DNA from: a virus
IMG/VR virus record: IMGVR_UViG_3300018420_000012
Coordinates: 1-64,000 of that record
Reading direction: 5' to 3' (one strand)
DNA: 64,000 nucleotides
In this document: one piece after another, positions 1 to 64,000 of the stretch
Layout of the letters: each line of letters opens with the position of its first letter
How positions within the stretch are numbered: the first letter of the stretch is position 1
Program-made: the position numbers and the translations under genes
Notes under the pieces: generated by a model
What the model was told of the DNA's origin: nothing
Seen by the model: only the letters and a program-made list of their open reading frames with translations
Databases searched by the model: none

Positions 1-105
1 ACCACTGGCAGGCACAATGGCTGGGTCTAGGGTGCAACCTACTGGGTTGTACTCGCAACCGAAAACTGCATCGTATAGTGCGTCGATGGTGTTGAAATCG
101 TACAT
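1..105 (-). CDS. Hypothetical protein, 5' part only (MYDFNTIDALYDAVFGCEYNPVGCTLDPAIVPASG...), runs off the left edge
   Basis: Manual translation from ATG at 105, with AAAGG RBS upstream and a sigma70-like promoter at 172-199; not in the ORF track. Confidence 0.6.
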   Translation of the reverse strand, partial: MYDFNTIDALYDAVFGCEYNPVGCTLDPAIVPASG

Positions 106-171
106 GGTAAAAACCTTTGAAAAGAGAAAAAAAGAAAACTTGTTTGAAGCGTTGTTTGCTTCGATGCCTTA

Positions 172-199
172 ATTATACGGCAAAAGTCAAGTCTGACAA
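172..199 (-). promoter_or_regulatory. Leftward sigma70-type promoter (TTGTCA-16 nt-TATAAT)
   Basis: Minus strand reads TTGTCA GACTTGACTTTTGCCG TATAAT, about 70 nt upstream of the leftward CDS. Confidence 0.55.
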
Positions 200-524
200 T
201 AACTTATTTTTTCATTTTGTTCAAAAACACCGTAAATTACGGGCTAAAAATCTTTTTTCGACTTTTTTGGAAGTCCCGATGGACACTTAGAATTTGCACA
301 CTTGACCGCTCAACTGTCAGTATGGCAGCCTATTGGTGCTGGGATTGGGTTGTATTATTTTGAGAATGGGGGTCTTTTATCTTGCCTGCCTAATCTACCC
401 GATTTGCCTAAAATACCGTGGGTGCTTCCCTCGCAATACGAACACAAAATTATTATGTCTTACCCAAACCATATAAATAAGTCCATATAAAAGAATCGTT
501 GATCCTTCTCGCCCCTTCATGAAC

Positions 525-674
525 CTATTCCAAATCGTCACGGCCCTTCTCGCGACATAAAACACAAGTACGTGTGTTACCTTCAATTTTAAATACCTTG
601 CAGCCACAGACGCACACAGACTGTCTAATGACCGTATATGGTTCGACCTTCTTCTTTTTCTTTCTCTTGCTCAT
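525..674 (-). CDS. Small basic Zn-ribbon-like protein, 49 aa (MSKRKKKKKVEPYTVIRQSVCVCGCKVFKIEGNTRTCVLCREKGRDDLE)
   Basis: Manual translation, below the ORF-track cutoff; GAGGG RBS; CxCxC...CxxC cysteines. Confidence 0.6.
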   Translation of the reverse strand: MSKRKKKKKVEPYTVIRQSVCVCGCKVFKIEGNTRTCVLCREKGRDDLE

Positions 675-699
675 AATTTTGCCCTCTGTTACACACATG

Positions 700-1035
700 A
701 ATACTGTCAGTCTACACCAAGACCATCTATACCTGTAAAGAGCTGGAAGAGGCCCTGTCGGTATTGGTTACTTTGAGAAGCGGTAAAGTCTTGTTTGCTT
801 GATTCTTTTACTTTTACTAAATTCCAACCGTTAGGTTGTTCACATTTCTGTGCTTTACAGGACTGAGTTGACATGGTGGGTCATTGCTCAGATTCTTTTT
901 GCTTGCTTTACCTCGGAGTGCTTGTTCACTCGCCAGTGACTTCTCTATTCAACAAGTGGTTAGAACGCTAACTACACCAATAACGTTTTTTTACAAATTT
1001 ATGTCGAATCCAGACGCTAGATAACCATCGTCTAC
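700..1035 (-). ncRNA. Candidate structured non-coding RNA or long structured 5' leader
   Basis: No ORF of 60 aa or more; at least 8 complementary helices including 9-bp, 7-bp and 6-bp long-range pairings; G-U pairs and a GAAA tetraloop favour the minus strand. Confidence 0.5.
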
Positions 1036-1038
1036 AGT

Positions 1039-1067
1039 ATATTAGTCTAAAATTACAAGTTTTGCAA
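1039..1067 (-). promoter_or_regulatory. Possible leftward promoter (TTGCAA-17 nt-TAATAT) for the structured RNA
   Basis: Spacing and position directly upstream of the first hairpin; weak -10 match. Confidence 0.35.
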
Positions 1068-1075
1068 GTTCTTTT

Positions 1076-1104
1076 TTGGCATTTTACCGTTTCAAGTGTA
1101 TAAT
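1076..1104 (+). promoter_or_regulatory. Rightward promoter TTGGCA-17 nt-TATAAT containing the GTGTATAAT late motif
   Basis: -35 at 1076-1081, -10 at 1099-1104; heads the whole structural region. Confidence 0.7.
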
Positions 1105-1143
1105 AGTATAGAAACCAAATTAAACGCTCATGAAAGGTATGTA

Positions 1144-1329
1144 ATGACTCGCAATAAAGATAAGTGCGTTAAAAAATGTGACGCTGAATTAAAATGCAAA
1201 TCGACTTCGGCCCTTGAGAAGTCTATCGCTAACGATCTAACAAAACCTGATGGAAACTTAGAGGAACTACTGAATGAAAAAGATAGTAACCAAGTCGCTG
1301 GCACTGACACCAGCGAAACAGATAGCTGA
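1144..1329 (+). CDS. Small hypothetical protein (61 aa)
   Basis: ATG 1144 with AAAGGT RBS; the track's GTG start at 1096 lies inside the promoter; overlaps the next gene by 56 nt. Confidence 0.45.
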   Translation: MTRNKDKCVKKCDAELKCKSTSALEKSIANDLTKPDGNLEELLNEKDSNQVAGTDTSETDS

Positions 1330-1954
1330 TAGTAGTGACCTTTTAATAGGGCACTGTTGTATTGGCGAATGTAATCACATGCTATCTGCGTTAGCCTATG
1401 TTGAAGATAAAACTGACACACTAGGGCAACTTTGCGTTATTAATCAAATAGGACTAGATCAGCCATTTTTCTATCAGGCCGAGGTTTGGAAGAGCAAGAG
1501 CGTACTACACTTTAGAGAAAGAGGGGTTGGTACTCTTGTTTCTCACGATGATGGTATACATCTACAGAGGGACGTTGTTTTTGACCACGATCATTGTGAA
1601 CAGAATGTATGCAAGCAATGTGATACACCTCATGACTTTGGAGATGCCCCTATTGTAATAGGTACTTTCCAACCAAAAGATATTTATATTAAATATTTTA
1701 TGCCAGCCTCTTTTATGACTTCACACGGACTGATTTGTATGGAGCCGGGAGAGTTTCTTTTTGTAAATTCTGAGGGCGACTTTAGCGGCGGTAGTGTAGA
1801 GGTCATTACGGAAATGATACGAAAAAACAAGGGCGGCCTTCAGGTTGGAACTGTAAAACCAAAAAAGCCAATTCAGGGCACCATTATTTATAACAAGGGA
1901 ACCAAAAACTTTGAGGGTTATGACGGGAAAAAATGGAGGACTTTAGGTGGTTAA
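1274..1954 (+). CDS. Putative virion fibre-related protein
   Basis: C-terminal GTIIYN...FEGYDGKKWRTLGG motif typical of phage fibre/baseplate proteins. Confidence 0.5.
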   Translation: MKKIVTKSLALTPAKQIADSSDLLIGHCCIGECNHMLSALAYVEDKTDTLGQLCVINQIGLDQPFFYQAEVWKSKSVLHFRERGVGTLVSHDDGIHLQRDVVFDHDHCEQNVCKQCDTPHDFGDAPIVIGTFQPKDIYIKYFMPASFMTSHGLICMEPGEFLFVNSEGDFSGGSVEVITEMIRKNKGGLQVGTVKPKKPIQGTIIYNKGTKNFEGYDGKKWRTLGG

Positions 1955-1955
1955 T

Positions 1956-2474
1956 ATGAAAATACCAAAAGGAATGTCAGAACAACAGGTTATAGATCAA
2001 ATAGATATTGTATGTAATAGGATTGCTCCTAGATATACCTTTTATGGATATACTGTTGATGATATAAAACAAGAGGCTTTTATTATTTGTATGGAGGCCC
2101 TTAACAGATACGATGAGGCTAGGCCCTTAGAAAACTTCCTAAGTGTCAATCTCTCCAACAGACTTAAAAATTTTGTCAGGGACAATCATTTCGTTGGCGA
2201 TGAAAACTTGGATAGACAGAGGGTATACCAACCTGCACAGTTAGACTATGACGACAATATCGTTGACGAGGATGAAAAGTTTTCGAGTGATTATGAGACC
2301 ATTGAATATAACGACATGGCCTCCATCCTAGATAAACACTTACCAGCCAAAGACAGAATGGACTACTTGAAGCTAATTAACGATGTTTACATCACAAAAC
2401 AAAGACGAGAAGAGATACTGGGCATTATCTATCATATTCTAGAGGAACATGGTTATTACGATGAAGACAGGTAG
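1956..2474 (+). CDS. Phage-encoded RNA polymerase sigma factor (sigma70 region-2-like; probable late sigma)
   Basis: DDIKQEAFIICMEALNRYD...LENFLSVNLSNRLKNFVRD matches sigma region 2; ATG 1956 with AGGTGG RBS preferred over GTG 1947. Confidence 0.75.
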   Translation: MKIPKGMSEQQVIDQIDIVCNRIAPRYTFYGYTVDDIKQEAFIICMEALNRYDEARPLENFLSVNLSNRLKNFVRDNHFVGDENLDRQRVYQPAQLDYDDNIVDEDEKFSSDYETIEYNDMASILDKHLPAKDRMDYLKLINDVYITKQRREEILGIIYHILEEHGYYDEDR

Positions 2475-3273
2475 AATATCAAAGATAGAAGAGAAATATA
2501 TCTTAGACCATATTGACGATGACTACAGAGAGGTCGCAGTCGAGTTGGATAGGAACCCTGAGTCTCTTTTAGAATTTATTAAGAAGAAAGTTGCCAAGGG
2601 CGATCTTCCAGAGCCAGTGTGGATGGAGGATCAATACAATGAAGAGAAAGCCCAATATGACTTATCTTTTAGGCCATACTTTACGGAACTAAAGCAACAG
2701 TTTACGGAGGATGAGCTTAAATTGTTTCAATATCACTGGGCCAGAATCATCTCCCAGTTCAAAGACGACGTGATTCCTACAGAGGAGCTTCAAGTTGTTG
2801 ATTTGATTAAATTAGAATTATTAATGAATAGGGCACTCAAGGGCAACAAGGAGAACATTGAACAGATATCTGCTTTAGATGCCCTCATAACCGCCGAGAG
2901 GCAACGCGACCCCGACCAGATGGATAAGGACCAGCTTTTTAATATGGAGCGTCAGGTGGCCTCTCTGAAGGCTTCACAGGAGTCTCTCAACAAAGACTAC
3001 CGAGAGCTTCAGACAAAAAAGAACAGTATGCTCAAAGAGATGAAGGCTACTCGTGAGCAACGTGTCAAAAGACTCGAAGACAGCAAACAAAACTTCACGA
3101 GCTGGTTGGCTTACTTGGTTGCAAATCCAGAAATAACAAGAAAGTTCGGAATCGAAATGGAAAAAATGAAACTAGCTCAAGAGAAAGAAAAAGAACGACT
3201 TTCTCAGTTTCATAAGTATACAGACGATATGGTTGACCAACCATTCTTAACCCCAGATACAGTAAAGGACTAA
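2449..3273 (+). CDS. Hypothetical protein, N-terminal HTH/Myb-like plus coiled coil; terminase small subunit candidate
   Basis: GRISKIEEKYI...VAVELDRNPES HTH-like segment, long coiled coil, located upstream of TerL; start may be 2461. Confidence 0.45.
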   Translation: MVITMKTGRISKIEEKYILDHIDDDYREVAVELDRNPESLLEFIKKKVAKGDLPEPVWMEDQYNEEKAQYDLSFRPYFTELKQQFTEDELKLFQYHWARIISQFKDDVIPTEELQVVDLIKLELLMNRALKGNKENIEQISALDALITAERQRDPDQMDKDQLFNMERQVASLKASQESLNKDYRELQTKKNSMLKEMKATREQRVKRLEDSKQNFTSWLAYLVANPEITRKFGIEMEKMKLAQEKEKERLSQFHKYTDDMVDQPFLTPDTVKD

Positions 3274-3274
3274 T

Positions 3275-4333
3275 ATGGACCAGAAAAAAGCAATTATCTT
3301 CGGAGTAACAGGGCAAGACGGAAGTCATCTAGCCGAATTACTACTAAGCAAAGGTTACATCGTTGTTGGCGTAGCTAGAAGAGCCAGTACGGATAATACT
3401 GAAAGAATCAAAGGTATCCTAAGCAACAAAATGTTCCTAATGGAGCAATCGGATGTTACTGATGCATTTTCATTGATACAATTATTTAATAAACACGACA
3501 ATGTAGATGAAGTCTATAATCTAGCTGCACAAAGTCATGTTGCTGTATCTTTTAAACAACCCGCACTCACTTGGGACATAACAGCCAAAGGATGTTTAAA
3601 TATCTTACAGTGCATGTTTGATCTTGGGATTAAAGCTAGATTTTATCAGGCTAGTTCTAGTGAGATGTATGGAAAACATTACGCAGTAGATCAAGATGGC
3701 AATAAGTATCAAGACGAAGATACAAAGTTTATGCCACAGAGCCCATACGCCATTGCAAAATGTGCGGCTCATCATATAACTAGACTATTCCGTGAGGGTT
3801 ACGGGATACATGCTAGTGCTGGTATTTTATTCAATCACGAGGGGCCACGCAGAGGAGAAACCTTTGTAACACGAAAGATTACTAAGTGGATTGGCGATTA
3901 TACCAAATGGAAAAATAGAGCTGTAAATCCAACTCAACCAAATGAATACAATTTCGACCCTGATAATATTATCATTAACGAACATAAGTTTCCAAAGCTG
4001 CGTCTAGGTAACTTGGAAGCATTTAGAGATTGGGGGTACGCAGGAGATTACGTGGAAGCGATGTGGATGATGCTACAACAGGAAAGTCCGCAGGATTACG
4101 TTATCTGCACCGGCGAAACTCATACTATTCGCGAGTTTCTAGACGTAGCATTTAAACACGTTGGTATAAACGATTGGTCTGATTATGTGGTTCAAGACCC
4201 TGAATTCTATAGACCGGCAGAAGTAGATTACCTAAGAGGAGATTGCAGTAAGGCTAACAAGGTATTAGGTTGGAAACCAAAGCACTCATTTGAGGATTTG
4301 ACAAAACTCATGGTTGACCACGACATATCATGA
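3275..4333 (+). CDS. gmd: GDP-mannose 4,6-dehydratase
   Basis: GVTGQDGSHLAELLL, YNLAAQSHV, FYQASSSEMYG, SPYAIAK (YxxxK), GILFNHE.PRRGETFVTRKIT, LGNL...RDWG, RPAEVD.L.GD. Confidence 0.95.
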   Translation: MDQKKAIIFGVTGQDGSHLAELLLSKGYIVVGVARRASTDNTERIKGILSNKMFLMEQSDVTDAFSLIQLFNKHDNVDEVYNLAAQSHVAVSFKQPALTWDITAKGCLNILQCMFDLGIKARFYQASSSEMYGKHYAVDQDGNKYQDEDTKFMPQSPYAIAKCAAHHITRLFREGYGIHASAGILFNHEGPRRGETFVTRKITKWIGDYTKWKNRAVNPTQPNEYNFDPDNIIINEHKFPKLRLGNLEAFRDWGYAGDYVEAMWMMLQQESPQDYVICTGETHTIREFLDVAFKHVGINDWSDYVVQDPEFYRPAEVDYLRGDCSKANKVLGWKPKHSFEDLTKLMVDHDIS

Positions 4334-4593
4334 AGCTCTACTGTTTAAGATTAGATATTTCAATGTGCATAGCCAGACTAAAAGAGTTTGAGCTACGACA
4401 GTTTAATAGTGCATTTCCAATACTATTTATAGAAGCAAAAGACCCAGATGAGGCTTGCTATAAATGTTTATGCATGTTCACTGAAAATATCCTTAAACAA
4501 AATGAATCAAAACAAACAGCAACTTTAATCAGGGACATTTTAAAAGATGTCCGAGTAACAAAGGTATATTGCAAAGATGAGAAGAAATTATGA
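4330..4593 (+). CDS. Hypothetical protein
   Basis: ATGA overlap with the gmd stop, in operon. Confidence 0.65.
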   Translation: MKLYCLRLDISMCIARLKEFELRQFNSAFPILFIEAKDPDEACYKCLCMFTENILKQNESKQTATLIRDILKDVRVTKVYCKDEKKL

Positions 4594-4843
4594 TGATCCT
4601 GTCTACAAAGAATGGCGGCTTAGAGTTTATAAGCGTGATAAATTCAAGTGCCAAATGCCAAAATGTAAATGTAAAACAAGGCTTCAGGCTCATCATATAA
4701 GAAAGTGGTCTTCAGCCTCTATGTTGAGATACGATGTAGATAATGGCATAACACTATGTAGAAAATGCCATGAATCAATAAACGGGCAAGAGCACTTATA
4801 TGAATCCTTATTCATGGAGATAATAAGAAAAAATGCCAATTAA
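4577..4843 (+). CDS. HNH endonuclease
   Basis: RDKFKCQ..C...LQAHHI...YDVDNGITLCRKCH motif. Confidence 0.9.
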   Translation: MRRNYDDPVYKEWRLRVYKRDKFKCQMPKCKCKTRLQAHHIRKWSSASMLRYDVDNGITLCRKCHESINGQEHLYESLFMEIIRKNAN

Positions 4844-5342
4844 AGCACCAGCCTATACGGTAATTAAAGATACTAGAGAGCAAGATGGTTATACTTTTGA
4901 GAAATTCAATAGTAGATATGCTTCCTGCAATGGAATGGTTGTTAGAAAATTAGACACTGGTGATTATTCACTTGTTGGCCTTGAAGATAAATTATGTATA
5001 GAAAGAAAGGGTAGAATATCAGAGCTTGCTATCAACCTTGGAAAAGATAAGCATAGGTTTATGAGAGAAATAGAAAGGATGAAGGAGTTTCCTTTTAGAT
5101 TTCTTATTTTAGAATTTTCATTAGAGCATGTAATGAATTTTCCAGAAGGGTCAGACATACCAGAAAGTAATTGGAACTCTATCAAGATAACAAATAAATA
5201 TATGCTTAAAATGCTCATTGAGTTTCAGATGTATGATGACATCCATGTTATATTTTGCGAAAACAGGAAAAATGCTAAACTTGTAGTCAATAGCATATTA
5301 AAAAGAGTGAATGAATTTTACTCAGTAGGGAGAAAAAAGTAA
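4833..5342 (+). CDS. ERCC4/XPF-Mus81-type nuclease
   Basis: IKDTREQ...LDTGDYS...CIERK signature (GDxnERK). Confidence 0.85.
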   Translation: MPIKAPAYTVIKDTREQDGYTFEKFNSRYASCNGMVVRKLDTGDYSLVGLEDKLCIERKGRISELAINLGKDKHRFMREIERMKEFPFRFLILEFSLEHVMNFPEGSDIPESNWNSIKITNKYMLKMLIEFQMYDDIHVIFCENRKNAKLVVNSILKRVNEFYSVGRKK

Positions 5343-6001
5343 TGACTACCAATCTTACTATAGATGTAATATCCGATATCCATAGTCATAATGTCGATGT
5401 AGAGCGAAGGGAAATTTACCTTCACGGGTATGTGACAAACGGAGATGAAGACCCCGGCGTTGAGTATAGGATGGCTACCAATTTCTACAAGAATATAAGA
5501 CTATTAGATTCTTTATCAAAAGACCCTATAATTATACATATGCACTCCGTTGGCGGCAACTGGAATGATGGGATGGTCATGTATGATGCTATCAGAATGT
5601 GCAACTCCCATGTAACAATAGTTGTTTACGGGCAAGCAGAATCAATGAGTAGTATTATCTTGCAAGCAGCTGATAAAAGAGTTATGACAAAAAACTCTTA
5701 CTTTATGTGTCACTTTGGCTCTAGCGGATATGGCGGCCATTATTTAAATGTTCAGAAGGGTGCTGCTTTTGAAAGAAAATTAGCAGAGGCAATGTTTGAT
5801 ATTTATACAGATGTATGCATGAAGGGTAAGTATTTCAAGGAGCATTACACAGAGCCAGACTTTGATAAGGTTAAAAATTATTTAAAAAGAAAATTCAAAG
5901 ACGGAGACTGGTATCTAGACTCTAACGAGGCTGTTTACTATGGATTTGCCGACTGTGTTCTCAACACTAGAAGATTCAAGGATATAGATAGCTTAAAATG
6001 A
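5342..6001 (+). CDS. ClpP-like (S14) serine protease
   Basis: REIYLHG, IIIHMHSVGG, GQAESMSSIIL (catalytic Ser), FMCH (His), DWYLDSNEAVYYGFAD. Confidence 0.88.
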   Translation: MTTNLTIDVISDIHSHNVDVERREIYLHGYVTNGDEDPGVEYRMATNFYKNIRLLDSLSKDPIIIHMHSVGGNWNDGMVMYDAIRMCNSHVTIVVYGQAESMSSIILQAADKRVMTKNSYFMCHFGSSGYGGHYLNVQKGAAFERKLAEAMFDIYTDVCMKGKYFKEHYTEPDFDKVKNYLKRKFKDGDWYLDSNEAVYYGFADCVLNTRRFKDIDSLK

Positions 6002-7974
6002 GTAAACTAAAACTTATAGATGAGGCTTGGCTAAATATAGGTGGTGTTCAGGACAAAGACCTGTTTAACCCATTTGATATAGTCGATTTCAATGAGGATG
6101 ATTTTCACCTCAGAATGATGTGGCTCATGACAAGACCGGAATACTTCTCTTTTCTATGCAAGCACGTATTCAACATTAATATTCTACCATCGCAAGCACT
6201 ATTCTTGTGCGAGATGTGGAATAGGAAGTTCCCGATGCTGATTGCTAGTCGTGGATTCGGTAAGTCCTTTATCTTATCCTTATATTCATTAATAAGGGCT
6301 TTGATCTTGCCGGATCGAAAGGTTGTGGTTGTCGGTGCCGCTTTCCGTCAATCTAAGGTTTTGTTTGAATACATGGAAACAATTTGGAATAATGCACCAA
6401 TTTTAAGGAGTATGTGTGATGCGAATAGTGGGCCAAGGCGGGATGTTGATCGTTGTGTTATGCGTATTAATAAATCTCGCGTCACTTGCCTCCCTCTGGG
6501 AGATGGACAGAAAATTAGAGGTCAGCGTGCTAACGATATTATTTCTGATGAGTTTGCTTCCATTCCAAGGGACATCTTTGAGACAGTCGTGGCTGGATTT
6601 GCCGCTGTTAGTTCTGACCCAATTGAAAATGTCAAAAAAATTGCGGCAGCAAAAAAAGCAGCAGAGCTTGGAGTCGAATTAGAAGCAGAAAGCGATAGTG
6701 TTATAGAAAAGAAAGACAACCAGATTATCCTCTCTGGTACTGCGTATTATGATTTTAATCATTTCGCTGACTATTGGAAAAGGTGGAAGTCTATTATCAA
6801 AAGTCAGGGTAAATTCAGTAGACTAAGAGAAATCTTTGGTGAAGACCCGCCCAACGATTTTAACTGGAGGGACTATTCTATTATTCGTGTGCCATATGAA
6901 CTTTTACCAGAGGGCTTTATGGACGCATCTCAGGTGGCTAGGTCAAAAGCCACAGTTCATGCTGGTATTTATCAAATGGAGTTTGGTGCCTGCTTTACAC
7001 GCGACTCTCAAGGGTTTTTCAAGAGAACATTGATTGAATCTTGTGTTACAGATGACAAGGGTACAATAAAAGATAGTAAAGGTAATGATATTTGTTTCCA
7101 AGCACAATTAATGGGGAACAAGGATAAGAAATATGTATTTGGTGTTGACCCCGCTTCCGAGGTAGATAATTTTAGTATCGTTGTATTAGAACTCAATCCT
7201 GACCATAGAAGAATTGTTCACTGTTGGACAACCAATAGAGAGCAGCACAAAGAAAAGGTTAAAAGCGGATATTCTAAAGAGAGTGACTTTTATGCTTATT
7301 GTGCAAGGAAAATTAGAGACTTAATGAAAATATTTCCGTGTGTGCATATTTCTATGGATGCTGGTGGTGGTGGTATCGCCGTCATGGAGTCTTTACACGA
7401 TGAAGATAAAATTCAAGATGGTGAATTCGCTATTTGGCCTGTGATAGATGATGACAAACCAAAGGATACAGATGACCATAGAGGACTTCATATCCTAGAG
7501 ATGTGTCAGTTTGCTAAATATGACTGGCTGGCAGAATCCAATCATGGTTTAAGAAAGGACTTAGAGGACAAAGCCGTTTTATTCCCAATGTTTGACTCGG
7601 TAAGTCTTGGCATTGCAAACGCTGAAGATGGACTTAAAGGAAGAAATTATGATACTCTAGAACAGTGCGTAATGGAAATAGAGGATTTGAAAGATGAGTT
7701 GACAATGATTCAGATTACTCAGACTGCTACAGGAAGAGACAAGTGGGATACTCCAGAAACAGTTATTGGCACCGGGAAAAAGGGTAAACTCAGAAAAGAC
7801 CGTTATTCATCATTAATCATGGCTAACATGGCTGCTAGAACAATAGCTAGAACGCCAACTCAGGCTGAGTATACTTTTTACGGCGGATTTGCAACTATCG
7901 AGAAGCCAAAAAAAGGTGCTCAAATGTTTTCTGGTCCAGCGTGGTTTACAGACCATATGAAGGATGTTTATTAG
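5998..7974 (+). CDS. terL: Terminase large subunit
   Basis: Walker A ASRGFGKS, IRGQRA, Walker B IISDEF, LSGTA motif III, RNase H FGVDPA...MDAGGGG...KDRYS. Confidence 0.93.
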   Translation: MSKLKLIDEAWLNIGGVQDKDLFNPFDIVDFNEDDFHLRMMWLMTRPEYFSFLCKHVFNINILPSQALFLCEMWNRKFPMLIASRGFGKSFILSLYSLIRALILPDRKVVVVGAAFRQSKVLFEYMETIWNNAPILRSMCDANSGPRRDVDRCVMRINKSRVTCLPLGDGQKIRGQRANDIISDEFASIPRDIFETVVAGFAAVSSDPIENVKKIAAAKKAAELGVELEAESDSVIEKKDNQIILSGTAYYDFNHFADYWKRWKSIIKSQGKFSRLREIFGEDPPNDFNWRDYSIIRVPYELLPEGFMDASQVARSKATVHAGIYQMEFGACFTRDSQGFFKRTLIESCVTDDKGTIKDSKGNDICFQAQLMGNKDKKYVFGVDPASEVDNFSIVVLELNPDHRRIVHCWTTNREQHKEKVKSGYSKESDFYAYCARKIRDLMKIFPCVHISMDAGGGGIAVMESLHDEDKIQDGEFAIWPVIDDDKPKDTDDHRGLHILEMCQFAKYDWLAESNHGLRKDLEDKAVLFPMFDSVSLGIANAEDGLKGRNYDTLEQCVMEIEDLKDELTMIQITQTATGRDKWDTPETVIGTGKKGKLRKDRYSSLIMANMAARTIARTPTQAEYTFYGGFATIEKPKKGAQMFSGPAWFTDHMKDVY

Positions 7975-7980
7975 AATTTT

Positions 7981-7989
7981 GTGTATAAT
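7981..7989 (+). promoter_or_regulatory. Late-promoter motif GTGTATAAT
   Basis: Intergenic, upstream of portal; the motif recurs 9 times on the + strand. Confidence 0.75.
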
Positions 7990-8031
7990 TCAATAACGAT
8001 CCAATTACATTCCAAACGCGAGGAACAGTAG

Positions 8032-10023
8032 ATGTCAAACGACCCCATCATTAGCTGGGAAGATGGAGATGCCAGAGGGAAAGCCGAGGCTTTTGCTAAG
8101 TTCTCAGAATCCCAAGATGCTTACAATGGCGTATCCAGAGCTTATCATAGAGATTTTCTCGATATTGAACCAAACCGTTCAGTAAAACCTCATTTTGGAA
8201 GTCACGATTACTATGCCTTTAGGCCAGAGGAAGAAGTTCCAAGAAAAGCCAAGGGTATTATCAAGATGTGCATGGATGCTTACGATAAGGTTGGTATCGT
8301 GCGAAACATTATCGACCTCATGGGTGACTTTGGATGCCAAGGTATTAATATTGTCCATGAAAACAAAAGCGTGGAAAAGTTTGGTCAACAATGGTTTAAA
8401 AAGATAAACGGAAAAGAGAGATCGGAAAGATACCTAAACAACCTCTATAGAACTGGAAATGTATTTATCTATAGAAGCTATGCAGATATTACGCCAGAAA
8501 TCTCCACCTATCTTAAATCATTAGCGAACGATATTCGCTTAGAAACCCCAGAGATAAAAAAGAATCAAATACCTTGGAGGTATAATTTCTTTAATCCATT
8601 AACATTGGATTTGAAAGATGGAAAGGTTGGACTATTCTTAGGTAAAAAGAACTATGCATTAAATGCGAATACATTTTTCGATAACTTCAAGGATGGCACT
8701 ATACCGGTAAAAGTTCTAGAGACTTTACCAACAGATGTAAAAAATGCAATCAAGAGAAACGACAAAAAGATCGACCTAGACCCAGAAAGGCTATCAATCC
8801 ATCATTATAAAAAGGATGATTGGCAACAGTGGGCACACCCTCTTGTTTATGCTATTCTCGACGATATCATCATGCTTGAGAAGATGAAACTTGCAGACCT
8901 TGCCGCTCTGGATGGTGCAATTTCCAATATTCGACTATGGACACTTGGTGACTTTGACTATAAAGTTTTACCAACAAAAGAGGGTATCAATAAACTCCGT
9001 AATATATTAGCTAGTAACACTGGCGGCGGAACTATGGAGCTTGTTTGGGGTCCAGAACTCAAATTTACAGAAAGTAACTCTCAGGTTTATAAATTCTTGG
9101 GTTCAGAAAAATACCAATCAGTTCTCAATAGTATCTATGCTGGGCTTGGCGTACCTCCAACCTTAACTGGTATGGCTGGTCAAAGTGGTGGATTCACTAA
9201 CAACTTTATCTCATTAAAAACTTTGGTTGAAAGACTTCAGTACGGAAGAGACTCTCTCACAAAATTCTGGGAGCAAGAGTTAGAGTTTGTTAGAAAGTCT
9301 ATGGGCTTTAGAAAGCCTTTCCATGTTGTCTACGATCAAATGAGCTTATCTGACGAGGCTTCAGAAAAGAACCTTCTTCTTCAGCTTGCTGATAGAGATA
9401 TTATCTCTCACGAGACTGTCCTAGAAAGATTTAAAGAAGTTCCAGCCGTTGAAAGAGTTAGGCTGCAAAGAGAAGACAAAGCCAGAACTTCTGATAAGAT
9501 TCCCCCAAAAGCAAGTCCATTCCATAACCCTAATCATGATCAAGAGTTGGAAAAAATTGACAAGCAGGGTAAAATCAATGAAAAGATTAGCGAGAAAAAG
9601 GCCAGTCAAAAACCAAGCAACGAAAACGGAAGACCTCCTAATAAATTAGATGAGGGCCCAAGAAAGAAGCGTGTAGATACTCCTAGATCAAAACCGGGAG
9701 TAGCTGAACTTGTTGTGTGGGCAACATCTGCTTTTGAGGCTGTTGAGTGTCTCAATAAAGGATATCTTGATATGAAGTCCAAGTCTAACCTTCGTCAATT
9801 AACAAAAGATGAGGCGGCAGAACTGGACAATATTAAGCTATCTGCTTTTTTAGCACTTGAGCCGCTGTGTGAATTGAACAACAATAATATCCACAAGGCT
9901 ATTGCCTCTTCTTATTCAATTTCAGGCGATTTTAGATCACTAAGAGAAAAAAGTACAACAACTGAAAATTATAAAAAACTTGTTGTTGGCACCTATATTG
10001 AGTCATTCATTGGTGGTAATTAG
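8032..10023 (+). CDS. Portal protein
   Basis: Follows TerL; GIVRNIIDLMGDF, SIYAGLGVPP, LLQLADRDIISHET and basic GRP tail typical of portals. Confidence 0.85.
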   Translation: MSNDPIISWEDGDARGKAEAFAKFSESQDAYNGVSRAYHRDFLDIEPNRSVKPHFGSHDYYAFRPEEEVPRKAKGIIKMCMDAYDKVGIVRNIIDLMGDFGCQGINIVHENKSVEKFGQQWFKKINGKERSERYLNNLYRTGNVFIYRSYADITPEISTYLKSLANDIRLETPEIKKNQIPWRYNFFNPLTLDLKDGKVGLFLGKKNYALNANTFFDNFKDGTIPVKVLETLPTDVKNAIKRNDKKIDLDPERLSIHHYKKDDWQQWAHPLVYAILDDIIMLEKMKLADLAALDGAISNIRLWTLGDFDYKVLPTKEGINKLRNILASNTGGGTMELVWGPELKFTESNSQVYKFLGSEKYQSVLNSIYAGLGVPPTLTGMAGQSGGFTNNFISLKTLVERLQYGRDSLTKFWEQELEFVRKSMGFRKPFHVVYDQMSLSDEASEKNLLLQLADRDIISHETVLERFKEVPAVERVRLQREDKARTSDKIPPKASPFHNPNHDQELEKIDKQGKINEKISEKKASQKPSNENGRPPNKLDEGPRKKRVDTPRSKPGVAELVVWATSAFEAVECLNKGYLDMKSKSNLRQLTKDEAAELDNIKLSAFLALEPLCELNNNNIHKAIASSYSISGDFRSLREKSTTTENYKKLVVGTYIESFIGGN

Positions 10024-10050
10024 GCTTTTTTTTGAAAAAAATATTTTTTT

Positions 10051-10059
10051 GTGTATAAT
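10051..10059 (+). promoter_or_regulatory. Late-promoter motif GTGTATAAT
   Basis: Intergenic, upstream of protease/scaffold. Confidence 0.75.
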
Positions 10060-10076
10060 TGTCTGAGGTTAAAAAT

Positions 10077-11579
10077 ATGTCAATAAAAATCTATCAAAGC
10101 GAAATAAACGACGGCATTGGCGAACTCATTAAGAGTACCGCCAGTGTTGCGTATTGTTCTGAAGCCACTGTTAAAAGGGGCGAGTTAGCGGTCGCTAAAG
10201 AAGTGATCTCTAATGTAGATGTTCTCGACAGAGTGGTTGCAGAAAACAAAGACCAAATAGACCTATATTATTTAGAGTCTGTTCTTGTTTCAACCGGCTG
10301 GAATAAAAACGATGATGTATTCTTATCAGAAGCAACTTGGGCTGCTAGAAATACCCCCGAAGACAAGCAGTTCAACTTCATGCACGATGAGAATGACATC
10401 ATTGGTCATATAACTGGTAGCTATGTTTTAACTAAGGATGGCAAGGCTGTAGCAGATGAAGATATAGCTAGACCAGACGAGTTTGACATTATTACTCAGG
10501 GCGTTCTTTACAATAGCTGGACCGGTGAAGAAAACAGAGACAGAATGAGTAAAATTATAGCAGAGATTGAAGAGGGTAAATGGTATGTCTCTATGGAGTG
10601 CCTATTTGCTGGTTTCGACTACGCTTTAATTGATGAAAAAGGTGTTGCCAAAGTATTACCTAGAGATGAGGCTTCCGCATTTCTAACTAAACATCTTAGG
10701 GCTTATGGTGGAGCTGGTGAGTATGATGGATACAAACTAGGTCGTGCTTTATCTAATATTGCATTTTCTGGAAAGGGATTGGTATCTAAGCCCGCTAATC
10801 CTAGAAGTGTTATATTAAGTAAGAGTGCAGCACAATTCAATGTAAATAGCGATTCTATACTTTCAATAGGAGAATTTAAAATGTCAGATTTGCTAGAAAA
10901 GCAATTGGCTGAAGTTCAGTCGCAGCTTGCACAAGCTAAGACTGAAAACGAGGCTATTAAAGCTCAAATCGAAGAAGCAAAAGATAAAGAGTTTGCCTCT
11001 AAGGTCGAGACTTTTGAAGCAGCTGCTGAGTCGAGCCAAGCTACAATTGACGAGCTAAACGAGTCGATCAAATCAACTCAAGCTCGTGTCGCTGAACTTG
11101 AGGACGCACTTCAAGCATCCCAAAATGAATTGGCAGAAGCCATGAAAGAAGTGGATGAAATGAAGAAAAAAGAGAAAATGGAAAAGCGTAAGGCTGGTTT
11201 GGCTGAAGCTGGACTAGAAGAAGAAGAGATTTCAGAAACTCTCGCCTCCTTCGACGCTCTCAACGATGACGCTTTTGAAGCTATCGTTGCTATGATGAAG
11301 AAGAAGGCTGGTAAGAAGTATGCTAAAGATGACGAAGCGGAAGCTGGTATGCCTCCCGAAGTCAAAGAGCAGATGGAAAAGAAAAAGAAAGAAAAAGACG
11401 CTAAAGATGCTAAAGCTGAACAAGCTGAAGAAGCTGAAGCTGAAATTTCTGAAGATGCGTTTGAAAACGTAGAAACCTCGGAAGCAACTATGGTTGAGCC
11501 AGAAGCTGCTGACGAACTAGACCAAGCAAGAGCCAGCGTTGCAGACTGGTTCTCTAACCATGTTCTTAAAAACAAGTAA
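10077..11579 (+). CDS. Prohead maturation protease fused to scaffolding domain
   Basis: NKNDDVF, FMHD (His), YVSME (Ser), then an acidic coiled coil; ATG 10077 with GAGG RBS (track start 10059 overlaps the promoter). Confidence 0.82.
   Translation: MSIKIYQSEINDGIGELIKSTASVAYCSEATVKRGELAVAKEVISNVDVLDRVVAENKDQIDLYYLESVLVSTGWNKNDDVFLSEATWAARNTPEDKQFNFMHDENDIIGHITGSYVLTKDGKAVADEDIARPDEFDIITQGVLYNSWTGEENRDRMSKIIAEIEEGKWYVSMECLFAGFDYALIDEKGVAKVLPRDEASAFLTKHLRAYGGAGEYDGYKLGRALSNIAFSGKGLVSKPANPRSVILSKSAAQFNVNSDSILSIGEFKMSDLLEKQLAEVQSQLAQAKTENEAIKAQIEEAKDKEFASKVETFEAAAESSQATIDELNESIKSTQARVAELEDALQASQNELAEAMKEVDEMKKKEKMEKRKAGLAEAGLEEEEISETLASFDALNDDAFEAIVAMMKKKAGKKYAKDDEAEAGMPPEVKEQMEKKKKEKDAKDAKAEQAEEAEAEISEDAFENVETSEATMVEPEAADELDQARASVADWFSNHVLKNK
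10881..11579 (+). CDS. Nested in-frame scaffolding protein
   Basis: AGGAGA RBS at 10868-10873 before in-frame ATG 10881, exactly at the protease/coiled-coil boundary. Confidence 0.65.
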   Translation: MSDLLEKQLAEVQSQLAQAKTENEAIKAQIEEAKDKEFASKVETFEAAAESSQATIDELNESIKSTQARVAELEDALQASQNELAEAMKEVDEMKKKEKMEKRKAGLAEAGLEEEEISETLASFDALNDDAFEAIVAMMKKKAGKKYAKDDEAEAGMPPEVKEQMEKKKKEKDAKDAKAEQAEEAEAEISEDAFENVETSEATMVEPEAADELDQARASVADWFSNHVLKNK

Positions 11580-11596
11580 TCTAAGGAGAATTAACT

Positions 11597-12097
11597 ATGG
11601 CTCTTAAAGCAGATAGATACGAAGAATCAACTGATATCAGCTATTTTTACACAGCTGGTGCCGTTTCTCGCGGTGGAGTTGTTTGCCTAGAAACACTTAG
11701 TGCTTCTGGTGCAGCAATGGATCAGGGTGACAACACCGTTTCTTACCAGCAAGCAGCAGCTTCTGATGTTCCTGTTGGTGTTCTTTTGAATGACGTTGTA
11801 AATAAAGACCTAACCAGAACTCACCTTAATCAGTATAAGGATGAAGTTCAACTTGGCGGCAAAGTGACTGTCATGACTCGTGGTTGGGTTGTCACTAACA
11901 TGATTGACGGCACTCCAAGTCCGGGCGACGTTGCTTACGCATCTGACGCTGGCGGAACTGCTGGATATATCACCGATAGTGCAGCTTCCGCTACAGCTTC
12001 TGGTAACTTGGCAATTGGCCGATTCATGTCCGCTAAGGATACTGATGGCTACTGCAAAGTTTATGTCAACCTTCCTAATCACGGCCCACTTGCCTAA
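11597..12097 (+). CDS. Capsid decoration/cement protein
   Basis: Small beta-rich gene between scaffold and MCP with strong AGGAGA RBS; PVGVLLNDVV...GGKVTV...GWVVTN. Confidence 0.7.
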   Translation: MALKADRYEESTDISYFYTAGAVSRGGVVCLETLSASGAAMDQGDNTVSYQQAAASDVPVGVLLNDVVNKDLTRTHLNQYKDEVQLGGKVTVMTRGWVVTNMIDGTPSPGDVAYASDAGGTAGYITDSAASATASGNLAIGRFMSAKDTDGYCKVYVNLPNHGPLA

Positions 12098-12122
12098 GCC
12101 ATAATCTAAAGGAGATTTAATA

Positions 12123-13130
12123 ATGTCATATACAGAAAGACCAAGTGATGAATTTCTCAGTCTTTACAGAAAGACTGGTGATAACGATCAAAATGTGGCT
12201 TATGCCGCACAACGCGAATTCGCAAAAGCTCTTGAGCTTCCTTTGCGTAAGGGCGTTCTGATCGGAAACATTCTCGGAAATATTTTCGAGACTATTAACG
12301 TTGAGCCGGGAGCTACTACTGAGTACCCACTCGACCTCATTTCGCCGGGACTCGAAGGTGAGCATGTTGCTTACACCAATCCGGGTCATGGTCGCATCCC
12401 TGAGCGTGCGGTCGAAAGCGATTACGTCATGATTCCAACCTACAGCATCACTTCGAGCATTGATTATTTGCTCCGTTATGCTCGTGAGGCTCGTTGGGAT
12501 GTGGCTGGTCGTGCTGCACAGGTCATGGAAGCTGGTTTCGTAAAGAAGATGAACGATGACGGATGGCACACCCTTTTGGCTGCTGGCGTTGACCGTAACA
12601 TCTTGGTTTACGATGGTGACGCAACCGCAGGTTTGTTCAGCAAGCGACTTGTTAGCTTGATGCAAACTGTTATGCGTCGTAATGCTGGTGGTAACACCGG
12701 CTCTGCTAATCGTGGTCGTTTGACCGACCTATACGTTTCTCCAGAGGCTCTTGAAGATGTCCGTAACTGGGGATTGGATCAGGTTGACGAAGTTACTCGT
12801 CGCGAAATCTACACCGCGAGTGAAGGTGGTGCTCCTATCACCCGTATCTTTGGTGTCAACTTGCACGATCTTGATGAGCTTGGCGAAGGTCAAGAATACC
12901 AAGATTTCTTCGTGACTGGTCTTGGCGGTGCTCTTGAAGCAAGCGACCTTGAATTGGTCGTTGGTTTGGATCAAGGCTCGAATGACAGCTTCGTTATGCC
13001 AATGAAGCAAGCTCTTCAAGTCTTTGAAGACCCAACCCTACACCGTCAGCAACGAGTTGGCTACTACGGGTGGGCTGAACTTGGATTTGGTGTTCTCGAT
13101 AACCGTCGCGTTATGCTTGGCTCCTTCTAA
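12123..13130 (+). CDS. Major capsid protein (HK97 fold)
   Basis: Position, size, strong RBS, highly biased codons, C-terminal VGYYGWAELGFGVLDNR, followed by a terminator. Confidence 0.88.
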   Translation: MSYTERPSDEFLSLYRKTGDNDQNVAYAAQREFAKALELPLRKGVLIGNILGNIFETINVEPGATTEYPLDLISPGLEGEHVAYTNPGHGRIPERAVESDYVMIPTYSITSSIDYLLRYAREARWDVAGRAAQVMEAGFVKKMNDDGWHTLLAAGVDRNILVYDGDATAGLFSKRLVSLMQTVMRRNAGGNTGSANRGRLTDLYVSPEALEDVRNWGLDQVDEVTRREIYTASEGGAPITRIFGVNLHDLDELGEGQEYQDFFVTGLGGALEASDLELVVGLDQGSNDSFVMPMKQALQVFEDPTLHRQQRVGYYGWAELGFGVLDNRRVMLGSF

Positions 13131-13155
13131 TAATCCGATTGAGTTCTGATTATCT

Positions 13156-13195
13156 AAAGAGTCATCCTCATATCATTGGGGATGGCTCTTTTTTT
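13156..13195 (+). terminator. Rho-independent terminator after MCP
   Basis: GAGTCATCCTCA-tatcat-TGGGGATGGCTC stem followed by a T7 run. Confidence 0.85.
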
Positions 13196-13204
13196 GTGTA
13201 TAAT
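13196..13204 (+). promoter_or_regulatory. Late-promoter motif GTGTATAAT
   Basis: Immediately follows the terminator T-tract. Confidence 0.75.
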
Positions 13205-13261
13205 AGGTTGTAATTCGCGTCTTACAACATAATAGGATTTTCTTTAAGGGGAAAATATATA

Positions 13262-13726
13262 ATGACAGCTTTATCAGACTATCTAGAATCTGGTCTATTG
13301 CACCATGTATTCAGAGGCCAAGAATTCCCAAAATTTGGCGGTGTAGCTATCGCCCTCTGTAGTGGAGTCCCCGTTGACAGCGATGACGGAACGACTATTC
13401 CAGAATTACCAACAGGAATTGCTGGTGATGATACTGGCTACAGAAGATACAATCTTGGCAGCCCAACTGATAGTGGGAACTATTTTTGGGAATATAATAT
13501 AAATGACCACAATGCTGGAAGTGGCCTAATTAAAAATGATGTAACTTTACTATTTGATACAGCACTCCTAGACTGGGGTTGGGTATCGGGTATAGCAATT
13601 GTCGATTCCGGCGACTATGGAACCGGCAACCTCCTAATGTATTCAGAACTAAGCAATCCAAGAGTAATTTATCAGGGGGATTCAGTTAAATTTGACTCCT
13701 CTACCCTGCAAATCAAATTCAAGTAA
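13262..13726 (+). CDS. Conserved virion structural protein
   Basis: LSDYLE...GY.R...DWGWVSGIAIVDS...GNLL...L..PR.I..GD pattern common in phage structural modules. Confidence 0.7.
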   Translation: MTALSDYLESGLLHHVFRGQEFPKFGGVAIALCSGVPVDSDDGTTIPELPTGIAGDDTGYRRYNLGSPTDSGNYFWEYNINDHNAGSGLIKNDVTLLFDTALLDWGWVSGIAIVDSGDYGTGNLLMYSELSNPRVIYQGDSVKFDSSTLQIKFK

Positions 13727-13735
13727 GGTTAAATT

Positions 13736-15352
13736 ATGATTTTGACCAAATCAGAATATCTGAGTAAGATAGATATCTTACTAGCAGATAACTCTACGCA
13801 AGAGATTTCACCTTTAGATATTAGAACAAGTTTAGTAGACTTGGTTGATTCAATAGGTAATCTCGTAGAGGGTGCAGAGTTAATTGCGACAAACTTCTCT
13901 AGTCCAGACACCAGAACTACTAGGGGTGGTGATTGGTCCCTCAATAGCATGTTTTTGGCGGGAAGGTCTAGCGTAGATAACTCTGCTTTTGGTTACGCAT
14001 CACTTAGAAATAATTACAACGGAATAGAAAATACCGCTGTTGGCTCTTATTCTTTAGCTTGTAATTTATATGGTAGTCATAACTCTGCCCTTGGTTATCT
14101 ATCTCTTTCTCACAACACGAATGGTAGCGGTAATGTTGGCGTTGGCCCATTCTCACTAAGCAATAATAAACGTGGCAATTTTAATATTGGTATAGGTCAC
14201 GGTGCTGGTTACTATATAGACCAAGACGATGATTTTAAATTTTATCTTGGTTCTTTCCCAATTACTTCTGGTGACACTTGTGTTGGTGACACGCCAGTAA
14301 CCAGCGGTGCCGCACCGCTTCTCTTTGGCGACCTAAAAGTTGAATCCCATAGACTAGGGATTGGCGTTAATGAATTACACAATTATGGCATGTTGCAAGT
14401 TTCTGGCGACGTATCCCCTGTTACTAGTGGCTCTTTTAACCTTGGAAATAGCTCACGACCTTGGTCGTCTATCAATAATGAAATCCAGTTTTCTGGTAGT
14501 TTTATTGGTTTTGGCGGCCCTCCATCTGGCGATGTGCATGGTATACCAGACGCGAATACTACTATGCATGGCGACCTGCTTCCGGGGGAAGACGGCAGGT
14601 GGGCTTTAGGTAATCCGGGAACTGGTGGAAATAATAGACTGCTTTGGGATGGTTACTTTAACGATGTTTTAATTAGCGGTCAGGCATTTATTAATGAAGC
14701 ACAATATAATACAATAGAAGAGTGCCTGTATGAATGTAAGACGTTACACTTAGCTACTAGCGGCTTCTGCGACCCAGAAAGCAATGGTTTTGACGATTCT
14801 GCCGTTTGCGGAATCTTGAACGATGAAGGGCTAGACGGTGCTGGTTTTGAAATTCACTCCAGTGGTGCTGGTAATTCCTACAGAAGAGATTATAGATTTA
14901 TTTATAGACCACCAGATGTTGATCTAAATTGTCTACCGGTAGATAATGCTTTCACTAGATCAAGATTTGAATCCAACATTTCTCTAGAAGTTGTTGACGG
15001 TGCAGCATTAATCAGCGAAAGATTGCTTGGTAGATATGACACCAGCTTGGCTATTCAAAGTGGCTGCATGGGTATCTTCTTAGAACCATACGCCGTTTCT
15101 GGGCAAAGGGTGGTTGTAGCTCAAGAGCCGCATTACACCAATCAGTACCCAACCCTGAATGATGTAAACTTTATCTCACGTTCTGGTACAGACATTATTG
15201 ATGGTAATCCTAGCGGTTACAATTATACCGCCATGTACGGAACTGTAGACTCTGGCGTTCAAGTCTCACAAAGATTTGCGAGTAGAATTAAAAGCTCAAG
15301 CACTGTTCGTGGATTCAGTATTGTTTACCATGACGAACTAGATCAGGAATAA
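13736..15352 (+). CDS. Fibre/appendage protein with beta-roll repeats
   Basis: N(S/T)A(F/V/L)GxxSL ~14-aa repeats; FNLGNSSRPW motif; N-terminal LADN domain. Confidence 0.7.
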   Translation: MILTKSEYLSKIDILLADNSTQEISPLDIRTSLVDLVDSIGNLVEGAELIATNFSSPDTRTTRGGDWSLNSMFLAGRSSVDNSAFGYASLRNNYNGIENTAVGSYSLACNLYGSHNSALGYLSLSHNTNGSGNVGVGPFSLSNNKRGNFNIGIGHGAGYYIDQDDDFKFYLGSFPITSGDTCVGDTPVTSGAAPLLFGDLKVESHRLGIGVNELHNYGMLQVSGDVSPVTSGSFNLGNSSRPWSSINNEIQFSGSFIGFGGPPSGDVHGIPDANTTMHGDLLPGEDGRWALGNPGTGGNNRLLWDGYFNDVLISGQAFINEAQYNTIEECLYECKTLHLATSGFCDPESNGFDDSAVCGILNDEGLDGAGFEIHSSGAGNSYRRDYRFIYRPPDVDLNCLPVDNAFTRSRFESNISLEVVDGAALISERLLGRYDTSLAIQSGCMGIFLEPYAVSGQRVVVAQEPHYTNQYPTLNDVNFISRSGTDIIDGNPSGYNYTAMYGTVDSGVQVSQRFASRIKSSSTVRGFSIVYHDELDQE

Positions 15353-15355
15353 ATA

Positions 15356-18034
15356 ATGAAAGATAGACTATCAATACATATAGATAACGGTCAAGCCGAC
15401 GTAAGAGAAGCAGTGACCGTATTAAGGAATGGTGGTACTGGTTCGCAGTCTGGATTGGTTGGTATCACTAATGCGGTTTATGATCCTGACACTGGCTCTC
15501 CCGTTATACCGAACACTATATTCAATGTTCAATCAACTGGCGACTCTACCATTAGATTTACTAGTGGTCCATCCAAGGATTATAGAAGCTCATTAGAATT
15601 ACTCGGCGTTAGTAATACGCGATCTTCTGGGTTGCACATTACCTATAATCCTGAGTTTGATGATGCGTACATCGAGGAAGTATCAAATGGCTATGGCTAC
15701 AACGAGCCATGTATCAATCCGGGGGTCAGTGATAAAACAGTGGCCGACTTTTCCCTGATTCGCCCCAGCGGAAACGAAGGGATGGAATTTTCACATATTT
15801 CTCTTTCTGAGCGTGGGTATGTCAGTATTGGATTAACAAGGGCACATGAGCAGAGAAACTTTGAAGCTAACGCACCGCTCACCATCGCATATGACTGTGC
15901 TGGACACCAAGATAGCGGCACCATATCTATTCACGAACAAGCGTCTTCACCAGCAGACCATGCAGATTTTGGTAAATTATATGTTAAACCGTATTCCGTT
16001 GGCGGCAGAACTCAAGCGATTTATTTTAAAGACGACGGTGGAAACGAAACGAATCTTGTCTTATCCCAAGACTTAGAACCTACTAACCCTGAAGATGGAT
16101 TAGTTTATGGTGATGCGTTTTGTAATACTTACGGTGGCTTAAATAGTCCTCCAACTAGAGCAGAAATATCTGCCCGAACACAAAATACATTCTATGGTAA
16201 TAACGTTGCTAACGATACGGTATATACAAGCGGCAACTTACTTATGGGGTGCGTAACCGCTAGTGGTCTCACTGAAGTATTCAATAATATTGTGCTTGGC
16301 AATGGGTCTGCACAAGATGACGGCGAACTTAAAAATAATATTCTTATCGGTCACGGGTCAATTCAAGGGCTGTCGAATGGTCTTATAAATTCTATCGTTA
16401 TCGGTCATGATTTACAGATTGATGACTCTGATGCGACCGTTGATGGACTACTTTCTATCGGGGGGTTGCTTGAGGGCAATCTTACTGAGAATAGTAAATA
16501 CCTATCAGTTACAGATGGTTACTTTTCTGTTCTTGAAACTGATGATGTAGAGTTCAAAATATCTCAAGAGTATGATGATGGACTTTCTAGGTTTACTACC
16601 AATATTGACGTTATAGATTACGAAACTTCGTCTAACACAGACTATAATCTCAAGTTTAATTTTAAAGGTAATAATCCATCAAGCTCTACCTTAACCCTAT
16701 TTAGGTTGGAGCCAAACAACACGAAGATGACCAATTCTGTTAGCTTCGGAACTCAGAGTAATCCATATGCAAGACTTGAGGGCGATTTGCTTATTAGAGG
16801 GGCTATTAAATTTGCCGATGGCTCGACTATTAATGGTCTGTCTGATGCCGAGTACACACCCGTTGCTGGTGTTACCGGCGTTCAGGTTGTATTCCAAGAT
16901 AATGTAGATAAAATCAGGCTTAATTATTCTTCACTAGATTTGGCTTCTTCACTTGATACTATAGAGCCCAGCACGGCTTTTGTGGCCCTGCAAGTTGGTG
17001 GAACTTCTTCAAGTAGTATTGGTAAAATTTCTCTTGAGGGTCTTGCTGAGTATGTTGGCGGTGGCGGTGGAGATGGAGGTGGAGACACAATCGCTGTAGA
17101 AAACTGCAATATACTGGCTACAAATTCTGAAAACAGAAACAGTGTTTCCACAGCATTAAATACCGGTTCTGTGATGATGGGTTGTGATGTCGCAGAAAAT
17201 GCCCAAGGCTGGGTAAACTCAGTTATGATTGGTACTGAGGCTGGTGCCGATGCCACTACACCAAACGCTAATCTAGATATTGAAAGTGCGGCAGTATTTA
17301 TCGGTACTCGTGCTGGTAAAGATTGCGATAATGTTTATAGAACAATTTGTATTGGTAACAATGCTGGTCAAACAGCCAGCGGCTCTACTGACTCTGTATT
17401 TATTGGGGCCAGTGCTGGGTTTGGCTCTAACTATGATGAATCTTTGGGGCTTGGTGAATGGGCACTTGCTAGTCCACTTGGCGAAGTTAATGCTGGGTCA
17501 GGAAACTTAGAAATTGTAACTGGTTTACTGAATAACCAACGACTGTTCCACCCAACTGTTCTTGATGAGAATGGCGATCCAAGACAGTTAAATTATAGGA
17601 TGAATATCCAGAATACTATCGCTGGACGCACAGATAAAAGAAATATTTCTGTCGGAGACGCTAGACTGTCACCAACAGCACCGCTAGAAGTTAGAAGATC
17701 GAGTACGCTTCATGGCGACAATCCGAACAACTATGTTCAGGCTTGGTACTGCGATGATGTTCTTGTTGCCAGCTTGGATTGCGACGGTAATTTTGTGGCT
17801 GGCGACGAAGCCCAAAACGTTGAAGGCTTTGTTGTTGGTTCTGACTTGACCGGTAGTGCAACAATGAGCCTTCCAACTTCAGGAAAGTTGAACATTTATG
17901 AAGACGGTGTTTCTACGGGGCGAGAAATTTATATTAAAAACAGAGACCCTAACTTAACCATTAACGGAGGAACTTATGTGGTCGCCACTAAGATAGGTAG
18001 TGATTATAGACCGATTTGGGTAAGCTGCTCTTAA
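15356..18034 (+). CDS. Fibre/appendage protein (892 aa) with YadA-like beta-roll repeats
   Basis: SV(M/F)IGxxAG repeats; C-terminal YRPIWVSCS. Confidence 0.7.
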   Translation: MKDRLSIHIDNGQADVREAVTVLRNGGTGSQSGLVGITNAVYDPDTGSPVIPNTIFNVQSTGDSTIRFTSGPSKDYRSSLELLGVSNTRSSGLHITYNPEFDDAYIEEVSNGYGYNEPCINPGVSDKTVADFSLIRPSGNEGMEFSHISLSERGYVSIGLTRAHEQRNFEANAPLTIAYDCAGHQDSGTISIHEQASSPADHADFGKLYVKPYSVGGRTQAIYFKDDGGNETNLVLSQDLEPTNPEDGLVYGDAFCNTYGGLNSPPTRAEISARTQNTFYGNNVANDTVYTSGNLLMGCVTASGLTEVFNNIVLGNGSAQDDGELKNNILIGHGSIQGLSNGLINSIVIGHDLQIDDSDATVDGLLSIGGLLEGNLTENSKYLSVTDGYFSVLETDDVEFKISQEYDDGLSRFTTNIDVIDYETSSNTDYNLKFNFKGNNPSSSTLTLFRLEPNNTKMTNSVSFGTQSNPYARLEGDLLIRGAIKFADGSTINGLSDAEYTPVAGVTGVQVVFQDNVDKIRLNYSSLDLASSLDTIEPSTAFVALQVGGTSSSSIGKISLEGLAEYVGGGGGDGGGDTIAVENCNILATNSENRNSVSTALNTGSVMMGCDVAENAQGWVNSVMIGTEAGADATTPNANLDIESAAVFIGTRAGKDCDNVYRTICIGNNAGQTASGSTDSVFIGASAGFGSNYDESLGLGEWALASPLGEVNAGSGNLEIVTGLLNNQRLFHPTVLDENGDPRQLNYRMNIQNTIAGRTDKRNISVGDARLSPTAPLEVRRSSTLHGDNPNNYVQAWYCDDVLVASLDCDGNFVAGDEAQNVEGFVVGSDLTGSATMSLPTSGKLNIYEDGVSTGREIYIKNRDPNLTINGGTYVVATKIGSDYRPIWVSCS

Positions 18035-18054
18035 AAATGAATAGGATTAGATAG

Positions 18055-20298
18055 ATGGGAAGACCTGAAGACTGCAACTGCTGCGAAGATTTTGGCAATC
18101 CGCCACTGCCACCAATTACTGATTGTGATGGTGCGATCTGCATTGCATTTATAGACGAGAACAACGACAGTAACGGTAGAGACACCGTTGATGCTAAGTT
18201 TGCTGAATGGGTAAAGGCTTTTCCCAATAGAATTCTTTTTGTGGTAGATGTATTTGTTAGTAATCCATTGAATCCAAACGGGACGCCAAAGTTATATTTT
18301 CCAGATGGCTGGGACGATCACAATAATGCTTTTAATCTTCGCGGTGAATTTATTCGTGGCCTTTCCGTTCCAGAATTTTGCAATAGAGACAATGGAGACG
18401 TTGGTCTTGCAACAGATATTTGGGCTGCACTTACTACAATTGCTGCTGATAGGGGTATCTCAGCCGAACTTGCTTCCGCAACAGATGTTTCTATCTTTGT
18501 TGACACAACAAATAGTATGCCAGATGGTACAGTTCTAGCTGCTTATAACTTACTTGTTAGCGAAGCTGAATCTGCCGGTAAGACAATAACAACTAGCACT
18601 TTCAATTCTGATGAAGATTATATCTGCCCATTTGTAAATTCTACCTGTTGTAATAATGAATTCGTAAAACCCTTACAAGATTTATGCAATGTCACCCCTA
18701 CGTGTGAACCGGCGTATCTTAAATTAACAAATAGATCATTACCTATTGGCTCAACAAATTTTCTTATTAGGGAATATATCGACTATGATCCCGACAATCC
18801 ACCAAGTGAGGAATGGTACTCAATTTATGGCGGCGTTGAAAGGGTGTATGCTCTTGAATACGCCGGTGCTGGAACAGCTTATGAAGCAAACACGACAGAC
18901 CAACGTGCGTTAGTAGCGGAAACAAACGATCAACAACTAGTAATGCTTGCCGAAGTTACTAATTCTGAAGGTACAAGTTTAGACTTTGTAGACATTAACT
19001 ATACTATAGAGTATAGCGATGACAACGGCGTGACTTGGACAGAAATAGAGAACTTGGGCAATAGGACATCTGGGCAAACCTTAACGAAAAAATTTCTTGT
19101 TGATGATTATGGTGGTAGTTCTGCATCCGCCGAAACAGTCCACACCTTGCTTGGTGATACTGTTAATAACTACACAACTACCACATGGGAAGCAAGATTT
19201 AACGCTAGAAGAATATATGATCGAGATTTTAGAATTGTAGCTTCTGCCCCAGATTATCCAGCACTAGGTTCTGTCGCGTTTGGTTTTAAATTAGAGGAAT
19301 ACAGGGTGGCTGGCAGAACTGGTGCTACTGTGCCAGACCCAGAGGTAATAACGAATTTTCTCATTGATTACCATCAACTTAATGCAATATTCCTTAATAC
19401 TTCTCTATTTCGCTGCTTCAAAGAATTAAACTTTGTAAATGGACTTCCCGTCCCCACTTTCGGGTTGCTCAATAATTATAATTATGGTAAACTTCCAGAA
19501 AATGTATATTACGGTGTTGACTACAGGGTTGGAGGACAATATATCCAAGAAGACTTCAATTTAAGTTATGAATATCGCGACAAAATTGACTTGGCGGAAA
19601 GTAGTAGTACCGGCTCTTGCTGGAGTACAGAAACAATTTATACCAACTGGATTAAATCTTTTTCGAGTCTGGGTACGGGAACATCCAATGCTAACGGTGT
19701 CGGAAGCAAAAACAACAAATACACTGTTTCATCATCTTTTGCAGAGGGCATGTCTATTAGTATGTATGATGCTTTTAGTCGGCTGCAAGTCGATGACGGT
19801 TATCCGCTTTTTGATACTGGCATTTCTTCCCTGAGAACTTGGTACAACAGTGACCTTAGTGATCCAAAGAATATTCGCGGGGAATATCAGATTAACGATT
19901 CAGTTTTCTCAACAGGTCAGCGAGAGGAACTTCTGGAGATTGCGTGCTATTATCGCAGTGATCGCGGTATCAGATACGTTAAGACTGAACCAGTTTTTAG
20001 ACTTGAAGACTTCAAGAGACTTTATTTTAAAGACGGTATATGGAATGACTGTGCACGTTGCTGGTTATATTATGACGATCAGTTAGTCCTTGATTACACA
20101 GCAGAAGGACGCTCTTTTTTACGATATTTTGGTATAGAGGTTTTACGATCAAATAGAGAATACAGATTTGTAGCGACGATTAATAATACAGACACTAAAA
20201 TTTATTCACCAGTATTTCGACCGCTGTTCCTCTGTTATGATCGGCGGTTTGGGTCTTACGCTAATCAATATATTCCGTGTGACGATATATGTTCATAA
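18055..20298 (+). CDS. Virion protein with Cys-rich N-terminus and vWA-like segment
   Basis: MGRPEDCNCC; CIAFIDE and SIFVDTTNSM (degenerate MIDAS-like). Confidence 0.55.
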   Translation: MGRPEDCNCCEDFGNPPLPPITDCDGAICIAFIDENNDSNGRDTVDAKFAEWVKAFPNRILFVVDVFVSNPLNPNGTPKLYFPDGWDDHNNAFNLRGEFIRGLSVPEFCNRDNGDVGLATDIWAALTTIAADRGISAELASATDVSIFVDTTNSMPDGTVLAAYNLLVSEAESAGKTITTSTFNSDEDYICPFVNSTCCNNEFVKPLQDLCNVTPTCEPAYLKLTNRSLPIGSTNFLIREYIDYDPDNPPSEEWYSIYGGVERVYALEYAGAGTAYEANTTDQRALVAETNDQQLVMLAEVTNSEGTSLDFVDINYTIEYSDDNGVTWTEIENLGNRTSGQTLTKKFLVDDYGGSSASAETVHTLLGDTVNNYTTTTWEARFNARRIYDRDFRIVASAPDYPALGSVAFGFKLEEYRVAGRTGATVPDPEVITNFLIDYHQLNAIFLNTSLFRCFKELNFVNGLPVPTFGLLNNYNYGKLPENVYYGVDYRVGGQYIQEDFNLSYEYRDKIDLAESSSTGSCWSTETIYTNWIKSFSSLGTGTSNANGVGSKNNKYTVSSSFAEGMSISMYDAFSRLQVDDGYPLFDTGISSLRTWYNSDLSDPKNIRGEYQINDSVFSTGQREELLEIACYYRSDRGIRYVKTEPVFRLEDFKRLYFKDGIWNDCARCWLYYDDQLVLDYTAEGRSFLRYFGIEVLRSNREYRFVATINNTDTKIYSPVFRPLFLCYDRRFGSYANQYIPCDDICS

Positions 20299-22565
20299 TA
20301 TCAGATAGAGTACGAGAAACATCATCCACTACTGGCACCGGTTCAGTTGTGTTGAATGGTGCGTATGGTGCTTTCCAAACATTCAATACTGGTATTGGAA
20401 ACGGAAATACGACTTACTATACCATTGAGAGCACTACTCAGTGGGAAGTTGGTCAGGGCGTTTACGACTCATCAACTAATTCTCTGTCGCGAGATATAGT
20501 TTTTGACAGTTCTACTGGTGGAGGAAAGATCGACCTTGATGGCGTGTCGATTGTATTCTGTACCCTTCCAGCGGGTAGAACATTTGTTGAAGACCCAGAT
20601 GGTAATGTTTTTGTTTCTGGTGTTCACGCAACGAGTGGCATATTCGAGTCGCTACAAACTCAAGATTTGACGCTAACTAATGATCTTGTTGTTAGCGGAG
20701 ATACTTATCTAAATACTCTGAGTGCTACTGGTGATTCGTTAGTTTCCAATATTGCTTCTACTGGCGAAGTTACCTCTAGCGGATTTCTAACACTAATTAG
20801 GCCAAATTCTGCTGGCAACTTTTTCCACGCATACAAAGACGACTCTATCAATCAAACAGTTTCTTTGCATGTAAACTCTAACACCTCTCCGCTTTGGAGA
20901 CTTGGATTAAAAACAAATCCAGACAGTCAAACTGATCCACCTACATTTGCTTATGTGTATGGTAGTGATGGGTCGGTTGGTCTATTAAGTAATGTCGATA
21001 ATTATATTGCTTTGGCAGATAGTCTTGGCTTTTTTGTTACCCACGACAACAACATTATATTTAGAGCCAGTTCTCAAACCGGTGTCTATATTGATGCTAA
21101 TAATTCTGCTTACCCAGCTTTTACAATTAGTGGCCCAATTCTAGGCGTAGAAGATTTACAAAGATGGGAAGACTCTGCTGGTAATATTTTATCGGTAGTA
21201 GATAGCGGTGGAAGGTTTGGTATCCTAACAGAATCGCCAGACTACGAACTGGACGTTAATGGTAGTGGTAGATTTGAGACCGCTTTCTATACTAGCGGTA
21301 TTTATTTTCAAGACGGTAGTTTTCAAAATACTGCGGTTCTTGGTAGCGTGGAGCAGATTGAGGCTGTATCTGGAATTGCCGTTTATGCATCTGGACTAGC
21401 AGATCAGAACGCACTAGATATATTGACTGTTTCTGGATTACTTGGAGGCTCCTTTGAGAATGACTTAACTGTTTCTCTTGGTGGTGGCAAAACTTTCGGT
21501 CGTTACGAAAATGGCGATGTAATACCCGCATCTGGATTAACTCCAATTGATGTGATAACTCTCGCGGTAACTGAACCAATAGCACCAACGGTTAGCCTTA
21601 CCTCATCATCTCAGGTTGATTTTAATCAAACCAGCGTGAGCGTAACCTTGAATTTCAGTCATACAATCAACTCACTAGGTGCTTCTGTATCTTCAGCGTC
21701 ACTAGAGTTTAGACGTGGGAATACTGGGTCTTGGACGGTTTTATCAACATCTACTTCTACTCCAGACTCTTATGTTCATAGCTTTACCGATACATCATTT
21801 AATACAGACGTTCTCAATTATAGATATGTTGTAACTGATAGTGTTGGTGCTACAGCTACGGCAACAAAAGATATTCAGCCAGACACTTATTCTGCTCCAA
21901 CAATTTCGTTCACAGTTGTCGCCAACTCGACTACTTCGCCTGAGACAAACTCATCTAGAGAGCGTGGCAACGTTGACTCGCAGATTAGCGGCTCTGTAAC
22001 AAGAAACGAAACCTACGTTGACCTAATTAGTTATACATTACAATACAGTGTGGACGGTGGTGCTTGGACAGATATTGGCTCTGCCGTTTCTATAGGTCCG
22101 GGTAGTGACACAATAGCTTCCACAAATCATAATCCAACGTCAGATAATACTGCGTCAAATATTAGATATAGAGTTAAGGTCATTGATGATTACACCACTA
22201 CATACTCATCTACATCTACTGTAAACTTTGGGTTCCTAATATTCTACGGTCCAGATAGTGCTGCACCAGTAACGTCTGCCGCCGTAAGAGCTTTGCCAGA
22301 TAGGTTGTTTACAGATGGCAACGACACATTCAATCTTAACACTGGGAACACCCTTATTAATTTCACGGTTGCTATTCCTAGTACAGAGACTATCTCAGAA
22401 GTTCTTGATTTGGATGCACTCAACGCTAACATCACGTCAGAATATATCAACAACCCATTCAATGTAGATGACGCTGGTGGAACATCGGTATCTTATAATG
22501 TTTATACGATGACCATCTCTATTCCTTATTCAACAAATCACAGACATCAGGTTACAAAGGGATAA
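20289..22565 (+). CDS. Fibre protein with DRVxET N-terminal anchor and C-terminal Ig/FN3-like domains
   Basis: SDRVRETSSTTGTG N-terminus; YRYVVTD and YRVKVID strands. Confidence 0.7.
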   Translation: MFIISDRVRETSSTTGTGSVVLNGAYGAFQTFNTGIGNGNTTYYTIESTTQWEVGQGVYDSSTNSLSRDIVFDSSTGGGKIDLDGVSIVFCTLPAGRTFVEDPDGNVFVSGVHATSGIFESLQTQDLTLTNDLVVSGDTYLNTLSATGDSLVSNIASTGEVTSSGFLTLIRPNSAGNFFHAYKDDSINQTVSLHVNSNTSPLWRLGLKTNPDSQTDPPTFAYVYGSDGSVGLLSNVDNYIALADSLGFFVTHDNNIIFRASSQTGVYIDANNSAYPAFTISGPILGVEDLQRWEDSAGNILSVVDSGGRFGILTESPDYELDVNGSGRFETAFYTSGIYFQDGSFQNTAVLGSVEQIEAVSGIAVYASGLADQNALDILTVSGLLGGSFENDLTVSLGGGKTFGRYENGDVIPASGLTPIDVITLAVTEPIAPTVSLTSSSQVDFNQTSVSVTLNFSHTINSLGASVSSASLEFRRGNTGSWTVLSTSTSTPDSYVHSFTDTSFNTDVLNYRYVVTDSVGATATATKDIQPDTYSAPTISFTVVANSTTSPETNSSRERGNVDSQISGSVTRNETYVDLISYTLQYSVDGGAWTDIGSAVSIGPGSDTIASTNHNPTSDNTASNIRYRVKVIDDYTTTYSSTSTVNFGFLIFYGPDSAAPVTSAAVRALPDRLFTDGNDTFNLNTGNTLINFTVAIPSTETISEVLDLDALNANITSEYINNPFNVDDAGGTSVSYNVYTMTISIPYSTNHRHQVTKG

Positions 22566-22568
22566 AGG

Positions 22569-23960
22569 ATGGCTCTGGAACTACCATTTGGTGTAAAACC
22601 CGTTAATCCTGTACCAGTTGAATTCTGGTCTGGGCCTTATAGCGGTGTGCTTACTCAAGAAGCTATCAATTCTGCAAACAGTGGAATACCAAGCGGTGTG
22701 CGTTTTGCCTCTATGGAAGTTAGTCTGCTTGTCGATGGTACTCCTGAAAAATACTGGTATAATTCTGGTATTGGTGATGAGTTTTTAGTTCCATTTAACG
22801 CATCGCTTAGTGGCTATGTAGACGCTGAGATTGACGCCGTTTCCGGCATTGCTGTTTATGCTTCTGGACACACCCTACAAACCGTTACAGATAACGGTGC
22901 GGTTACAGATAACGAAATTACTATAAATGCTAATTTCTTTGCTGTTAGCGGTGGCTTATCTGGTATTGATTTTACCCCACTCGCTGAAGCTAGTTACCCG
23001 CCCCATCAAGAAGGTCGCATCTTTTATGATGAAGATAATCACACGCTTTCGCTATACAATGACGAGTCTGCGGTTTCTCTTCAGGTTGGTCAAGAGACAC
23101 ACCTTAGAGTTAGAAATGAAAATTCATACACTCTAGCAAATGGTTCTGGACTTTATCTTGTTGGTTCTCAAGGGACTCACCCAACCGTAGATTACGCTAT
23201 TGCTAGTGGTGAAAATACTTCTCATGTGGTTGGTCTTGCTACTCACGACATTTTACCAAACTCATTTGGTTATGTAACTACATATGGTATTGTTAGAGAT
23301 GTAGATACTAGTGCTTTTGGCGATGGGGATGAGCTTTATTTATCAGCAGAACATTCTGGTGTTCTCGTTAATGTCTCACCAATATCACCAAATTATAGGT
23401 CTACTATTGGTCATGTCATCAGAAGTCACCCTTCTAACGGTTCTATATTAGTATTTAACGAAGGGAAAAAGCTGGGCGGCGGTGACGCTAAAACGCTTGG
23501 AAATATTGGCACTAGCGGTATAGCATTTTTTGAGGGTGTTACCCCAGATAATAGTGCTGGTATCCTAGCTTCTGATCCAGATTTTTACTTTGACCAATCT
23601 AATAGCAGGGTCCAGCTAGATACTGGGGGTATTAGGTTTAGTGACGGAACAATACAAACTACAGCCTCCGCAGGGGCTGGAAATAGAACATACAACAACA
23701 TATCGTCCGACTTTAGTATGTCAGACACTTCAGATGTTGTATTTATGGATACAAGCTCAGGACCAGTTAATGTTTATTTACCAACGGCAATTGGACAGGG
23801 TGGAAAGGAACTTATGATAAAGATGAAGGCTGGCAGTAATTCAGGAGTTCTTTTGGCTAGTGGTGCTCAAGCTATTGATGGAAACAGCCAATTTCCCGTG
23901 TATAATCTATATGAGAGCATTACTTTAATTTCCGACAATTCTAATTGGTTCATATCTTAG
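22569..23960 (+). CDS. Fibre/appendage protein
   Basis: TLQTVTDNGA motif; VVGLATHDI...GYVTTYG.VRDVDT cement-like domain; C-terminal ...ISDNSNWFI domain. Confidence 0.7.
   Translation: MALELPFGVKPVNPVPVEFWSGPYSGVLTQEAINSANSGIPSGVRFASMEVSLLVDGTPEKYWYNSGIGDEFLVPFNASLSGYVDAEIDAVSGIAVYASGHTLQTVTDNGAVTDNEITINANFFAVSGGLSGIDFTPLAEASYPPHQEGRIFYDEDNHTLSLYNDESAVSLQVGQETHLRVRNENSYTLANGSGLYLVGSQGTHPTVDYAIASGENTSHVVGLATHDILPNSFGYVTTYGIVRDVDTSAFGDGDELYLSAEHSGVLVNVSPISPNYRSTIGHVIRSHPSNGSILVFNEGKKLGGGDAKTLGNIGTSGIAFFEGVTPDNSAGILASDPDFYFDQSNSRVQLDTGGIRFSDGTIQTTASAGAGNRTYNNISSDFSMSDTSDVVFMDTSSGPVNVYLPTAIGQGGKELMIKMKAGSNSGVLLASGAQAIDGNSQFPVYNLYESITLISDNSNWFIS
23898..23906 (+). promoter_or_regulatory. Intragenic late-promoter motif GTGTATAAT
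   Basis: About 65 nt upstream of the 23970 start, which has an AGGAGA RBS. Confidence 0.6.
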
Positions 23961-23969
23961 GAGATATCC

Positions 23970-26465
23970 ATGTCATACAAACCAAATCTTAGAAATACAA
24001 GTGGTATTGTATTTTTTGGTGAGCAGGGTAGTCAGCCTACTTACTACTCTGACTCTAATTTTTTGATTGAGGATGGTGCTGCTGGTAATATTCAGGCACC
24101 AAACCTTAAAATTTCAGACGGCGGAAATATCGGTAGTGTCTCTGATCCAGACGCTATTGCTATCGCTGCTAACGGCAATGTTACATTATCTAAAAGTCTT
24201 AGCGTTACTGGCGATTTGACAGTAAATGGTACTACGACCACGGTTGATTCTACCGTTGTTACGATTGAAGACCCGGTTATTATCATTGGTGCTCAAGCTG
24301 GTGATAACCCCTACGGTTCCACAACTGACGACAATAAAGATCGTGGTATTTCTTTCTTCTGGAATGACGGAACTGGTCCGTCTATTGGTTTCTTTGGTCA
24401 CGACGACTCCAGAAAAGGCTTTGTTTATGTTTCTAGTGGTACTTTCGATGCAACGTCTGGAGTTATCACTGGTGATCCGGGCTGGGCTGTATTTGCTGGT
24501 GTTTCTGGTGCTTTGGCTGGAAATGCAACTACCGCCACCGACGCTACCAACGTAACTGTAACCGCTAATAATACAACTAATGAAACTGTTTACCTAGCAT
24601 TTGTTGATGGTGCTACTGGCTCACAAGGTATTGAAACAGATACCGCACTTAGCTATAATCCGTCTACGGACACTTTAACCGCTGGTACGTTTAACGGCAA
24701 TCTAACCGGAAATGTTACTGGTAATGCAGATACAGCAACTTCAGCCGCAGCTTTGACCAACGAAAGATACATTGGTGTTTCTGGTCAAGTTGTTGGCAGC
24801 GGTGCATTTGATGGAAGTGCAGATGTTGTTGTTAATACAGATTTGACTCTAGAGGCTATTAGAGATCAAACTGAGAAAGGCTCTGCTGCGGTTGCTGCCG
24901 ACTATATCTTATTGATGGACTCAGAAGATAGTGATAACCTGAAAAAGATTTCACGATCTAACCTTATTAGTGGTCTTGGTGGCTTTAGCAACTTTACCGT
25001 TAGTGACAGAGTAACCACCGGAACTGTGGACGATGGTGAGCAACTTATCTTCACTGATGGTCCAACTATCAACTTTACAATTGCAGCAGAGGGTAGTAAT
25101 CACACTGTTAGCGGTGTTGTTGTTGACAATAGTATTGATGAAAACAAGCTAACCACATCCGTTGCTGGTCTTGGTATCGCTGGTGGTAACGGCACCGCAC
25201 TTTCGTTTGCACCTAGTGAACTCACTGATACAGCAATTGCCAACGGTGACTCGCTCGTATTCATGGATGCTACTGATAGTAATGCTCCAAAGGTAGAAGC
25301 TCTTGCTGATATCGCAACCTTGTTTGCTGGTGTTGGCCTTAGTGCTTCTAATTCTGTACTTGCTGTTAATGCCGGTGTTGGTCTTGTTGCTAACGGTGAC
25401 AATATTGATGTTGACTTGAGCGAATTTAATGCAGTCGCCTTGGCTTCTGGTGACAGTTTTGCTACTCTGGATTCTGATGGATCAGCCGAACAGCGAACTA
25501 CGATCATGGACCTTGGTGCCTACCTCGCTGGTGGTACTGGTTCTAACATTGTCGTAAATGGTAGTGGTCAGTTGTTTGCACAGGCTTCTTCTTCGTTTAC
25601 TATCACTGACGGATCGACCCCTCAAGTTATTGAGGATGGCGACACAATTACATTCAGTGACAGTACACGCATTAACTTTAGCACTTCTGCCACTGACACC
25701 GTTAGTGCTGATCTTATCGCTAATACTGTTAGTGAAACCTACTTGACAACTTCGGTTGCTGGTGCTGGTCTTTCTGGTGGTAATGGTACTGCACTCGCTG
25801 TAGATATTTCTGAATTCAGTACCGTTGCAGTTGGTGCTGGTGATAGTTTCTTGGTTCTTGATAACGACGGAAGCACTGAGCAACGTGCTACAGTTGACCA
25901 GCTTGGTACTTATCTTGCTGGTGATAACATTACTAATACCGCTGGTGTTCTTAGTGTTGCTGATAGCGATATTGAAGCCGCTATCTTTACTGATGCAAAC
26001 TTCACCGATGGAACTACCGTAAACTTTACTGTTAGTGCTGGTGCCAGTGTTACTGCTGAAGTTCAAGCAATTGACACTACTCACTTTAATGCGACTGCAC
26101 TTGTTACTGAGGGAGAAGGTATTGGGTCTAACGACAATGATACCACGATTCCAACATCTGCTGCTGTTAAAGATTATGTAGATAATGTTGCGGTTAAGAC
26201 GGTTGTTACTGACAGCACAACTAGTGCTATCCTTTCTAGTGAAGATGTTTCACTAGCAGATGCAAGTGGTGGCTCTATCACTCTTACTTTGCCAACTCAT
26301 TCTTCTGGTAAGGTTGTGACCGTTAAGAAAACTGATTCTAGTGGAAACACAGTAACCGTTACTGGTGCTACTGGAAATGTTGATGGTGCATCTAACGTTA
26401 TTCTATATTCGCAGAATGAAAGCGTAACCGTTATCTCTGACGGTGCTAACTGGTTTATTATCTAA
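23970..26465 (+). CDS. Long fibre protein with internal repeats
   Basis: GDLTVNGTTTTVDST...IEDP, GNADTAT, duplicated shaft units, C-terminal ISDGANWFII domain. Confidence 0.75.
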   Translation: MSYKPNLRNTSGIVFFGEQGSQPTYYSDSNFLIEDGAAGNIQAPNLKISDGGNIGSVSDPDAIAIAANGNVTLSKSLSVTGDLTVNGTTTTVDSTVVTIEDPVIIIGAQAGDNPYGSTTDDNKDRGISFFWNDGTGPSIGFFGHDDSRKGFVYVSSGTFDATSGVITGDPGWAVFAGVSGALAGNATTATDATNVTVTANNTTNETVYLAFVDGATGSQGIETDTALSYNPSTDTLTAGTFNGNLTGNVTGNADTATSAAALTNERYIGVSGQVVGSGAFDGSADVVVNTDLTLEAIRDQTEKGSAAVAADYILLMDSEDSDNLKKISRSNLISGLGGFSNFTVSDRVTTGTVDDGEQLIFTDGPTINFTIAAEGSNHTVSGVVVDNSIDENKLTTSVAGLGIAGGNGTALSFAPSELTDTAIANGDSLVFMDATDSNAPKVEALADIATLFAGVGLSASNSVLAVNAGVGLVANGDNIDVDLSEFNAVALASGDSFATLDSDGSAEQRTTIMDLGAYLAGGTGSNIVVNGSGQLFAQASSSFTITDGSTPQVIEDGDTITFSDSTRINFSTSATDTVSADLIANTVSETYLTTSVAGAGLSGGNGTALAVDISEFSTVAVGAGDSFLVLDNDGSTEQRATVDQLGTYLAGDNITNTAGVLSVADSDIEAAIFTDANFTDGTTVNFTVSAGASVTAEVQAIDTTHFNATALVTEGEGIGSNDNDTTIPTSAAVKDYVDNVAVKTVVTDSTTSAILSSEDVSLADASGGSITLTLPTHSSGKVVTVKKTDSSGNTVTVTGATGNVDGASNVILYSQNESVTVISDGANWFII

Positions 26466-26473
26466 TAGGTATC

Positions 26474-28336
26474 TTGATGTATAGCATAACACTACAAACA
26501 ACCGATAATGTTATTACCTCTGGCGATAGAATAGGGCAGCTGCAATTCGCTGCCTCGTCTGAGTCAGATGGTAGTGCAGCCATCTCTATTGCTGGTAGTG
26601 TTTATGTTCAGGCTGAAGGAAGTTTTCAGTCTGCATCAAATGCCGCATCTATAGTCCTAGCTACAGCCGCTGCCGATGCGTCGGCGGCGGTTGGCAGGAT
26701 TAAGGTAACAGATAATGGTCATATTGTACCAATGGCCGCAGATTCTTATGATTTGGGTGATTCAACTTTAAGGTTTAAGGATGTTCATGCATCAGGAGGG
26801 GTATTCTTAGCAGACACCACTCCTGCCGTTACTACTAATAAATTATACAACGAAGGCGGCACCCTCAAGTTTAATGGCTCTGCTGTTGGCGGTGGCAGCT
26901 ATACTGCTGGTAGTGGATTGGTACTGGTTGGGGATGAGTTTAATACCGCTGGCACCGCTAGTTTTGAAAAAATATTGTTTGATAATACTGATGCTGTTCA
27001 GATCGGATTATATTCTGAAGCCGCTGCTACAGGTATTGCTATTGGGTATCAAGCTGGCTCTGGTGCATCTGACATTGGAGATAATGTATTTATTGGCAAC
27101 GGTGCCGGTGCCGAATCTTTTACAGCTCACGATGCGGTTATAATTGGTTGGCAGGCTGGTTATGATGCTCATTCAGATGGCACTGTTGCTGTTGGTCGTG
27201 AAGCCGGAAAATTTGCCTATATGCAAGACGGTGTTGCTATAGGAAATCGTGCTGGAATGAGAACTTCTTGGAGTGCAACTAATGATCTCTATAAGGTGTG
27301 TGTAGGTGCCGACGCTGGATATCTTAGTTCTAACGCTGATTATGCCGTTCACTTGGGGTATCAAGCTGGATACAGTGCTGACAGTCAATGGGGCGTTGGT
27401 ATTGGATATAGAGCACTCAAAGAATGTCACGGTGCTAGAAACTTAGAGATATTGTGTAACTCTACTTCTCCTTCTACATCCGTTATAGGTACTTCTAACA
27501 CAGACAAACTTCATATTGCAACTATTATTATTGGGGATCACGCCAGTAAATTATTAGCTATTGGAAATGTGACAAGTGCAGATATCACTCCAGACGCTAC
27601 ATTAGAAATACTTCCAAATGCTGCGACAGATGTTGGGCTTATTGTTCAAGGTGCGACTTCACAAACCGCAGATTTTGCTCAGTTCCAGAATAGTTCTGAA
27701 ACTGTACTATCACATATTGATTCTACCACTAGGACGATTTATGATGTTGATACAATTCTTTCTACGCCAAGCACAAAGGGAATTGGTCCTTATGGTAAAT
27801 CAGTTTCAATATTTAGTCAAACCGATGGATCAATAACGGCACAATTTTTTAATGACGATGTTGGCAATCATTATACAGCACTCAACGCTCCAGAACTACG
27901 ACTGTTTAATGGTACGACATATTTACAATCGCTTCGAGATGGACTTTTTGGTGCCGATGATGGTGGACTTGCTATTTATGATAGCGATGGAACTACTTCT
28001 GGTATACTTCAGTGTGGAGCAATTAAAACCCCCATCCAGTCAAATACAGACGGAGCCACTGTGACTTTTGACATGGATGTTTCTAATCTTCATACCGTAA
28101 CACTAGCTGGCAATAGAACGTTGGCCGTTTCAAATGTAGATGGTGGACAGAGATTTATTATTAGATTAGCTCAGGATAACACTGGAATCAGAACAATAAC
28201 TTGGTGGTCAAATATTAATTGGCCCGGAGGGTTAGAACCAATCCTTACCAATACACCAAACGCTGTTGACGTTTTTGGGTTTATAGCTACCGCTGGTGGC
28301 AATTATGACGGTTTTGTTATAGGATACGATTTATAA
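26474..28336 (+). CDS. Fibre protein with YadA-like beta-roll
   Basis: AIGYQAG-type repeats, YDLGDSTLRF, C-terminal VTLAGNRTL...QD.TG.RTITW...WPGG..P.L...VDVFGF domain. Confidence 0.75.
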   Translation: MMYSITLQTTDNVITSGDRIGQLQFAASSESDGSAAISIAGSVYVQAEGSFQSASNAASIVLATAAADASAAVGRIKVTDNGHIVPMAADSYDLGDSTLRFKDVHASGGVFLADTTPAVTTNKLYNEGGTLKFNGSAVGGGSYTAGSGLVLVGDEFNTAGTASFEKILFDNTDAVQIGLYSEAAATGIAIGYQAGSGASDIGDNVFIGNGAGAESFTAHDAVIIGWQAGYDAHSDGTVAVGREAGKFAYMQDGVAIGNRAGMRTSWSATNDLYKVCVGADAGYLSSNADYAVHLGYQAGYSADSQWGVGIGYRALKECHGARNLEILCNSTSPSTSVIGTSNTDKLHIATIIIGDHASKLLAIGNVTSADITPDATLEILPNAATDVGLIVQGATSQTADFAQFQNSSETVLSHIDSTTRTIYDVDTILSTPSTKGIGPYGKSVSIFSQTDGSITAQFFNDDVGNHYTALNAPELRLFNGTTYLQSLRDGLFGADDGGLAIYDSDGTTSGILQCGAIKTPIQSNTDGATVTFDMDVSNLHTVTLAGNRTLAVSNVDGGQRFIIRLAQDNTGIRTITWWSNINWPGGLEPILTNTPNAVDVFGFIATAGGNYDGFVIGYDL

Positions 28337-28863
28337 TGGCTTGGAACACTCACCCTCATCCACCACCAACTTATTATACTAACTCAGTAATGCCATCGGC
28401 TGAAATTAGACAATTAGGATTTCCATTATATCAAACCTCTGACATTGTAACGCCCGCTTCTGGACGGCCCGACATTGACGGAATATGGTATATGGATGAT
28501 TGCACCGGTTCTGGGCCGATTTATGATATTTGGATAAGTGGCTCAATGAATTCGTCTGGTATATTTCTCATAAGGCCCGGCGATAGCATTATAGCTGGTG
28601 AGGATACTGACTCCATCGAGGGAGGTGCAGTTAGTTGGTACAGATATGACGTTACACAGATATTGCAGTCTGGGTCTATTACCGATACTCAATCTAGCGG
28701 ACAATTTCGTGTAAAATATATTACTGACACATTAAGTGTTGGAGATCAAGACCCATGTTCACTATATCATACATATGTTGAAGATGGTTACGGGTATGCA
28801 CCAAGCGTACAGATAACACAAATTTATAGACAGATGAATACTAGTTTTTTATTAGGAGAATAA
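28336..28863 (+). CDS. Hypothetical virion-associated protein
   Basis: TAATG-coupled ORF in the fibre cluster. Confidence 0.6.
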   Translation: MAWNTHPHPPPTYYTNSVMPSAEIRQLGFPLYQTSDIVTPASGRPDIDGIWYMDDCTGSGPIYDIWISGSMNSSGIFLIRPGDSIIAGEDTDSIEGGAVSWYRYDVTQILQSGSITDTQSSGQFRVKYITDTLSVGDQDPCSLYHTYVEDGYGYAPSVQITQIYRQMNTSFLLGE

Positions 28864-28864
28864 C

Positions 28865-29173
28865 ATGGCACAATTTTCAATTGAAATTGCTGATGCTGAT
28901 GTGGATAGAGTCCTTACAGCAATAGCAAAAAATTACAATAGGCCGGAACAGGTCTCGAATCCAGACTTTGATCCGGGTAGACCAGAAAACCCCGGAAATA
29001 ATCCAAGGGATGTAGACAATCCAGAGACTACATATCAATTCGCAAATAGAATTGTGCGAGAATTTTTAGAAGCTAACTGTCAGGCGTATGAAATTAAAGA
29101 AGCGAAACGTGCCGCTGAAGATCAGGTTCGTGGCGGTAGCAAACCAGTAATTAGAGACCCTCAACGTCCATAG
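28865..29173 (+). CDS. Small protein, possible fibre assembly chaperone
   Basis: AGGAGA RBS; NP-rich small protein downstream of a fibre gene. Confidence 0.6.
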   Translation: MAQFSIEIADADVDRVLTAIAKNYNRPEQVSNPDFDPGRPENPGNNPRDVDNPETTYQFANRIVREFLEANCQAYEIKEAKRAAEDQVRGGSKPVIRDPQRP

Positions 29174-29180
29174 GTGAAAA

Positions 29181-31805
29181 ATGGCTATTACATCAACAGC
29201 CGGTGCTGGTATTACCGTAACAACTGCCGCAGTTAGCGACACGCTAGGAACTGCTGGCACGACTACTACTATAACATTTACTAACACGTTTGCTAACTTA
29301 GACAATGGTAATACCGGTACATCGTCATATGCTGGTAGATTAGCTATTTTACGTCCGGGGACCGCTACAGAAGAAGTTAGATATATCTCTAGTGAAATCA
29401 CGACAACTCAAGTAGAAGTCAGTGAGCCGTTTGAAATTGCACCAGCTAGTAGCGATGTTGTTGATGTTTCTTATATTATTGAGGATGTTGCAACAGTCAA
29501 TGGTCTTTCTCTTATCAACAAACGTACAAATGACTATAGTTCTTCTAGACGATTAACTATTGGTACTAATGGATTTTTGGCACTTCTTGATGGTGCGTCG
29601 GTGGAAACCGTGGGTAACGGCTCAACGACCACGGCAGACATTATTGTTCAGGGTAAATTCCATAATGGGTACTTGAATAACGGAAAAGCTGTTTCCGGTG
29701 GTTCGATCTTTGGTGCTGGTGGTGCTGGTACTGCCGATGCTGACTTGGTATTTGATGCACAAGCTGGTTCAGACGTAAGAATTTACGACCTTCTATTCAA
29801 GTCGGTAAATGTAAACGCCCAATCACTTCAGGGTAGTGGTGATTTTCAAAGGGCTAAGTTTTTCTCCTCTAATTATACGATGGATTTAACTGGCCCAAAC
29901 GAACTACGTGACTGTATTATTGAGGGCATTGGCGGTCTAGGCGTTGAAACAGTAGAAGTAGACAATAACACAATCATTAATGGCCTAAACCTTGTTGCTA
30001 CCAGTGGTTTCGTTAATCCTGCCGCTGGCTCTATATCAATTTCAAATCTTAGAAATATTAGTTTTATTAACAATTCAAGAAATGTTAATGTTGGTAATTT
30101 TGAAACGTGGGTTTTCACAAATCCAAATTGGACTATTGATACGGCAACACAGGAGCAAATCTACTTTAGTGGTACAATCATCACAGCCTCAGTAAAAGAG
30201 GCTTATTCATTTACCAGTGAGATTCTTGACGCTTCAGCCAACCCCGTTTCTGGTGCTTCATATACTATCTTTGAGAGTGGCAGAACGCAAGAAGCTCAAT
30301 ATTTTGGTTTATCTGATATCAGTGGTATCTATGAGCAAGATATTAATACCAATACCTATACCGATAATGGCGGAACAGCTTTAAATGAAGTTAAAAATTC
30401 TGGTTATTTTCTTAAAGTTTACGACTATGGACTTCAGCCAGCACTACTTCCACTTACCGTAGATCAGGCTCTATCTGTTCCGATTACGCTATCGGCAGAC
30501 GTTGCTATAACAAACGCGAGTCAAAGCGGTGCCGTTGTAGATGGACCCCCAGATGTATTAAGAAAAGCGGGTATTAATGCATTTCAGGTAATAGCTTATG
30601 ATGGTGGCACAGGTGGATTACCGACTATAGGAGAAGAGGTCGGTGCGGGAGTATCTAGTGCCACAGTGTTAGGCTATGAAGGGACCGCAGAAACCGGAAT
30701 ACTAATTTTAGGTGATGATTATGTAACCCCAATTGGTAATAACGCTACATTGAATGGGTCTATTGGTACATTTTCAGCACTCGCTGATAACACAACATTA
30801 GATTTAGACTTTGAATATATTATTGATTGCTCTGGATTATCTTTAGATACTGTTTATAACTCTTGGACTGCACAGCTTTCTAGCCCAAGAAGTGCTTTCT
30901 GCGTACAAGATGATGGCGGCGTTCTCACAAACTGGACCAAGGAAGCTCAAAAAAGAGAGGAGGGCGATGGCTCTGCGGGCTTTAGTGATGAATTTAATAT
31001 GTTTAACACCTCGGTAGTAAACGACGCCTTCTACATGGGTTCACTTACACCATTTAATAATGTTGCGATATTTTTAACAGCAACGGGAGGTGGACTTGGT
31101 GACTCAGAATACGTTTGGGAGTATTGGGATGGATCAACTTGGCAAACAATCACACTAACTACCAATGATGGCTTTACCGGTGCCATTGGTGTCGAGTTTA
31201 ATTATGGCTGGAATCCAATTTTAGATTGGGCACCGCAAGCTGACCTAACTGGTGCTGAATACGATTTATTTTACGTTAGGAAGAGATGCACAACCGCTAA
31301 TGACGGAACCACTCTTAGAGGTGGCTATGTCGTTATAGAGCCAAACTTCCTTTCTGTAATTGAGGATGGTGCTAACCAATGGGCAAATCCATTCACAAAT
31401 GTTGGTGGTTCTTATCAAACAGTCAGAACAACATTTAATAATTTAAATCATGGATTCTGGTTGTTGAATCGTGGTGATGGTAGTGTTTCATTCATGACCT
31501 CTAATGACGGAACGACCTATACTCCACCAGTTCAGTATACTTTCACATTAACTGGTCTCCAGCCAAATACAGAAGTCAGGATTTACACAGACGATGGAAA
31601 TAGAACAGAACTCGCCGGGGTGGAAAATAGTTCGACATCATTTTCCTATAGCTACCAATATGGCGGCTCAGATACAGATATTTATGTAATAATTCACCAC
31701 TTAGATTATGAATTTATTAGGTTGGACGGGTTGACTCTGAGTAACTCTAATCAGTCAATTCCAGTCCAACAAAGAGAAGATAGAAATTACGAAAACCCTA
31801 ACTAG
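29181..31805 (+). CDS. Large virion protein (874 aa)
   Basis: Beta-helix-like middle; WEYWDGSTWQ; C-terminal LTGLQPNTEVRIY...DRNYENP. Confidence 0.7.
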   Translation: MAITSTAGAGITVTTAAVSDTLGTAGTTTTITFTNTFANLDNGNTGTSSYAGRLAILRPGTATEEVRYISSEITTTQVEVSEPFEIAPASSDVVDVSYIIEDVATVNGLSLINKRTNDYSSSRRLTIGTNGFLALLDGASVETVGNGSTTTADIIVQGKFHNGYLNNGKAVSGGSIFGAGGAGTADADLVFDAQAGSDVRIYDLLFKSVNVNAQSLQGSGDFQRAKFFSSNYTMDLTGPNELRDCIIEGIGGLGVETVEVDNNTIINGLNLVATSGFVNPAAGSISISNLRNISFINNSRNVNVGNFETWVFTNPNWTIDTATQEQIYFSGTIITASVKEAYSFTSEILDASANPVSGASYTIFESGRTQEAQYFGLSDISGIYEQDINTNTYTDNGGTALNEVKNSGYFLKVYDYGLQPALLPLTVDQALSVPITLSADVAITNASQSGAVVDGPPDVLRKAGINAFQVIAYDGGTGGLPTIGEEVGAGVSSATVLGYEGTAETGILILGDDYVTPIGNNATLNGSIGTFSALADNTTLDLDFEYIIDCSGLSLDTVYNSWTAQLSSPRSAFCVQDDGGVLTNWTKEAQKREEGDGSAGFSDEFNMFNTSVVNDAFYMGSLTPFNNVAIFLTATGGGLGDSEYVWEYWDGSTWQTITLTTNDGFTGAIGVEFNYGWNPILDWAPQADLTGAEYDLFYVRKRCTTANDGTTLRGGYVVIEPNFLSVIEDGANQWANPFTNVGGSYQTVRTTFNNLNHGFWLLNRGDGSVSFMTSNDGTTYTPPVQYTFTLTGLQPNTEVRIYTDDGNRTELAGVENSSTSFSYSYQYGGSDTDIYVIIHHLDYEFIRLDGLTLSNSNQSIPVQQREDRNYENPN

Positions 31806-31814
31806 GAGTAAAAT

Positions 31815-32048
31815 ATGAATATTCAATGTGGTTTGCTTGAGACAAAATTAACCACAGAGGACAAAAAGTGTCAAGCACGAGATTGTTTTAGGATGATTAA
31901 AACTGACGATCCCTGCTTTGTGGATGTTACAAATTCTTCAGTGCTTTGTGATAACTGTGGAAAATGCGAGAGGTATTCTAGAAAAAAGGAAGAAGAGAGA
32001 AAAAATGAAGGAAAAGACTTACCTCTTATAAAAGGTCTAGACTATTAA
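31815..32048 (+). CDS. Small Cys-rich (Zn-binding) hypothetical protein
   Basis: AGGAG RBS; CQARDC...CDNCGKC. Confidence 0.6.
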   Translation: MNIQCGLLETKLTTEDKKCQARDCFRMIKTDDPCFVDVTNSSVLCDNCGKCERYSRKKEEERKNEGKDLPLIKGLDY

Positions 32049-32051
32049 TTT

Positions 32052-32060
32052 GTGTATAAT
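32052..32060 (+). promoter_or_regulatory. Late-promoter motif GTGTATAAT
   Basis: Intergenic, upstream of the 920-aa gene. Confidence 0.75.
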
Positions 32061-32128
32061 ACTGGGAATAGGATCATTTTTCAGGAATTACGTAAAAAAC
32101 ATGTTTTTTCTTCAAACGGAGATTTCAA

Positions 32129-34891
32129 ATGACTATTATCAACGATCCTGACCAACTTGATAGGTTTCAAGTTGCTATTGATCCACTTTACAAGACAATT
32201 TCGCTTCGCGGAAGTGGAACTTTTAGAATTCAAGCTAATACCGGAAGTGGGACAACTGAAGGTACTTTTATCGACTCTTCTGTAAACTTTAGTACGGCTA
32301 GTGTTGCAGCAAATGACATCCTCGCAGTCGTTTCTGACGAATCTAGTAACGGCGGTGTTATTGGACACTATAAAATCTCTGAGGTCGCTGGAACTTCGGG
32401 TCTAGTATTAGATAGATCAATTTCTCAGACTGGTGGTAGCGGAATTTCATATCAGGTTTATAGTACCGGCACTCGTGATGTTGCTTATCCAGCCTTGGCT
32501 GACGGCGTGACCATGCAGGCACTTTACTCCTTCCTCAAAGAAGAGTGGAGAAATAACAGCCTAAGTGCTTCTGGCGAAGACTTGATTAAATATACCTTCC
32601 CAATGGTTTCTATTACGTCCGAGCAATTCGAGGTTGGTGGTGTTTCCAACTCGAACTGGGAGTTTTCTAATGATTCTGGCGATGGAGATTTCTCAGATGA
32701 ATCACCAAGAAACTTGATTCGTACTGGCGGATGGGCTAGTATCAATGAGTCGGGTGTCATCATTGAAAACTACCCATCTATTGTTACTCTGGGTGCTCTT
32801 GGTGCTACTTCACAGGTTTACTATCAGCAAACCAGTGCGACTACTGACCCTCAAGACTTCGTTTTGACCGGCCCTGTGAATCAGGCTATTAGAACTCTTG
32901 AAACTAACGGTGGTGCTTCTGTAACTGGAAACAAAGTCCCACTTAGCGGCGTGAATGGTGCTATTCAGTTTGTATCTAGCCCAGCTTCTATTCGAGCACC
33001 TAATGGAACCGACCTATTCGCACTTGGATTTACTTCTGGTGAATTGATTCAAGTTCGCAGAAGCTCAAGTAACAACGGCTTCTTTACTATTCAGGCTTCC
33101 GGTGGAGATATTGGTGTTAGTGGTGTATTTGTTAGTGAGACCGTCGTTGACGAATCAGCTTCAGCAGCGGTTGTTTCACCATTGATTGACAACAGAGACT
33201 ACCTCGTTCTTCGTGTTAGAACGAAAGGCCAATCTTATGCTCAGTCTGAAATTGCTGACATCGGTGTTACAACAATCAATACTATTGTCAACCGATTCCC
33301 TCTATCTGAATCTTCTGATCCAGCTATTGTTCTGACAGATGGGCAACTTGGCGGTGACGGAACTGACGCAACTGATGAAATTCAAGAAGTTGAAACCTTT
33401 AATACCGCAAGCAATGGCGTTATTGGAGCATCTTTGGCGAATGGTGCGTTTACCTTCACCTCTGCTGGTGCGGGATTCTTGGCTGGTGACGCTTCCTTCT
33501 TTGACAACTGCATCTTGCAGCCGGGAGACTCAATTCAGATTGAAAATAGTGGATTTATGGAAGTCAAGAGTATTGATTCCGATACACAACTAACAGTCTT
33601 TTTTGAGCCTACTGGTATTACTGGTGGTGGTACAGCAGACTTCACTGGCGGTGGAACATCTGTTGTCTTTACAACTAAGACAGCTACTGTTGATTCTGGT
33701 TCTGTTGCTGGTACTTTTGCCTTCACCACTGGCGGTGCTCAGGCAACCCTTACCGATGCTTCTAGAGCCTTTACGACCGATAATGCCCTTGGTGATAGAG
33801 CTATTGTTTCTGGTAATATTCTCGAAGTTACAGCAACAGACGGCGACACTGATGCTATTGGTTATTATATTGTTGAGTCTGTAGCTAGTACCGCCCTAAC
33901 TGTTTCAGCACGAGACTTGGTTGGAACTTCAACAATCGTTGGTGACTCTGTGACTTATCGTGTCCTTGACGATGGAATGTTCTTGCAGTACAAGAAAGTT
34001 GACGGAACTGCTATTAGTGGTATTGATACTTTCAGCGGTGCTACAATTACTGATGCTTCTATTAGCGGTACAGACTTCAAGGTTGGTGGAACTGCTACTG
34101 TTAGCGGAACGTCAAATAACGATGGTAGTTATATCATCATAGATGTTACATCGACCACCATTACCGTGGTCAATACAGATGGAACATCACCAACATTTAA
34201 TGGTGCTGATGATGGAACGGGAACTCTTAACACAAGTTATGGATTTATTCGTGACATTGGTGGGGTTGAATACTCTTATAACTGGAGACTATTTGGTAAC
34301 AATGGTTCTCTAGCACAGTGTTTCCAATTCCTACAAAGAGAGTTACGTCGAGCGACTGATATTGATGGTGGTACTGGAACTTCTCGTGGTGACATTACTG
34401 ACCTCTTAATGACGTTTGCTTCACCTAACGGTACTACTCTTAACCTTGTTATTGACGATGTTAATCCTGCTGAGAAAAACAACTTGACTCAGCAAGATAG
34501 CACCGATACTAACCGAAACTTCCCATTCTTGGTTACTCTTCGTATTGCTTTGAACAACAATATCACTGGTGCTTCCACCAATAAGGTTGTTGTATTCTTT
34601 AGCGATGCTGATGGAAATCCGGGTAATGGTGACGAGTTTGGTACTTCTGGTGCTTCTATCGTTACTGACGAAAATAGTCAAAACATGGTCGCAGAAGATC
34701 AATCATCTTCACCTAAAGACTTTGTTTATGACTATACGGCTGGTGGAAGTACCGACAGGGCTATCACTGTTGTTTGTATTACGGATGATACAGGTCAATA
34801 CGTGGCAGCACAGAGTACACTAACGGAAGACAACGTTGTAAACGTGTCGCTCGTTGCTGGTCTTGAAAGAAACTATAGCAATCCTTCGTAA
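32129..34891 (+). CDS. Large, probably abundant virion protein (920 aa)
   Basis: Own promoter and downstream hairpin; GVTMQALYSFLKEEW domain; repeated beta-barrel-like inserts; C-terminal ERNYSNP. Confidence 0.7.
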   Translation: MTIINDPDQLDRFQVAIDPLYKTISLRGSGTFRIQANTGSGTTEGTFIDSSVNFSTASVAANDILAVVSDESSNGGVIGHYKISEVAGTSGLVLDRSISQTGGSGISYQVYSTGTRDVAYPALADGVTMQALYSFLKEEWRNNSLSASGEDLIKYTFPMVSITSEQFEVGGVSNSNWEFSNDSGDGDFSDESPRNLIRTGGWASINESGVIIENYPSIVTLGALGATSQVYYQQTSATTDPQDFVLTGPVNQAIRTLETNGGASVTGNKVPLSGVNGAIQFVSSPASIRAPNGTDLFALGFTSGELIQVRRSSSNNGFFTIQASGGDIGVSGVFVSETVVDESASAAVVSPLIDNRDYLVLRVRTKGQSYAQSEIADIGVTTINTIVNRFPLSESSDPAIVLTDGQLGGDGTDATDEIQEVETFNTASNGVIGASLANGAFTFTSAGAGFLAGDASFFDNCILQPGDSIQIENSGFMEVKSIDSDTQLTVFFEPTGITGGGTADFTGGGTSVVFTTKTATVDSGSVAGTFAFTTGGAQATLTDASRAFTTDNALGDRAIVSGNILEVTATDGDTDAIGYYIVESVASTALTVSARDLVGTSTIVGDSVTYRVLDDGMFLQYKKVDGTAISGIDTFSGATITDASISGTDFKVGGTATVSGTSNNDGSYIIIDVTSTTITVVNTDGTSPTFNGADDGTGTLNTSYGFIRDIGGVEYSYNWRLFGNNGSLAQCFQFLQRELRRATDIDGGTGTSRGDITDLLMTFASPNGTTLNLVIDDVNPAEKNNLTQQDSTDTNRNFPFLVTLRIALNNNITGASTNKVVVFFSDADGNPGNGDEFGTSGASIVTDENSQNMVAEDQSSSPKDFVYDYTAGGSTDRAITVVCITDDTGQYVAAQSTLTEDNVVNVSLVAGLERNYSNPS

Positions 34892-34913
34892 TTTAGATTG
34901 CTTGTTATTTTTA

Positions 34914-34942
34914 GCTCGCCCTCACCTTGGGGGCGGGCCTTT
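34914..34942 (+). terminator. GC-rich hairpin, probable terminator
   Basis: GCTCGCCCTCA-cct-TGGGGGCGGGC followed by CTTT; short U-tract. Confidence 0.6.
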
Positions 34943-34978
34943 ATAAACTACTATCAATAATATTTTAGGATCAGTTAT

Positions 34979-36631
34979 ATGGCATATAATGAAGCGGGGT
35001 TTGTTCGGCTACCGCCCGACAGCACCGGCAAACGATCTGCTGCTGCCCCAAGACTAATAATTAGATGTGATAGTTATGACCCCTCGGTAAATAGACTTGA
35101 TAGGGAAACAACTATAACTGGCTCTTTGTCTGGTGCTACAGCAAAAATCGTTGGTATTCACACCGAAGGTCTTGCTGCCGGTGAAGTAGAATTATACTGT
35201 AATTTAGATTCTCTCACCGGAACTTTTATTCAGGGTGACGATATCAGAATCGGTGCTACAACATATGCCACGATTGCGGCTGATGCGGATTTAGAACAAA
35301 TTTACTATCAAAAATCAGTAATTGTAGATAGAGATGACCTAGATAGAACCATGAGAATCGGTGAATATGGTGACGTTTACACCAGATTCGATGAGGGTTC
35401 TCCTGCACTAAGTAGTTTTGGCGGTCTTGTAGTAGAAGCACCGGAAACTTCTCGTCAATACGTATATGCTTACGATGAAAAATCGGGCGAATTTTATGAT
35501 GTAGAAACTGGTGCGGCTACAATAACATATCTTTCAGATGAAAGAGCTATTTTATTAGATACTAACGGTACATCCAGTGGCGATAAAGTAACAAGACAAT
35601 CTCATCTTTATCATCCATACCAGCCGGGAACCATGAGTAAAATCATGCAGACGCTTGCTTTGGGCGACACTGGAAAAGCAAATGTTCGTAGACGCTGGGG
35701 ATATTTTGATGAGAATGATGGTTTATTTTGGGAATTAGATGGTACTACGTTGTATGTTGTTGTACGCTCTAGTACAACTGGATCGCCTGTAGACACTAGG
35801 GTTGCACAAGCAAGCTGGAACGGAGATAGTTTAGATGGCACAGAAAATTTCAACCTAGATGTTTCAAAAACAAACCTTTACTGGATTGACTTTCAATGGT
35901 TAGGCGTTGGTATTTGTAGATTTGGTGTTTACGCTGACAATGGAGCCAAAATTACCGCCCATACGATTGAAAACCCAAACAACCAAGTTACTGCGTATAT
36001 GAAGACCGGCACCTTGCCGGTTAGGTATGAGATTGAGAATACAGACACAGCTGGCTCCTCTAGCGAGATGAAAGCTATCTGCTGCGTTGTTCAGATCGTC
36101 GGGAAAATAAAAAGGCAATTTACAACCTTTGGATCGTCTTGTGCGAGCACCCAATCTGTAACCTATGGTGAGGGCGAAAAAGTTTTGATGACGATTAGAT
36201 CAAAAGAGCTTTTAAATGGGCTGATTAATCACGCTATAACAACACCAAGTGAGATACACATTGTATCAGACCCAGCAACTTCTAGTGGTCTATACAATAT
36301 TAGATTAAGAGGGCTGAGTTTTACTCAGGGTGGTACTTGGCAAACGCAATCAAGTACATCTGCAACGGAATACAACTGTGGTGTGACCGGATTCTTAGGT
36401 GGTGCTCCTGCTAGTTCTGGTACTGTCCAGTATGCTGCACCAGTCAAGGGCGGCGATGATTATGACCACCGCTTTAACAATTTTGACGAGACCGCCCAGT
36501 ACAGTATTCTAACAACTACGCTTTCCGATCAAACCACAAGACCTGAGATTGCAATAACGGTAGAAGCCATCACGCCCGGTGCTAGTGGCGACTTTTTCTC
36601 AGCAATAAACTATGACGAAATGGTATACTAA
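34979..36631 (+). CDS. Virion protein with lectin/ConA-like domain
   Basis: PPDSTGKR N-terminus; YQPG...RWGYFDENDG...YWIDFQWLGVG..RFG conserved phage domain. Confidence 0.65.
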   Translation: MAYNEAGFVRLPPDSTGKRSAAAPRLIIRCDSYDPSVNRLDRETTITGSLSGATAKIVGIHTEGLAAGEVELYCNLDSLTGTFIQGDDIRIGATTYATIAADADLEQIYYQKSVIVDRDDLDRTMRIGEYGDVYTRFDEGSPALSSFGGLVVEAPETSRQYVYAYDEKSGEFYDVETGAATITYLSDERAILLDTNGTSSGDKVTRQSHLYHPYQPGTMSKIMQTLALGDTGKANVRRRWGYFDENDGLFWELDGTTLYVVVRSSTTGSPVDTRVAQASWNGDSLDGTENFNLDVSKTNLYWIDFQWLGVGICRFGVYADNGAKITAHTIENPNNQVTAYMKTGTLPVRYEIENTDTAGSSSEMKAICCVVQIVGKIKRQFTTFGSSCASTQSVTYGEGEKVLMTIRSKELLNGLINHAITTPSEIHIVSDPATSSGLYNIRLRGLSFTQGGTWQTQSSTSATEYNCGVTGFLGGAPASSGTVQYAAPVKGGDDYDHRFNNFDETAQYSILTTTLSDQTTRPEIAITVEAITPGASGDFFSAINYDEMVY

Positions 36632-37359
36632 TGTTTCACCACAGTTGGCCTCAAAATCAAGACTTATGGGCCTTATATCATAAGGTTACATTTGATGGGG
36701 TCAATAGGCAAATTATTATTAATCCTAATGAATTAGATGTTGAGGTAAAAATAGATTTATATTCAGACTGGAAGGAGTGGGCACTACAAAGAGATCATTT
36801 GAAATTTTTACCAGCTATGCGTTCGGTGGGTGGTGACGCTACGGTTGGTGGAAACTTTCTTGGATCGACATTTTTTACCATTAATAACTGGAATATTTTA
36901 GTATCAGACAGCACTGTTTTTACAGGTAACTTATTTTCTGATAACTTTGATAGCCCATTTGTTACTACGGTTGGAGCTAGAGTGGCGAGACAGCAATTTT
37001 CAAACCTTGTTGACTCAGTTTCGATTGACACCGGAGATTTGATTACAGCCGGTATAGCGACAACTACTAACATAAACAACCAGACTACTACATTACAGAC
37101 AGATATTTCAAACCAAACTACGACAATACAGAATGATTTAGCGTCTATTTCTGGTGCCTTACCAGCAGACGTTATAACGCAACTTAACTCAACAAATTAT
37201 GATGGAGTACCATTTGGAGACATAATGAACATAATTCTCTCAATGGCACAGGGGAGAATAGTAGAAAATGGGACGGGCGTATTTGAATTTTACGCACAAG
37301 ACAATAGTACAATACTTTATACATTAACTAAATCTGGCAACGAGAGAAATAGATCATGA
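36631..37359 (+). CDS. Virion protein
   Basis: KVTFDG...DLYSDWKEW...PAMRSVGGD, related to the domain in 32129..34891. Confidence 0.65.
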   Translation: MFHHSWPQNQDLWALYHKVTFDGVNRQIIINPNELDVEVKIDLYSDWKEWALQRDHLKFLPAMRSVGGDATVGGNFLGSTFFTINNWNILVSDSTVFTGNLFSDNFDSPFVTTVGARVARQQFSNLVDSVSIDTGDLITAGIATTTNINNQTTTLQTDISNQTTTIQNDLASISGALPADVITQLNSTNYDGVPFGDIMNIILSMAQGRIVENGTGVFEFYAQDNSTILYTLTKSGNERNRS

Positions 37360-37646
37360 CTACCGAGCTAACATCTGTATCGACTTTTGGTTGGTTTACA
37401 GATGAAAGCACTTATGAGTTAGATTTATTAACATCTGTATCGACTCACGGTTGGTACGGTGTTACGTTAAAGGATTTAATAGAAAGATACCCAACCCTTG
37501 ATTTTGGCCTTATTATTGACCGACTTCATGAGGTTGGGGTTGAAATAGAAGCGATACACGAAATAGAAAACTTAGAAATAAAGACACTTGAAGAGCTGGG
37601 GAATTTTGAAATAACTCAATTATACAATATAAACTTGAAAAGATAG
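37356..37646 (+). CDS. Small acidic hypothetical protein
   Basis: ATGA-coupled; internal duplicated LTSVST(F/H)GW. Confidence 0.6.
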   Translation: MTTELTSVSTFGWFTDESTYELDLLTSVSTHGWYGVTLKDLIERYPTLDFGLIIDRLHEVGVEIEAIHEIENLEIKTLEELGNFEITQLYNINLKR

Positions 37647-37649
37647 AAA

Positions 37650-37925
37650 ATGCTTTACGCTGGGTCATCTTGGTCAGAATTGCCGATCTCTACATCTCCA
37701 CAACAGGAGTCTAGCGGTGAAGAATTTGGCTACGAGTTTACTATTGATGAGTTTTTTGAGATAACTGGTGATATAGACGGAACAAAAAGTTTTAGTCTCT
37801 ATATCTGCGAAAACCCTTCTTTTAGTGTAACTATAGTTAGAGAAGTAAGTAATTTGTTAGAATTAGAACAACAGCAAGAATTTACTTTGCGTATAGACGA
37901 CGACAATACTTGGAATTTATCCTAA
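37650..37925 (+). CDS. Small acidic hypothetical protein
   Basis: In-operon ORF. Confidence 0.55.
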   Translation: MLYAGSSWSELPISTSPQQESSGEEFGYEFTIDEFFEITGDIDGTKSFSLYICENPSFSVTIVREVSNLLELEQQQEFTLRIDDDNTWNLS

Positions 37926-37934
37926 AGGTGAAAC

Positions 37935-38240
37935 ATGGCTAGTGAAATTCATGAAGGAGATATTGGCACAAAGCTGCTCATCACGGTGACTGATGACGGT
38001 AGCATTGTAGACATATCTTCTGCATCTAGCTTGTCTATTTACATTAAAAAACCAGACGGTACGATATTGACTAGAACTGGCGTTCTAGAGACAGATGGCA
38101 CAGATGGAAAAATGTACTATATTACAGTCGCTGGGGATTTAGACAGGGCAGGCAATTACAAAATTCAAGGTAAGGTAGTTCTTCCTTCTGGAAGTTATTA
38201 TACCAGTACCGCTACTTTCAAAGTTCATTGTAACTTATAG
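37935..38240 (+). CDS. BppU N-terminal-like Ig-fold structural protein
   Basis: GDIGT...VDISSA...KPDG...DGTDGK.YY....GDLD..G.Y..Q motif. Confidence 0.65.
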   Translation: MASEIHEGDIGTKLLITVTDDGSIVDISSASSLSIYIKKPDGTILTRTGVLETDGTDGKMYYITVAGDLDRAGNYKIQGKVVLPSGSYYTSTATFKVHCNL

Positions 38241-38250
38241 GGGTTAAATC

Positions 38251-38772
38251 ATGTCGTGGCAAGGTCAAATGGGAACTATTGTTAGATACCTAATCAGCGA
38301 TGTAGACCCTGACAATTATACTTTTTCGGACCATAGAATAGAGACAACCATACTCGTAGCAGCTCAATTATCTCAAATGAGTATTGAGTATAGCCAGTCT
38401 TATAATGTGAATGTTGAGAATTGCACACTAGACCCTGACCCAACAAATTCAGATAATGAAGATTACTCTTTCATAACTTTGGTTTGTTTGCGTGCAGCGT
38501 GTATAATAATAGGAAGTCAGATAAGAAGTGAGTCTGGAAACGCCATTTCTATCAAAGATGGTCCATCAGCGATAGATTTGCGTGGGGTTACTCAAACACT
38601 CACCGTTCTTTATAAAGATTTGTGTGAAAAGTATGAAAAAGCAGAACTTGATTATAGAGCTGGAAGCAGCATAGCTGGTCAAGCAATCCTTGGTCCTTAT
38701 AGCCCCGGCTCAGATTATGTGTCGAGGAACAGTCACGGCGGTCACAGAGCCGGTGGATATTTCGATTATTAA
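38251..38772 (+). CDS. Head-tail adaptor/connector protein
   Basis: VRYLISD.D...Y.FSD..I helical N-terminus; ISIKDGPSAID beta-hairpin. Confidence 0.65.
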   Translation: MSWQGQMGTIVRYLISDVDPDNYTFSDHRIETTILVAAQLSQMSIEYSQSYNVNVENCTLDPDPTNSDNEDYSFITLVCLRAACIIIGSQIRSESGNAISIKDGPSAIDLRGVTQTLTVLYKDLCEKYEKAELDYRAGSSIAGQAILGPYSPGSDYVSRNSHGGHRAGGYFDY

Positions 38773-38787
38773 CAGGAGAATTAAACA

Positions 38788-39792
38788 ATGCCTAATCAAT
38801 TAAATTCAGGCGAAATCATTACGAGTATTCAGGCTGACTTAGCAGACAATAATGCTGGTCTTATTTCCGCATATGACATTCGTCATAACATGGAAGACAT
38901 TGCATTTTCCATAAATAAAATTGTAGCGAGTGGAGACACTGAGACTGAGTTTCCATTCTTTAATATAGTAAAGGTTAGCAATGTTGATGCTGTCAGTTCT
39001 TCAAGCACAACCGCCACAAATGGCGACTTGGTTCTTGAGTCTGGACTTTTCTTCCCAAACGCACCGGTTAATTCCACCAAGCGGCAGGATCGCCCTTGGC
39101 TTGGCGAAGAGAATATCGACCACAATATCTTAGACAATTTAGATGCTGGTGATGTTCACACCCAATATTATCACAGGGCGGGCAAAGATGCCCCTAGAGC
39201 TGGGTCTAACGCACTGACTGGCAACATGGAAACAGCAGATGTTTGGATTAACACATCTGGTATCGACGATGTTGGCTTTAAATTTGTTCAAACTAACCCA
39301 TCAGCTACAGAGCAAGAAATTTATGTTTCTGGAACGATGAGATGGGCAAATACTGATAATTCTATTTTAGAAAATGCGAAGGGCGTTGCTAAGGCTTGGG
39401 CTTTCTTTAGTGCTAGTGGTAATGGCAATGTCCCAGAAATCTACGGTTGGCACAATATTGACAGTATTGCTAGAAAGGGCGAAGCTGGCAAACTAAAAAT
39501 CACCTTTAGTTCTGGTACTTTTGAAAATAATTTCTTTGTAGCGATGGGCACTTCCAACGGAACAACCTCTAGTGGTAATTTGCTGGATATGGATGTAAAT
39601 TCTGTAGCCTGCATTGCACGATCTGGAGATGACGGGAACATGCTTAGATCGGTCACTTATGTAATTCAGGATGAGGCTGGTCAATATGTTGACGGTAAAA
39701 TTTGCACGTTTGTCGCATACGGCTATAGCCCCGGAGAATCTTCTGGTACTGTTCCTACTATGATTGATGAATCATCAGCACCGACGTTTTAA
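38788..39792 (+). CDS. Fibre/collar protein with LADN N-terminal domain
   Basis: N-terminus paralogous to 13736; DVHTQY motif; AKAWAFF...NIDSI...G...ITF C-terminal domain. Confidence 0.65.
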   Translation: MPNQLNSGEIITSIQADLADNNAGLISAYDIRHNMEDIAFSINKIVASGDTETEFPFFNIVKVSNVDAVSSSSTTATNGDLVLESGLFFPNAPVNSTKRQDRPWLGEENIDHNILDNLDAGDVHTQYYHRAGKDAPRAGSNALTGNMETADVWINTSGIDDVGFKFVQTNPSATEQEIYVSGTMRWANTDNSILENAKGVAKAWAFFSASGNGNVPEIYGWHNIDSIARKGEAGKLKITFSSGTFENNFFVAMGTSNGTTSSGNLLDMDVNSVACIARSGDDGNMLRSVTYVIQDEAGQYVDGKICTFVAYGYSPGESSGTVPTMIDESSAPTF

Positions 39793-39808
39793 TCTATAGG
39801 AAAAAATA

Positions 39809-42800
39809 ATGTTAAACTTCTTCTTGGCAGATAGAGTAAAAGAAATATCTTATACTGTTGGTACTGGCCCGCTTCAGCTTGAAGGTGCGGCTGCTGGCTT
39901 CAGTGGATTTGATGATATTTTTGCGTCTGGCGATTTAGTATTCTACGCTGTTACTGATAATGATAAGTATGAAATTGGCTCTGGTATTTATGAAAAAAGC
40001 GGCTCGTCAAGAGTTCTTACTCGAAATGTTATTAGAAGTTCTAATTTAAATATTGGTCCATACTATGTGGACGGTACAAGTAATCGCGGCCCTACTGATG
40101 GTCAGAATGGATATTTTCATCCGTTATGGCTGTCGAGGTCCGCAGCGGTCAGCGGTGTTGGCCTTACTGATGGGCCATTTAGTGATGTCAGCGGAATCTC
40201 GTTCGATGAATTTCCGGGGCAAACTTTTTATTATGTTCCTGAGTATTTCGGTGCTGCCGAACCTTCTCACTCTGGATTAAGCGGTGTTGATTTTAATGCG
40301 TCTGGGAATCCAGTTAGCTTTGTCAACGATGGAGTAAAAGAGGTATTTGTAACATATCCGGGCAAGACGGCTGTATACAACGCTTACGGTATAGACCCAA
40401 GTGTTAAAGAACCACAGAGAAGTGGTATTGCGTTCTGGGAAAATGGACAAATTATTAATTATGCATCTGGCATGTCTTGGGACAATGTAGCAGATGCACT
40501 TGGCTTCCGCAAGCATAACCCTACTTATGCCATTGATGTTGGTGGGAATATCGACTACTCAGTAGTTAGAGCTTCCGGTTTTGTTGATGGTGGTTCAGGT
40601 ATTTTATTCTCTGGTGTTGCTGGTTCATTCTCTGGTGGTCGTCAGCTAGAGCCATTTCTTAGAAATGTATTAAATAATGAGACTGGTACGGACGCTGTGT
40701 TTGAACTGAGCGGCGTGGTAGACCAAGGGATCATGTTCCAAAAGCAGCTTCCTAGAACTTTCTTTATTGGTCCATCTGGCGAGTGTGGATGCGTTGATGA
40801 CTACCCCGTGTTCAGAGAATTGGTAGCAAGTGACTTAGACCCTATCGTTGCTGATTTACCATTTGTTTCTCAGAACAATGTCGGTATTGGTTCAAATTCA
40901 GAATATCCTTTTGTTGTTGGTCAGATCGCAGTATATAGAGCTAGTGGCGAAATAACTTATGATAGTGGTCTATATTATGACGCTAATAATAATCGTCTCG
41001 GTATTAATGGCGTGACCGATGGATATTTGGTTCCAGAGTATGTACTGCACGTTAGCGGTGATATGGCTGCACAGTCTGGATATTTTGACCAAGTATTATT
41101 TACTGACGACATTATCAGAATTGGCGAAAATGCCGGTACTTATCTTGATAATCTATTCGTTGTAAATATTGGCTATAATGCCGGTGCTAATGCTAGTGGC
41201 GTAGAAGATGGTGTTATTGTCGGTAGTGGTGCCGGTAACAACCTAAAAGATTCTGACAAAGTTATTGTAATTGGTAGAAACGCTGGTCAACTCACTAGAT
41301 ATACAGATTCCATCATTGGAATTGGCTCTCAATCCGCTGAAAGTGCTAGTGGATTATACAATATTACGGCTATTGGCTCTGGTGCTGCTTGGGGAGCTTC
41401 TCAGGTAGATCAGAGCTTTATCGCTGGTCCTTTCGCTGGTAGTGGATTAGAAGAAGCTGAATCCGTTGTGGCTATGGGCTGGAATGTATTAGCGAACGCT
41501 TCCGGTGTCACAGATGTTGTAGCTGCTGGTAAAAATGCTCTCAGGGGTTCACAAACCGTATCAAACGCCCAAGTTGTTGGTGAGTCAGCTGCGAGCGGCT
41601 CCTTCAATCTTTCGCAAGTTTCTGCTGTTGGCAATCTTGCGGCAAACGAAGCGTCTGGCTTGACAAATGTTGTAGCTGTAGGTCAACATTCTGCTAGATA
41701 CGCTGAGACACTAGACGATGTTGTTGCTATCGGTCGTGCGGCTGCCCAGTCTGGACTAGAGCTTGGTGACACTGTTGCGGTTGGAACATCTGCTGGATCA
41801 CAAGCTAGTGGCAATTTCAATATTTACTTTGGTGCTAATGCCGGTGCTTCACTATCTGGTAATGAGAACATTGAGATTATCGCTTCTGGTTCATCTCTCA
41901 GTTTCTTAACAAATGAAGCTAGTGGCAAACTTAATATCGGCAATACCATTGTTGGTGATATTTATCAGGGTAGAGTAAAGGTTGGTGCTCCAACTGACGC
42001 TTCTCCAGATGCAACCCTTGAGGTTCGCCCAGATAACGCAGAAGAAATCGGACTACTTGTTCGTCATGTTGGCTCTGGTGGGTCGGAACCTTACTTCGCC
42101 CTACAATCCGGTGATGCTACTACATTCTTCCATATTAACAATAGTGGCGATGTCATCACTAGTGGCTGTGTAAATCCTAGTGGCGGTGTTTTGTTTAACG
42201 ATATCGTCCCTCAAGACATTACTAATAAACTTTATAATGACGGCGGTACATTATTCTGGAATGGATCACAGGTAGACACTGCTGGCGGAACCAGTTGGTA
42301 TCTTAGCAACGACCAGCTAGGTGCGTCTGTTGGGCAAAATATTACCACAGATCAAACTGTTACAATTAGTGGTGTTAGTGGTGTTACGATAGACCAGATT
42401 GGTAGATATTTGCAAATCTCAGCCGGTGAATTGTCCGGTGTTCTTCAGCCACAGATAACCAATTCTCTTTATACATTTGATGTTGGTGCTAGTGGTTACG
42501 ACGCAAACAATAATGACCCCGCAACGATCAATCAGGGTGACATAGTTTTACTTTCTGGCGTTAGCGGTGTTCACGTTGATTTTGAAACTAGATACGCTGG
42601 TGGTCAACGGTCTGGTATTTTTGTTATTGGTTATGACCCAACCATTACCTACGCATTTAATGCTGTAGCTAGTGGAAATGGTGGACAAAACAATACGCCA
42701 AAATCAATGGTTAATGATTCCGTTCTTGCTATCTCCGGTGTTAGCGGTATTAATATTGACTTTGAGAACCGCTCAGATGGAACAAATGAGAGCGGCGTTT

Positions 42801-44320
42801 TTGTTCTAGGATTTACCGAAGAATACTGGAGCAAAGCGTCTGGCGAAGGGAACTACAGCCAGATTTTAGAAAATACAGCCAGTGGACTTGCTATTAGCGG
42901 TATCTCTGAGTGGGCATCTGGTGAGTTTGGAAGACTTGGACTTGGTGGCGGCACCAAGGGTACAAGTGGTATTATCTTCCAAGACGACCATTTGATTCTT
43001 GACCCACAAGGTTCTGGTTCACTCGCTAGATTGAATCTTAACGACAATAATAGCGTTATTATTCAAACAGAAGATGGTTATGAATTCTTTGGTGGTAATA
43101 GTAATTCGGTAATTGTTGGAGAGTCGGCGGGTAGTGGCTCTGTTGACTTAGACGGTAGCGTTGTGATCGGGAGTGGTGCTGGTCAAAACTCGTACTGTGG
43201 CCCGGATGTTTACAGTGGGCCGTGGGCGGGTTCTAATAATGTTCTTATAGGTAGTAGAGCTGGAGCTTTTAGCAGCGGTGATGCTGCCAACTACGGAAAC
43301 GTGGTAGCCGTGGGAAATGCGGCTGGTTCTGGCGGTTGGAACGCAACGGACGGCGTGTTTGTTGGAGGACGTGCGGGCAGCAATATCGAATCATCCACCC
43401 AAGCCGTGTGTATTGGTTCGCGAGCTGGTGAAACTTTAATTGAAAGTCCACGCTCAATATCAATTGGTTGGTATGCCGGAAGAAATGCTTCTGGCATTAA
43501 CGACTCTGTTAATATTGGATGGAGAGCCGGAAGCTTTTCAGACAACTGTACGAACGCAATAAATATCGGCGGCTATGCAGGCTATACCGCTGAAAATAAT
43601 TCCCAATCTGTAATCTTAGGCGACGAAGCGGGAAGTTATTCAAACAATAATTACCGATGTGTTATGGTTGGTTGGGATGCTGGTAGAGAGTCTGCTTCTG
43701 GTCAAAACGAAATTTATATAGGTGCAAACGCAGGGTTAAACGCTTCCGGCGACTCGGCTTATAATATTTACATAGGTCAAGACGCTGGACGAGGAAGAGT
43801 CGGCTCAAATTCTATTATGATTCATAAGGGAAATGTTGCAACAGATAATCTCAAGGCCGACCACGATAGAGATGATTTGCTTGTGATTGGAGACAACATT
43901 CTCGGCATCGAAGATTCCTATCTTCATATCGGTTATAGTCTGGTTAATGATAAGGATCAGTCTTTATTTGGAACTTTAAATACTGCCGCACTCAATCTAA
44001 CACCTCACAGCACTACAAAATCCGCACTTTACCTAAGACCACTAAGTAGTCAATCTTCATCATTGATGAAAACAAAAAGCCTGTACGGTGCGACCTACTT
44101 TGATACAAATATTATTAATAAAAATGGACAGCTACTTGTTCAAGTGGCTAATAGCAAATCTGGTAACGAGATTCTTACCACTGGTGGAAGTGTAATACCA
44201 AGAGCTACGGCTGGACAGATAGCACTTTATGAGACAGTTTCAAATACTGGAATTGCAATTCTTGTTCAGGATGGCGGTGCTTTAACTTGGAGATACCTAG
44301 AACTTGGCTTCCTTCCTTAA
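39809..44320 (+). CDS. Very long fibre protein (1503 aa) with DRVxE anchor and two YadA-like beta-roll blocks
   Basis: ADRVKEIS.TVGTG N-terminus; about 14-aa V.IGxxAG..ASG repeats. Confidence 0.78.
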   Translation: MLNFFLADRVKEISYTVGTGPLQLEGAAAGFSGFDDIFASGDLVFYAVTDNDKYEIGSGIYEKSGSSRVLTRNVIRSSNLNIGPYYVDGTSNRGPTDGQNGYFHPLWLSRSAAVSGVGLTDGPFSDVSGISFDEFPGQTFYYVPEYFGAAEPSHSGLSGVDFNASGNPVSFVNDGVKEVFVTYPGKTAVYNAYGIDPSVKEPQRSGIAFWENGQIINYASGMSWDNVADALGFRKHNPTYAIDVGGNIDYSVVRASGFVDGGSGILFSGVAGSFSGGRQLEPFLRNVLNNETGTDAVFELSGVVDQGIMFQKQLPRTFFIGPSGECGCVDDYPVFRELVASDLDPIVADLPFVSQNNVGIGSNSEYPFVVGQIAVYRASGEITYDSGLYYDANNNRLGINGVTDGYLVPEYVLHVSGDMAAQSGYFDQVLFTDDIIRIGENAGTYLDNLFVVNIGYNAGANASGVEDGVIVGSGAGNNLKDSDKVIVIGRNAGQLTRYTDSIIGIGSQSAESASGLYNITAIGSGAAWGASQVDQSFIAGPFAGSGLEEAESVVAMGWNVLANASGVTDVVAAGKNALRGSQTVSNAQVVGESAASGSFNLSQVSAVGNLAANEASGLTNVVAVGQHSARYAETLDDVVAIGRAAAQSGLELGDTVAVGTSAGSQASGNFNIYFGANAGASLSGNENIEIIASGSSLSFLTNEASGKLNIGNTIVGDIYQGRVKVGAPTDASPDATLEVRPDNAEEIGLLVRHVGSGGSEPYFALQSGDATTFFHINNSGDVITSGCVNPSGGVLFNDIVPQDITNKLYNDGGTLFWNGSQVDTAGGTSWYLSNDQLGASVGQNITTDQTVTISGVSGVTIDQIGRYLQISAGELSGVLQPQITNSLYTFDVGASGYDANNNDPATINQGDIVLLSGVSGVHVDFETRYAGGQRSGIFVIGYDPTITYAFNAVASGNGGQNNTPKSMVNDSVLAISGVSGINIDFENRSDGTNESGVFVLGFTEEYWSKASGEGNYSQILENTASGLAISGISEWASGEFGRLGLGGGTKGTSGIIFQDDHLILDPQGSGSLARLNLNDNNSVIIQTEDGYEFFGGNSNSVIVGESAGSGSVDLDGSVVIGSGAGQNSYCGPDVYSGPWAGSNNVLIGSRAGAFSSGDAANYGNVVAVGNAAGSGGWNATDGVFVGGRAGSNIESSTQAVCIGSRAGETLIESPRSISIGWYAGRNASGINDSVNIGWRAGSFSDNCTNAINIGGYAGYTAENNSQSVILGDEAGSYSNNNYRCVMVGWDAGRESASGQNEIYIGANAGLNASGDSAYNIYIGQDAGRGRVGSNSIMIHKGNVATDNLKADHDRDDLLVIGDNILGIEDSYLHIGYSLVNDKDQSLFGTLNTAALNLTPHSTTKSALYLRPLSSQSSSLMKTKSLYGATYFDTNIINKNGQLLVQVANSKSGNEILTTGGSVIPRATAGQIALYETVSNTGIAILVQDGGALTWRYLELGFLP

Positions 44321-44356
44321 TTTTAACTAAGAGAGTAATTAAATTGGAGAAAAATA

Positions 44357-44551
44357 ATGTCTGATGTAATAAGGCCAGTAACCACCGCAGCTGCGGGAAT
44401 ACAAAATGGCTCTATCGTCACGCTAGTTTTCGAGACTGGTCAGAATAACCAAGAAAGAAATCCTGATGTAAATCAGTTTGTGCCTTCTGGAACTATTCAG
44501 TCGAGGTTAGACACTAGATTCGATGAGCATTATGGCGGCGGGGCTTCCTAA
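44357..44551 (+). CDS. Small hypothetical protein
   Basis: GGAGA RBS, in operon. Confidence 0.55.
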   Translation: MSDVIRPVTTAAAGIQNGSIVTLVFETGQNNQERNPDVNQFVPSGTIQSRLDTRFDEHYGGGAS

Positions 44552-44565
44552 TATAAAGGTATAAG

Positions 44566-45048
44566 ATGCCAATTAATATTCCAGAGTCAGTATTCGACAA
44601 ATACTACGATATTATTGATTCCACTATCAATGATATTTTTGGTGTTGTATGTCAACTTGTTTACATAGAGAAGGTAGAAGAAATTTCTAATACCTACGAT
44701 AATCTTCCGTCCAGAAAAAGCATCAATGCTCACCGTCAAAAGGGTGATGGATACAGAAGAGAAAACAAGGTTTACAAAGAGGTCGAAAAGTTTGAAGACG
44801 TAAAACTAAAAGTTTACTGGGATAGCAGGAATTGGACAAAGGTTGGCGGTAATATTGTCATTCCAGATAATAGTATTCAGACGATCTTTTTCGCATCAGA
44901 CTTAGATAAGATTGTGAGGGCAAAATATCTCATAGCCCATAAAGAAATTAAAGACCAAAGAGAGTTTAGGTTTTCCAGATTGGGAGAGCCTTTTCCAATG
45001 GGTCTTAGACAAAATAGATACTTTGGATGTTTTTGGGAGCGTGCATAA
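44566..45048 (+). CDS. Head closure (stopper) protein, probable
   Basis: Size, beta-rich, position in the neck cluster. Confidence 0.55.
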   Translation: MPINIPESVFDKYYDIIDSTINDIFGVVCQLVYIEKVEEISNTYDNLPSRKSINAHRQKGDGYRRENKVYKEVEKFEDVKLKVYWDSRNWTKVGGNIVIPDNSIQTIFFASDLDKIVRAKYLIAHKEIKDQREFRFSRLGEPFPMGLRQNRYFGCFWERA

Positions 45049-45686
45049 TGGCTAGAGTTGGACTGAAGATATTAGAATCCAACAAAAAGATAGAGAAAGA
45101 AATGTATCTAGCAATAGCTAATTATATTTCAGGTAAAATTAATAGCAATAGAGAAAGAGTGCAAAAAAGACTTCAGGCTCGTATTCCTGAGTGGATTAGA
45201 AGTGCAGATGAGATAGTTTCTCTAGAGAGTGATGGTCAGCAGGGTAGTTTAAATGCTCAATTTGGATTGCGGCCCGGAACCGCATCGTCCGCTACTGATG
45301 CTATTATTCAGGCTATAGTTAGCAGTATTGAGGTAGAAGTAGGTAGAATAGACAAAAGACTTAGAGGTTACATAGTATTTAATTTTCAACCAAACGATTT
45401 TAGAAATTTATTGGCCTTACCACAAGGGGTCGTTGTTACAGCCGCTGGTCAAACAAACCTCGCTTGGCTTGACTGGTTATTAACAGCTGGTGGCAAAGTT
45501 ATTATCACAAATTATAGTTATGTTCCAGAGATAGGGGGGCGATCTGGTGGTGGTACGATGAACGCTGGGGGTGGATGGAGAGTTCCTCCGCTATTCCAAG
45601 GTACTACAGATGACAATTTTGTTACTAGGGCATTAAGCAATCGGGAAAGAGAGATAACGCCAATCTTACAAGGATTACTTGAGTAA
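45048..45686 (+). CDS. Neck/tail completion protein, probable
   Basis: TAATG coupling gives start 45048; WLDWLL...GT.DDNFVTRAL C-terminus. Confidence 0.55.
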   Translation: MARVGLKILESNKKIEKEMYLAIANYISGKINSNRERVQKRLQARIPEWIRSADEIVSLESDGQQGSLNAQFGLRPGTASSATDAIIQAIVSSIEVEVGRIDKRLRGYIVFNFQPNDFRNLLALPQGVVVTAAGQTNLAWLDWLLTAGGKVIITNYSYVPEIGGRSGGGTMNAGGGWRVPPLFQGTTDDNFVTRALSNREREITPILQGLLE

Positions 45687-46669
45687 TGTATACTTTTTCA
45701 CCACTTAAAGGTTTTAATAGCATAAATGATGCTACAGTAACCAATCTTATGCAAGATGGGTTGATTGAGTATTTTGACTATGCCCTATTAGATAAGGGTA
45801 ATTATTACAATGTTGATTTTGGTGAAACAGCCCCGAACGGAGAAGATTATAGCAGATTAAGACTTTCCTCGAATGACCAGTACGTTTCAGGTCAAGTTTG
45901 GGAAGGGTTTAGAGGTAACTGGGTCTGGCAAAGCGGATTGACACCAGACGGGAAAACGCCACCAAATGTCGGCACTAATAAAAATTATCCCGGAATTAGC
46001 GGTGTCTATGTAAATGGCAATTTTCAACCTACTTCTGGAGAGGGGACTTATGCTCACTATGTCGATTATTTTAATGGTAGGGTTGTTTTCGACAGTCCAA
46101 TACCAACTGGATCAACGGTCCAAGCTGAGTTTAGTTACAAATACATAAATGTTGTTTACGCCAATAATATGCCTTGGCTTAGAGAGACGCAGAAAAGAAC
46201 GATGCAGCCAACAGCCAATTTTCTTGGCGTTAGCGAGGGTGCTTGGGATATGCCCCCAGAGAGTAGACTCCAATTACCAGCAATCGCTATAGAGGCTGTG
46301 CCACAAAGAAGGTTTAAAGGATATCAACTTGGTGGTGGTCAATGGGTATATTCAGATATTATTTTCCACTGTATAGCAGAGGACGAATATACTAGAAATT
46401 TACTACTTGACATAGTTTCTAATCAGAATGATAAAAATATTTTTATTCCTGATAGTAACATGATTGACAGTAGTGGTGCCTATCCTTTAGACCAAAATGG
46501 AACTCCGGTTCCAAGTGCCTTACAGTATCCAGAGCTTATCAACGACTACTCTAGAGGGTCTAGAATAAGATTAACAAAAGCTAATATTTCAGATATGTTT
46601 ATACCACAATCTGAACTTTATGGCGGTACAGTGAGAATGACAGCAGAGTTGATAAAATCAAATATTTAA
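45686..46669 (+). CDS. Tail terminator protein, probable
   Basis: QLPAIAIE...GYQLGGG...IIFHCIAEDEYTRN.L.DI pattern; directly upstream of the tube gene. Confidence 0.6.
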   Translation: MYTFSPLKGFNSINDATVTNLMQDGLIEYFDYALLDKGNYYNVDFGETAPNGEDYSRLRLSSNDQYVSGQVWEGFRGNWVWQSGLTPDGKTPPNVGTNKNYPGISGVYVNGNFQPTSGEGTYAHYVDYFNGRVVFDSPIPTGSTVQAEFSYKYINVVYANNMPWLRETQKRTMQPTANFLGVSEGAWDMPPESRLQLPAIAIEAVPQRRFKGYQLGGGQWVYSDIIFHCIAEDEYTRNLLLDIVSNQNDKNIFIPDSNMIDSSGAYPLDQNGTPVPSALQYPELINDYSRGSRIRLTKANISDMFIPQSELYGGTVRMTAELIKSNI

Positions 46670-46676
46670 GGTTTTT

Positions 46677-46685
46677 GTGTATAAT
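46677..46685 (+). promoter_or_regulatory. Late-promoter motif GTGTATAAT
   Basis: Intergenic, upstream of the major tail protein. Confidence 0.75.
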
Positions 46686-46728
46686 TTACTAGAAAAAATA
46701 TTTTTTCCATGAACAGGAGAGATTCCAA

Positions 46729-47907
46729 ATGAGTACAAATCAAAGAATTTTCTATGCATGTCAAGCGGTCAGTCTAGAAAATGACGGCAATGTTGCCGCT
46801 CTAACCGATAGTAACATGATCCACGGCCTACAAAGCATTGGTATCACCACCAACTTTAATCTTGAGCAGGCTTTTGAACTTGGTCAGATCGAAATCTATG
46901 AAAACATCGAGGGCACTCCAGATATTGAGGTTACTCTCGAAAAGGTTTTGGATGGCTATCCGTTGATTTATCATATGGCAAGTAGTGGGGTCGGAGCAAC
47001 TGCCGCCAGCGGACTAGCTGCTAGATCAAAAGAAAAATGTACTCTTAGACTTGGTATCTTCCCAGAAGAATTTAATAATGTAGATCAGGGCAGTGCTAAC
47101 GCCGAGGTTGAAGTTGAGTGCTCTGGAATGTTCATTTCAAGTATCTCATATTCAATTCCAAGTGAAGGTAGCATGACAGAATCTGTTACTCTTGTTGGAA
47201 ACAATAAAAGATGGCTAAGAGGTACTAGCAATACTAAAATCATTGCAGCAGCTGTTGATGCGTTTGATGGTAACGACGCACCATTAGCACAAGGCGTAAC
47301 GGGTTCAGCTTCTGGTGGTATTCAAAGACGAGAAGACGTTCTATTGTCTGGTTCGATTTTACCAGTATCAATTGACGGTGTTGTTGGTAGTGGATACTCC
47401 AACGCTCTCGATAGTAACGGATCACCAAGGATTCATATTCAAAGTATTTCAATTAGCACCGACTTTTCGCGTGACGATATTTTAGAACTCGGCAGAAAGA
47501 CCCCTTACTATCGTCCTGCTAACTTCCCAGTCGAAGTTACTTGTGAAATCGAAGCCATTACAGCTTCTGGTGACTTTATTGATGCATATGAAACTGGTGA
47601 TCCAGACCTCAACGCAACTATCGACTCTGGTAATAACCTAACCAATGACCCAATCTTTATTCTCACAAGAGCTGGTTACGCTTGGGATTTAGGCAACAAG
47701 AACAAGATTAGCTCTGTTTCCTACGGTGGGGGTGATGCTGGCGGTGGTAATGCAAGCTGTACTTATAGTTACACTAACTTTAACGCCCTTGATGTTCAAC
47801 ATAGACGAAATGGCTATGTTGGCTTTAACTGGCTAAATGATGGTGCTGCTGACATTGGTCAGGGTACTTTCCCACCTAACTTATTAACCGGTGGTCAGAA
47901 CGACTAA
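46729..47907 (+). CDS. Major tail (tube) protein
   Basis: Own promoter and AGGAGA RBS; two tube-like repeats (QSIGITTNFNLEQAFELG and QSISISTDFSRDDILELG). Confidence 0.78.
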   Translation: MSTNQRIFYACQAVSLENDGNVAALTDSNMIHGLQSIGITTNFNLEQAFELGQIEIYENIEGTPDIEVTLEKVLDGYPLIYHMASSGVGATAASGLAARSKEKCTLRLGIFPEEFNNVDQGSANAEVEVECSGMFISSISYSIPSEGSMTESVTLVGNNKRWLRGTSNTKIIAAAVDAFDGNDAPLAQGVTGSASGGIQRREDVLLSGSILPVSIDGVVGSGYSNALDSNGSPRIHIQSISISTDFSRDDILELGRKTPYYRPANFPVEVTCEIEAITASGDFIDAYETGDPDLNATIDSGNNLTNDPIFILTRAGYAWDLGNKNKISSVSYGGGDAGGGNASCTYSYTNFNALDVQHRRNGYVGFNWLNDGAADIGQGTFPPNLLTGGQND

Positions 47908-47928
47908 TAGTTTAATTATTATTTGGAA

Positions 47929-48055
47929 AACCCCGACTCTGCGTTAGCGAACAGGATAGCGAGTAGGGTTGGGGGTTATGGAAGGAAATATATGAATAAA
48001 ATAACATACTCCCGTTGTCGTGAGAATTCGTATGAGTCCTTATGAGCGGGAGTAT
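47929..48055 (+). promoter_or_regulatory. Two long hairpins plus a uORF in the leader of the gene after the tail tube
   Basis: Stem 47929-47977; stem 48006-48055 enclosing ATG 48032; uORF 47992-48045 with GGAAGGA RBS. Confidence 0.55.
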
Positions 48056-49066
48056 TTTATATCAAGACTTAGAACTGGCTTCTATATTATAAATGACGGT
48101 GAAACAAAGATTAAAATTGTTCCACCAACAATAGAGCAAGAGTATGAATCAAACGAAGTGTTCATGGATTCGTACAATCGTTGTCTAGCTGATGGATTCT
48201 TAACAGAAGATGAAATGCTAGAATGGATGATTGAAAAAGGTTTATGGTCAGAAGAAAAGCAAAATCAGTTTGATAAAACTGAAAAAGATATAGAGTCATT
48301 CAAAGTCGAGCTGTTTCAGAATAGATCAAAGGAAGCAGATAGGGAAAAAATCAGAAAATTAATCAGTGGAGCTAAGACATTTAGACGCGAGCTTGGTAAA
48401 GAAAAAGAAGAATATTTTTCTAATACATGTGAGGGTATAGCATTAAATGATAAGAATGTCACCATGTTTGAATGGTGCTCGATTGTTGATGGCAAACCTT
48501 ACAGGTTCCCTAATGACAATTCTTTTCAATTATACTTTACATGGATTTCTAAAATACTTAGAGAACATCAAGTTCGTGAGCTTGCAAGGACAGAGCCTTG
48601 GGGTTCATTTTGGGCGTTAAGAAGTCAAGGGGTATTATTTAAAAATAAAGAGCAATTAACAATAGACCAAAAAAATATTCTGGTTTGGTCGCAAATGTAT
48701 GATAATGTGCAGGAATCAATGGATTGTCCACCCAAGTCTGTTATCGAAGATGACGATATGCTGGACGGCTGGATGATCTTACAAAGGCGTAAGGCTGAAT
48801 CAGAAAAATCTCAGTCAGAACTGGAGACAAAATTGAGTAATTCTAAGATTTCACAATCCGACGAGGTGTTTATATTTACAGATAATAAAAAGGACGCTCA
48901 AGATATTAATGATATGAATTCTTATGGGTCTAAAAAAATAAAAGAACAAAGAATGTCGGTCTTAGCATCGCGGGGCGAGGCTAGAGACTTAGACTTTAAA
49001 GATCAAAAGATCAGAGTTTCAAATATTCAGAACGAACAATTTAAAGGAAGATTTGGAGGGAAATAA
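48032..49066 (+). CDS. Tail assembly chaperone-like/hypothetical protein
   Basis: Between tube and TMP; charged and helical; start 48032 (ATG) or 48020 (GTG). Confidence 0.6.
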   Translation: MSPYEREYFISRLRTGFYIINDGETKIKIVPPTIEQEYESNEVFMDSYNRCLADGFLTEDEMLEWMIEKGLWSEEKQNQFDKTEKDIESFKVELFQNRSKEADREKIRKLISGAKTFRRELGKEKEEYFSNTCEGIALNDKNVTMFEWCSIVDGKPYRFPNDNSFQLYFTWISKILREHQVRELARTEPWGSFWALRSQGVLFKNKEQLTIDQKNILVWSQMYDNVQESMDCPPKSVIEDDDMLDGWMILQRRKAESEKSQSELETKLSNSKISQSDEVFIFTDNKKDAQDINDMNSYGSKKIKEQRMSVLASRGEARDLDFKDQKIRVSNIQNEQFKGRFGGK

Positions 49067-49068
49067 AA

Positions 49069-49431
49069 ATGAACGACGGTTTTGATAAACTGATTCGCAA
49101 GCAATCAGAATACAAGTCTGTAAGGGAGGATAAGTACAAAACTGACTCTCGCTCTAGACTTTCTAAGATATTAAAAAAGAAAGTTGAAACCACCATGATA
49201 GGTGCATTATCTTCAATAGAAGAGCATTTTTCATTCTTGTGGGCTTCTGACGCTGAAGGGCTTACGCCAGAGCAAAAGTTGATGTATGATTTGTTTCAAA
49301 AAGTTAGATCAGAGATTTTGGATAAAGGAAATTCTCAGTCTAGAAATATAGATGCTGAATTATCTCAGTATGAAGTAAAATGGCTAAGATATTCTGTGGA
49401 AATTCCAGTTAAGAAAACGGAGGAGAAATAA
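49069..49431 (+). CDS. Hypothetical protein (tail region)
   Basis: GGAGG RBS, in operon. Confidence 0.65.
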   Translation: MNDGFDKLIRKQSEYKSVREDKYKTDSRSRLSKILKKKVETTMIGALSSIEEHFSFLWASDAEGLTPEQKLMYDLFQKVRSEILDKGNSQSRNIDAELSQYEVKWLRYSVEIPVKKTEEK

Positions 49432-49432
49432 G

Positions 49433-50284
49433 ATGAGTAATAGGGTAGATAGGACGATTACTGTAAACGGGCAAGAAATCGAGTTTTATGTTGTTAGACC
49501 TTCAAACGAGACTGTCAGATTGGCAGATAGGTTCAGAACTAAAACATGGACTGACTGCTGTAACGATGGCATACCAACAAAAAAACAGCTCGTCAAAATG
49601 AACATGGAAAACGGCAGTTGGGCAAAAGAAAAGTCCGACGCTGAAATTTACATCACTAGAGAAATTGTTAGGCTAGAGAAAGAACTGTATAGCGGTGGCG
49701 ATAAAAAGAAAAAGCCTAAACTTTCTGACGGTAGAAATCTAGCTATTAAAATTAGACAATTAAGATTAGAACTTAGAGACTTAATCGCAGAGAGAATTTC
49801 ACTTGAAGAGAATTCTGCTGAAAACCTAGCAGATAATGCAAGATTTGACTTTCTTGTTGCTCATTCTACATTCTATAAAGACGGTAGAAGGATTTATAAA
49901 GACTTTAAAGATTATAATAGTAAAAGTGCGGATGAAGTCGCATTTGCTGCGGCACAAATTTTGGCCGAGATGGTGTATAATATAGATGTGAGCTTTGAAG
50001 AAAATCTTCCTGAAAATCTTTTCCTTAAAAAGTACGGACTGGTTGATGATAAGCTCAGTTTGATTGATCCAAATACAGGTCACTTGATTGACATTAATGG
50101 TCATAGAATTGACGAGCAGGGCTATCTATTAGATGACGATGGCAAAAGGGTCGATAGAGATGGAAACAGAATTACTGAAGACGGTAACTATGAGTTAGTT
50201 GAGTATGAAAATGATCTCGTAATTAAAAAACCGGCCAGAAGAACCAGAAAAAAAGCAGAAGAACCACAAACAACGGAAAGCTAA
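49433..50284 (+). CDS. Tail assembly chaperone-like protein
   Basis: Directly upstream of TMP; similar layout to 48032 (RPS...W..E...I..L..EL...EN.A); short D..G.R.D repeats. Confidence 0.6.
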   Translation: MSNRVDRTITVNGQEIEFYVVRPSNETVRLADRFRTKTWTDCCNDGIPTKKQLVKMNMENGSWAKEKSDAEIYITREIVRLEKELYSGGDKKKKPKLSDGRNLAIKIRQLRLELRDLIAERISLEENSAENLADNARFDFLVAHSTFYKDGRRIYKDFKDYNSKSADEVAFAAAQILAEMVYNIDVSFEENLPENLFLKKYGLVDDKLSLIDPNTGHLIDINGHRIDEQGYLLDDDGKRVDRDGNRITEDGNYELVEYENDLVIKKPARRTRKKAEEPQTTES

Positions 50285-50323
50285 AATTGGATAGTGTAGT
50301 TATAACAACTCTAAGGGATTATT

Positions 50324-53300
50324 ATGTCTAGATTCGTATTGACTGCACAATTACAGCTTGCTGCACCAACAAACACAAGAAACGTAATAGATCAAATTCG
50401 TCGTGAGCTTAGAAGTTCGGGCGGGGTTGAGATTCCTGTCGAGGTTAGAGGTGCCCGCCAAGCAGAGCGAGCTGTTGAGAATGTAAGAAGAGAGACGGAG
50501 CGTGCGACCGGTGCGGCTGATGCACTTGGTCGTAGCTTTGGTCTTGCAACCAGAAGATTTGCTGCTTTTACAGTGGCAAGTAGGGCTGTAAGTCTGCTTA
50601 CAAATAATCTGTCTAAGGCTGTTGATGAAGCTATTGCATTTGAGCGAGAGCTAATCAAAATCTCTCAGGTTACTGGCAAGACGTTAAAAGACCTTCGGGG
50701 GCTCACTAGTACAATTACTGAGCTTTCTACCACCCTTGGCGTTGCAAGTTCTACACTCTTGGGCACAGCTAGAATTCTTTCTCAGGCTGGTTTTAAAGCT
50801 AATGATTTACAGGCCGCACTTACGGCTTTGGCGAAAACAGAGCTTGCTCCGACGTTTGATGATATCAACAAGACGGCAGAAGGTGCTATTGCTATTTTCT
50901 CGCAGTTTGGACAGGGTGCTTCCGCACTTGAGGCACAGCTTGGTTCTATCAATGCTGTTGCTGGTCAATTCGCTGTTGAATCTGGTGACTTGATTGACGC
51001 TATTCGTCGTACCGGTGGTGTGTTTAAATCTGCCGGTGGTACACTAGAAGAGTTCTTGGGGCTTTTCACTTCTATTCGTGCAACTACCCGTGAATCTGCC
51101 GAGTCGATTGCTACTGGTCTTAGAACCATCTTGACAAGAATTCAGCGTCCTTCTACAATTGCATACCTTGAAGAGCTTGGTGTTAATCTTACTGACCTAA
51201 ACGGTAAGTTTGTTGGCCCATTTGAAGCGGCTAAAAGACTTGGTGAGGCTTTTGGTTCACTTGAGCAAGGTGATTTAAAGTTTATTCAAATTGCTGAAGA
51301 GCTTGGTGGATTCCGTCAGATTGGTAAGGTTATCCCTCTTTTACAGCAAAGTGCATTAGCACAAGACGCTTATCAGGCAGCATTAAAGGGTACCAACTCT
51401 TTAAGTAAAGATGCCGAAACTGCACAGCAAAGTCTTTCGGTCCAAATAGCAAAAGTTAGAGAAGAATTCTTAGCTTTGATTCGTGGCATTACGGACACCG
51501 GCTCTTTTAGAACATTTACCTCTATAGCTTTAGGGCTGGCTAGTGCGTTTATCAAGGTGGCCGATGCTATCAAGCCACTACTCCCACTTATAACTGCTTT
51601 TGCTGCCGTTAGGTTTACGGCTGGGATTTCTCGTTTTATTGGCGGTGCTGGTGCTGCCCTGCGTGGTGCTGGACCTCAAGCCAGAAATGCCGGTGGTGAA
51701 ATTCTTGGGTTTGCTAGAGGTGGTTTTGTTCCCGGCTCTGGCAATAGAGACACTGTTCCAGCAATGCTTACTCCGGGCGAATTTGTAATAAAGAAAAGCA
51801 GTGCCGCGAAGATGGGTGCTGGCACGCTACAGGCAATGAATGAGAATAGATTTGCCGGTGGTGGTAGAATACCTCTTTCTGATGTCCTTGGGGAAAACAA
51901 GAGTCCTGCAATTGGATTTGCAATTCTCGAAACGGATAAGGCATCTGTGGCATCTTCGACTTATGATGTTAATTCATCTGTGTTGCAGGATAAACTGGCG
52001 AAGGCTGGTTATACAGTCGATGGAAATAGGAAAGAGGCTTTTAAAAGATTAATTACCCCTAAAGCTAGGACTGGAGCAAGACAGGGCGTTAGTGAAGAAA
52101 ATAGCAAACAATTACAAGCTGCTATAGATACAGGACTAATTGCTGGAACCAATGTCGCAGCACAAAATGCCGCATCAGTTTTTGGTGTGCAAGGCATAAC
52201 GGGTGTATCCGAAGAGGCTTCAGCAGAATTTATTTCTAGTATAAATTCCGCTTCGAGGGGGAATCTTTTTGAAAATATAATCTCTGTTTTTCAAAATAAC
52301 CTTCAAGGTACAGCTTTCAGTGATACCCCCGGTAAACCATTTGATTTTGAGGATGGTGTTGATGGTCTTTTTGGTAATACCTTTAATAGATTAAAGGGGC
52401 AGACTTATGTTGATGCTAAGGCTTCATACGACGTAGCTAGTCCAAGAAAAAACACCGGGAAAATAGCAAATCAGATTGCTGATGAACTTATTGCAGACGC
52501 AGTATTGCGAGAGAAGTATGGTATAACAACATTAGAACAAGCATCATTGTCTTCGGGCAAGGGTAAGCCACAGAAGAAAAACAAGGGCGGTGGAATTAGC
52601 GGTTCTAGCGATACCGTACCGGCCCTTCTGACTCCGGGCGAATTTGTTATCAATAAGAGTTCCGCCCAAAGTATTGGATATGGCAATCTCAATAGCATGA
52701 ATAAAACTGGCGTTGCTCGATTTGCTAAGGGTGGGCCAGTCGGCGTCCAAAGGTTTGCGTTAGGTGGGGGTGTTCAGGGTGCTGGCCTTGCTGCTGCCGG
52801 TGTTGGGTTTGCATTTCAGGCTATAGATAAATTTGCAGCCGTCACAGAAGATGCTTCAGAATCTACAGTAAAAACCAATCTTGCATTAAAGGGCCTTTTA
52901 AATTCGGTACTTGCAGTTGGCCTTATTTTTAAGGGCGTGGTTGGGTTGAGAGCTATTATAAACGATTGGGGAAATGGCGTCAAGAAAAGCACCGAGACTA
53001 CCAAGCAAGACACGCAAGCCACAAGAGAGGCTACTCAGGCTACTCGTGAAGAAGCACAAAATAATAGACAATCCACATCCGGCGGCGGCTCTGGCGGCTC
53101 TGACGACTCTGACGATGAGAATACGCAAAAATTATCTAAGGCCGAGCAGAATAGAATTGCTAACGCAAAGAAGATACTTGAGCTTGAGAAGAAAAGAGAT
53201 GTTAGTGCTCAACGCAGCATCAAGTCTGCTAATAAGGCGACAGCCGCTGATAGAAAACTTGCAGATACAAGTCAAAAACTAGCTTCGACTCGTCGAGATG

Positions 53301-56300
53301 AGGCAATTCAAACTAGCAAAATCGAAACCTTATCAAAAAAATCACGCGAGCTAAGAAGAGCTGGAGTAACAGCAGACAAAAATTCTCAGGATATTCAAAA
53401 AAGAGCACTTGCTACAATAGAGGCAAGAGCCAGAGCGTTAAAGAAGGAAAGAACAGAAACAAGAGCGAGCGTTACTACTCTGGTAACATCAGAGACTAGA
53501 CTAAAGAAAGCTAGAAGTGTATCTATTCTACAAACAAATAAGCAAGCAAAAGCTGCAAATGCTCTTAATGCTAGAATACAAAGAAAGACAAGAATTGAGC
53601 AAATTAATAATAACACGCTTTTAAAAACCGAAGTTACTCTCGCGAAAATGAGGAACGCATACATAAAAGAAAGGGACGCACGCCGATCAGCCCAACAGGG
53701 AATGACTAGATTCCGGCGGAACCTTGTTAGATTATTTAATCCTGTTGCGGCAGCTAGTTCTAGTGTTAAAGTGCTAACGAGAGAAATATCAAAATTGAAT
53801 CGTGAGGCTAAAAAGGGCAAGGGCTTTGGTCAGAGAGTTAGGGGTGGCATTGCCAAAGTTGGTGGTACACTCACTGCCGCTGGCGGTGGAGTTCTAGCTC
53901 TTGGTGCTATTGGAAGCCAAATTGCTTCGGGGTTCCAGCAGCTTGCCGACAGACAAAAGGATGTAGCGTTAAGACAGGGAAACACAGCTGGTGCTGTTAA
54001 GGCTGCTGGTGCATCTGCCCAAGCCGAGACGATTGGAGAATTATTTACTGCTGCTGGTTATATTGAGGCACTTACAGACCCAGAAGGCTTCGCAAACAGA
54101 AGATTCGAGAAAAAACAGAGAGCAGAGGCCGACGCTGCGGTTGAAAGTTCGCTTAAAATTTCACAAGCAAGTGTTAAATCCTTGGGTGAAGGCGGGTTTA
54201 ATAATCAAGATGGAACAATTGATTTTCAACGATCCGCCCAAGACAGTGCTAAGGCTTTTGCAATAGCCAGAAGAGAAATTAGTCAGCTTCCATATGCAGA
54301 ACGTGCGGCAGCGGAATCGAGGTTGTTAGATCAGCAAGTGGAACAAATTACGAGTTTAGCTAATGCTGGTGCAAGTCTAACAGAACTACAAACAATTGCC
54401 GATCAGTTTACTGGTGGTTTCGGTAAAGGTTCCGATAGATTAAATAAGCTAATAGACAGCCTTATCTTGGCTAGAGAAGTACAACAACAATTAAATAAAG
54501 CCAACATTGATAGTTTAAAAATTACTAGTGCATTTAACGCAGCTAATCTTGCCGTTCAAAACTTTACAAATCAAATCACTTCAGGTGCCGACCCTCTTCA
54601 GACATTCTTTAATACATTTGAGGCAAGCAAGCAAAATATTGGTATTGATGCTTCTGCTGCAATTACTGAGATTGAAAATGCATTAGTCGAATCTGCCACC
54701 GGTGCTGGTGCTAGAAGATTAGCATCATCTATTCAGGGGCAAGCTGCTACGGCTAGGGCTGTAAATGAATTTAACGCAACCGCTGGTGCTAGAATATCTA
54801 ATGTTAATTTACGAACAGGTGATGCTGGTAAAGAAGATTTAGAAAAGGCATTGCTAGAGGGCGTTGATGACCCTCAAATTAGAAAAGCTGTTAGAGCAAA
54901 AATCAATGCCCTAAATTCAGAAGAGATTGCCACAACCGATATCAGCAAGTTTGTTCAAGAAATTCAAGCTGAAGTTGGCGAACTAAGCAAGGGCTTCACT
55001 GGTGCTGCTCAGGCTTTACTTGCACATAATCAGCAAATGGCACAGCTTTATGCAAAAAGAGAGCAATTAGAACAGGCGGCGGCAGAAGCACAAGTTAAAG
55101 CAATCGACACGCAAATTGAAGCTGCGAAGATTGCAGAAGAGTTTGGTGGTCCAAAAGTTACATCTGGGGCAATTGAAGCAGCCAGAGTAGCACAGTTTAA
55201 TGCGATTGGTGGACTAGCTGGTGCTACACTTGGTAGCGGCTCCGCACAAGAAATAGGAAGAATCAGGCAGCAGTTGGCGGACCAGTTTGCTGCGGCAAAT
55301 GAGACAGCTTTCCAAAATATAGTTCTTTCTGGTGCTGGCCTAAATAATAGAGGTGCTTTTGCTGGACAGCAAGGAAATGTAGACGATGTAAGACCAGAAA
55401 CGGTCAGAGCACAAGAAGCCTTAAATACTATAATTAGACAACAAATTGAAGCCAAAAAAGAAGAACTTAAAATAATCAAGGAAAAGAACGCAGCTGAAAA
55501 ATCCGCTCTAGACAAATTAATAAGTGGCGATGTAGCAGGTTTTATCGCACAGCAAGAAGCTGCCGGTGCAGCCGCAGCTCTTGAGACTGGAGATAGAGGC
55601 TTGGCTGGCTTGTTTGACGCTTCTGCACTCGGTGCTGGATTCAAGGAGCTTGAAAAGCGTGGTGCCGCAACCTTCGAGGCCGCACAAGCTACCCTTTCCT
55701 CTTTTGGTATTGCTGACACTAGTAGTGCTAGGGTTCTCTCTGGCACGACAGCTCAAGAAGAGGCGGCTAAGTCACAGATCAGAGCACTAGCTGGTGAACT
55801 TGGTCAACTAGCTACAGATCAGGCGGTTATTGCACAGTCGAATATTTCGATTCAAGATGCAACAATTACTGCTGCACAGGTTAGCTTCGAGAGGGGATTA
55901 AGGACGACATCTGAAAATAATACTTCCGAAGTCAGCTCAGTGTCTCAATTCGCTAGAGGGGGAACCGTTTATGCGAACCGTGGAATGTTTGTTCCTCGTG
56001 GAACCGATACTGTTCCAGCTATGTTGACTCCGGGAGAGTTTGTGGTTAATCGTTCGGCAGTTCAGCGTGGTAACAATTTGCAAATTTTAAACGCCATGAA
56101 CTCTGGTGGCGGTGCTAGTTCGCCAACCGCAAAGAGTGGTGGCGGACCAGTTCAATATTATCGTTTTGGCGGCCTTGTGGACGCTATTAATTCAGCCTTC
56201 ACATCTGCTGGAAATGGACTACAGGGTATATTTAATCAATTCGCTAAGAGCGTTCAAACATTAAGTGACACCAAGTTTTCTATTAAATTAGACCCAGTTC

Positions 56301-56458
56301 AGATAAATATTAATGGTGGATCATTCCTTGGTCTGATGAAGCAAGAGATCAAGGATGAATTACTCAAAGAAGTCGGTAAAGAGCTGCAAAAGGGAGGATT
56401 CAATAACACTGGATCATTTACAACTAGTAACTCAGTTTTACAGAGGCCAGCTGGCTAA
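50324..56458 (+). CDS. Tail tape measure protein with embedded nuclease-like domain
   Basis: TP901-type TMP core (FERELIKISQVTG...INAVAGQFAVES.DL...), Ala-rich helices, hydrophobic segments, three DTVPAxLTPGEFV modules. Confidence 0.9.
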   Translation: MSRFVLTAQLQLAAPTNTRNVIDQIRRELRSSGGVEIPVEVRGARQAERAVENVRRETERATGAADALGRSFGLATRRFAAFTVASRAVSLLTNNLSKAVDEAIAFERELIKISQVTGKTLKDLRGLTSTITELSTTLGVASSTLLGTARILSQAGFKANDLQAALTALAKTELAPTFDDINKTAEGAIAIFSQFGQGASALEAQLGSINAVAGQFAVESGDLIDAIRRTGGVFKSAGGTLEEFLGLFTSIRATTRESAESIATGLRTILTRIQRPSTIAYLEELGVNLTDLNGKFVGPFEAAKRLGEAFGSLEQGDLKFIQIAEELGGFRQIGKVIPLLQQSALAQDAYQAALKGTNSLSKDAETAQQSLSVQIAKVREEFLALIRGITDTGSFRTFTSIALGLASAFIKVADAIKPLLPLITAFAAVRFTAGISRFIGGAGAALRGAGPQARNAGGEILGFARGGFVPGSGNRDTVPAMLTPGEFVIKKSSAAKMGAGTLQAMNENRFAGGGRIPLSDVLGENKSPAIGFAILETDKASVASSTYDVNSSVLQDKLAKAGYTVDGNRKEAFKRLITPKARTGARQGVSEENSKQLQAAIDTGLIAGTNVAAQNAASVFGVQGITGVSEEASAEFISSINSASRGNLFENIISVFQNNLQGTAFSDTPGKPFDFEDGVDGLFGNTFNRLKGQTYVDAKASYDVASPRKNTGKIANQIADELIADAVLREKYGITTLEQASLSSGKGKPQKKNKGGGISGSSDTVPALLTPGEFVINKSSAQSIGYGNLNSMNKTGVARFAKGGPVGVQRFALGGGVQGAGLAAAGVGFAFQAIDKFAAVTEDASESTVKTNLALKGLLNSVLAVGLIFKGVVGLRAIINDWGNGVKKSTETTKQDTQATREATQATREEAQNNRQSTSGGGSGGSDDSDDENTQKLSKAEQNRIANAKKILELEKKRDVSAQRSIKSANKATAADRKLADTSQKLASTRRDEAIQTSKIETLSKKSRELRRAGVTADKNSQDIQKRALATIEARARALKKERTETRASVTTLVTSETRLKKARSVSILQTNKQAKAANALNARIQRKTRIEQINNNTLLKTEVTLAKMRNAYIKERDARRSAQQGMTRFRRNLVRLFNPVAAASSSVKVLTREISKLNREAKKGKGFGQRVRGGIAKVGGTLTAAGGGVLALGAIGSQIASGFQQLADRQKDVALRQGNTAGAVKAAGASAQAETIGELFTAAGYIEALTDPEGFANRRFEKKQRAEADAAVESSLKISQASVKSLGEGGFNNQDGTIDFQRSAQDSAKAFAIARREISQLPYAERAAAESRLLDQQVEQITSLANAGASLTELQTIADQFTGGFGKGSDRLNKLIDSLILAREVQQQLNKANIDSLKITSAFNAANLAVQNFTNQITSGADPLQTFFNTFEASKQNIGIDASAAITEIENALVESATGAGARRLASSIQGQAATARAVNEFNATAGARISNVNLRTGDAGKEDLEKALLEGVDDPQIRKAVRAKINALNSEEIATTDISKFVQEIQAEVGELSKGFTGAAQALLAHNQQMAQLYAKREQLEQAAAEAQVKAIDTQIEAAKIAEEFGGPKVTSGAIEAARVAQFNAIGGLAGATLGSGSAQEIGRIRQQLADQFAAANETAFQNIVLSGAGLNNRGAFAGQQGNVDDVRPETVRAQEALNTIIRQQIEAKKEELKIIKEKNAAEKSALDKLISGDVAGFIAQQEAAGAAAALETGDRGLAGLFDASALGAGFKELEKRGAATFEAAQATLSSFGIADTSSARVLSGTTAQEEAAKSQIRALAGELGQLATDQAVIAQSNISIQDATITAAQVSFERGLRTTSENNTSEVSSVSQFARGGTVYANRGMFVPRGTDTVPAMLTPGEFVVNRSAVQRGNNLQILNAMNSGGGASSPTAKSGGGPVQYYRFGGLVDAINSAFTSAGNGLQGIFNQFAKSVQTLSDTKFSIKLDPVQININGGSFLGLMKQEIKDELLKEVGKELQKGGFNNTGSFTTSNSVLQRPAG

Positions 56459-56474
56459 CGGAGAAATATAGGGA

Positions 56475-59400
56475 ATGTCAGATTTATTTTTTAAAGCACT
56501 AGAATGTTCTTGTGTAAAAGGAACCGCAGTTACTTGTCCTGCTGGTGGCGAGATCGTTGCAACTATGTCTGCGACAGCTACAATATCTGCTTCCGTTGAA
56601 TCAGATTCAAAAATATTTTCACCACAACCCGCAGATATTTGCAATGATACAGTTCAAGCCATTTCCGGTAGTGGCCCACTTTACCTTGTTACTACAAATG
56701 GTTCGTGTGGTGATATCAACACGGATTCTCTAGCTCAAATTTCTATTGGTGAAGAAACTTATTATTACAACATTATAACTATTGATGGTAATTCAATAAC
56801 TTTAGAGTATGATAATAGTACAGACGATATTGATAGACAGATAGAGATTGGTGATAGTCTACAATTCACTACTTATCTTGACACTATTCCGGTAGCTATA
56901 TCAAGAACAAGGGGTTTGTCACAAGTTGTCGAGGCTGACTCCGAGGTTTCAGCAAAGGCTTCTGCTAGAATTCAATTTGATCTAGACGCTTTCTTAGCGG
57001 AGGGTGAAATTGTTGAAGATTTATCAGCCGATTATTCTGCCAGTGGATTATTCATATCCGATGGGGAGTTTATAAATACAAATACCGACAAGGTTAATGG
57101 TGAATTTAGTGATTTTTATTGTCAACAAATTCTTTATCCAAGTGGCGACTTAGCTATTGATGAAGGGTTTGGCTCCTTCATCGCCGTCTATAATCAGAGT
57201 GGCAATCTTTATTCGTACATTGATGAGGGTGTCTATCAGGGCTTATTGATGGACCGTGGAGATTCCGTTCTATTAACCGACGATATAAATTCATTTATTC
57301 ACCCAAATACAATTCACACAGAGGGCTTCTTTCAGTATAAATGCTCTCTTACAGAGCTATACGTTCGTCCAGACGATTCGTATTTAAGAATGAGGGTTTC
57401 TGCTCCACTCAGAAACTACGAATCTAGAATTGCCCCTCTCTATACCGTCTATAATATTAGGCTTAATGACCCATCTGGTAATCTTATTATTAAGTACAAA
57501 GATTTTACCGTAAGGGGAGACTCAGATCAAGAACATCCAAACTATACAACTTACTCCATATCCACAGAGCAGAATGTATTAGCCGAAAGCTATGACTGGG
57601 AGAGAACGACACAGCCACATATGCACGAGGTTAGTGGCTATTCGTTGTCATTTAATATTAGAGCTATAGCACTTGATGATGCATTTACAGAAGGTTTTGA
57701 CGAGGGCTTTGAAGAAAATTATATCATACCAGAAATATTTAATGTTAGCGGTAATAATTATTTAGCACTAGATGGTTCTCCAATTTCCACCCAAGAAGAA
57801 AGATTTATTAATCCTACGGATGGGTTTAGAATTTCTGCTCTAGAAATTTGTAATAGTGGCGGGATTGGGTTTGGTTATAGAATAGAAAACACTCTGTCAT
57901 TCTATACTGAAGTACCAGAAACCGGAAGAAGATTAGAGCGTCAAATTCTTCCTTCCTTTATGCCAGTGTCTACGTTTGATACATCAATCTGGCCTTCTGT
58001 TAGTAGTGTCTGGGAAAGCTCAAGAGACAACTCTGTTACCAATCTTGATAAGTGCGGTTCAGAAGAACTAATTAAAATTCTAACGGGTGGTGGCCCTGAT
58101 TATATTACCCTTAATGCTATGGGTGGCGATAATATTGCCGACTCTGGAAAACTCACCATTAAATTTTCTTATGGGCCTTCTCCTGTCAGCGAAGTGACAT
58201 TAGGTGCGTTCAATTCTGATTTTGACCAAAACACTGAATCTATTTGGTTTAGCCCAAGCGGTGCTTTTAATACAGAAAATACAACTACTGGAGATCGACT
58301 AAAGCAAGATTTGTCTTTTGTTGATATTGACACTCTCACACTCAAAGTTGTAGCCAAGAAAGAAATTGGTTCTAGAGATTACATCCTTGATGTTGTTGGA
58401 TACAGTGATGATAAACTTCTAAATATGACCCCTGCTTCCGGTGGATTTATTCAAGACCCATCTGGAGTTATTCTTAATGATCTATTTGTTCCGAATGTAG
58501 GTCAACATCCAGTTCTGTCTGGTTTTTATTCTAATGGCAACGACTTCGCACTTGGTGGCACCGCCATCTCCCAAAAAGAACAATACTATCAAGCCAGCGG
58601 AAACGATCACTATAAACTCGCTCAGTACCCAACTGTTACCGGTACAGAATTTGAGACTTATGAGATACCTTTAGTTATTATAGATGAATCAGTAATCCTT
58701 GGTAAAGGTAAAGATTACAGTCTTAGCTCATTATTTGAACACCTATATTTAGATATATTTCCACTCCCAAGTGGTGCTAGTATCCGAGATATTTCTTTAT
58801 GTGCTAGGTACAAACCACAAAACGCTTTGCAATTCTATACTGAAGGTGGAGAGGGCATAGGCAAGCCTCAAGATGGTAGGTCGGAAGCGGCATTATTCCC
58901 ATCCGGCAGACAAACTGGTGATAATATATTAAATGCTGGTTCTGGATACGGCCCAATTTCTACCATAGAAGGTCTGCCCCATGCGTTTAGTTCGCCTGAG
59001 ACAATCAAATCAAACTACTCAAGAAGGTGGCGTGGTCGTGAAGGCACAGTAAGAGGGCCATACGACATAGACCAGTTCTCGTTCTCTTTTGAGAATCCTC
59101 TATTAGATTATCCATTCTTGTCTGGTTACTTCAAGTTTGACGATATTGAAGATGGATATGTCAAATCTGCGATTCTTGGCGGTGACTATGGAACCGTTAG
59201 TGGTTTAATAGTTGGCGACTTTGAATCATATCAGAATGTTGGATGGAGACTAACAAGCGGAACCTTGTTCCAAGATGCTATGCCGGGATTCAGCGGGAAC
59301 TATACGACAACCGACTGGACTTCTTTATCCAACGGGTCAACGACGTTTGTTGGCAATCCAATGTACGGAAAAATTGCCGATGCTTTTGATAGAGTCGTAA

Positions 59401-62400
59401 GAATATCTGGCGAGTCACAGAATATTAACTTTGGAAATATTGATACTGCGAGTGGCTTCTCTGTCTTTGCTAGATTTACACCGGACGTAAATGTTTCTGG
59501 TGCTGATTACGATTTATTTGAAAGCGGAATTTTATTCGCTAAGTGGGACGCTGCTGGCGATTTAGATTTTGCCCTAGCCTATAGTGGCGGCTTCTTAGCT
59601 GGTTATGCACAAGACGACATTGGTAATATTATCAAGGTTATAGATACTGTACCTTATAGCGGATATCAATATCCATTAAATGTTATCTTAACTTATAACG
59701 ATCATCAACAAAGCGGTCTTAAACTTTATACTGATAATGAATTCTGGCAAGATGAGTTCCCAGTATTGAGAGCAAGTGGTGGTCCTTTCTACAAAAACAC
59801 AACTAACGCAGATTTAGTTCTTGGTTTTGGTGCTGGTTCTGGCGTTGGCATGAACATGCTCGTTAGTGAATTTGGTATTTCAACGTGGGCTTCTGGTGTC
59901 TATGGCTCTGGAACAAACATTGTAGAATCCAATGCCGATAGAACATACAGACAGGTAACAGCTGAAGATTTCTTAATCAATAGTAGAGTTAAATTCTTTG
60001 ACCCGGACGAGGTTGCTTCTAACGACTCCTACAAGTTGTGGGATAGAGTAAATGAAGATACTTACAACGATTGGGATATTGGTGCTTTCCAGAACTGCAT
60101 GTTCTCCTCTGCTTTTGATGAATTGCAGATCAGACCTAGCATGGAGCAGATTGTATTTGAGATCAAGCATCATGGTTCTGGTTATACTCAGTACGCAGAC
60201 CTTCCCTCTCCGTCATCTGTAAATAGTGGTGTGTCCTACCACACCCAGATTGAAAACGACTTCCTTCGTTTCCACCTGACAGATGTTCCAGATAATTTCT
60301 ACTCAGTAAATAGAAGAATCACCAAGACATTACCGATTGGGTACAAGTTCTCAGAGAAAGCACTTGTTGTAGAGAGCGTGATCGAACATCACTCTAGCGG
60401 AGATATTGTATGGCCTGAGTGTGATGGTCAAGAGGGTCCACGATTAATCATTAGTCTTTACACCAAAAACAAAGACCCATACTGGAATACTACTGAGCCT
60501 AACTGGGGATTGGTTAATAGAAAAATTCATTATGTGCCACCATCTGCTTGTATTTATAGATTTGATAGCACGTTTACCTATGATGATATTTGCGACACCT
60601 CAGAAGAGTGGGCTATTTTCCCACAAGAGCCAAGACAGAGAGAATTTAAAGAGTCTTATTTCTCTGATGATGTAAACGATATGTTCGTTCAGTACGACCT
60701 TGTTTACCCATCCGGCCCAGCTTTTGAGTCAAGGCTTGACCTCCATTCATCACACATCAGAATGTCAGAGGCCAATATCCTCAAATTAGATGATTCTGGC
60801 GTTATGAATCTTTACGCAAGTGGCGGATTCCCAGCTACAGAATTCATTAATTTGGTTTGTGGTGAAATTGCTGTGTCTGGCACAGATAGTTTGCCATTGT
60901 TGATTGGCACTCCATTGCCGCTTGATAACCTTGAAGATACATCTGGTTCTGGATTCTTCTTAACAATCAGTGGTGCAATTAGAGTAGCTGAAATTTTACC
61001 TCTCTTTACACCTCTACAGTCTGGTATTGAATATCTAGACCTATTCATTAGTGGTCAAGAGCCTAGCTCAACTTCTAGCAGTATGAACTTGGCTATGCCT
61101 TATACCATTGGCTTCTTTGATTCGTCGAGCGATGCAAACATTAGAACCACCAGTGGCGGTGGCGGCGGTGGAGGTGGCGGTGGTCAGTCTACGGGTGGCG
61201 ATCCCGGAGATGATGCTACAATCGGCGGTAAACCACCAGCTAGTATTACATCAAGTTTCTTTGGTATGCCAATGGTTCTACTTGGAGAATCTGGAGTATA
61301 TGCAAATAATGATATTCCGCTATATGTCTATGCGACAAATATCGGAACCTCTGGCAGTTCTACAAACATGCCAATGACCCTTTGGAATAATTTCAATAAT
61401 ACTACCGCAGCAAATAATTCTGGCGTTCTCAATCTAACAACTAGAGCTATAGGCAAAATAAGAAGTAGATTTAGAAGCGATTACATGCCGCTATTTATCT
61501 CTGCACCATTAACACCATCTGCTATACTTCCTTTATACGTTACTAACTTCAATATTCCTGTTCAGAATACTGGTAGTATGAACCTAATGACGGCTAATTA
61601 CTCGTCGGCTGGCGGTTCTGCTTATGGGTTGTGGGATAATATTAATTACGGAACTGGTATTGAGCTTGATGATAATGTCTACGCAACAGTTCCAGTAGAC
61701 AATGAAATAAGGGGCGTTGATCTGACGGCTTATGGCTCTTGTGATGGTGATAGTCCAAGTAAAGCTATTGATCGTGCCTTGGCTACCGACTGCGTAGCTT
61801 GGAGAGAAGAAACGTGTAATGACGGCGGTATATTTAGAGCCAAAGAAACTTACACAAACCCCGAAGCAACTGGGTTTGACGGGGTAACTCTTGGCTATAG
61901 CGGCAATTACTATGGTCTTAGAAAGTTTACCGATCTAGTTCCTTCGTATAATTATTACACAACTGTAACTATCAAGACCGGCTCTACTGACCCAATTCCT
62001 GTGCCAAGAACTTTTGAGGAATGGGAATATGGAATGTGCGGCCCCGCTTGGGACGCTGATGGTTGCTGCACAGAAGATTGCGATCAGAACCTCGTGTTCT
62101 CTGGTGTTAAGTTGATTGGTGACGATGCCTGTGGTGTTCCTCCATCCAGTAACCTGTGTGTAGACCCAGATTCTATCGTAGCCTCTGGCAGACATGAATT
62201 TGCTAAGTATGGCAAAGCTCTGGCCGTAAAGAATGATTTAATGGCTGTATCTGCTCCTAATCAAACTATTCCAGAGTACGATATTTATTCAGACCCACCG
62301 ACTATGGTAGATGTCAGCGGTGCTGGCTCTGTATTCCTTTATCGTAGAGGCGACGACGTTGCTGGCAAAAAGGCTTCTTGGGAACTCGCAACACAACTCA

Positions 62401-64000
62401 TGCTTCCTACTGGATACCGAAAAGACTACCCTCAAAGAACCATTGACAATCTTCTTAGGTTCGATAACTTTACAATCTCTGGCGTTAAGTGGCAGATTGG
62501 TCAAGAGGGTCGTCAATTTGGTGAGTCTGTAGACTTATGTTCTAGCGGCGATAGAGAAGTAGTTGTAGTTGGAGCACCTAGAGCAAAATGGAGTAGAAAC
62601 TTTGAAGATATTGTAACGTCTGGAATACCAACCGCTGCTATTATCTTTGCCGATAGGTTTGCATATAGTGAAGTCTCTCTAAATAGAATTGCTGCAACAG
62701 CTAAAAGATTTGACATCTTATGGAAGTATTTCTCGGCACCTTGGTATGCAGACTCAATTTATGGTGGAACCCCACCTGAGTTCCAACCTCAGATTGAAAC
62801 AAAGTTCTTGGTTATTCAATCTTCATTGTCTAGTAAAGATAATCCACTAGTTCCTTCTGACAATGATTGGTTTAAGCACATCTATATTCCAAGATTAGAT
62901 GATTATGATCTATTGGTAGAGACTGGCTCTGGCGTATTCAGCGATGCCGGTCAAACGGGGACCGTTCAGCAATACTTTAACTCTGGACTTCCAGTTGTAT
63001 TTGAACAAATCAATAGTGGTATTAAAGCAGCCTTCTTTGAATTGTTCCCAAGCGGAAGGTCAGATGTTCTCTATAGTGGTGTACCAGCTATTGTTGGAAT
63101 GTTCCAAGAGCAAAGCTCGTCTACGTTAGGTGCCTTATCATTTACTTCTGAGGGCGGAACTTTCAATTCTGTATACAAAGAGTTTGAAGATTTCTATAAC
63201 TCTTATTCCATTAGTGGTGTCTATAATCAGATTACTGGAAATCCTGAAAGTGGACACTTAAATATTGTTCAAGATAGGTCAGAAGATTGGGTTGAAACTA
63301 CTCAAGAATTGATCTATAACACATTTGACTCTGGAAGGCTTGCGTCGTCTTACACGAATACAACACTAAATCAATACTTCATCACTAGCGGTGTTGGTCA
63401 AGAGTTTGCACAAGAATTCAACATTAATGAATTCCAGATCGCTCCAGCTTCCGGTGGTCGTGTTTACATCTTTGAAAATGAGAGGGGTAACTTTAATTGT
63501 ATCCAGCAGATTATTTCTCCTAATGATACATCAGACTTCTTTAACGACGAGACAGATTGGTATCTCGGAAACTCTTATGGCAAAAACTACAATGATAGAT
63601 TTGGTCACTCTGTTTCTATTAGCCAAAACGGTGAAGTTATTTCTGTTGGCTCTCCATTCTTAGCTGGCTCTCCATGTAGAATCTATGAAAGATCAGAGTC
63701 AGCAAATGCATTATTCTATGATGCAGTAAGAAGTTTTGCGTCCTACATAGGAAACACGGACGCTGTAGATCATTATGACAATATCCTCGCGTTGTCTGGT
63801 GCTGCCGTTGCGAAAGAATCAGCCTATGACTATCTAAATGATTCAGAGAGATTTAGATTAAGAACTGATATAAACTTCTGGGACGGCGATCCACCTAGTG
63901 TTTATCAAATTAGCTTTAGCTATAGCTATGGCGATATCGAGTATCGGGGCACGAGAAAGTTCTTGCCAGATGAGTTCGCTGGCGGATCAAGGCTTGGTTG
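56475..64000 (+). CDS. Giant tail-tip/adhesin protein (>2500 aa, truncated by the window) with LamG-like domain and FG-GAP repeats
   Basis: ATG 56475; frame consistent at spot checks to the window end, and absent from the track, consistent with no stop; GFSVFARFTP (~59450); YGKALAV..DLMAVSAP..GAGSVFLY, FGESVD..VVVGAP, GRVYIF, FGHSVSIS.NGE.ISVGSP. Confidence 0.85.
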   Translation, partial: MSDLFFKALECSCVKGTAVTCPAGGEIVATMSATATISASVESDSKIFSPQPADICNDTVQAISGSGPLYLVTTNGSCGDINTDSLAQISIGEETYYYNIITIDGNSITLEYDNSTDDIDRQIEIGDSLQFTTYLDTIPVAISRTRGLSQVVEADSEVSAKASARIQFDLDAFLAEGEIVEDLSADYSASGLFISDGEFINTNTDKVNGEFSDFYCQQILYPSGDLAIDEGFGSFIAVYNQSGNLYSYIDEGVYQGLLMDRGDSVLLTDDINSFIHPNTIHTEGFFQYKCSLTELYVRPDDSYLRMRVSAPLRNYESRIAPLYTVYNIRLNDPSGNLIIKYKDFTVRGDSDQEHPNYTTYSISTEQNVLAESYDWERTTQPHMHEVSGYSLSFNIRAIALDDAFTEGFDEGFEENYIIPEIFNVSGNNYLALDGSPISTQEERFINPTDGFRISALEICNSGGIGFGYRIENTLSFYTEVPETGRRLERQILPSFMPVSTFDTSIWPSVSSVWESSRDNSVTNLDKCGSEELIKILTGGGPDYITLNAMGGDNIADSGKLTIKFSYGPSPVSEVTLGAFNSDFDQNTESIWFSPSGAFNTENTTTGDRLKQDLSFVDIDTLTLKVVAKKEIGSRDYILDVVGYSDDKLLNMTPASGGFIQDPSGVILNDLFVPNVGQHPVLSGFYSNGNDFALGGTAISQKEQYYQASGNDHYKLAQYPTVTGTEFETYEIPLVIIDESVILGKGKDYSLSSLFEHLYLDIFPLPSGASIRDISLCARYKPQNALQFYTEGGEGIGKPQDGRSEAALFPSGRQTGDNILNAGSGYGPISTIEGLPHAFSSPETIKSNYSRRWRGREGTVRGPYDIDQFSFSFENPLLDYPFLSGYFKFDDIEDGYVKSAILGGDYGTVSGLIVGDFESYQNVGWRLTSGTLFQDAMPGFSGNYTTTDWTSLSNGSTTFVGNPMYGKIADAFDRVVRISGESQNINFGNIDTASGFSVFARFTPDVNVSGADYDLFESGILFAKWDAAGDLDFALAYSGGFLAGYAQDDIGNIIKVIDTVPYSGYQYPLNVILTYNDHQQSGLKLYTDNEFWQDEFPVLRASGGPFYKNTTNADLVLGFGAGSGVGMNMLVSEFGISTWASGVYGSGTNIVESNADRTYRQVTAEDFLINSRVKFFDPDEVASNDSYKLWDRVNEDTYNDWDIGAFQNCMFSSAFDELQIRPSMEQIVFEIKHHGSGYTQYADLPSPSSVNSGVSYHTQIENDFLRFHLTDVPDNFYSVNRRITKTLPIGYKFSEKALVVESVIEHHSSGDIVWPECDGQEGPRLIISLYTKNKDPYWNTTEPNWGLVNRKIHYVPPSACIYRFDSTFTYDDICDTSEEWAIFPQEPRQREFKESYFSDDVNDMFVQYDLVYPSGPAFESRLDLHSSHIRMSEANILKLDDSGVMNLYASGGFPATEFINLVCGEIAVSGTDSLPLLIGTPLPLDNLEDTSGSGFFLTISGAIRVAEILPLFTPLQSGIEYLDLFISGQEPSSTSSSMNLAMPYTIGFFDSSSDANIRTTSGGGGGGGGGGQSTGGDPGDDATIGGKPPASITSSFFGMPMVLLGESGVYANNDIPLYVYATNIGTSGSSTNMPMTLWNNFNNTTAANNSGVLNLTTRAIGKIRSRFRSDYMPLFISAPLTPSAILPLYVTNFNIPVQNTGSMNLMTANYSSAGGSAYGLWDNINYGTGIELDDNVYATVPVDNEIRGVDLTAYGSCDGDSPSKAIDRALATDCVAWREETCNDGGIFRAKETYTNPEATGFDGVTLGYSGNYYGLRKFTDLVPSYNYYTTVTIKTGSTDPIPVPRTFEEWEYGMCGPAWDADGCCTEDCDQNLVFSGVKLIGDDACGVPPSSNLCVDPDSIVASGRHEFAKYGKALAVKNDLMAVSAPNQTIPEYDIYSDPPTMVDVSGAGSVFLYRRGDDVAGKKASWELATQLMLPTGYRKDYPQRTIDNLLRFDNFTISGVKWQIGQEGRQFGESVDLCSSGDREVVVVGAPRAKWSRNFEDIVTSGIPTAAIIFADRFAYSEVSLNRIAATAKRFDILWKYFSAPWYADSIYGGTPPEFQPQIETKFLVIQSSLSSKDNPLVPSDNDWFKHIYIPRLDDYDLLVETGSGVFSDAGQTGTVQQYFNSGLPVVFEQINSGIKAAFFELFPSGRSDVLYSGVPAIVGMFQEQSSSTLGALSFTSEGGTFNSVYKEFEDFYNSYSISGVYNQITGNPESGHLNIVQDRSEDWVETTQELIYNTFDSGRLASSYTNTTLNQYFITSGVGQEFAQEFNINEFQIAPASGGRVYIFENERGNFNCIQQIISPNDTSDFFNDETDWYLGNSYGKNYNDRFGHSVSISQNGEVISVGSPFLAGSPCRIYERSESANALFYDAVRSFASYIGNTDAVDHYDNILALSGAAVAKESAYDYLNDSERFRLRTDINFWDGDPPSVYQISFSYSYGDIEYRGTRKFLPDEFAGGSRLG

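What the first reader, a model, noticed from the sequence alone, without database searches (positions are those of the whole stretch)
700..1035. Candidate novel ~340-nt pseudoknotted RNA transcribed divergently from the late operon
Seen (forward coordinates): hairpin 1011-1034; 964-970/981-987 (contains G-U on minus); 921-926/951-956; hairpin 926-939; 940-945/775-780; 906-912/782-788 (adjacent to the former on the 3' side); 863-867/887-891 with inner 869-872/880-883; perfect 9-bp 853-861/732-740; CACA-GAAA-UGUG GNRA hairpin 841-852; hairpin 825-838. Several long-range helices cross one another, implying pseudoknots or alternative conformers, since GUAAAG and CUUUAC are each duplicated. No ORF of 60 aa or more covers the region, and a possible promoter lies at 1039-1067. 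Inference: a structured ncRNA or riboregulatory leader of the downstream Zn-ribbon gene. I could not match it to tmRNA, RNase P or group I cores by eye.
Basis: partly seen in the sequence, partly recalled or inferred. Interest (0 to 1): 0.75.

Follow-up and report, generated by a model that had tools for sequence, protein, structure and literature searches.

The report
New pseudoknotted RNA of marine phages
The flagged gap holds a real, intricately knotted non-coding RNA of about 330 bases, made from its own promoter at the head of an early transcript in a group of uncultured marine phages; it matches no catalogued RNA family and its job is unknown.

Summary
Taken alone they are no more than chance: inverted-repeat counts match shuffles and the MFE z-score is +0.24. 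Comparison with relatives changes the verdict. I found 89 distinct copies of this stretch (D1) in IMG/VR and marine metagenome contigs, 79 of them full length. On that alignment, 10 helices (58 pairs) are 97.8% paired. Forty pairs show compensatory double changes; no shuffle reaches this and slid controls collapse.

Three are not. I add an H-type pseudoknot and two loop-to-strand pairings.

G-U outnumbers A-C 318 to 17, so the RNA is read from the minus strand. A conserved sigma70-type promoter ends 5-7 nt before the first hairpin. Rfam 15, ARAGORN, cultured phages and 185,579 prokaryote genomes give no match.

The Zn-ribbon ORF is lineage-specific cargo, in a slot between D1 and a second, more widespread conserved element (D2, window 368-495). 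D1 is therefore not that gene's dedicated leader.

Function is unknown. My best guess is a stand-alone early RNA that binds a macromolecule; a cis-acting transcript-head role is nearly as likely. Earlier scan notes (e1-5938177, e1-5660727) may describe the same or a similar family.

The parts
1039..1067 (-). Promoter of the RNA: -35 TTGCAA (1067..1062), 17-nt spacer, -10 TAATAT (1044..1039)
   Evidence: In 66 distinct upstream regions of homologues a -10 hexamer (TATAAT in 47) ends 5-7 nt before the first base of P1, with a -35-like hexamer 16-18 nt upstream. Hexamers read directly.
705..1033 (-). D1: the structured RNA domain, about 330 nt, RNA sense = minus strand
   Evidence: nhmmer finds 89 distinct copies, 79 full length. 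97.8% of 4447 cells are paired and 40 of 58 pairs show double changes. G-U 318 against A-C 17.
1012..1033 (-). P1, the 5'-terminal hairpin (1033-1029 with 1016-1012) with a conserved 12-nt loop
   Evidence: All 5 pairs covary, 140 double-change cells.
766..770 (-). PK1 3' strand UAACC, pairing with the P1 loop GGUUA (1026-1022)
   Evidence: 4 of 5 pairs have double changes; 99.5% paired.
958..987 (-). H-type pseudoknot: S1 987-984 with 967-964; S2 978-976 and 974-972 with 963-958 (one bulged G)
   Evidence: S1 occurs as AACG/CGUU, GUGG/CCAC, GUGA/UCAC, AUUG/CAAU and AUG/CAU. S2 is 100% paired with 4 covarying pairs.
775..945 (-). Central domain closed by P3 (945-939/781-775) stacked on P5 (912-906/788-782), with hairpin P4 (931-927/920-916)
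   Evidence: P3 has 4, P5 has 5 and P4 has 2 pairs with double changes; 98-100% paired.
863..891 (-). P6 hairpin (891-887/867-863, inner 883-880/872-869) with conserved loop CCACCAU
   Evidence: The outer stem has 4 covarying pairs. The loop pairs with the 3' tail.
853..861 (-). PK2 5' strand CCUGUAAAG, pairing with 740-732
   Evidence: 9 bp, 99.3% paired, 5 pairs with double changes.
841..852 (-). P7, a variable hairpin (here CACA-GAAA-UGUG)
   Evidence: A hairpin of 3 bp or more with unrelated sequence sits here in 65 of 79 copies.
721..740 (-). 3' region: PK2 3' strand CUUUACAGG (740-732) and tail AUGGUC (726-721), which pairs with the P6 loop (PK3)
   Evidence: Tail and loop changes compensate: AUAGUC with GACUA, AUGGAC with UCCAU, AUGGCC with GCCAU, ACGAUC with GGUCG. 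Some copies mismatch.
525..698 (-). 57-aa Zn-ribbon ORF: lineage-specific cargo in the slot between D1 and D2
   Evidence: Present only in the window, L177, L098/L191 and L187. Other lineages carry other sense-strand ORFs or nothing. No Pfam or PHROG match.
368..495 (-). D2: second conserved element, about 125 nt, with blocks UUGGGUAAGACA, GAAGCACC, a U-run and CAAGAUAAAAGACCCCC
   Evidence: nhmmer finds 104 distinct copies, including relatives without D1. No conserved fold was found. Its nature is unresolved.
225..242 (-). Terminator-like hairpin plus T-run: a possible end of the transcription unit
   Evidence: Consensus scan only.
172..199 (-). Next leftward promoter, TTGTCA-16-TATAAT
   Evidence: Consensus scan, 11 of 12. 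Relatives have TTGACA-17-TATAAT after D2.
1076..1104 (+). Divergent promoter TTGGCA-17-TATAAT (GTGTATAAT) of the orf61 / 226-aa / sigma operon
   Evidence: The sigma-like ORF matches Sigma70_r2.

Best explanation
SHOWN: window 1033..705 (minus strand) encodes D1, the founding part of a previously uncatalogued family of structured non-coding RNAs in uncultured marine siphophages. The fold comprises:
- a 5'-terminal hairpin whose loop pairs with a strand about 250 nt away (PK1);
- an H-type pseudoknot;
- a three-way junction (P3/P4/P5);
- a hairpin (P6) whose loop pairs with the 3' tail (PK3);
- a 9-bp long-range pseudoknot (PK2).

A conserved sigma70-type promoter places the transcription start at the first hairpin, so host RNA polymerase should make the RNA early, divergently from the phage sigma-factor operon. 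D1 is always followed on the same strand by the conserved element D2. In 36 of 64 loci nothing but a short spacer lies between them; in 23 the gap holds unrelated cargo genes.

INFERRED (about 45%): the folded RNA is itself the product. It would be a stand-alone early RNA, possibly ending at the hairpin and U-run inside D2, whose compact knotted shape binds a host or phage macromolecule as a decoy, scaffold or catalyst. It would not regulate one particular gene. The core claim (a real structured RNA of a new family) I hold at about 0.93.
For: - Covariation: 58 pairs, 97.8% paired against 82.7% in shuffles and 31-47% when partners are slid. There are 40 pairs and 694 cells with double changes against 184 (shuffled) and 27-90 (slid). 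0 of 500 shuffles reach the observed values (independent scan).
- Strand: G-U 318 against A-C 17.
- Promoter: fixed 5-7 nt before P1 in 66 distinct upstream regions.
- Not coding: the ORF55 start codon is kept in 49 of 79 copies, and its frame hits a stop within 3 codons in 32 of 79.
- No dedicated downstream gene: gap of 100 nt or less in 36 of 64 loci; the cargo is diverse.
- No known family: Rfam gathering and E-value modes on the window and on a relative; ARAGORN.
- Conserved position: a divergent orf61 homologue sits a median 124 nt away in 51 of 75 loci.
- Four tertiary pairings in about 330 nt are typical of RNAs whose three-dimensional shape is their function (inference).
Against:
- There is no terminator or defined 3' end at the D1 boundary. 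Cargo ORFs start 2-30 nt after it, which fits a leader as well as a stand-alone RNA.
- Single-sequence folding energy is no better than shuffles.
- D1 is not more conserved than the neighbouring sigma gene (0.67 against 0.69 nt identity).
- No binding partner or activity is identified.
- Close relatives that keep D2 do without D1.
Confidence: 0.45

Rival explanations
1. Cis-acting transcript-head module. D1 acts on the transcript it heads. It might modify the elongating RNA polymerase so that it reads through the D2 hairpin/U-run and the terminator at 242-225 (as HK022 put or Bacillus EAR RNAs do). Or it might shield the 5' end and set translation of whatever gene sits in the slot behind it.
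For: - D1 always lies at the extreme 5' end, with the promoter -10 ending 5-7 nt before P1.
- No 3'-end signal follows it, and sense-strand cargo ORFs begin 2-30 nt after it in 23 or more loci.
- A U-run follows a paired segment in D2 in most copies, and a terminator-like site follows at 242-225.
- The cargo is rich in sugar-nucleotide genes, the kind of operon EAR serves (the EAR point is my own knowledge).
Against: - put (about 70 nt) and EAR (about 120 nt) are far simpler, and there is no Rfam match to either.
- More than half of the loci have no gene between D1 and D2.
- Downstream early genes have their own strong promoter.
- Relatives lacking D1 keep the same layout.
Confidence: 0.33
2. 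Ligand-sensing riboswitch-like leader. PK2 and PK3 would sequester the AGG...AUG segment of the 3' tail to control the downstream cargo gene.
For: The 3' tail contains AGGUAUAAAUGG, which is engaged in PK2/PK3. Cargo genes often belong to sugar-nucleotide metabolism.
Against: - There is no constant downstream gene and often none at all.
- The AUG is not invariant, and the following codons are conserved as nucleotides rather than as codons.
- No alternative-pairing pattern is conserved.
- At about 330 nt it is far larger than known aptamers.
Confidence: 0.07
3. Replication-related RNA. The transcript would be a structured pre-primer (as ColE1 RNA II, or the R-loop origins of T4) that primes DNA synthesis in D2, whose GGGGCGAT-like repeats would be initiator-binding iterons.
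For: - D2 begins with 1-4 GGGGCGAT-like repeats and has G-runs followed by C-runs.
- The position between divergent operons is typical of phage origins (inference).
- D2 shows conservation of primary sequence without a fold.
Against: No replication genes are seen nearby; the leftward genes in this contig are sugar-modifying enzymes. D2 exists without D1 in many relatives. Cargo genes of up to 1.5 kb separate D1 from D2.
Confidence: 0.08
4. Not an RNA. The conservation would reflect a small protein (ORF 707-874), or a DNA-level or single-stranded-DNA element.
For: A 55-aa ORF overlaps the 3' half. tblastn gives weak hits in two relatives.
Against: - The frame is broken in most homologues.
- Indels are not multiples of three.
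- Compensatory changes and a 318:17 excess of G-U over A-C cannot be explained by coding or by duplex DNA.
Confidence: 0.03

Closest known systems
ROOL and GOLLD RNAs (large ornate RNAs of phages and prophages; PMC12286853)
   Same: Phage-borne, hundreds of nucleotides long, many covarying helices and tertiary contacts, no protein-coding role, function unknown.
   Different: No match to their Rfam models. D1 is smaller (about 330 nt against about 580-800 nt). It is found only in uncultured marine (and one freshwater) siphophage contigs. It is always at a transcription start next to a sigma-factor operon. There is no evidence of multimer-forming contacts.
HK022 put RNAs and the Bacillus EAR RNA (cis-acting processive antiterminator RNAs; from my own knowledge)
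   Same: A folded RNA at or near the start of an early or polysaccharide transcript. It acts without a dedicated downstream gene. Terminator-like sites lie downstream.
   Different: Those RNAs are 70-120 nt and much simpler. There is no Rfam similarity. Antitermination was not tested here.
Riboswitch aptamers and protein-binding mRNA leaders (for example the T4 gene 32 pseudoknot)
   Same: A 5'-terminal folded domain with loop-to-strand pseudoknots, directly ahead of ORFs in some lineages.
   Different: No constant downstream gene and often none. Much larger. No conserved alternative pairing.
phi29 pRNA
   Same: A phage-encoded, early-promoter-driven structured RNA with loop-loop tertiary pairing.
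   Different: These phages carry a classical large terminase and portal. There is no sequence or structural likeness.
Candidate structured RNAs mined from IMG/VR (PMC10690425)
   Same: Same data source and the same covariation-based approach. Unnamed pieces of this RNA could be among their 10,006 candidates.
   Different: This could not be checked because the supplements are not held. The paper's text describes no such RNA.

Membership tests
Any Rfam 15 family (4227 models, including GOLLD, ROOL, HEARO, IMES, manA, wcaG, EAR, 6S, RNase P, group I/II introns) | A covariance-model match at the gathering score, or at least a consistent sub-threshold match | tested here: not met
   No gathering-score hits in the whole window. 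In E-value mode only two chance hits appear in 100-1300, none inside D1's core. There are no hits on relative L104's D1+D2 and only chance hits on L064's D2.
tmRNA / tRNA | A tRNA-like acceptor/T-arm domain with a CCA end and a tag reading frame | tested here: not met
   ARAGORN finds nothing in the window. With relaxed thresholds on six family members it gives only inconsistent calls.
Group I intron | The P3-P7 pseudoknot core with a G-binding site, inserted in a gene with flanking exons | tested here: not met
   No Rfam Intron_gpI match. The strand order of the helices differs. The promoter abuts P1, so there is no 5' exon.
Riboswitch / gene-specific cis-regulatory leader | An aptamer followed by an expression platform and a functionally coherent downstream gene | tested here: not met
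   The gap to D2 is 100 nt or less, with no ORF, in 36 of 64 loci. Elsewhere the cargo is diverse: HNH, UDP-glucose dehydrogenase-like, GNAT, KdsB-like, HAD, Zn-ribbon.
Structured non-coding RNA (generic) | Base pairs maintained by compensatory substitutions on one strand, and no conserved reading frame | tested here: met
   (40 of 58 pairs with double changes; controls fail). (G-U 318 against A-C 17; frames broken).
Structured non-coding RNA (generic) | The region is transcribed | not testable with these tools
   Only a conserved, position-fixed promoter speaks for it.
Processive antiterminator RNA (put / EAR type) | It makes RNA polymerase terminator-resistant in cis | not testable with these tools
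   Only the position at the transcript start and the downstream terminator-like sites are seen.

The most novel reading that the evidence does not exclude
D1 is a new class of large functional RNA, either a ribozyme or a shape-specific binder of RNA polymerase, ribosome or a defence protein, that marine phages deploy in the first minutes of infection. D1 and D2 would form a modular RNA cassette into which homing endonucleases and auxiliary metabolic genes insert.
Probability: 0.2. Interest if true: 0.9.

Novelty: new variant of a known kind. Interest (0 to 1): 0.74.

Why it matters
Large RNAs with several pseudoknots held in place by covariation are rare, and nearly all that have been understood turned out to be ribozymes, riboswitches or the cores of ribonucleoproteins. 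This one has about 80 distinct natural variants and a well-defined start. It is compact enough (about 330 nt) for chemical probing or cryo-EM. It sits at the early/late switch of an abundant, uncultured marine phage group, which could make an early takeover step of such phages testable in vitro. The D1-slot-D2 arrangement also marks a hotspot where these phages pick up homing endonucleases and sugar-metabolism genes.

Tried and rejected
1. Single-sequence statistics. Inverted-repeat counts and MFE z-scores are at chance, so they neither support nor refute the RNA.
2. Rfam, ARAGORN, cultured-phage BLAST and a D1 pattern scan of prokaryote genomes all found nothing.
3. Coding readings. ORF55 (707-874), the plus-strand ORFs p32/p46 and a mini-ORF at the tail AUG are rejected. 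Their frames are broken, or conservation follows nucleotides rather than codons. A plus-strand mini-ORF in D2 is rejected because of a stop in some lineages.
4. The tail TATAAAT as a T4-type late promoter. Rejected as the main reading, because AUGGUC covaries with the P6 loop.
5. D2 as a folded RNA. No covarying helices and no consistent MFE fold.
6. D2 as a physical genome end (cos). Contig ends lie at variable distances from it.
7. D1 evolving more slowly than its neighbours. My first impression from BLAST was wrong; its nucleotide identity equals that of the sigma gene.
8. A D2 pattern scan of genomes. 119 of 120 hits were chance. One real hit is a phage contig binned with a Ca. Planktophila MAG.
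10. Supplements of PMC10690425 are not held.
11. Look-ups of earlier scan findings by sequence and by place found no overlap.

Full report
**Setting.** The window is the first 64 kb of a 91.9-kb phage contig. From about 1100 onward all genes run rightward. They are a small conserved ORF (orf61, 1144-1329), a 226-aa ORF, a sigma-like protein (Sigma70_r2), terminase, portal, protease and virion genes. The best large-terminase match among cultured phages is 24% identical, and DNA search finds no cultured relative. The flagged stretch lies just left of a strong rightward promoter, TTGGCA-17-TATAAT.

**Checking the observation.** All ten complementarities are present as stated. In this one sequence they mean nothing. 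The number of 5- to 9-nt inverted repeats equals that of dinucleotide shuffles and of other windows of the genome. The MFE is no better than shuffles on either strand, with z = +0.24 and +0.65. Rfam gives nothing at gathering or at permissive thresholds, and ARAGORN finds nothing.

**Relatives.** A search with the sigma-like protein returned 80 IMG/VR loci. BLAST of window 1-1270 against them showed nucleotide conservation of 706-1000 in eleven of them. A conserved 20-mer pattern then found 38 viral loci and 89 metagenome loci, but none in 185,579 prokaryote genomes. Profile searches gave 89 distinct copies of the element, which I call D1. Of these, 79 are full length, and one (L177) is identical to the window.

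**Structure.** RNAalifold on 11 and then 24 sequences already showed 21-22 pairs with compensatory double changes. A strict scan of the 80-row alignment found eight helices. Inspection by eye added an H-type pseudoknot, whose first stem occurs as AACG/CGUU, GUGG/CCAC, GUGA/UCAC, AUUG/CAAU and AUG/CAU. Counting a 10-helix, 58-pair structure with three crossing bracket types gave the results below.

| Measure | Observed | Shuffled | Partners slid 1-3 columns |
|---|---|---|---|
| Cells paired | 97.8% | 82.7% | 31-47% |
| Cells with double changes | 694 | 184 | 27-90 |
| Pairs with double changes | 40 of 58 | 30.5 | 8-12 |

No shuffle out of 500 reaches the observed values. A further contact joins the P6 loop (ACCAU or GACCA) to the tail AUGGUC. 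It is supported by four independent compensations and contradicted by mismatches in some copies.

In window coordinates the helices are:
- P1: 1033-1029 with 1016-1012
- PK1: 1026-1022 with 770-766
- S1: 987-984 with 967-964
- S2: 978-972 with 963-958
- P3: 945-939 with 781-775
- P4: 931-927 with 920-916
- P5: 912-906 with 788-782
- P6: 891-887 with 867-863
- PK2: 861-853 with 740-732
- P7: 852-841
- PK3: 877-873 with 726-722

The duplicated GUAAAG/CUUUAC that suggested alternative conformers is peculiar to this lineage. In relatives P5 and PK2 have unrelated sequences, so the crossing helices are true pseudoknots.

**Strand, start and coding.** Paired cells hold 318 G-U but only 17 A-C, so the functional strand is the minus strand. 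In 66 distinct upstream regions a -10 hexamer (TATAAT in 47) ends 5-7 nt before P1, with a -35-like hexamer 16-18 nt upstream. In the window this is TTGCAA-17-TAATAT at 1067..1039. The 55-aa ORF at 707-874 is not conserved: in 32 of 79 copies its frame stops within three codons. D1's nucleotide identity between phages (0.67) is about that of the sigma gene (0.69). It is therefore well conserved for non-coding DNA, but not more conserved than its neighbours.

**What lies downstream.** A second conserved element, D2 (about 125 nt, window 495..368), follows D1 on the same strand in all 64 loci where it could be checked. The gap is 100 nt or less in 36 loci and more than 300 nt in 23. The long gaps hold sense-strand ORFs that start 2-30 nt after D1. 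These include HNH endonucleases, UDP-glucose-dehydrogenase-like enzymes, GNAT acetyltransferases, a KdsB-like enzyme, a HAD phosphatase, unknowns, and the small Zn-ribbon protein of the window. The Zn-ribbon gene is therefore one of many cargoes in a slot, not the gene that D1 serves.

D2 is more widespread than D1. In relatives without D1 it starts about 45 nt from the rightward promoter. D2 has strongly conserved sequence blocks, 1-4 GGGGCGAT-like repeats, and a U-run preceded by a paired segment. I found no covarying fold and no sign that it is a genome end. Its nature is unresolved. In the window a terminator-like hairpin (242-225) and a new promoter (199-172) follow it.

**Interpretation.** That D1 is a real, strand-specific, multiply pseudoknotted RNA of a family absent from Rfam 15 I hold at about 0.93. 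How it works is inference. Its complexity (four long-range contacts in about 330 nt), its own strong promoter, and the lack of any constant downstream gene favour an RNA that is itself the product. It could be a decoy, scaffold or catalyst acting early in infection (about 0.45).

Nearly as likely (about 0.33) is a cis-acting module at the head of the transcript, like HK022 put or Bacillus EAR. These RNAs are cited from my own knowledge. Three observations favour this reading. D1 always sits at the very 5' end. It has no 3'-end signal of its own. Terminator-like sites follow it. Riboswitch, replication-primer and non-RNA readings are less likely, for the reasons given under the rival explanations.

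**Novelty.** I found no description of this RNA. The closest kind is the set of orphan large phage RNAs, ROOL and GOLLD (PMC12286853), with which it shares no detectable homology. The IMG/VR survey of candidate structured RNAs (PMC10690425) may include unnamed pieces of it, but this could not be checked. Earlier notes of this scan (e1-5938177, e1-5660727) describe pseudoknotted RNAs of about 310-355 nt at the early/late switch of marine phages. These may be the same or a sister family. Sequence look-ups found no overlap, so this remains unverified.

Noticed in passing
window 368-495 (minus strand); alignment A4: D2 is a conserved element of about 125 nt, with blocks UUGGGUAAKACA, GAACCACC, a U-run and GAAGAUAAAACCCCC. 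It occurs in 104 distinct copies, including many relatives that lack D1. It shows strong primary-sequence conservation but no covarying fold. It could be a protein-binding DNA site, a terminator/attenuator, or an RNA with single-stranded functional sites.
   Followed up: partly
relatives, just upstream of or inside the start of D2 (for example L028:1804-1972, L001:386-558); window about 505-520: GGGGCGAT-like motifs recur 1-4 times in direct repeat (four tandem GGGGCTGATA units in L028). This is iteron-like and suggests a binding site for a terminase small subunit, initiator or regulator.
   Followed up: partly
slot between D1 and D2 in 23 loci (for example L116, L182, L195, L137, L208, L112, L190, L142): An insertion hotspot for sense-strand cargo: five HNH homing endonucleases, six UDP-glucose-dehydrogenase-like genes, three GNAT acetyltransferases, and KdsB-like, HAD, desaturase-like and Zn-ribbon ORFs.
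   Followed up: partly
relatives downstream of D2 (for example L010, L012, L018, L093, L136): Repeated inverted 10-mers ACGACTTACGAC / GACGTAAGTC flank the next leftward promoter. They look like operators of an early repressor.
   Followed up: no
L265 (contig JBJTKU010000149.1, binned as a Candidatus Planktophila MAG): The only D2 copy in the prokaryote genome collection lies on a 17.7-kb contig with orf61, 256-aa and sigma homologues. It is therefore a phage contig binned with a freshwater acI actinobacterium. This is a weak hint at the host range of the wider phage group.
   Followed up: partly
loci with D2 near a contig end; window contig start: Many metagenome contigs, including the window's own, break 100-700 nt downstream of D2. 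This suggests a hypervariable or repeated region there.
   Followed up: no
window 1076-1104 and 1947-2474: The rightward promoter combines a -35 element with GTGTATAAT, and the 175-aa ORF carries Sigma-70 region 2 (26 bits).
   Followed up: partly
window 4577-4843 (+): A free-standing HNH endonuclease gene inside the morphogenesis operon (Pfam HNH, E = 1.3e-7).
   Followed up: no
window 117-225 (+): A sub-threshold Rfam hit to eukaryotic SCARNA7 (22.8 bits against a gathering score of 65). It is an A-rich chance match and is not meaningful.
   Followed up: yes

Follow-up and report, generated by a model that had tools for sequence, protein, structure and literature searches.

Tape measure proteins (TMPs) measure the phage tail, serve as a conduit for DNA and, in some cases, carry a cell-wall enzyme. 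What, then, is a domain with the residue signature of a restriction-type nuclease doing inside the TMP of an uncultured phage, and why is it bracketed by copies of a motif that the TMP of phage lambda carries once? The DNA that raises this question is the window analysed here, a 64-kb stretch that forms the start of a single 91,943-bp virus contig, representing an uncultured phage of ~92 kb.

A giant tape measure protein with an internal insert

All large genes in the window are on the + strand, among them those for the terminase, the portal and many large virion proteins. One ORF was identified as the TMP gene because its product contains a PhageMin_Tail domain (PF10145; Pfam E-value 4.4e-23, 82.6 bits against a cut-off of 33.2) and matches PHROG tape-measure families, and because it is followed by an ORF of >2508 aa that extends past the end of the window. 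By its PF10145 domain, its great length and the position of its gene, the encoded protein is a TMP of the TP901/PhageMin_Tail type (Table 1).

Structurally, the protein reads as a succession of an N-terminal PhageMin_Tail domain, a first module, an insert, a second module, a hydrophobic stretch, a long ruler body, a third module and a C-terminal tail. The hydrophobic stretch, which gave a weak Pfam match to the transmembrane family Sdh_cyt, is likely a membrane-inserting segment of the TMP. The C-terminal tail falls into a cluster of 136 members (single-linkage, with some inter-module inserts included) and, by analogy with T5, lambda and Douge, presumably docks in the tail tip. A sequence-only reading of this DNA had already located the modules and motifs, and a coordinate check against the ORF translation bore out all of these positions, as well as the presence of an insert of ~240 aa between modules 1 and 2.

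Table 1 Features of the tape measure protein gene, with nucleotide positions in the window and residue numbers in the encoded protein.
Feature	Nucleotides	Amino acids	Strand	Remarks
TMP gene (P0001)	50324..56458		+	single open frame, 2044 aa
PhageMin_Tail (TP901-type TMP) domain	50711..51271	130-316	+	Pfam
Module 1: FARGG, DTVPAMLTPGEFV, RFAGGG	51710..51865	463-514	+	FARGG 51710-51724, RFAGGG 51848-51865
Slot-1 insert, conserved E-D-(D/E)xK domain	51866..52579	515-752	+	238 aa
Motif I, R-G-N-L-F-E	52256..52273		+	in helix; G646 and E650 each 98%
Motif II, K-P-F-D-F	52334..52348		+	D674 invariant
Motif III, Y-V-D-A-K	52406..52420		+	in strand; residue 697 D 92%/E 7%, K699 93%
K713, conserved lysine	52460..52462		+	90%; helix after motif III
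Module 2: NKGGG, DTVPALLTPGEFV, RFAKGG + RFALGG	52580..52768	753-815	+	NKGGG 52580-52594, RFAKGG 52718-52735, RFALGG 52751-52768
Gly/Ala-rich hydrophobic stretch	52769..53008	816-895	+	Kyte-Doolittle peak aa 851-880
Long ruler body	53201..55933	~960-1870	+	from composition; predicted helical
Module 3: FARGG, DTVPAMLTPGEFV, YRFGG	55949..56173	1876-1950	+	FARGG 55949-55963, YRFGG 56159-56173
C-terminal tail	56174..56455	1951-2044	+	conserved among relatives

Repeated junction modules and their relatives in cultured phages

Each of the three modules contains a DTVPAxLTPGEFV motif (starting at aa 476, 763 and 1895, or nt 51749, 52610 and 56006) and is bracketed by Gly-Gly motifs of the type aromatic-A-x-G-G. 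A consensus built from 467 copies shows these GG flanks in 95-96% of them, and the junction-motif pattern runs from aromatic-A-x-G-G through G-E-F-V and a helix ending in (M/L)N to a second aromatic-A-x-G-G. Evolutionarily, the third codon positions of the three copies in this TMP are only 32-36% identical, which marks the copies as old duplicates under selection on the protein and excludes a recent duplication or gene conversion (0.32-0.36).

No Pfam model matches the modules, and the motif is not covered by any Pfam family. Two candidate identities were rejected: Tape_meas_lam_C (PF09718), because it sits elsewhere in lambda gpH (627-701), and a self-cleaving element of the S24/LexA kind, to which the likeness is visual only, one residue off and without the conserved Ser-Lys pair. 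A profile HMM of the module (443 distinct copies), by comparison, matches lambda gpH itself at aa 754-785 (21.9 bits), along with TMPs of Vibrio, Nodularia and Mycobacterium phages and virion proteins of T4-like cyanophages that are encoded beside baseplate hub genes. Lambda gpH reads FHFATGG ... GEFVFTKEATSRIGVGNLYRLM ... YATGG across aa 731-790, with flanks like those of the module here, and its skeleton is that of FARGG ... GEFVIKKSSAAKMGAGTLQAMN ... RFAGGG in the TMP of this phage. Judged by sequence, all three copies in the TMP are of the lambda gpH C-terminal junction type, with module 3 being the copy at the lambda-gpH position, close to the C-terminus.

Lambda gpH has one copy of the motif and no insert, whereas the TMP here has three copies and its relatives have up to six. 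Elsewhere, the module is present once in prophage-type TMPs of Streptomyces, Rhodoferax and Lysobacterales genomes, and twice in gp16 of mycobacteriophage Douge, where both copies are unresolved in the cryo-EM map. We conclude that the modules are not part of the putative enzyme but extra copies of a junction motif that occurs singly in ordinary TMPs (lambda gpH, for example), and that in this family they mark sites where the TMP tolerates globular inserts.

By analogy, T5 and lambda also offer a precedent for cutting of a TMP at or near such a module. Lambda gpH matures to gpH* plus gpHC through a cut in a glycine-rich region just upstream of the motif (PMC12617516), and the upstream flank of the lambda module falls within this cut-bearing region. 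During assembly of the T5 tail, pb2 is cleaved between the hydrophobic stretch and pb2C, the enzymatic piece at its C-terminus, which remains in the tail and has been proposed to be released into the periplasm at infection. Since pb2C has 92 residues, the T5 cut would lie at ~R1127/A1128, inside the R-A-E-G-G of F-V-P-R-A-E-G-G, that is, at an x-A-x-G-G site like the module flanks in the TMP here. The "metallopeptidase motif" region of T5 was rejected as a divergent module, as it is without support from the module HMM, though its R-A-E-G-G flank is similar.

A conserved domain at a fixed position in giant tape measure proteins

Of 8000 candidates scored in a word-indexed search with aa 455-830, at least 2810 protein clusters proved to be related. 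Almost all are TMPs of 2000-3500 aa with PF10145, drawn largely from marine and lake metagenomes. These TMPs carry two to six modules in a recurrent layout: the first lies at ~aa 470-485 in nearly all relatives, the second follows 190-650 aa further on, and a stretch of 1000-1300 aa then leads to one to three modules near the C-terminus. The TMP here has a minimal, three-module form of this layout and no C-terminal cargo slot.

The space between the first two modules, slot 1, is occupied by the same E-D-(D/E)xK domain in about 80-90% of relatives, including 61 of the 69 slot-1 inserts that were sampled through the module alone; among the exceptions is one insert with an HExxH motif and a sub-threshold ATLF-type match (L010). 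When the 238-aa insert was searched by itself (exhaustive HMMER search), it matched 40 cluster representatives, nearly all long TMPs, and the short matches were mostly fragments from short contigs or members of clusters otherwise made of long proteins. No free-standing version of the domain was found among the HMMER matches, which place it inside TMPs only. Megablast of the TMP gene and tblastn of the insert gave no match among 50,697 phage records, so that no cultured relative carries the domain. The slot-1 insert is a real, conserved and undescribed domain family, resident at a fixed position in giant TMPs, which make up a very large family and come from uncultured phages of mostly aquatic origin.

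AlphaFold modelled the whole insert with a pLDDT of 85.7 and a pTM of 0.81, as a mixed alpha/beta and mostly helical structure rather than the non-helical one that had been surmised from its sequence. An accessory beta-beta-alpha-alpha-beta part lies at aa 530-590, and a natural minimal version of the insert in one relative (L046, 157 aa) is without this N-terminal part, which places the domain core at ~aa 586-745. Across 106 homologues, the top conserved columns of the HMM alignment are G646, F649, E650, P672, F673, D674, F675, D697, A698, K699, S701 and K713, with D674 at 100%. Even in wider MAFFT alignments, where mean column identity is 8-13%, G646, E650 and D674 are invariant and K699 is nearly so; residue 697 switches between D and E while K699 stays fixed, and FE ... 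FD(F/Y) ... DAK persists even in inserts whose divergence puts them beyond the reach of the HMM. The longer slot-1 inserts of relatives contain 2-3 tandem copies of an 80-110-aa unit, with all motif residues in each.

We defined a strict pattern, G-x-x-h-E ... h-D-h ... (D/E)-h-K, and found it in 146 of 182 slot-1 inserts (50/69 IMG/VR loci and 96/113 in the protein set), as compared with 2/100 inserts from other slots (0/21 and 2/79) and 1.55/182 for shuffled slot-1 inserts. This specificity for slot 1, together with the shuffled control, indicates that the E-D-(D/E)xK pattern is not due to chance, and the E, D and (D/E)xK residues singled out by the sequence-only reading prove to form the invariant core of a genuine domain family. 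The alternative, a chance likeness within a fast-evolving linker, is refuted by the same control, by conservation in >100 homologues and by the confident models, and we give it practically no credence.

Additional slots and their cargo

The position between modules 1 and 2 had been proposed as an exchangeable cargo slot, an idea that is partly borne out. Slot 1 is not the site of such exchange, since it holds the same domain in most relatives; variable cargo does occur, but in additional slots that the TMP here does not have. Between these later modules, almost every insert is an unrelated singleton that has no Pfam match. Those that could be assigned include an ADP-ribosyltransferase in an extra slot of one relative (P0011, aa 923-1135, 39 bits against a cut-off of 23, with modules at 826 and 1157), and a second relative (P0058) has an ADP-ribosyltransferase of the same family (PF03496) after its E-D-K domain. 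In cultured phages, the TMP of mycobacteriophage StAugustine has an Rpf-like transglycosylase between its two modules, and cyanophage S-SCSM1 gp159 has a glucosaminidase after its module. The P0011, StAugustine and S-SCSM1 cases suggest that module-bounded inserts tend to be enzymes, and an ADP-ribosyltransferase in a module-bounded slot needs a cytoplasmic substrate, which we count in favor of the nuclease reading discussed below.

A related arrangement is known from the phage head. The MuF-VIP2 ADP-ribosyltransferase of Microbacterium phages is a virion protein fused to a toxin domain (PMC7302621). MuF-type polymorphic-toxin virion proteins likewise carry an exchangeable enzyme or toxin, and P0011 and P0058 share PF03496 with them. 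In the MuF type, however, the carrier belongs to the head and has its toxin at the C-terminus, whereas here the tail ruler is the carrier and its slots are internal, delimited by copies of a motif.

Is the slot-1 domain a nuclease?

Functionally, the slot-1 domain family is probably enzymatic. Our best single guess, tentative and falling just short of an even chance, is that it has a metal-dependent hydrolytic site of the PD-(D/E)xK type and acts as a nuclease. E650, D674 and D/E697-x-K699 follow one another in the residue order of such nucleases, spaced by 24 and 23 residues and conserved at 92-100%; the D/E interchange at 697 next to a fixed K699 matches the (D/E)xK habit, and the retention of all motif residues by the tandem units fits a PD-(D/E)xK-type active site at the motif level. 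PD-(D/E)xK nucleases have the same order and spacing, with E on a helix and G at -4, then h-D-h, then h-h-(D/E)-h-K on a strand. In the AlphaFold model, helix 128-143 contains E650, D674 lies at a short strand, strand 181-185 holds Y-V-D-A-K, and K713 belongs to the following helix. Hjc and YraN, minimal members of the superfamily, presumably carry a residue motif like that of the slot-1 domain, and the longest structural alignments to the slot-1 model, though weak, are with Cfr10I, PspGI and BsoBI.

Several observations count against a nuclease. The conserved core in the models has two short strands, whereas the PD-(D/E)xK core is an alpha-beta-beta-beta-alpha-beta fold whose mixed sheet of four strands is flanked by helices and bears D and (D/E)xK on neighboring strands, and Foldseek of the slot-1 model against PDB and BFVD returned nothing below an E-value of 0.1. 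Neither Pfam nor PHROG-specific searches matched the insert, be it as a single sequence, as the cassette, as a profile or as 44 members scanned singly. With a pI of 6.6 in this phage and a family median of 8.8, the domain is not basic, and, to our knowledge, every enzyme demonstrated to date within the TMP of a cultured phage is muralytic. In PDB sequence searches, neither the single sequence nor profiles yielded anything above noise other than the Douge TMP module, and ESM Atlas gave no usable match for the domain. What holds of the nuclease reading first made from the sequence is its motif-level signature; searches by sequence profile and by fold did not return a significant match to go with it.

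The same unmatched and largely helical fold, together with the occurrence of the domain only inside TMPs (the short matches being contig-edge fragments), would also suit a TMP domain that is structural or regulatory rather than catalytic and whose charged residues would bind metal, the leading DNA end, the tube wall or tail chaperones. DNA and TMP do meet within the tail or connector in lambda and Douge. We nevertheless regard a purely structural role as rather unlikely, given that invariant single acidic and basic residues amid an alignment of otherwise 11-13% identity are typical of active sites, and that every motif residue is kept by the tandem copies.

A new envelope-acting enzyme, muralytic or periplasmic, with E650 and D674 as an acid/base pair that opens the cell wall, draws on the precedent that weighs against a nuclease, namely that every enzyme proven inside a TMP is muralytic, as in T5 pb2C. 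Modules also flank the StAugustine transglycosylase and the S-SCSM1 glucosaminidase, and Pfam found no lysin domain elsewhere in the 2044-aa TMP. Such an enzyme is unlikely, however, as the slot-1 domain matches no lysozyme, transglycosylase, amidase or peptidase family or fold, and we know of no muralytic family with a near-invariant Lys two residues past an acidic residue that interchanges between D and E. A self-made covalent crosslink of the isopeptide type, locking TMP subunits together, would fit in its residue types (Lys, Asp and a catalytic Glu, all conserved) and in nothing else, and is very improbable for a domain whose model is helical, known isopeptide domains being beta-sandwiches.

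A PD-(D/E)xK-type nuclease inside a TMP would depart from known systems in several ways. Nucleases of this type, the type II Cfr10I/NgoMIV kind included, are free-standing, whereas the domain here forms part of a ruler protein of the virion. T5 pb2 and mycobacteriophage TMPs likewise have an enzyme-like globular domain within the TMP, but theirs belong to recognizable muralytic families and lie C-terminally, whereas the domain here, unrecognized and with a motif of the nuclease type, is located within the N-terminal third of the protein.

Proposed action and implications for tail biology

We posit a catalytic site in which E650 on its helix (G-x-x-F-E650) and D674 at the start of a short strand (P-F-D674) would be joined by (D/E)697-x-K699 on the next strand and by K713 on the helix after it. 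As part of the TMP, the domain would sit in the tail lumen, just N-terminal to the hydrophobic segment. Together with the TMP it would exit the tail at infection, shortly before the DNA, and its substrate would then be nucleic acid at the cell envelope or within it. As the invariant residues form a restriction-type nuclease signature, the phage may in this way carry a ready-made enzyme into its host.

A broader and more doubtful extension, argued by analogy, is that giant TMPs are effector-delivery polyproteins, with their modules cut at aromatic-A-x-G-G as in T5 pb2C, so that enzymes would be freed in the tail lumen and injected before the DNA, so as to disarm the host or take it over. The cargo would then comprise the nuclease in slot 1 and, in further slots, ADP-ribosyltransferases, metalloprotease-like domains and many unrecognized domains.

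If true, polyprotein TMPs would be the siphovirus-tail counterpart of polymorphic toxin systems. A nuclease-type site at one fixed position in at least 2810 clusters would, if confirmed, represent a new activity for a protein of the tail lumen, and would provide a concrete, testable case of enzyme injection via a non-contractile tail. The position at which TMPs are cut and the protease that cuts them, both left open by the 2025 lambda paper (PMC12617516), become approachable through the repeated lambda-type motif, and the module-bounded slots reveal positions at which TMPs tolerate foreign domains.

Module-associated domains in relatives and cultured phages

Slot 1 is the insert position between the first two copies of the lambda-gpH-type junction module in the tape measure protein (TMP). 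One IMG/VR relative (L010) carries an HExxH-containing insert there in place of the E-D-K domain (see table), with a weak ATLF-type match (E 0.0019, below the cut-off). Two related TMPs, P0024 and P0015, hold three and two tandem E-D-(D/E)xK units in one slot, respectively, and every unit retains all conserved residues; this arrangement hints at a pseudo-dimer or multimer. Among cultured T4-like cyanophages, the module also occurs in a 766–950-aa virion protein (S-SCSM1 gp159, locus L086; S-SM2 SSM2_012, locus L087), whose gene sits between the hub assembly and TMP genes; in gp159 the module is followed by a glucosaminidase domain. Gene 31 of Mycobacterium phage StAugustine (locus L088) has two module copies (aa 985 and aa 1810) enclosing an Rpf-like transglycosylase domain (aa 1179–1262), the classical mycobacteriophage TMP motif.

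Genomic neighborhood of the TMP gene

Tail assembly chaperone genes usually lie directly upstream of the TMP gene, and by location two ORFs without a PHROG match occupy this position. The ORF downstream, whose sole Pfam match was a weak one to the FG-GAP repeat, probably encodes a tail-tip or host-recognition protein. Elsewhere in the window, the 1503-aa ORF matched nothing in the Pfam comparison, nor did the 750–900-aa ORFs in the PHROG comparison.

Features of the window and of related TMPs
Feature	Location	Setting	Comparison
ORF, 1503 aa	window 39809-44320	structural region	Pfam
Several further ORFs, 750-900 aa	window 15356-18034, 18055-20298, 20289-22565, 29181-31805		PHROG
Two ORFs	window 49069-49431 and 49433-50284	immediately 5' of TMP gene	PHROG
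ORF, >2508 aa	window 56475-63998, continues past window end	immediately 3' of TMP gene	Pfam
HExxH-containing insert replacing E-D-K domain in slot 1	L010:10169-10732	one IMG/VR relative	
Tandem E-D-(D/E)xK units, one slot	P0024 aa 979-1092, 1279-1360, 1396-1580		
Tandem E-D-(D/E)xK units, one slot	P0015 aa 629-711, 747-934		
ADP-ribosyltransferase domain PF03496	P0011 aa 923-1135	relative, outside window	Pfam, above cut-off
ADP-ribosyltransferase domain PF03496	P0058 aa 886-1098	relative, outside window	Pfam, above cut-off

ADP-ribosyltransferase domains in TMP relatives

Two further related TMPs contain an ADP-ribosyltransferase domain, which in P0011 is embedded between two module copies. 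Our literature search found no paper reporting such a domain within a TMP; the nearest described case is that of the MuF-VIP2 fusions of Microbacterium phages, in which the carrier is instead a head protein.
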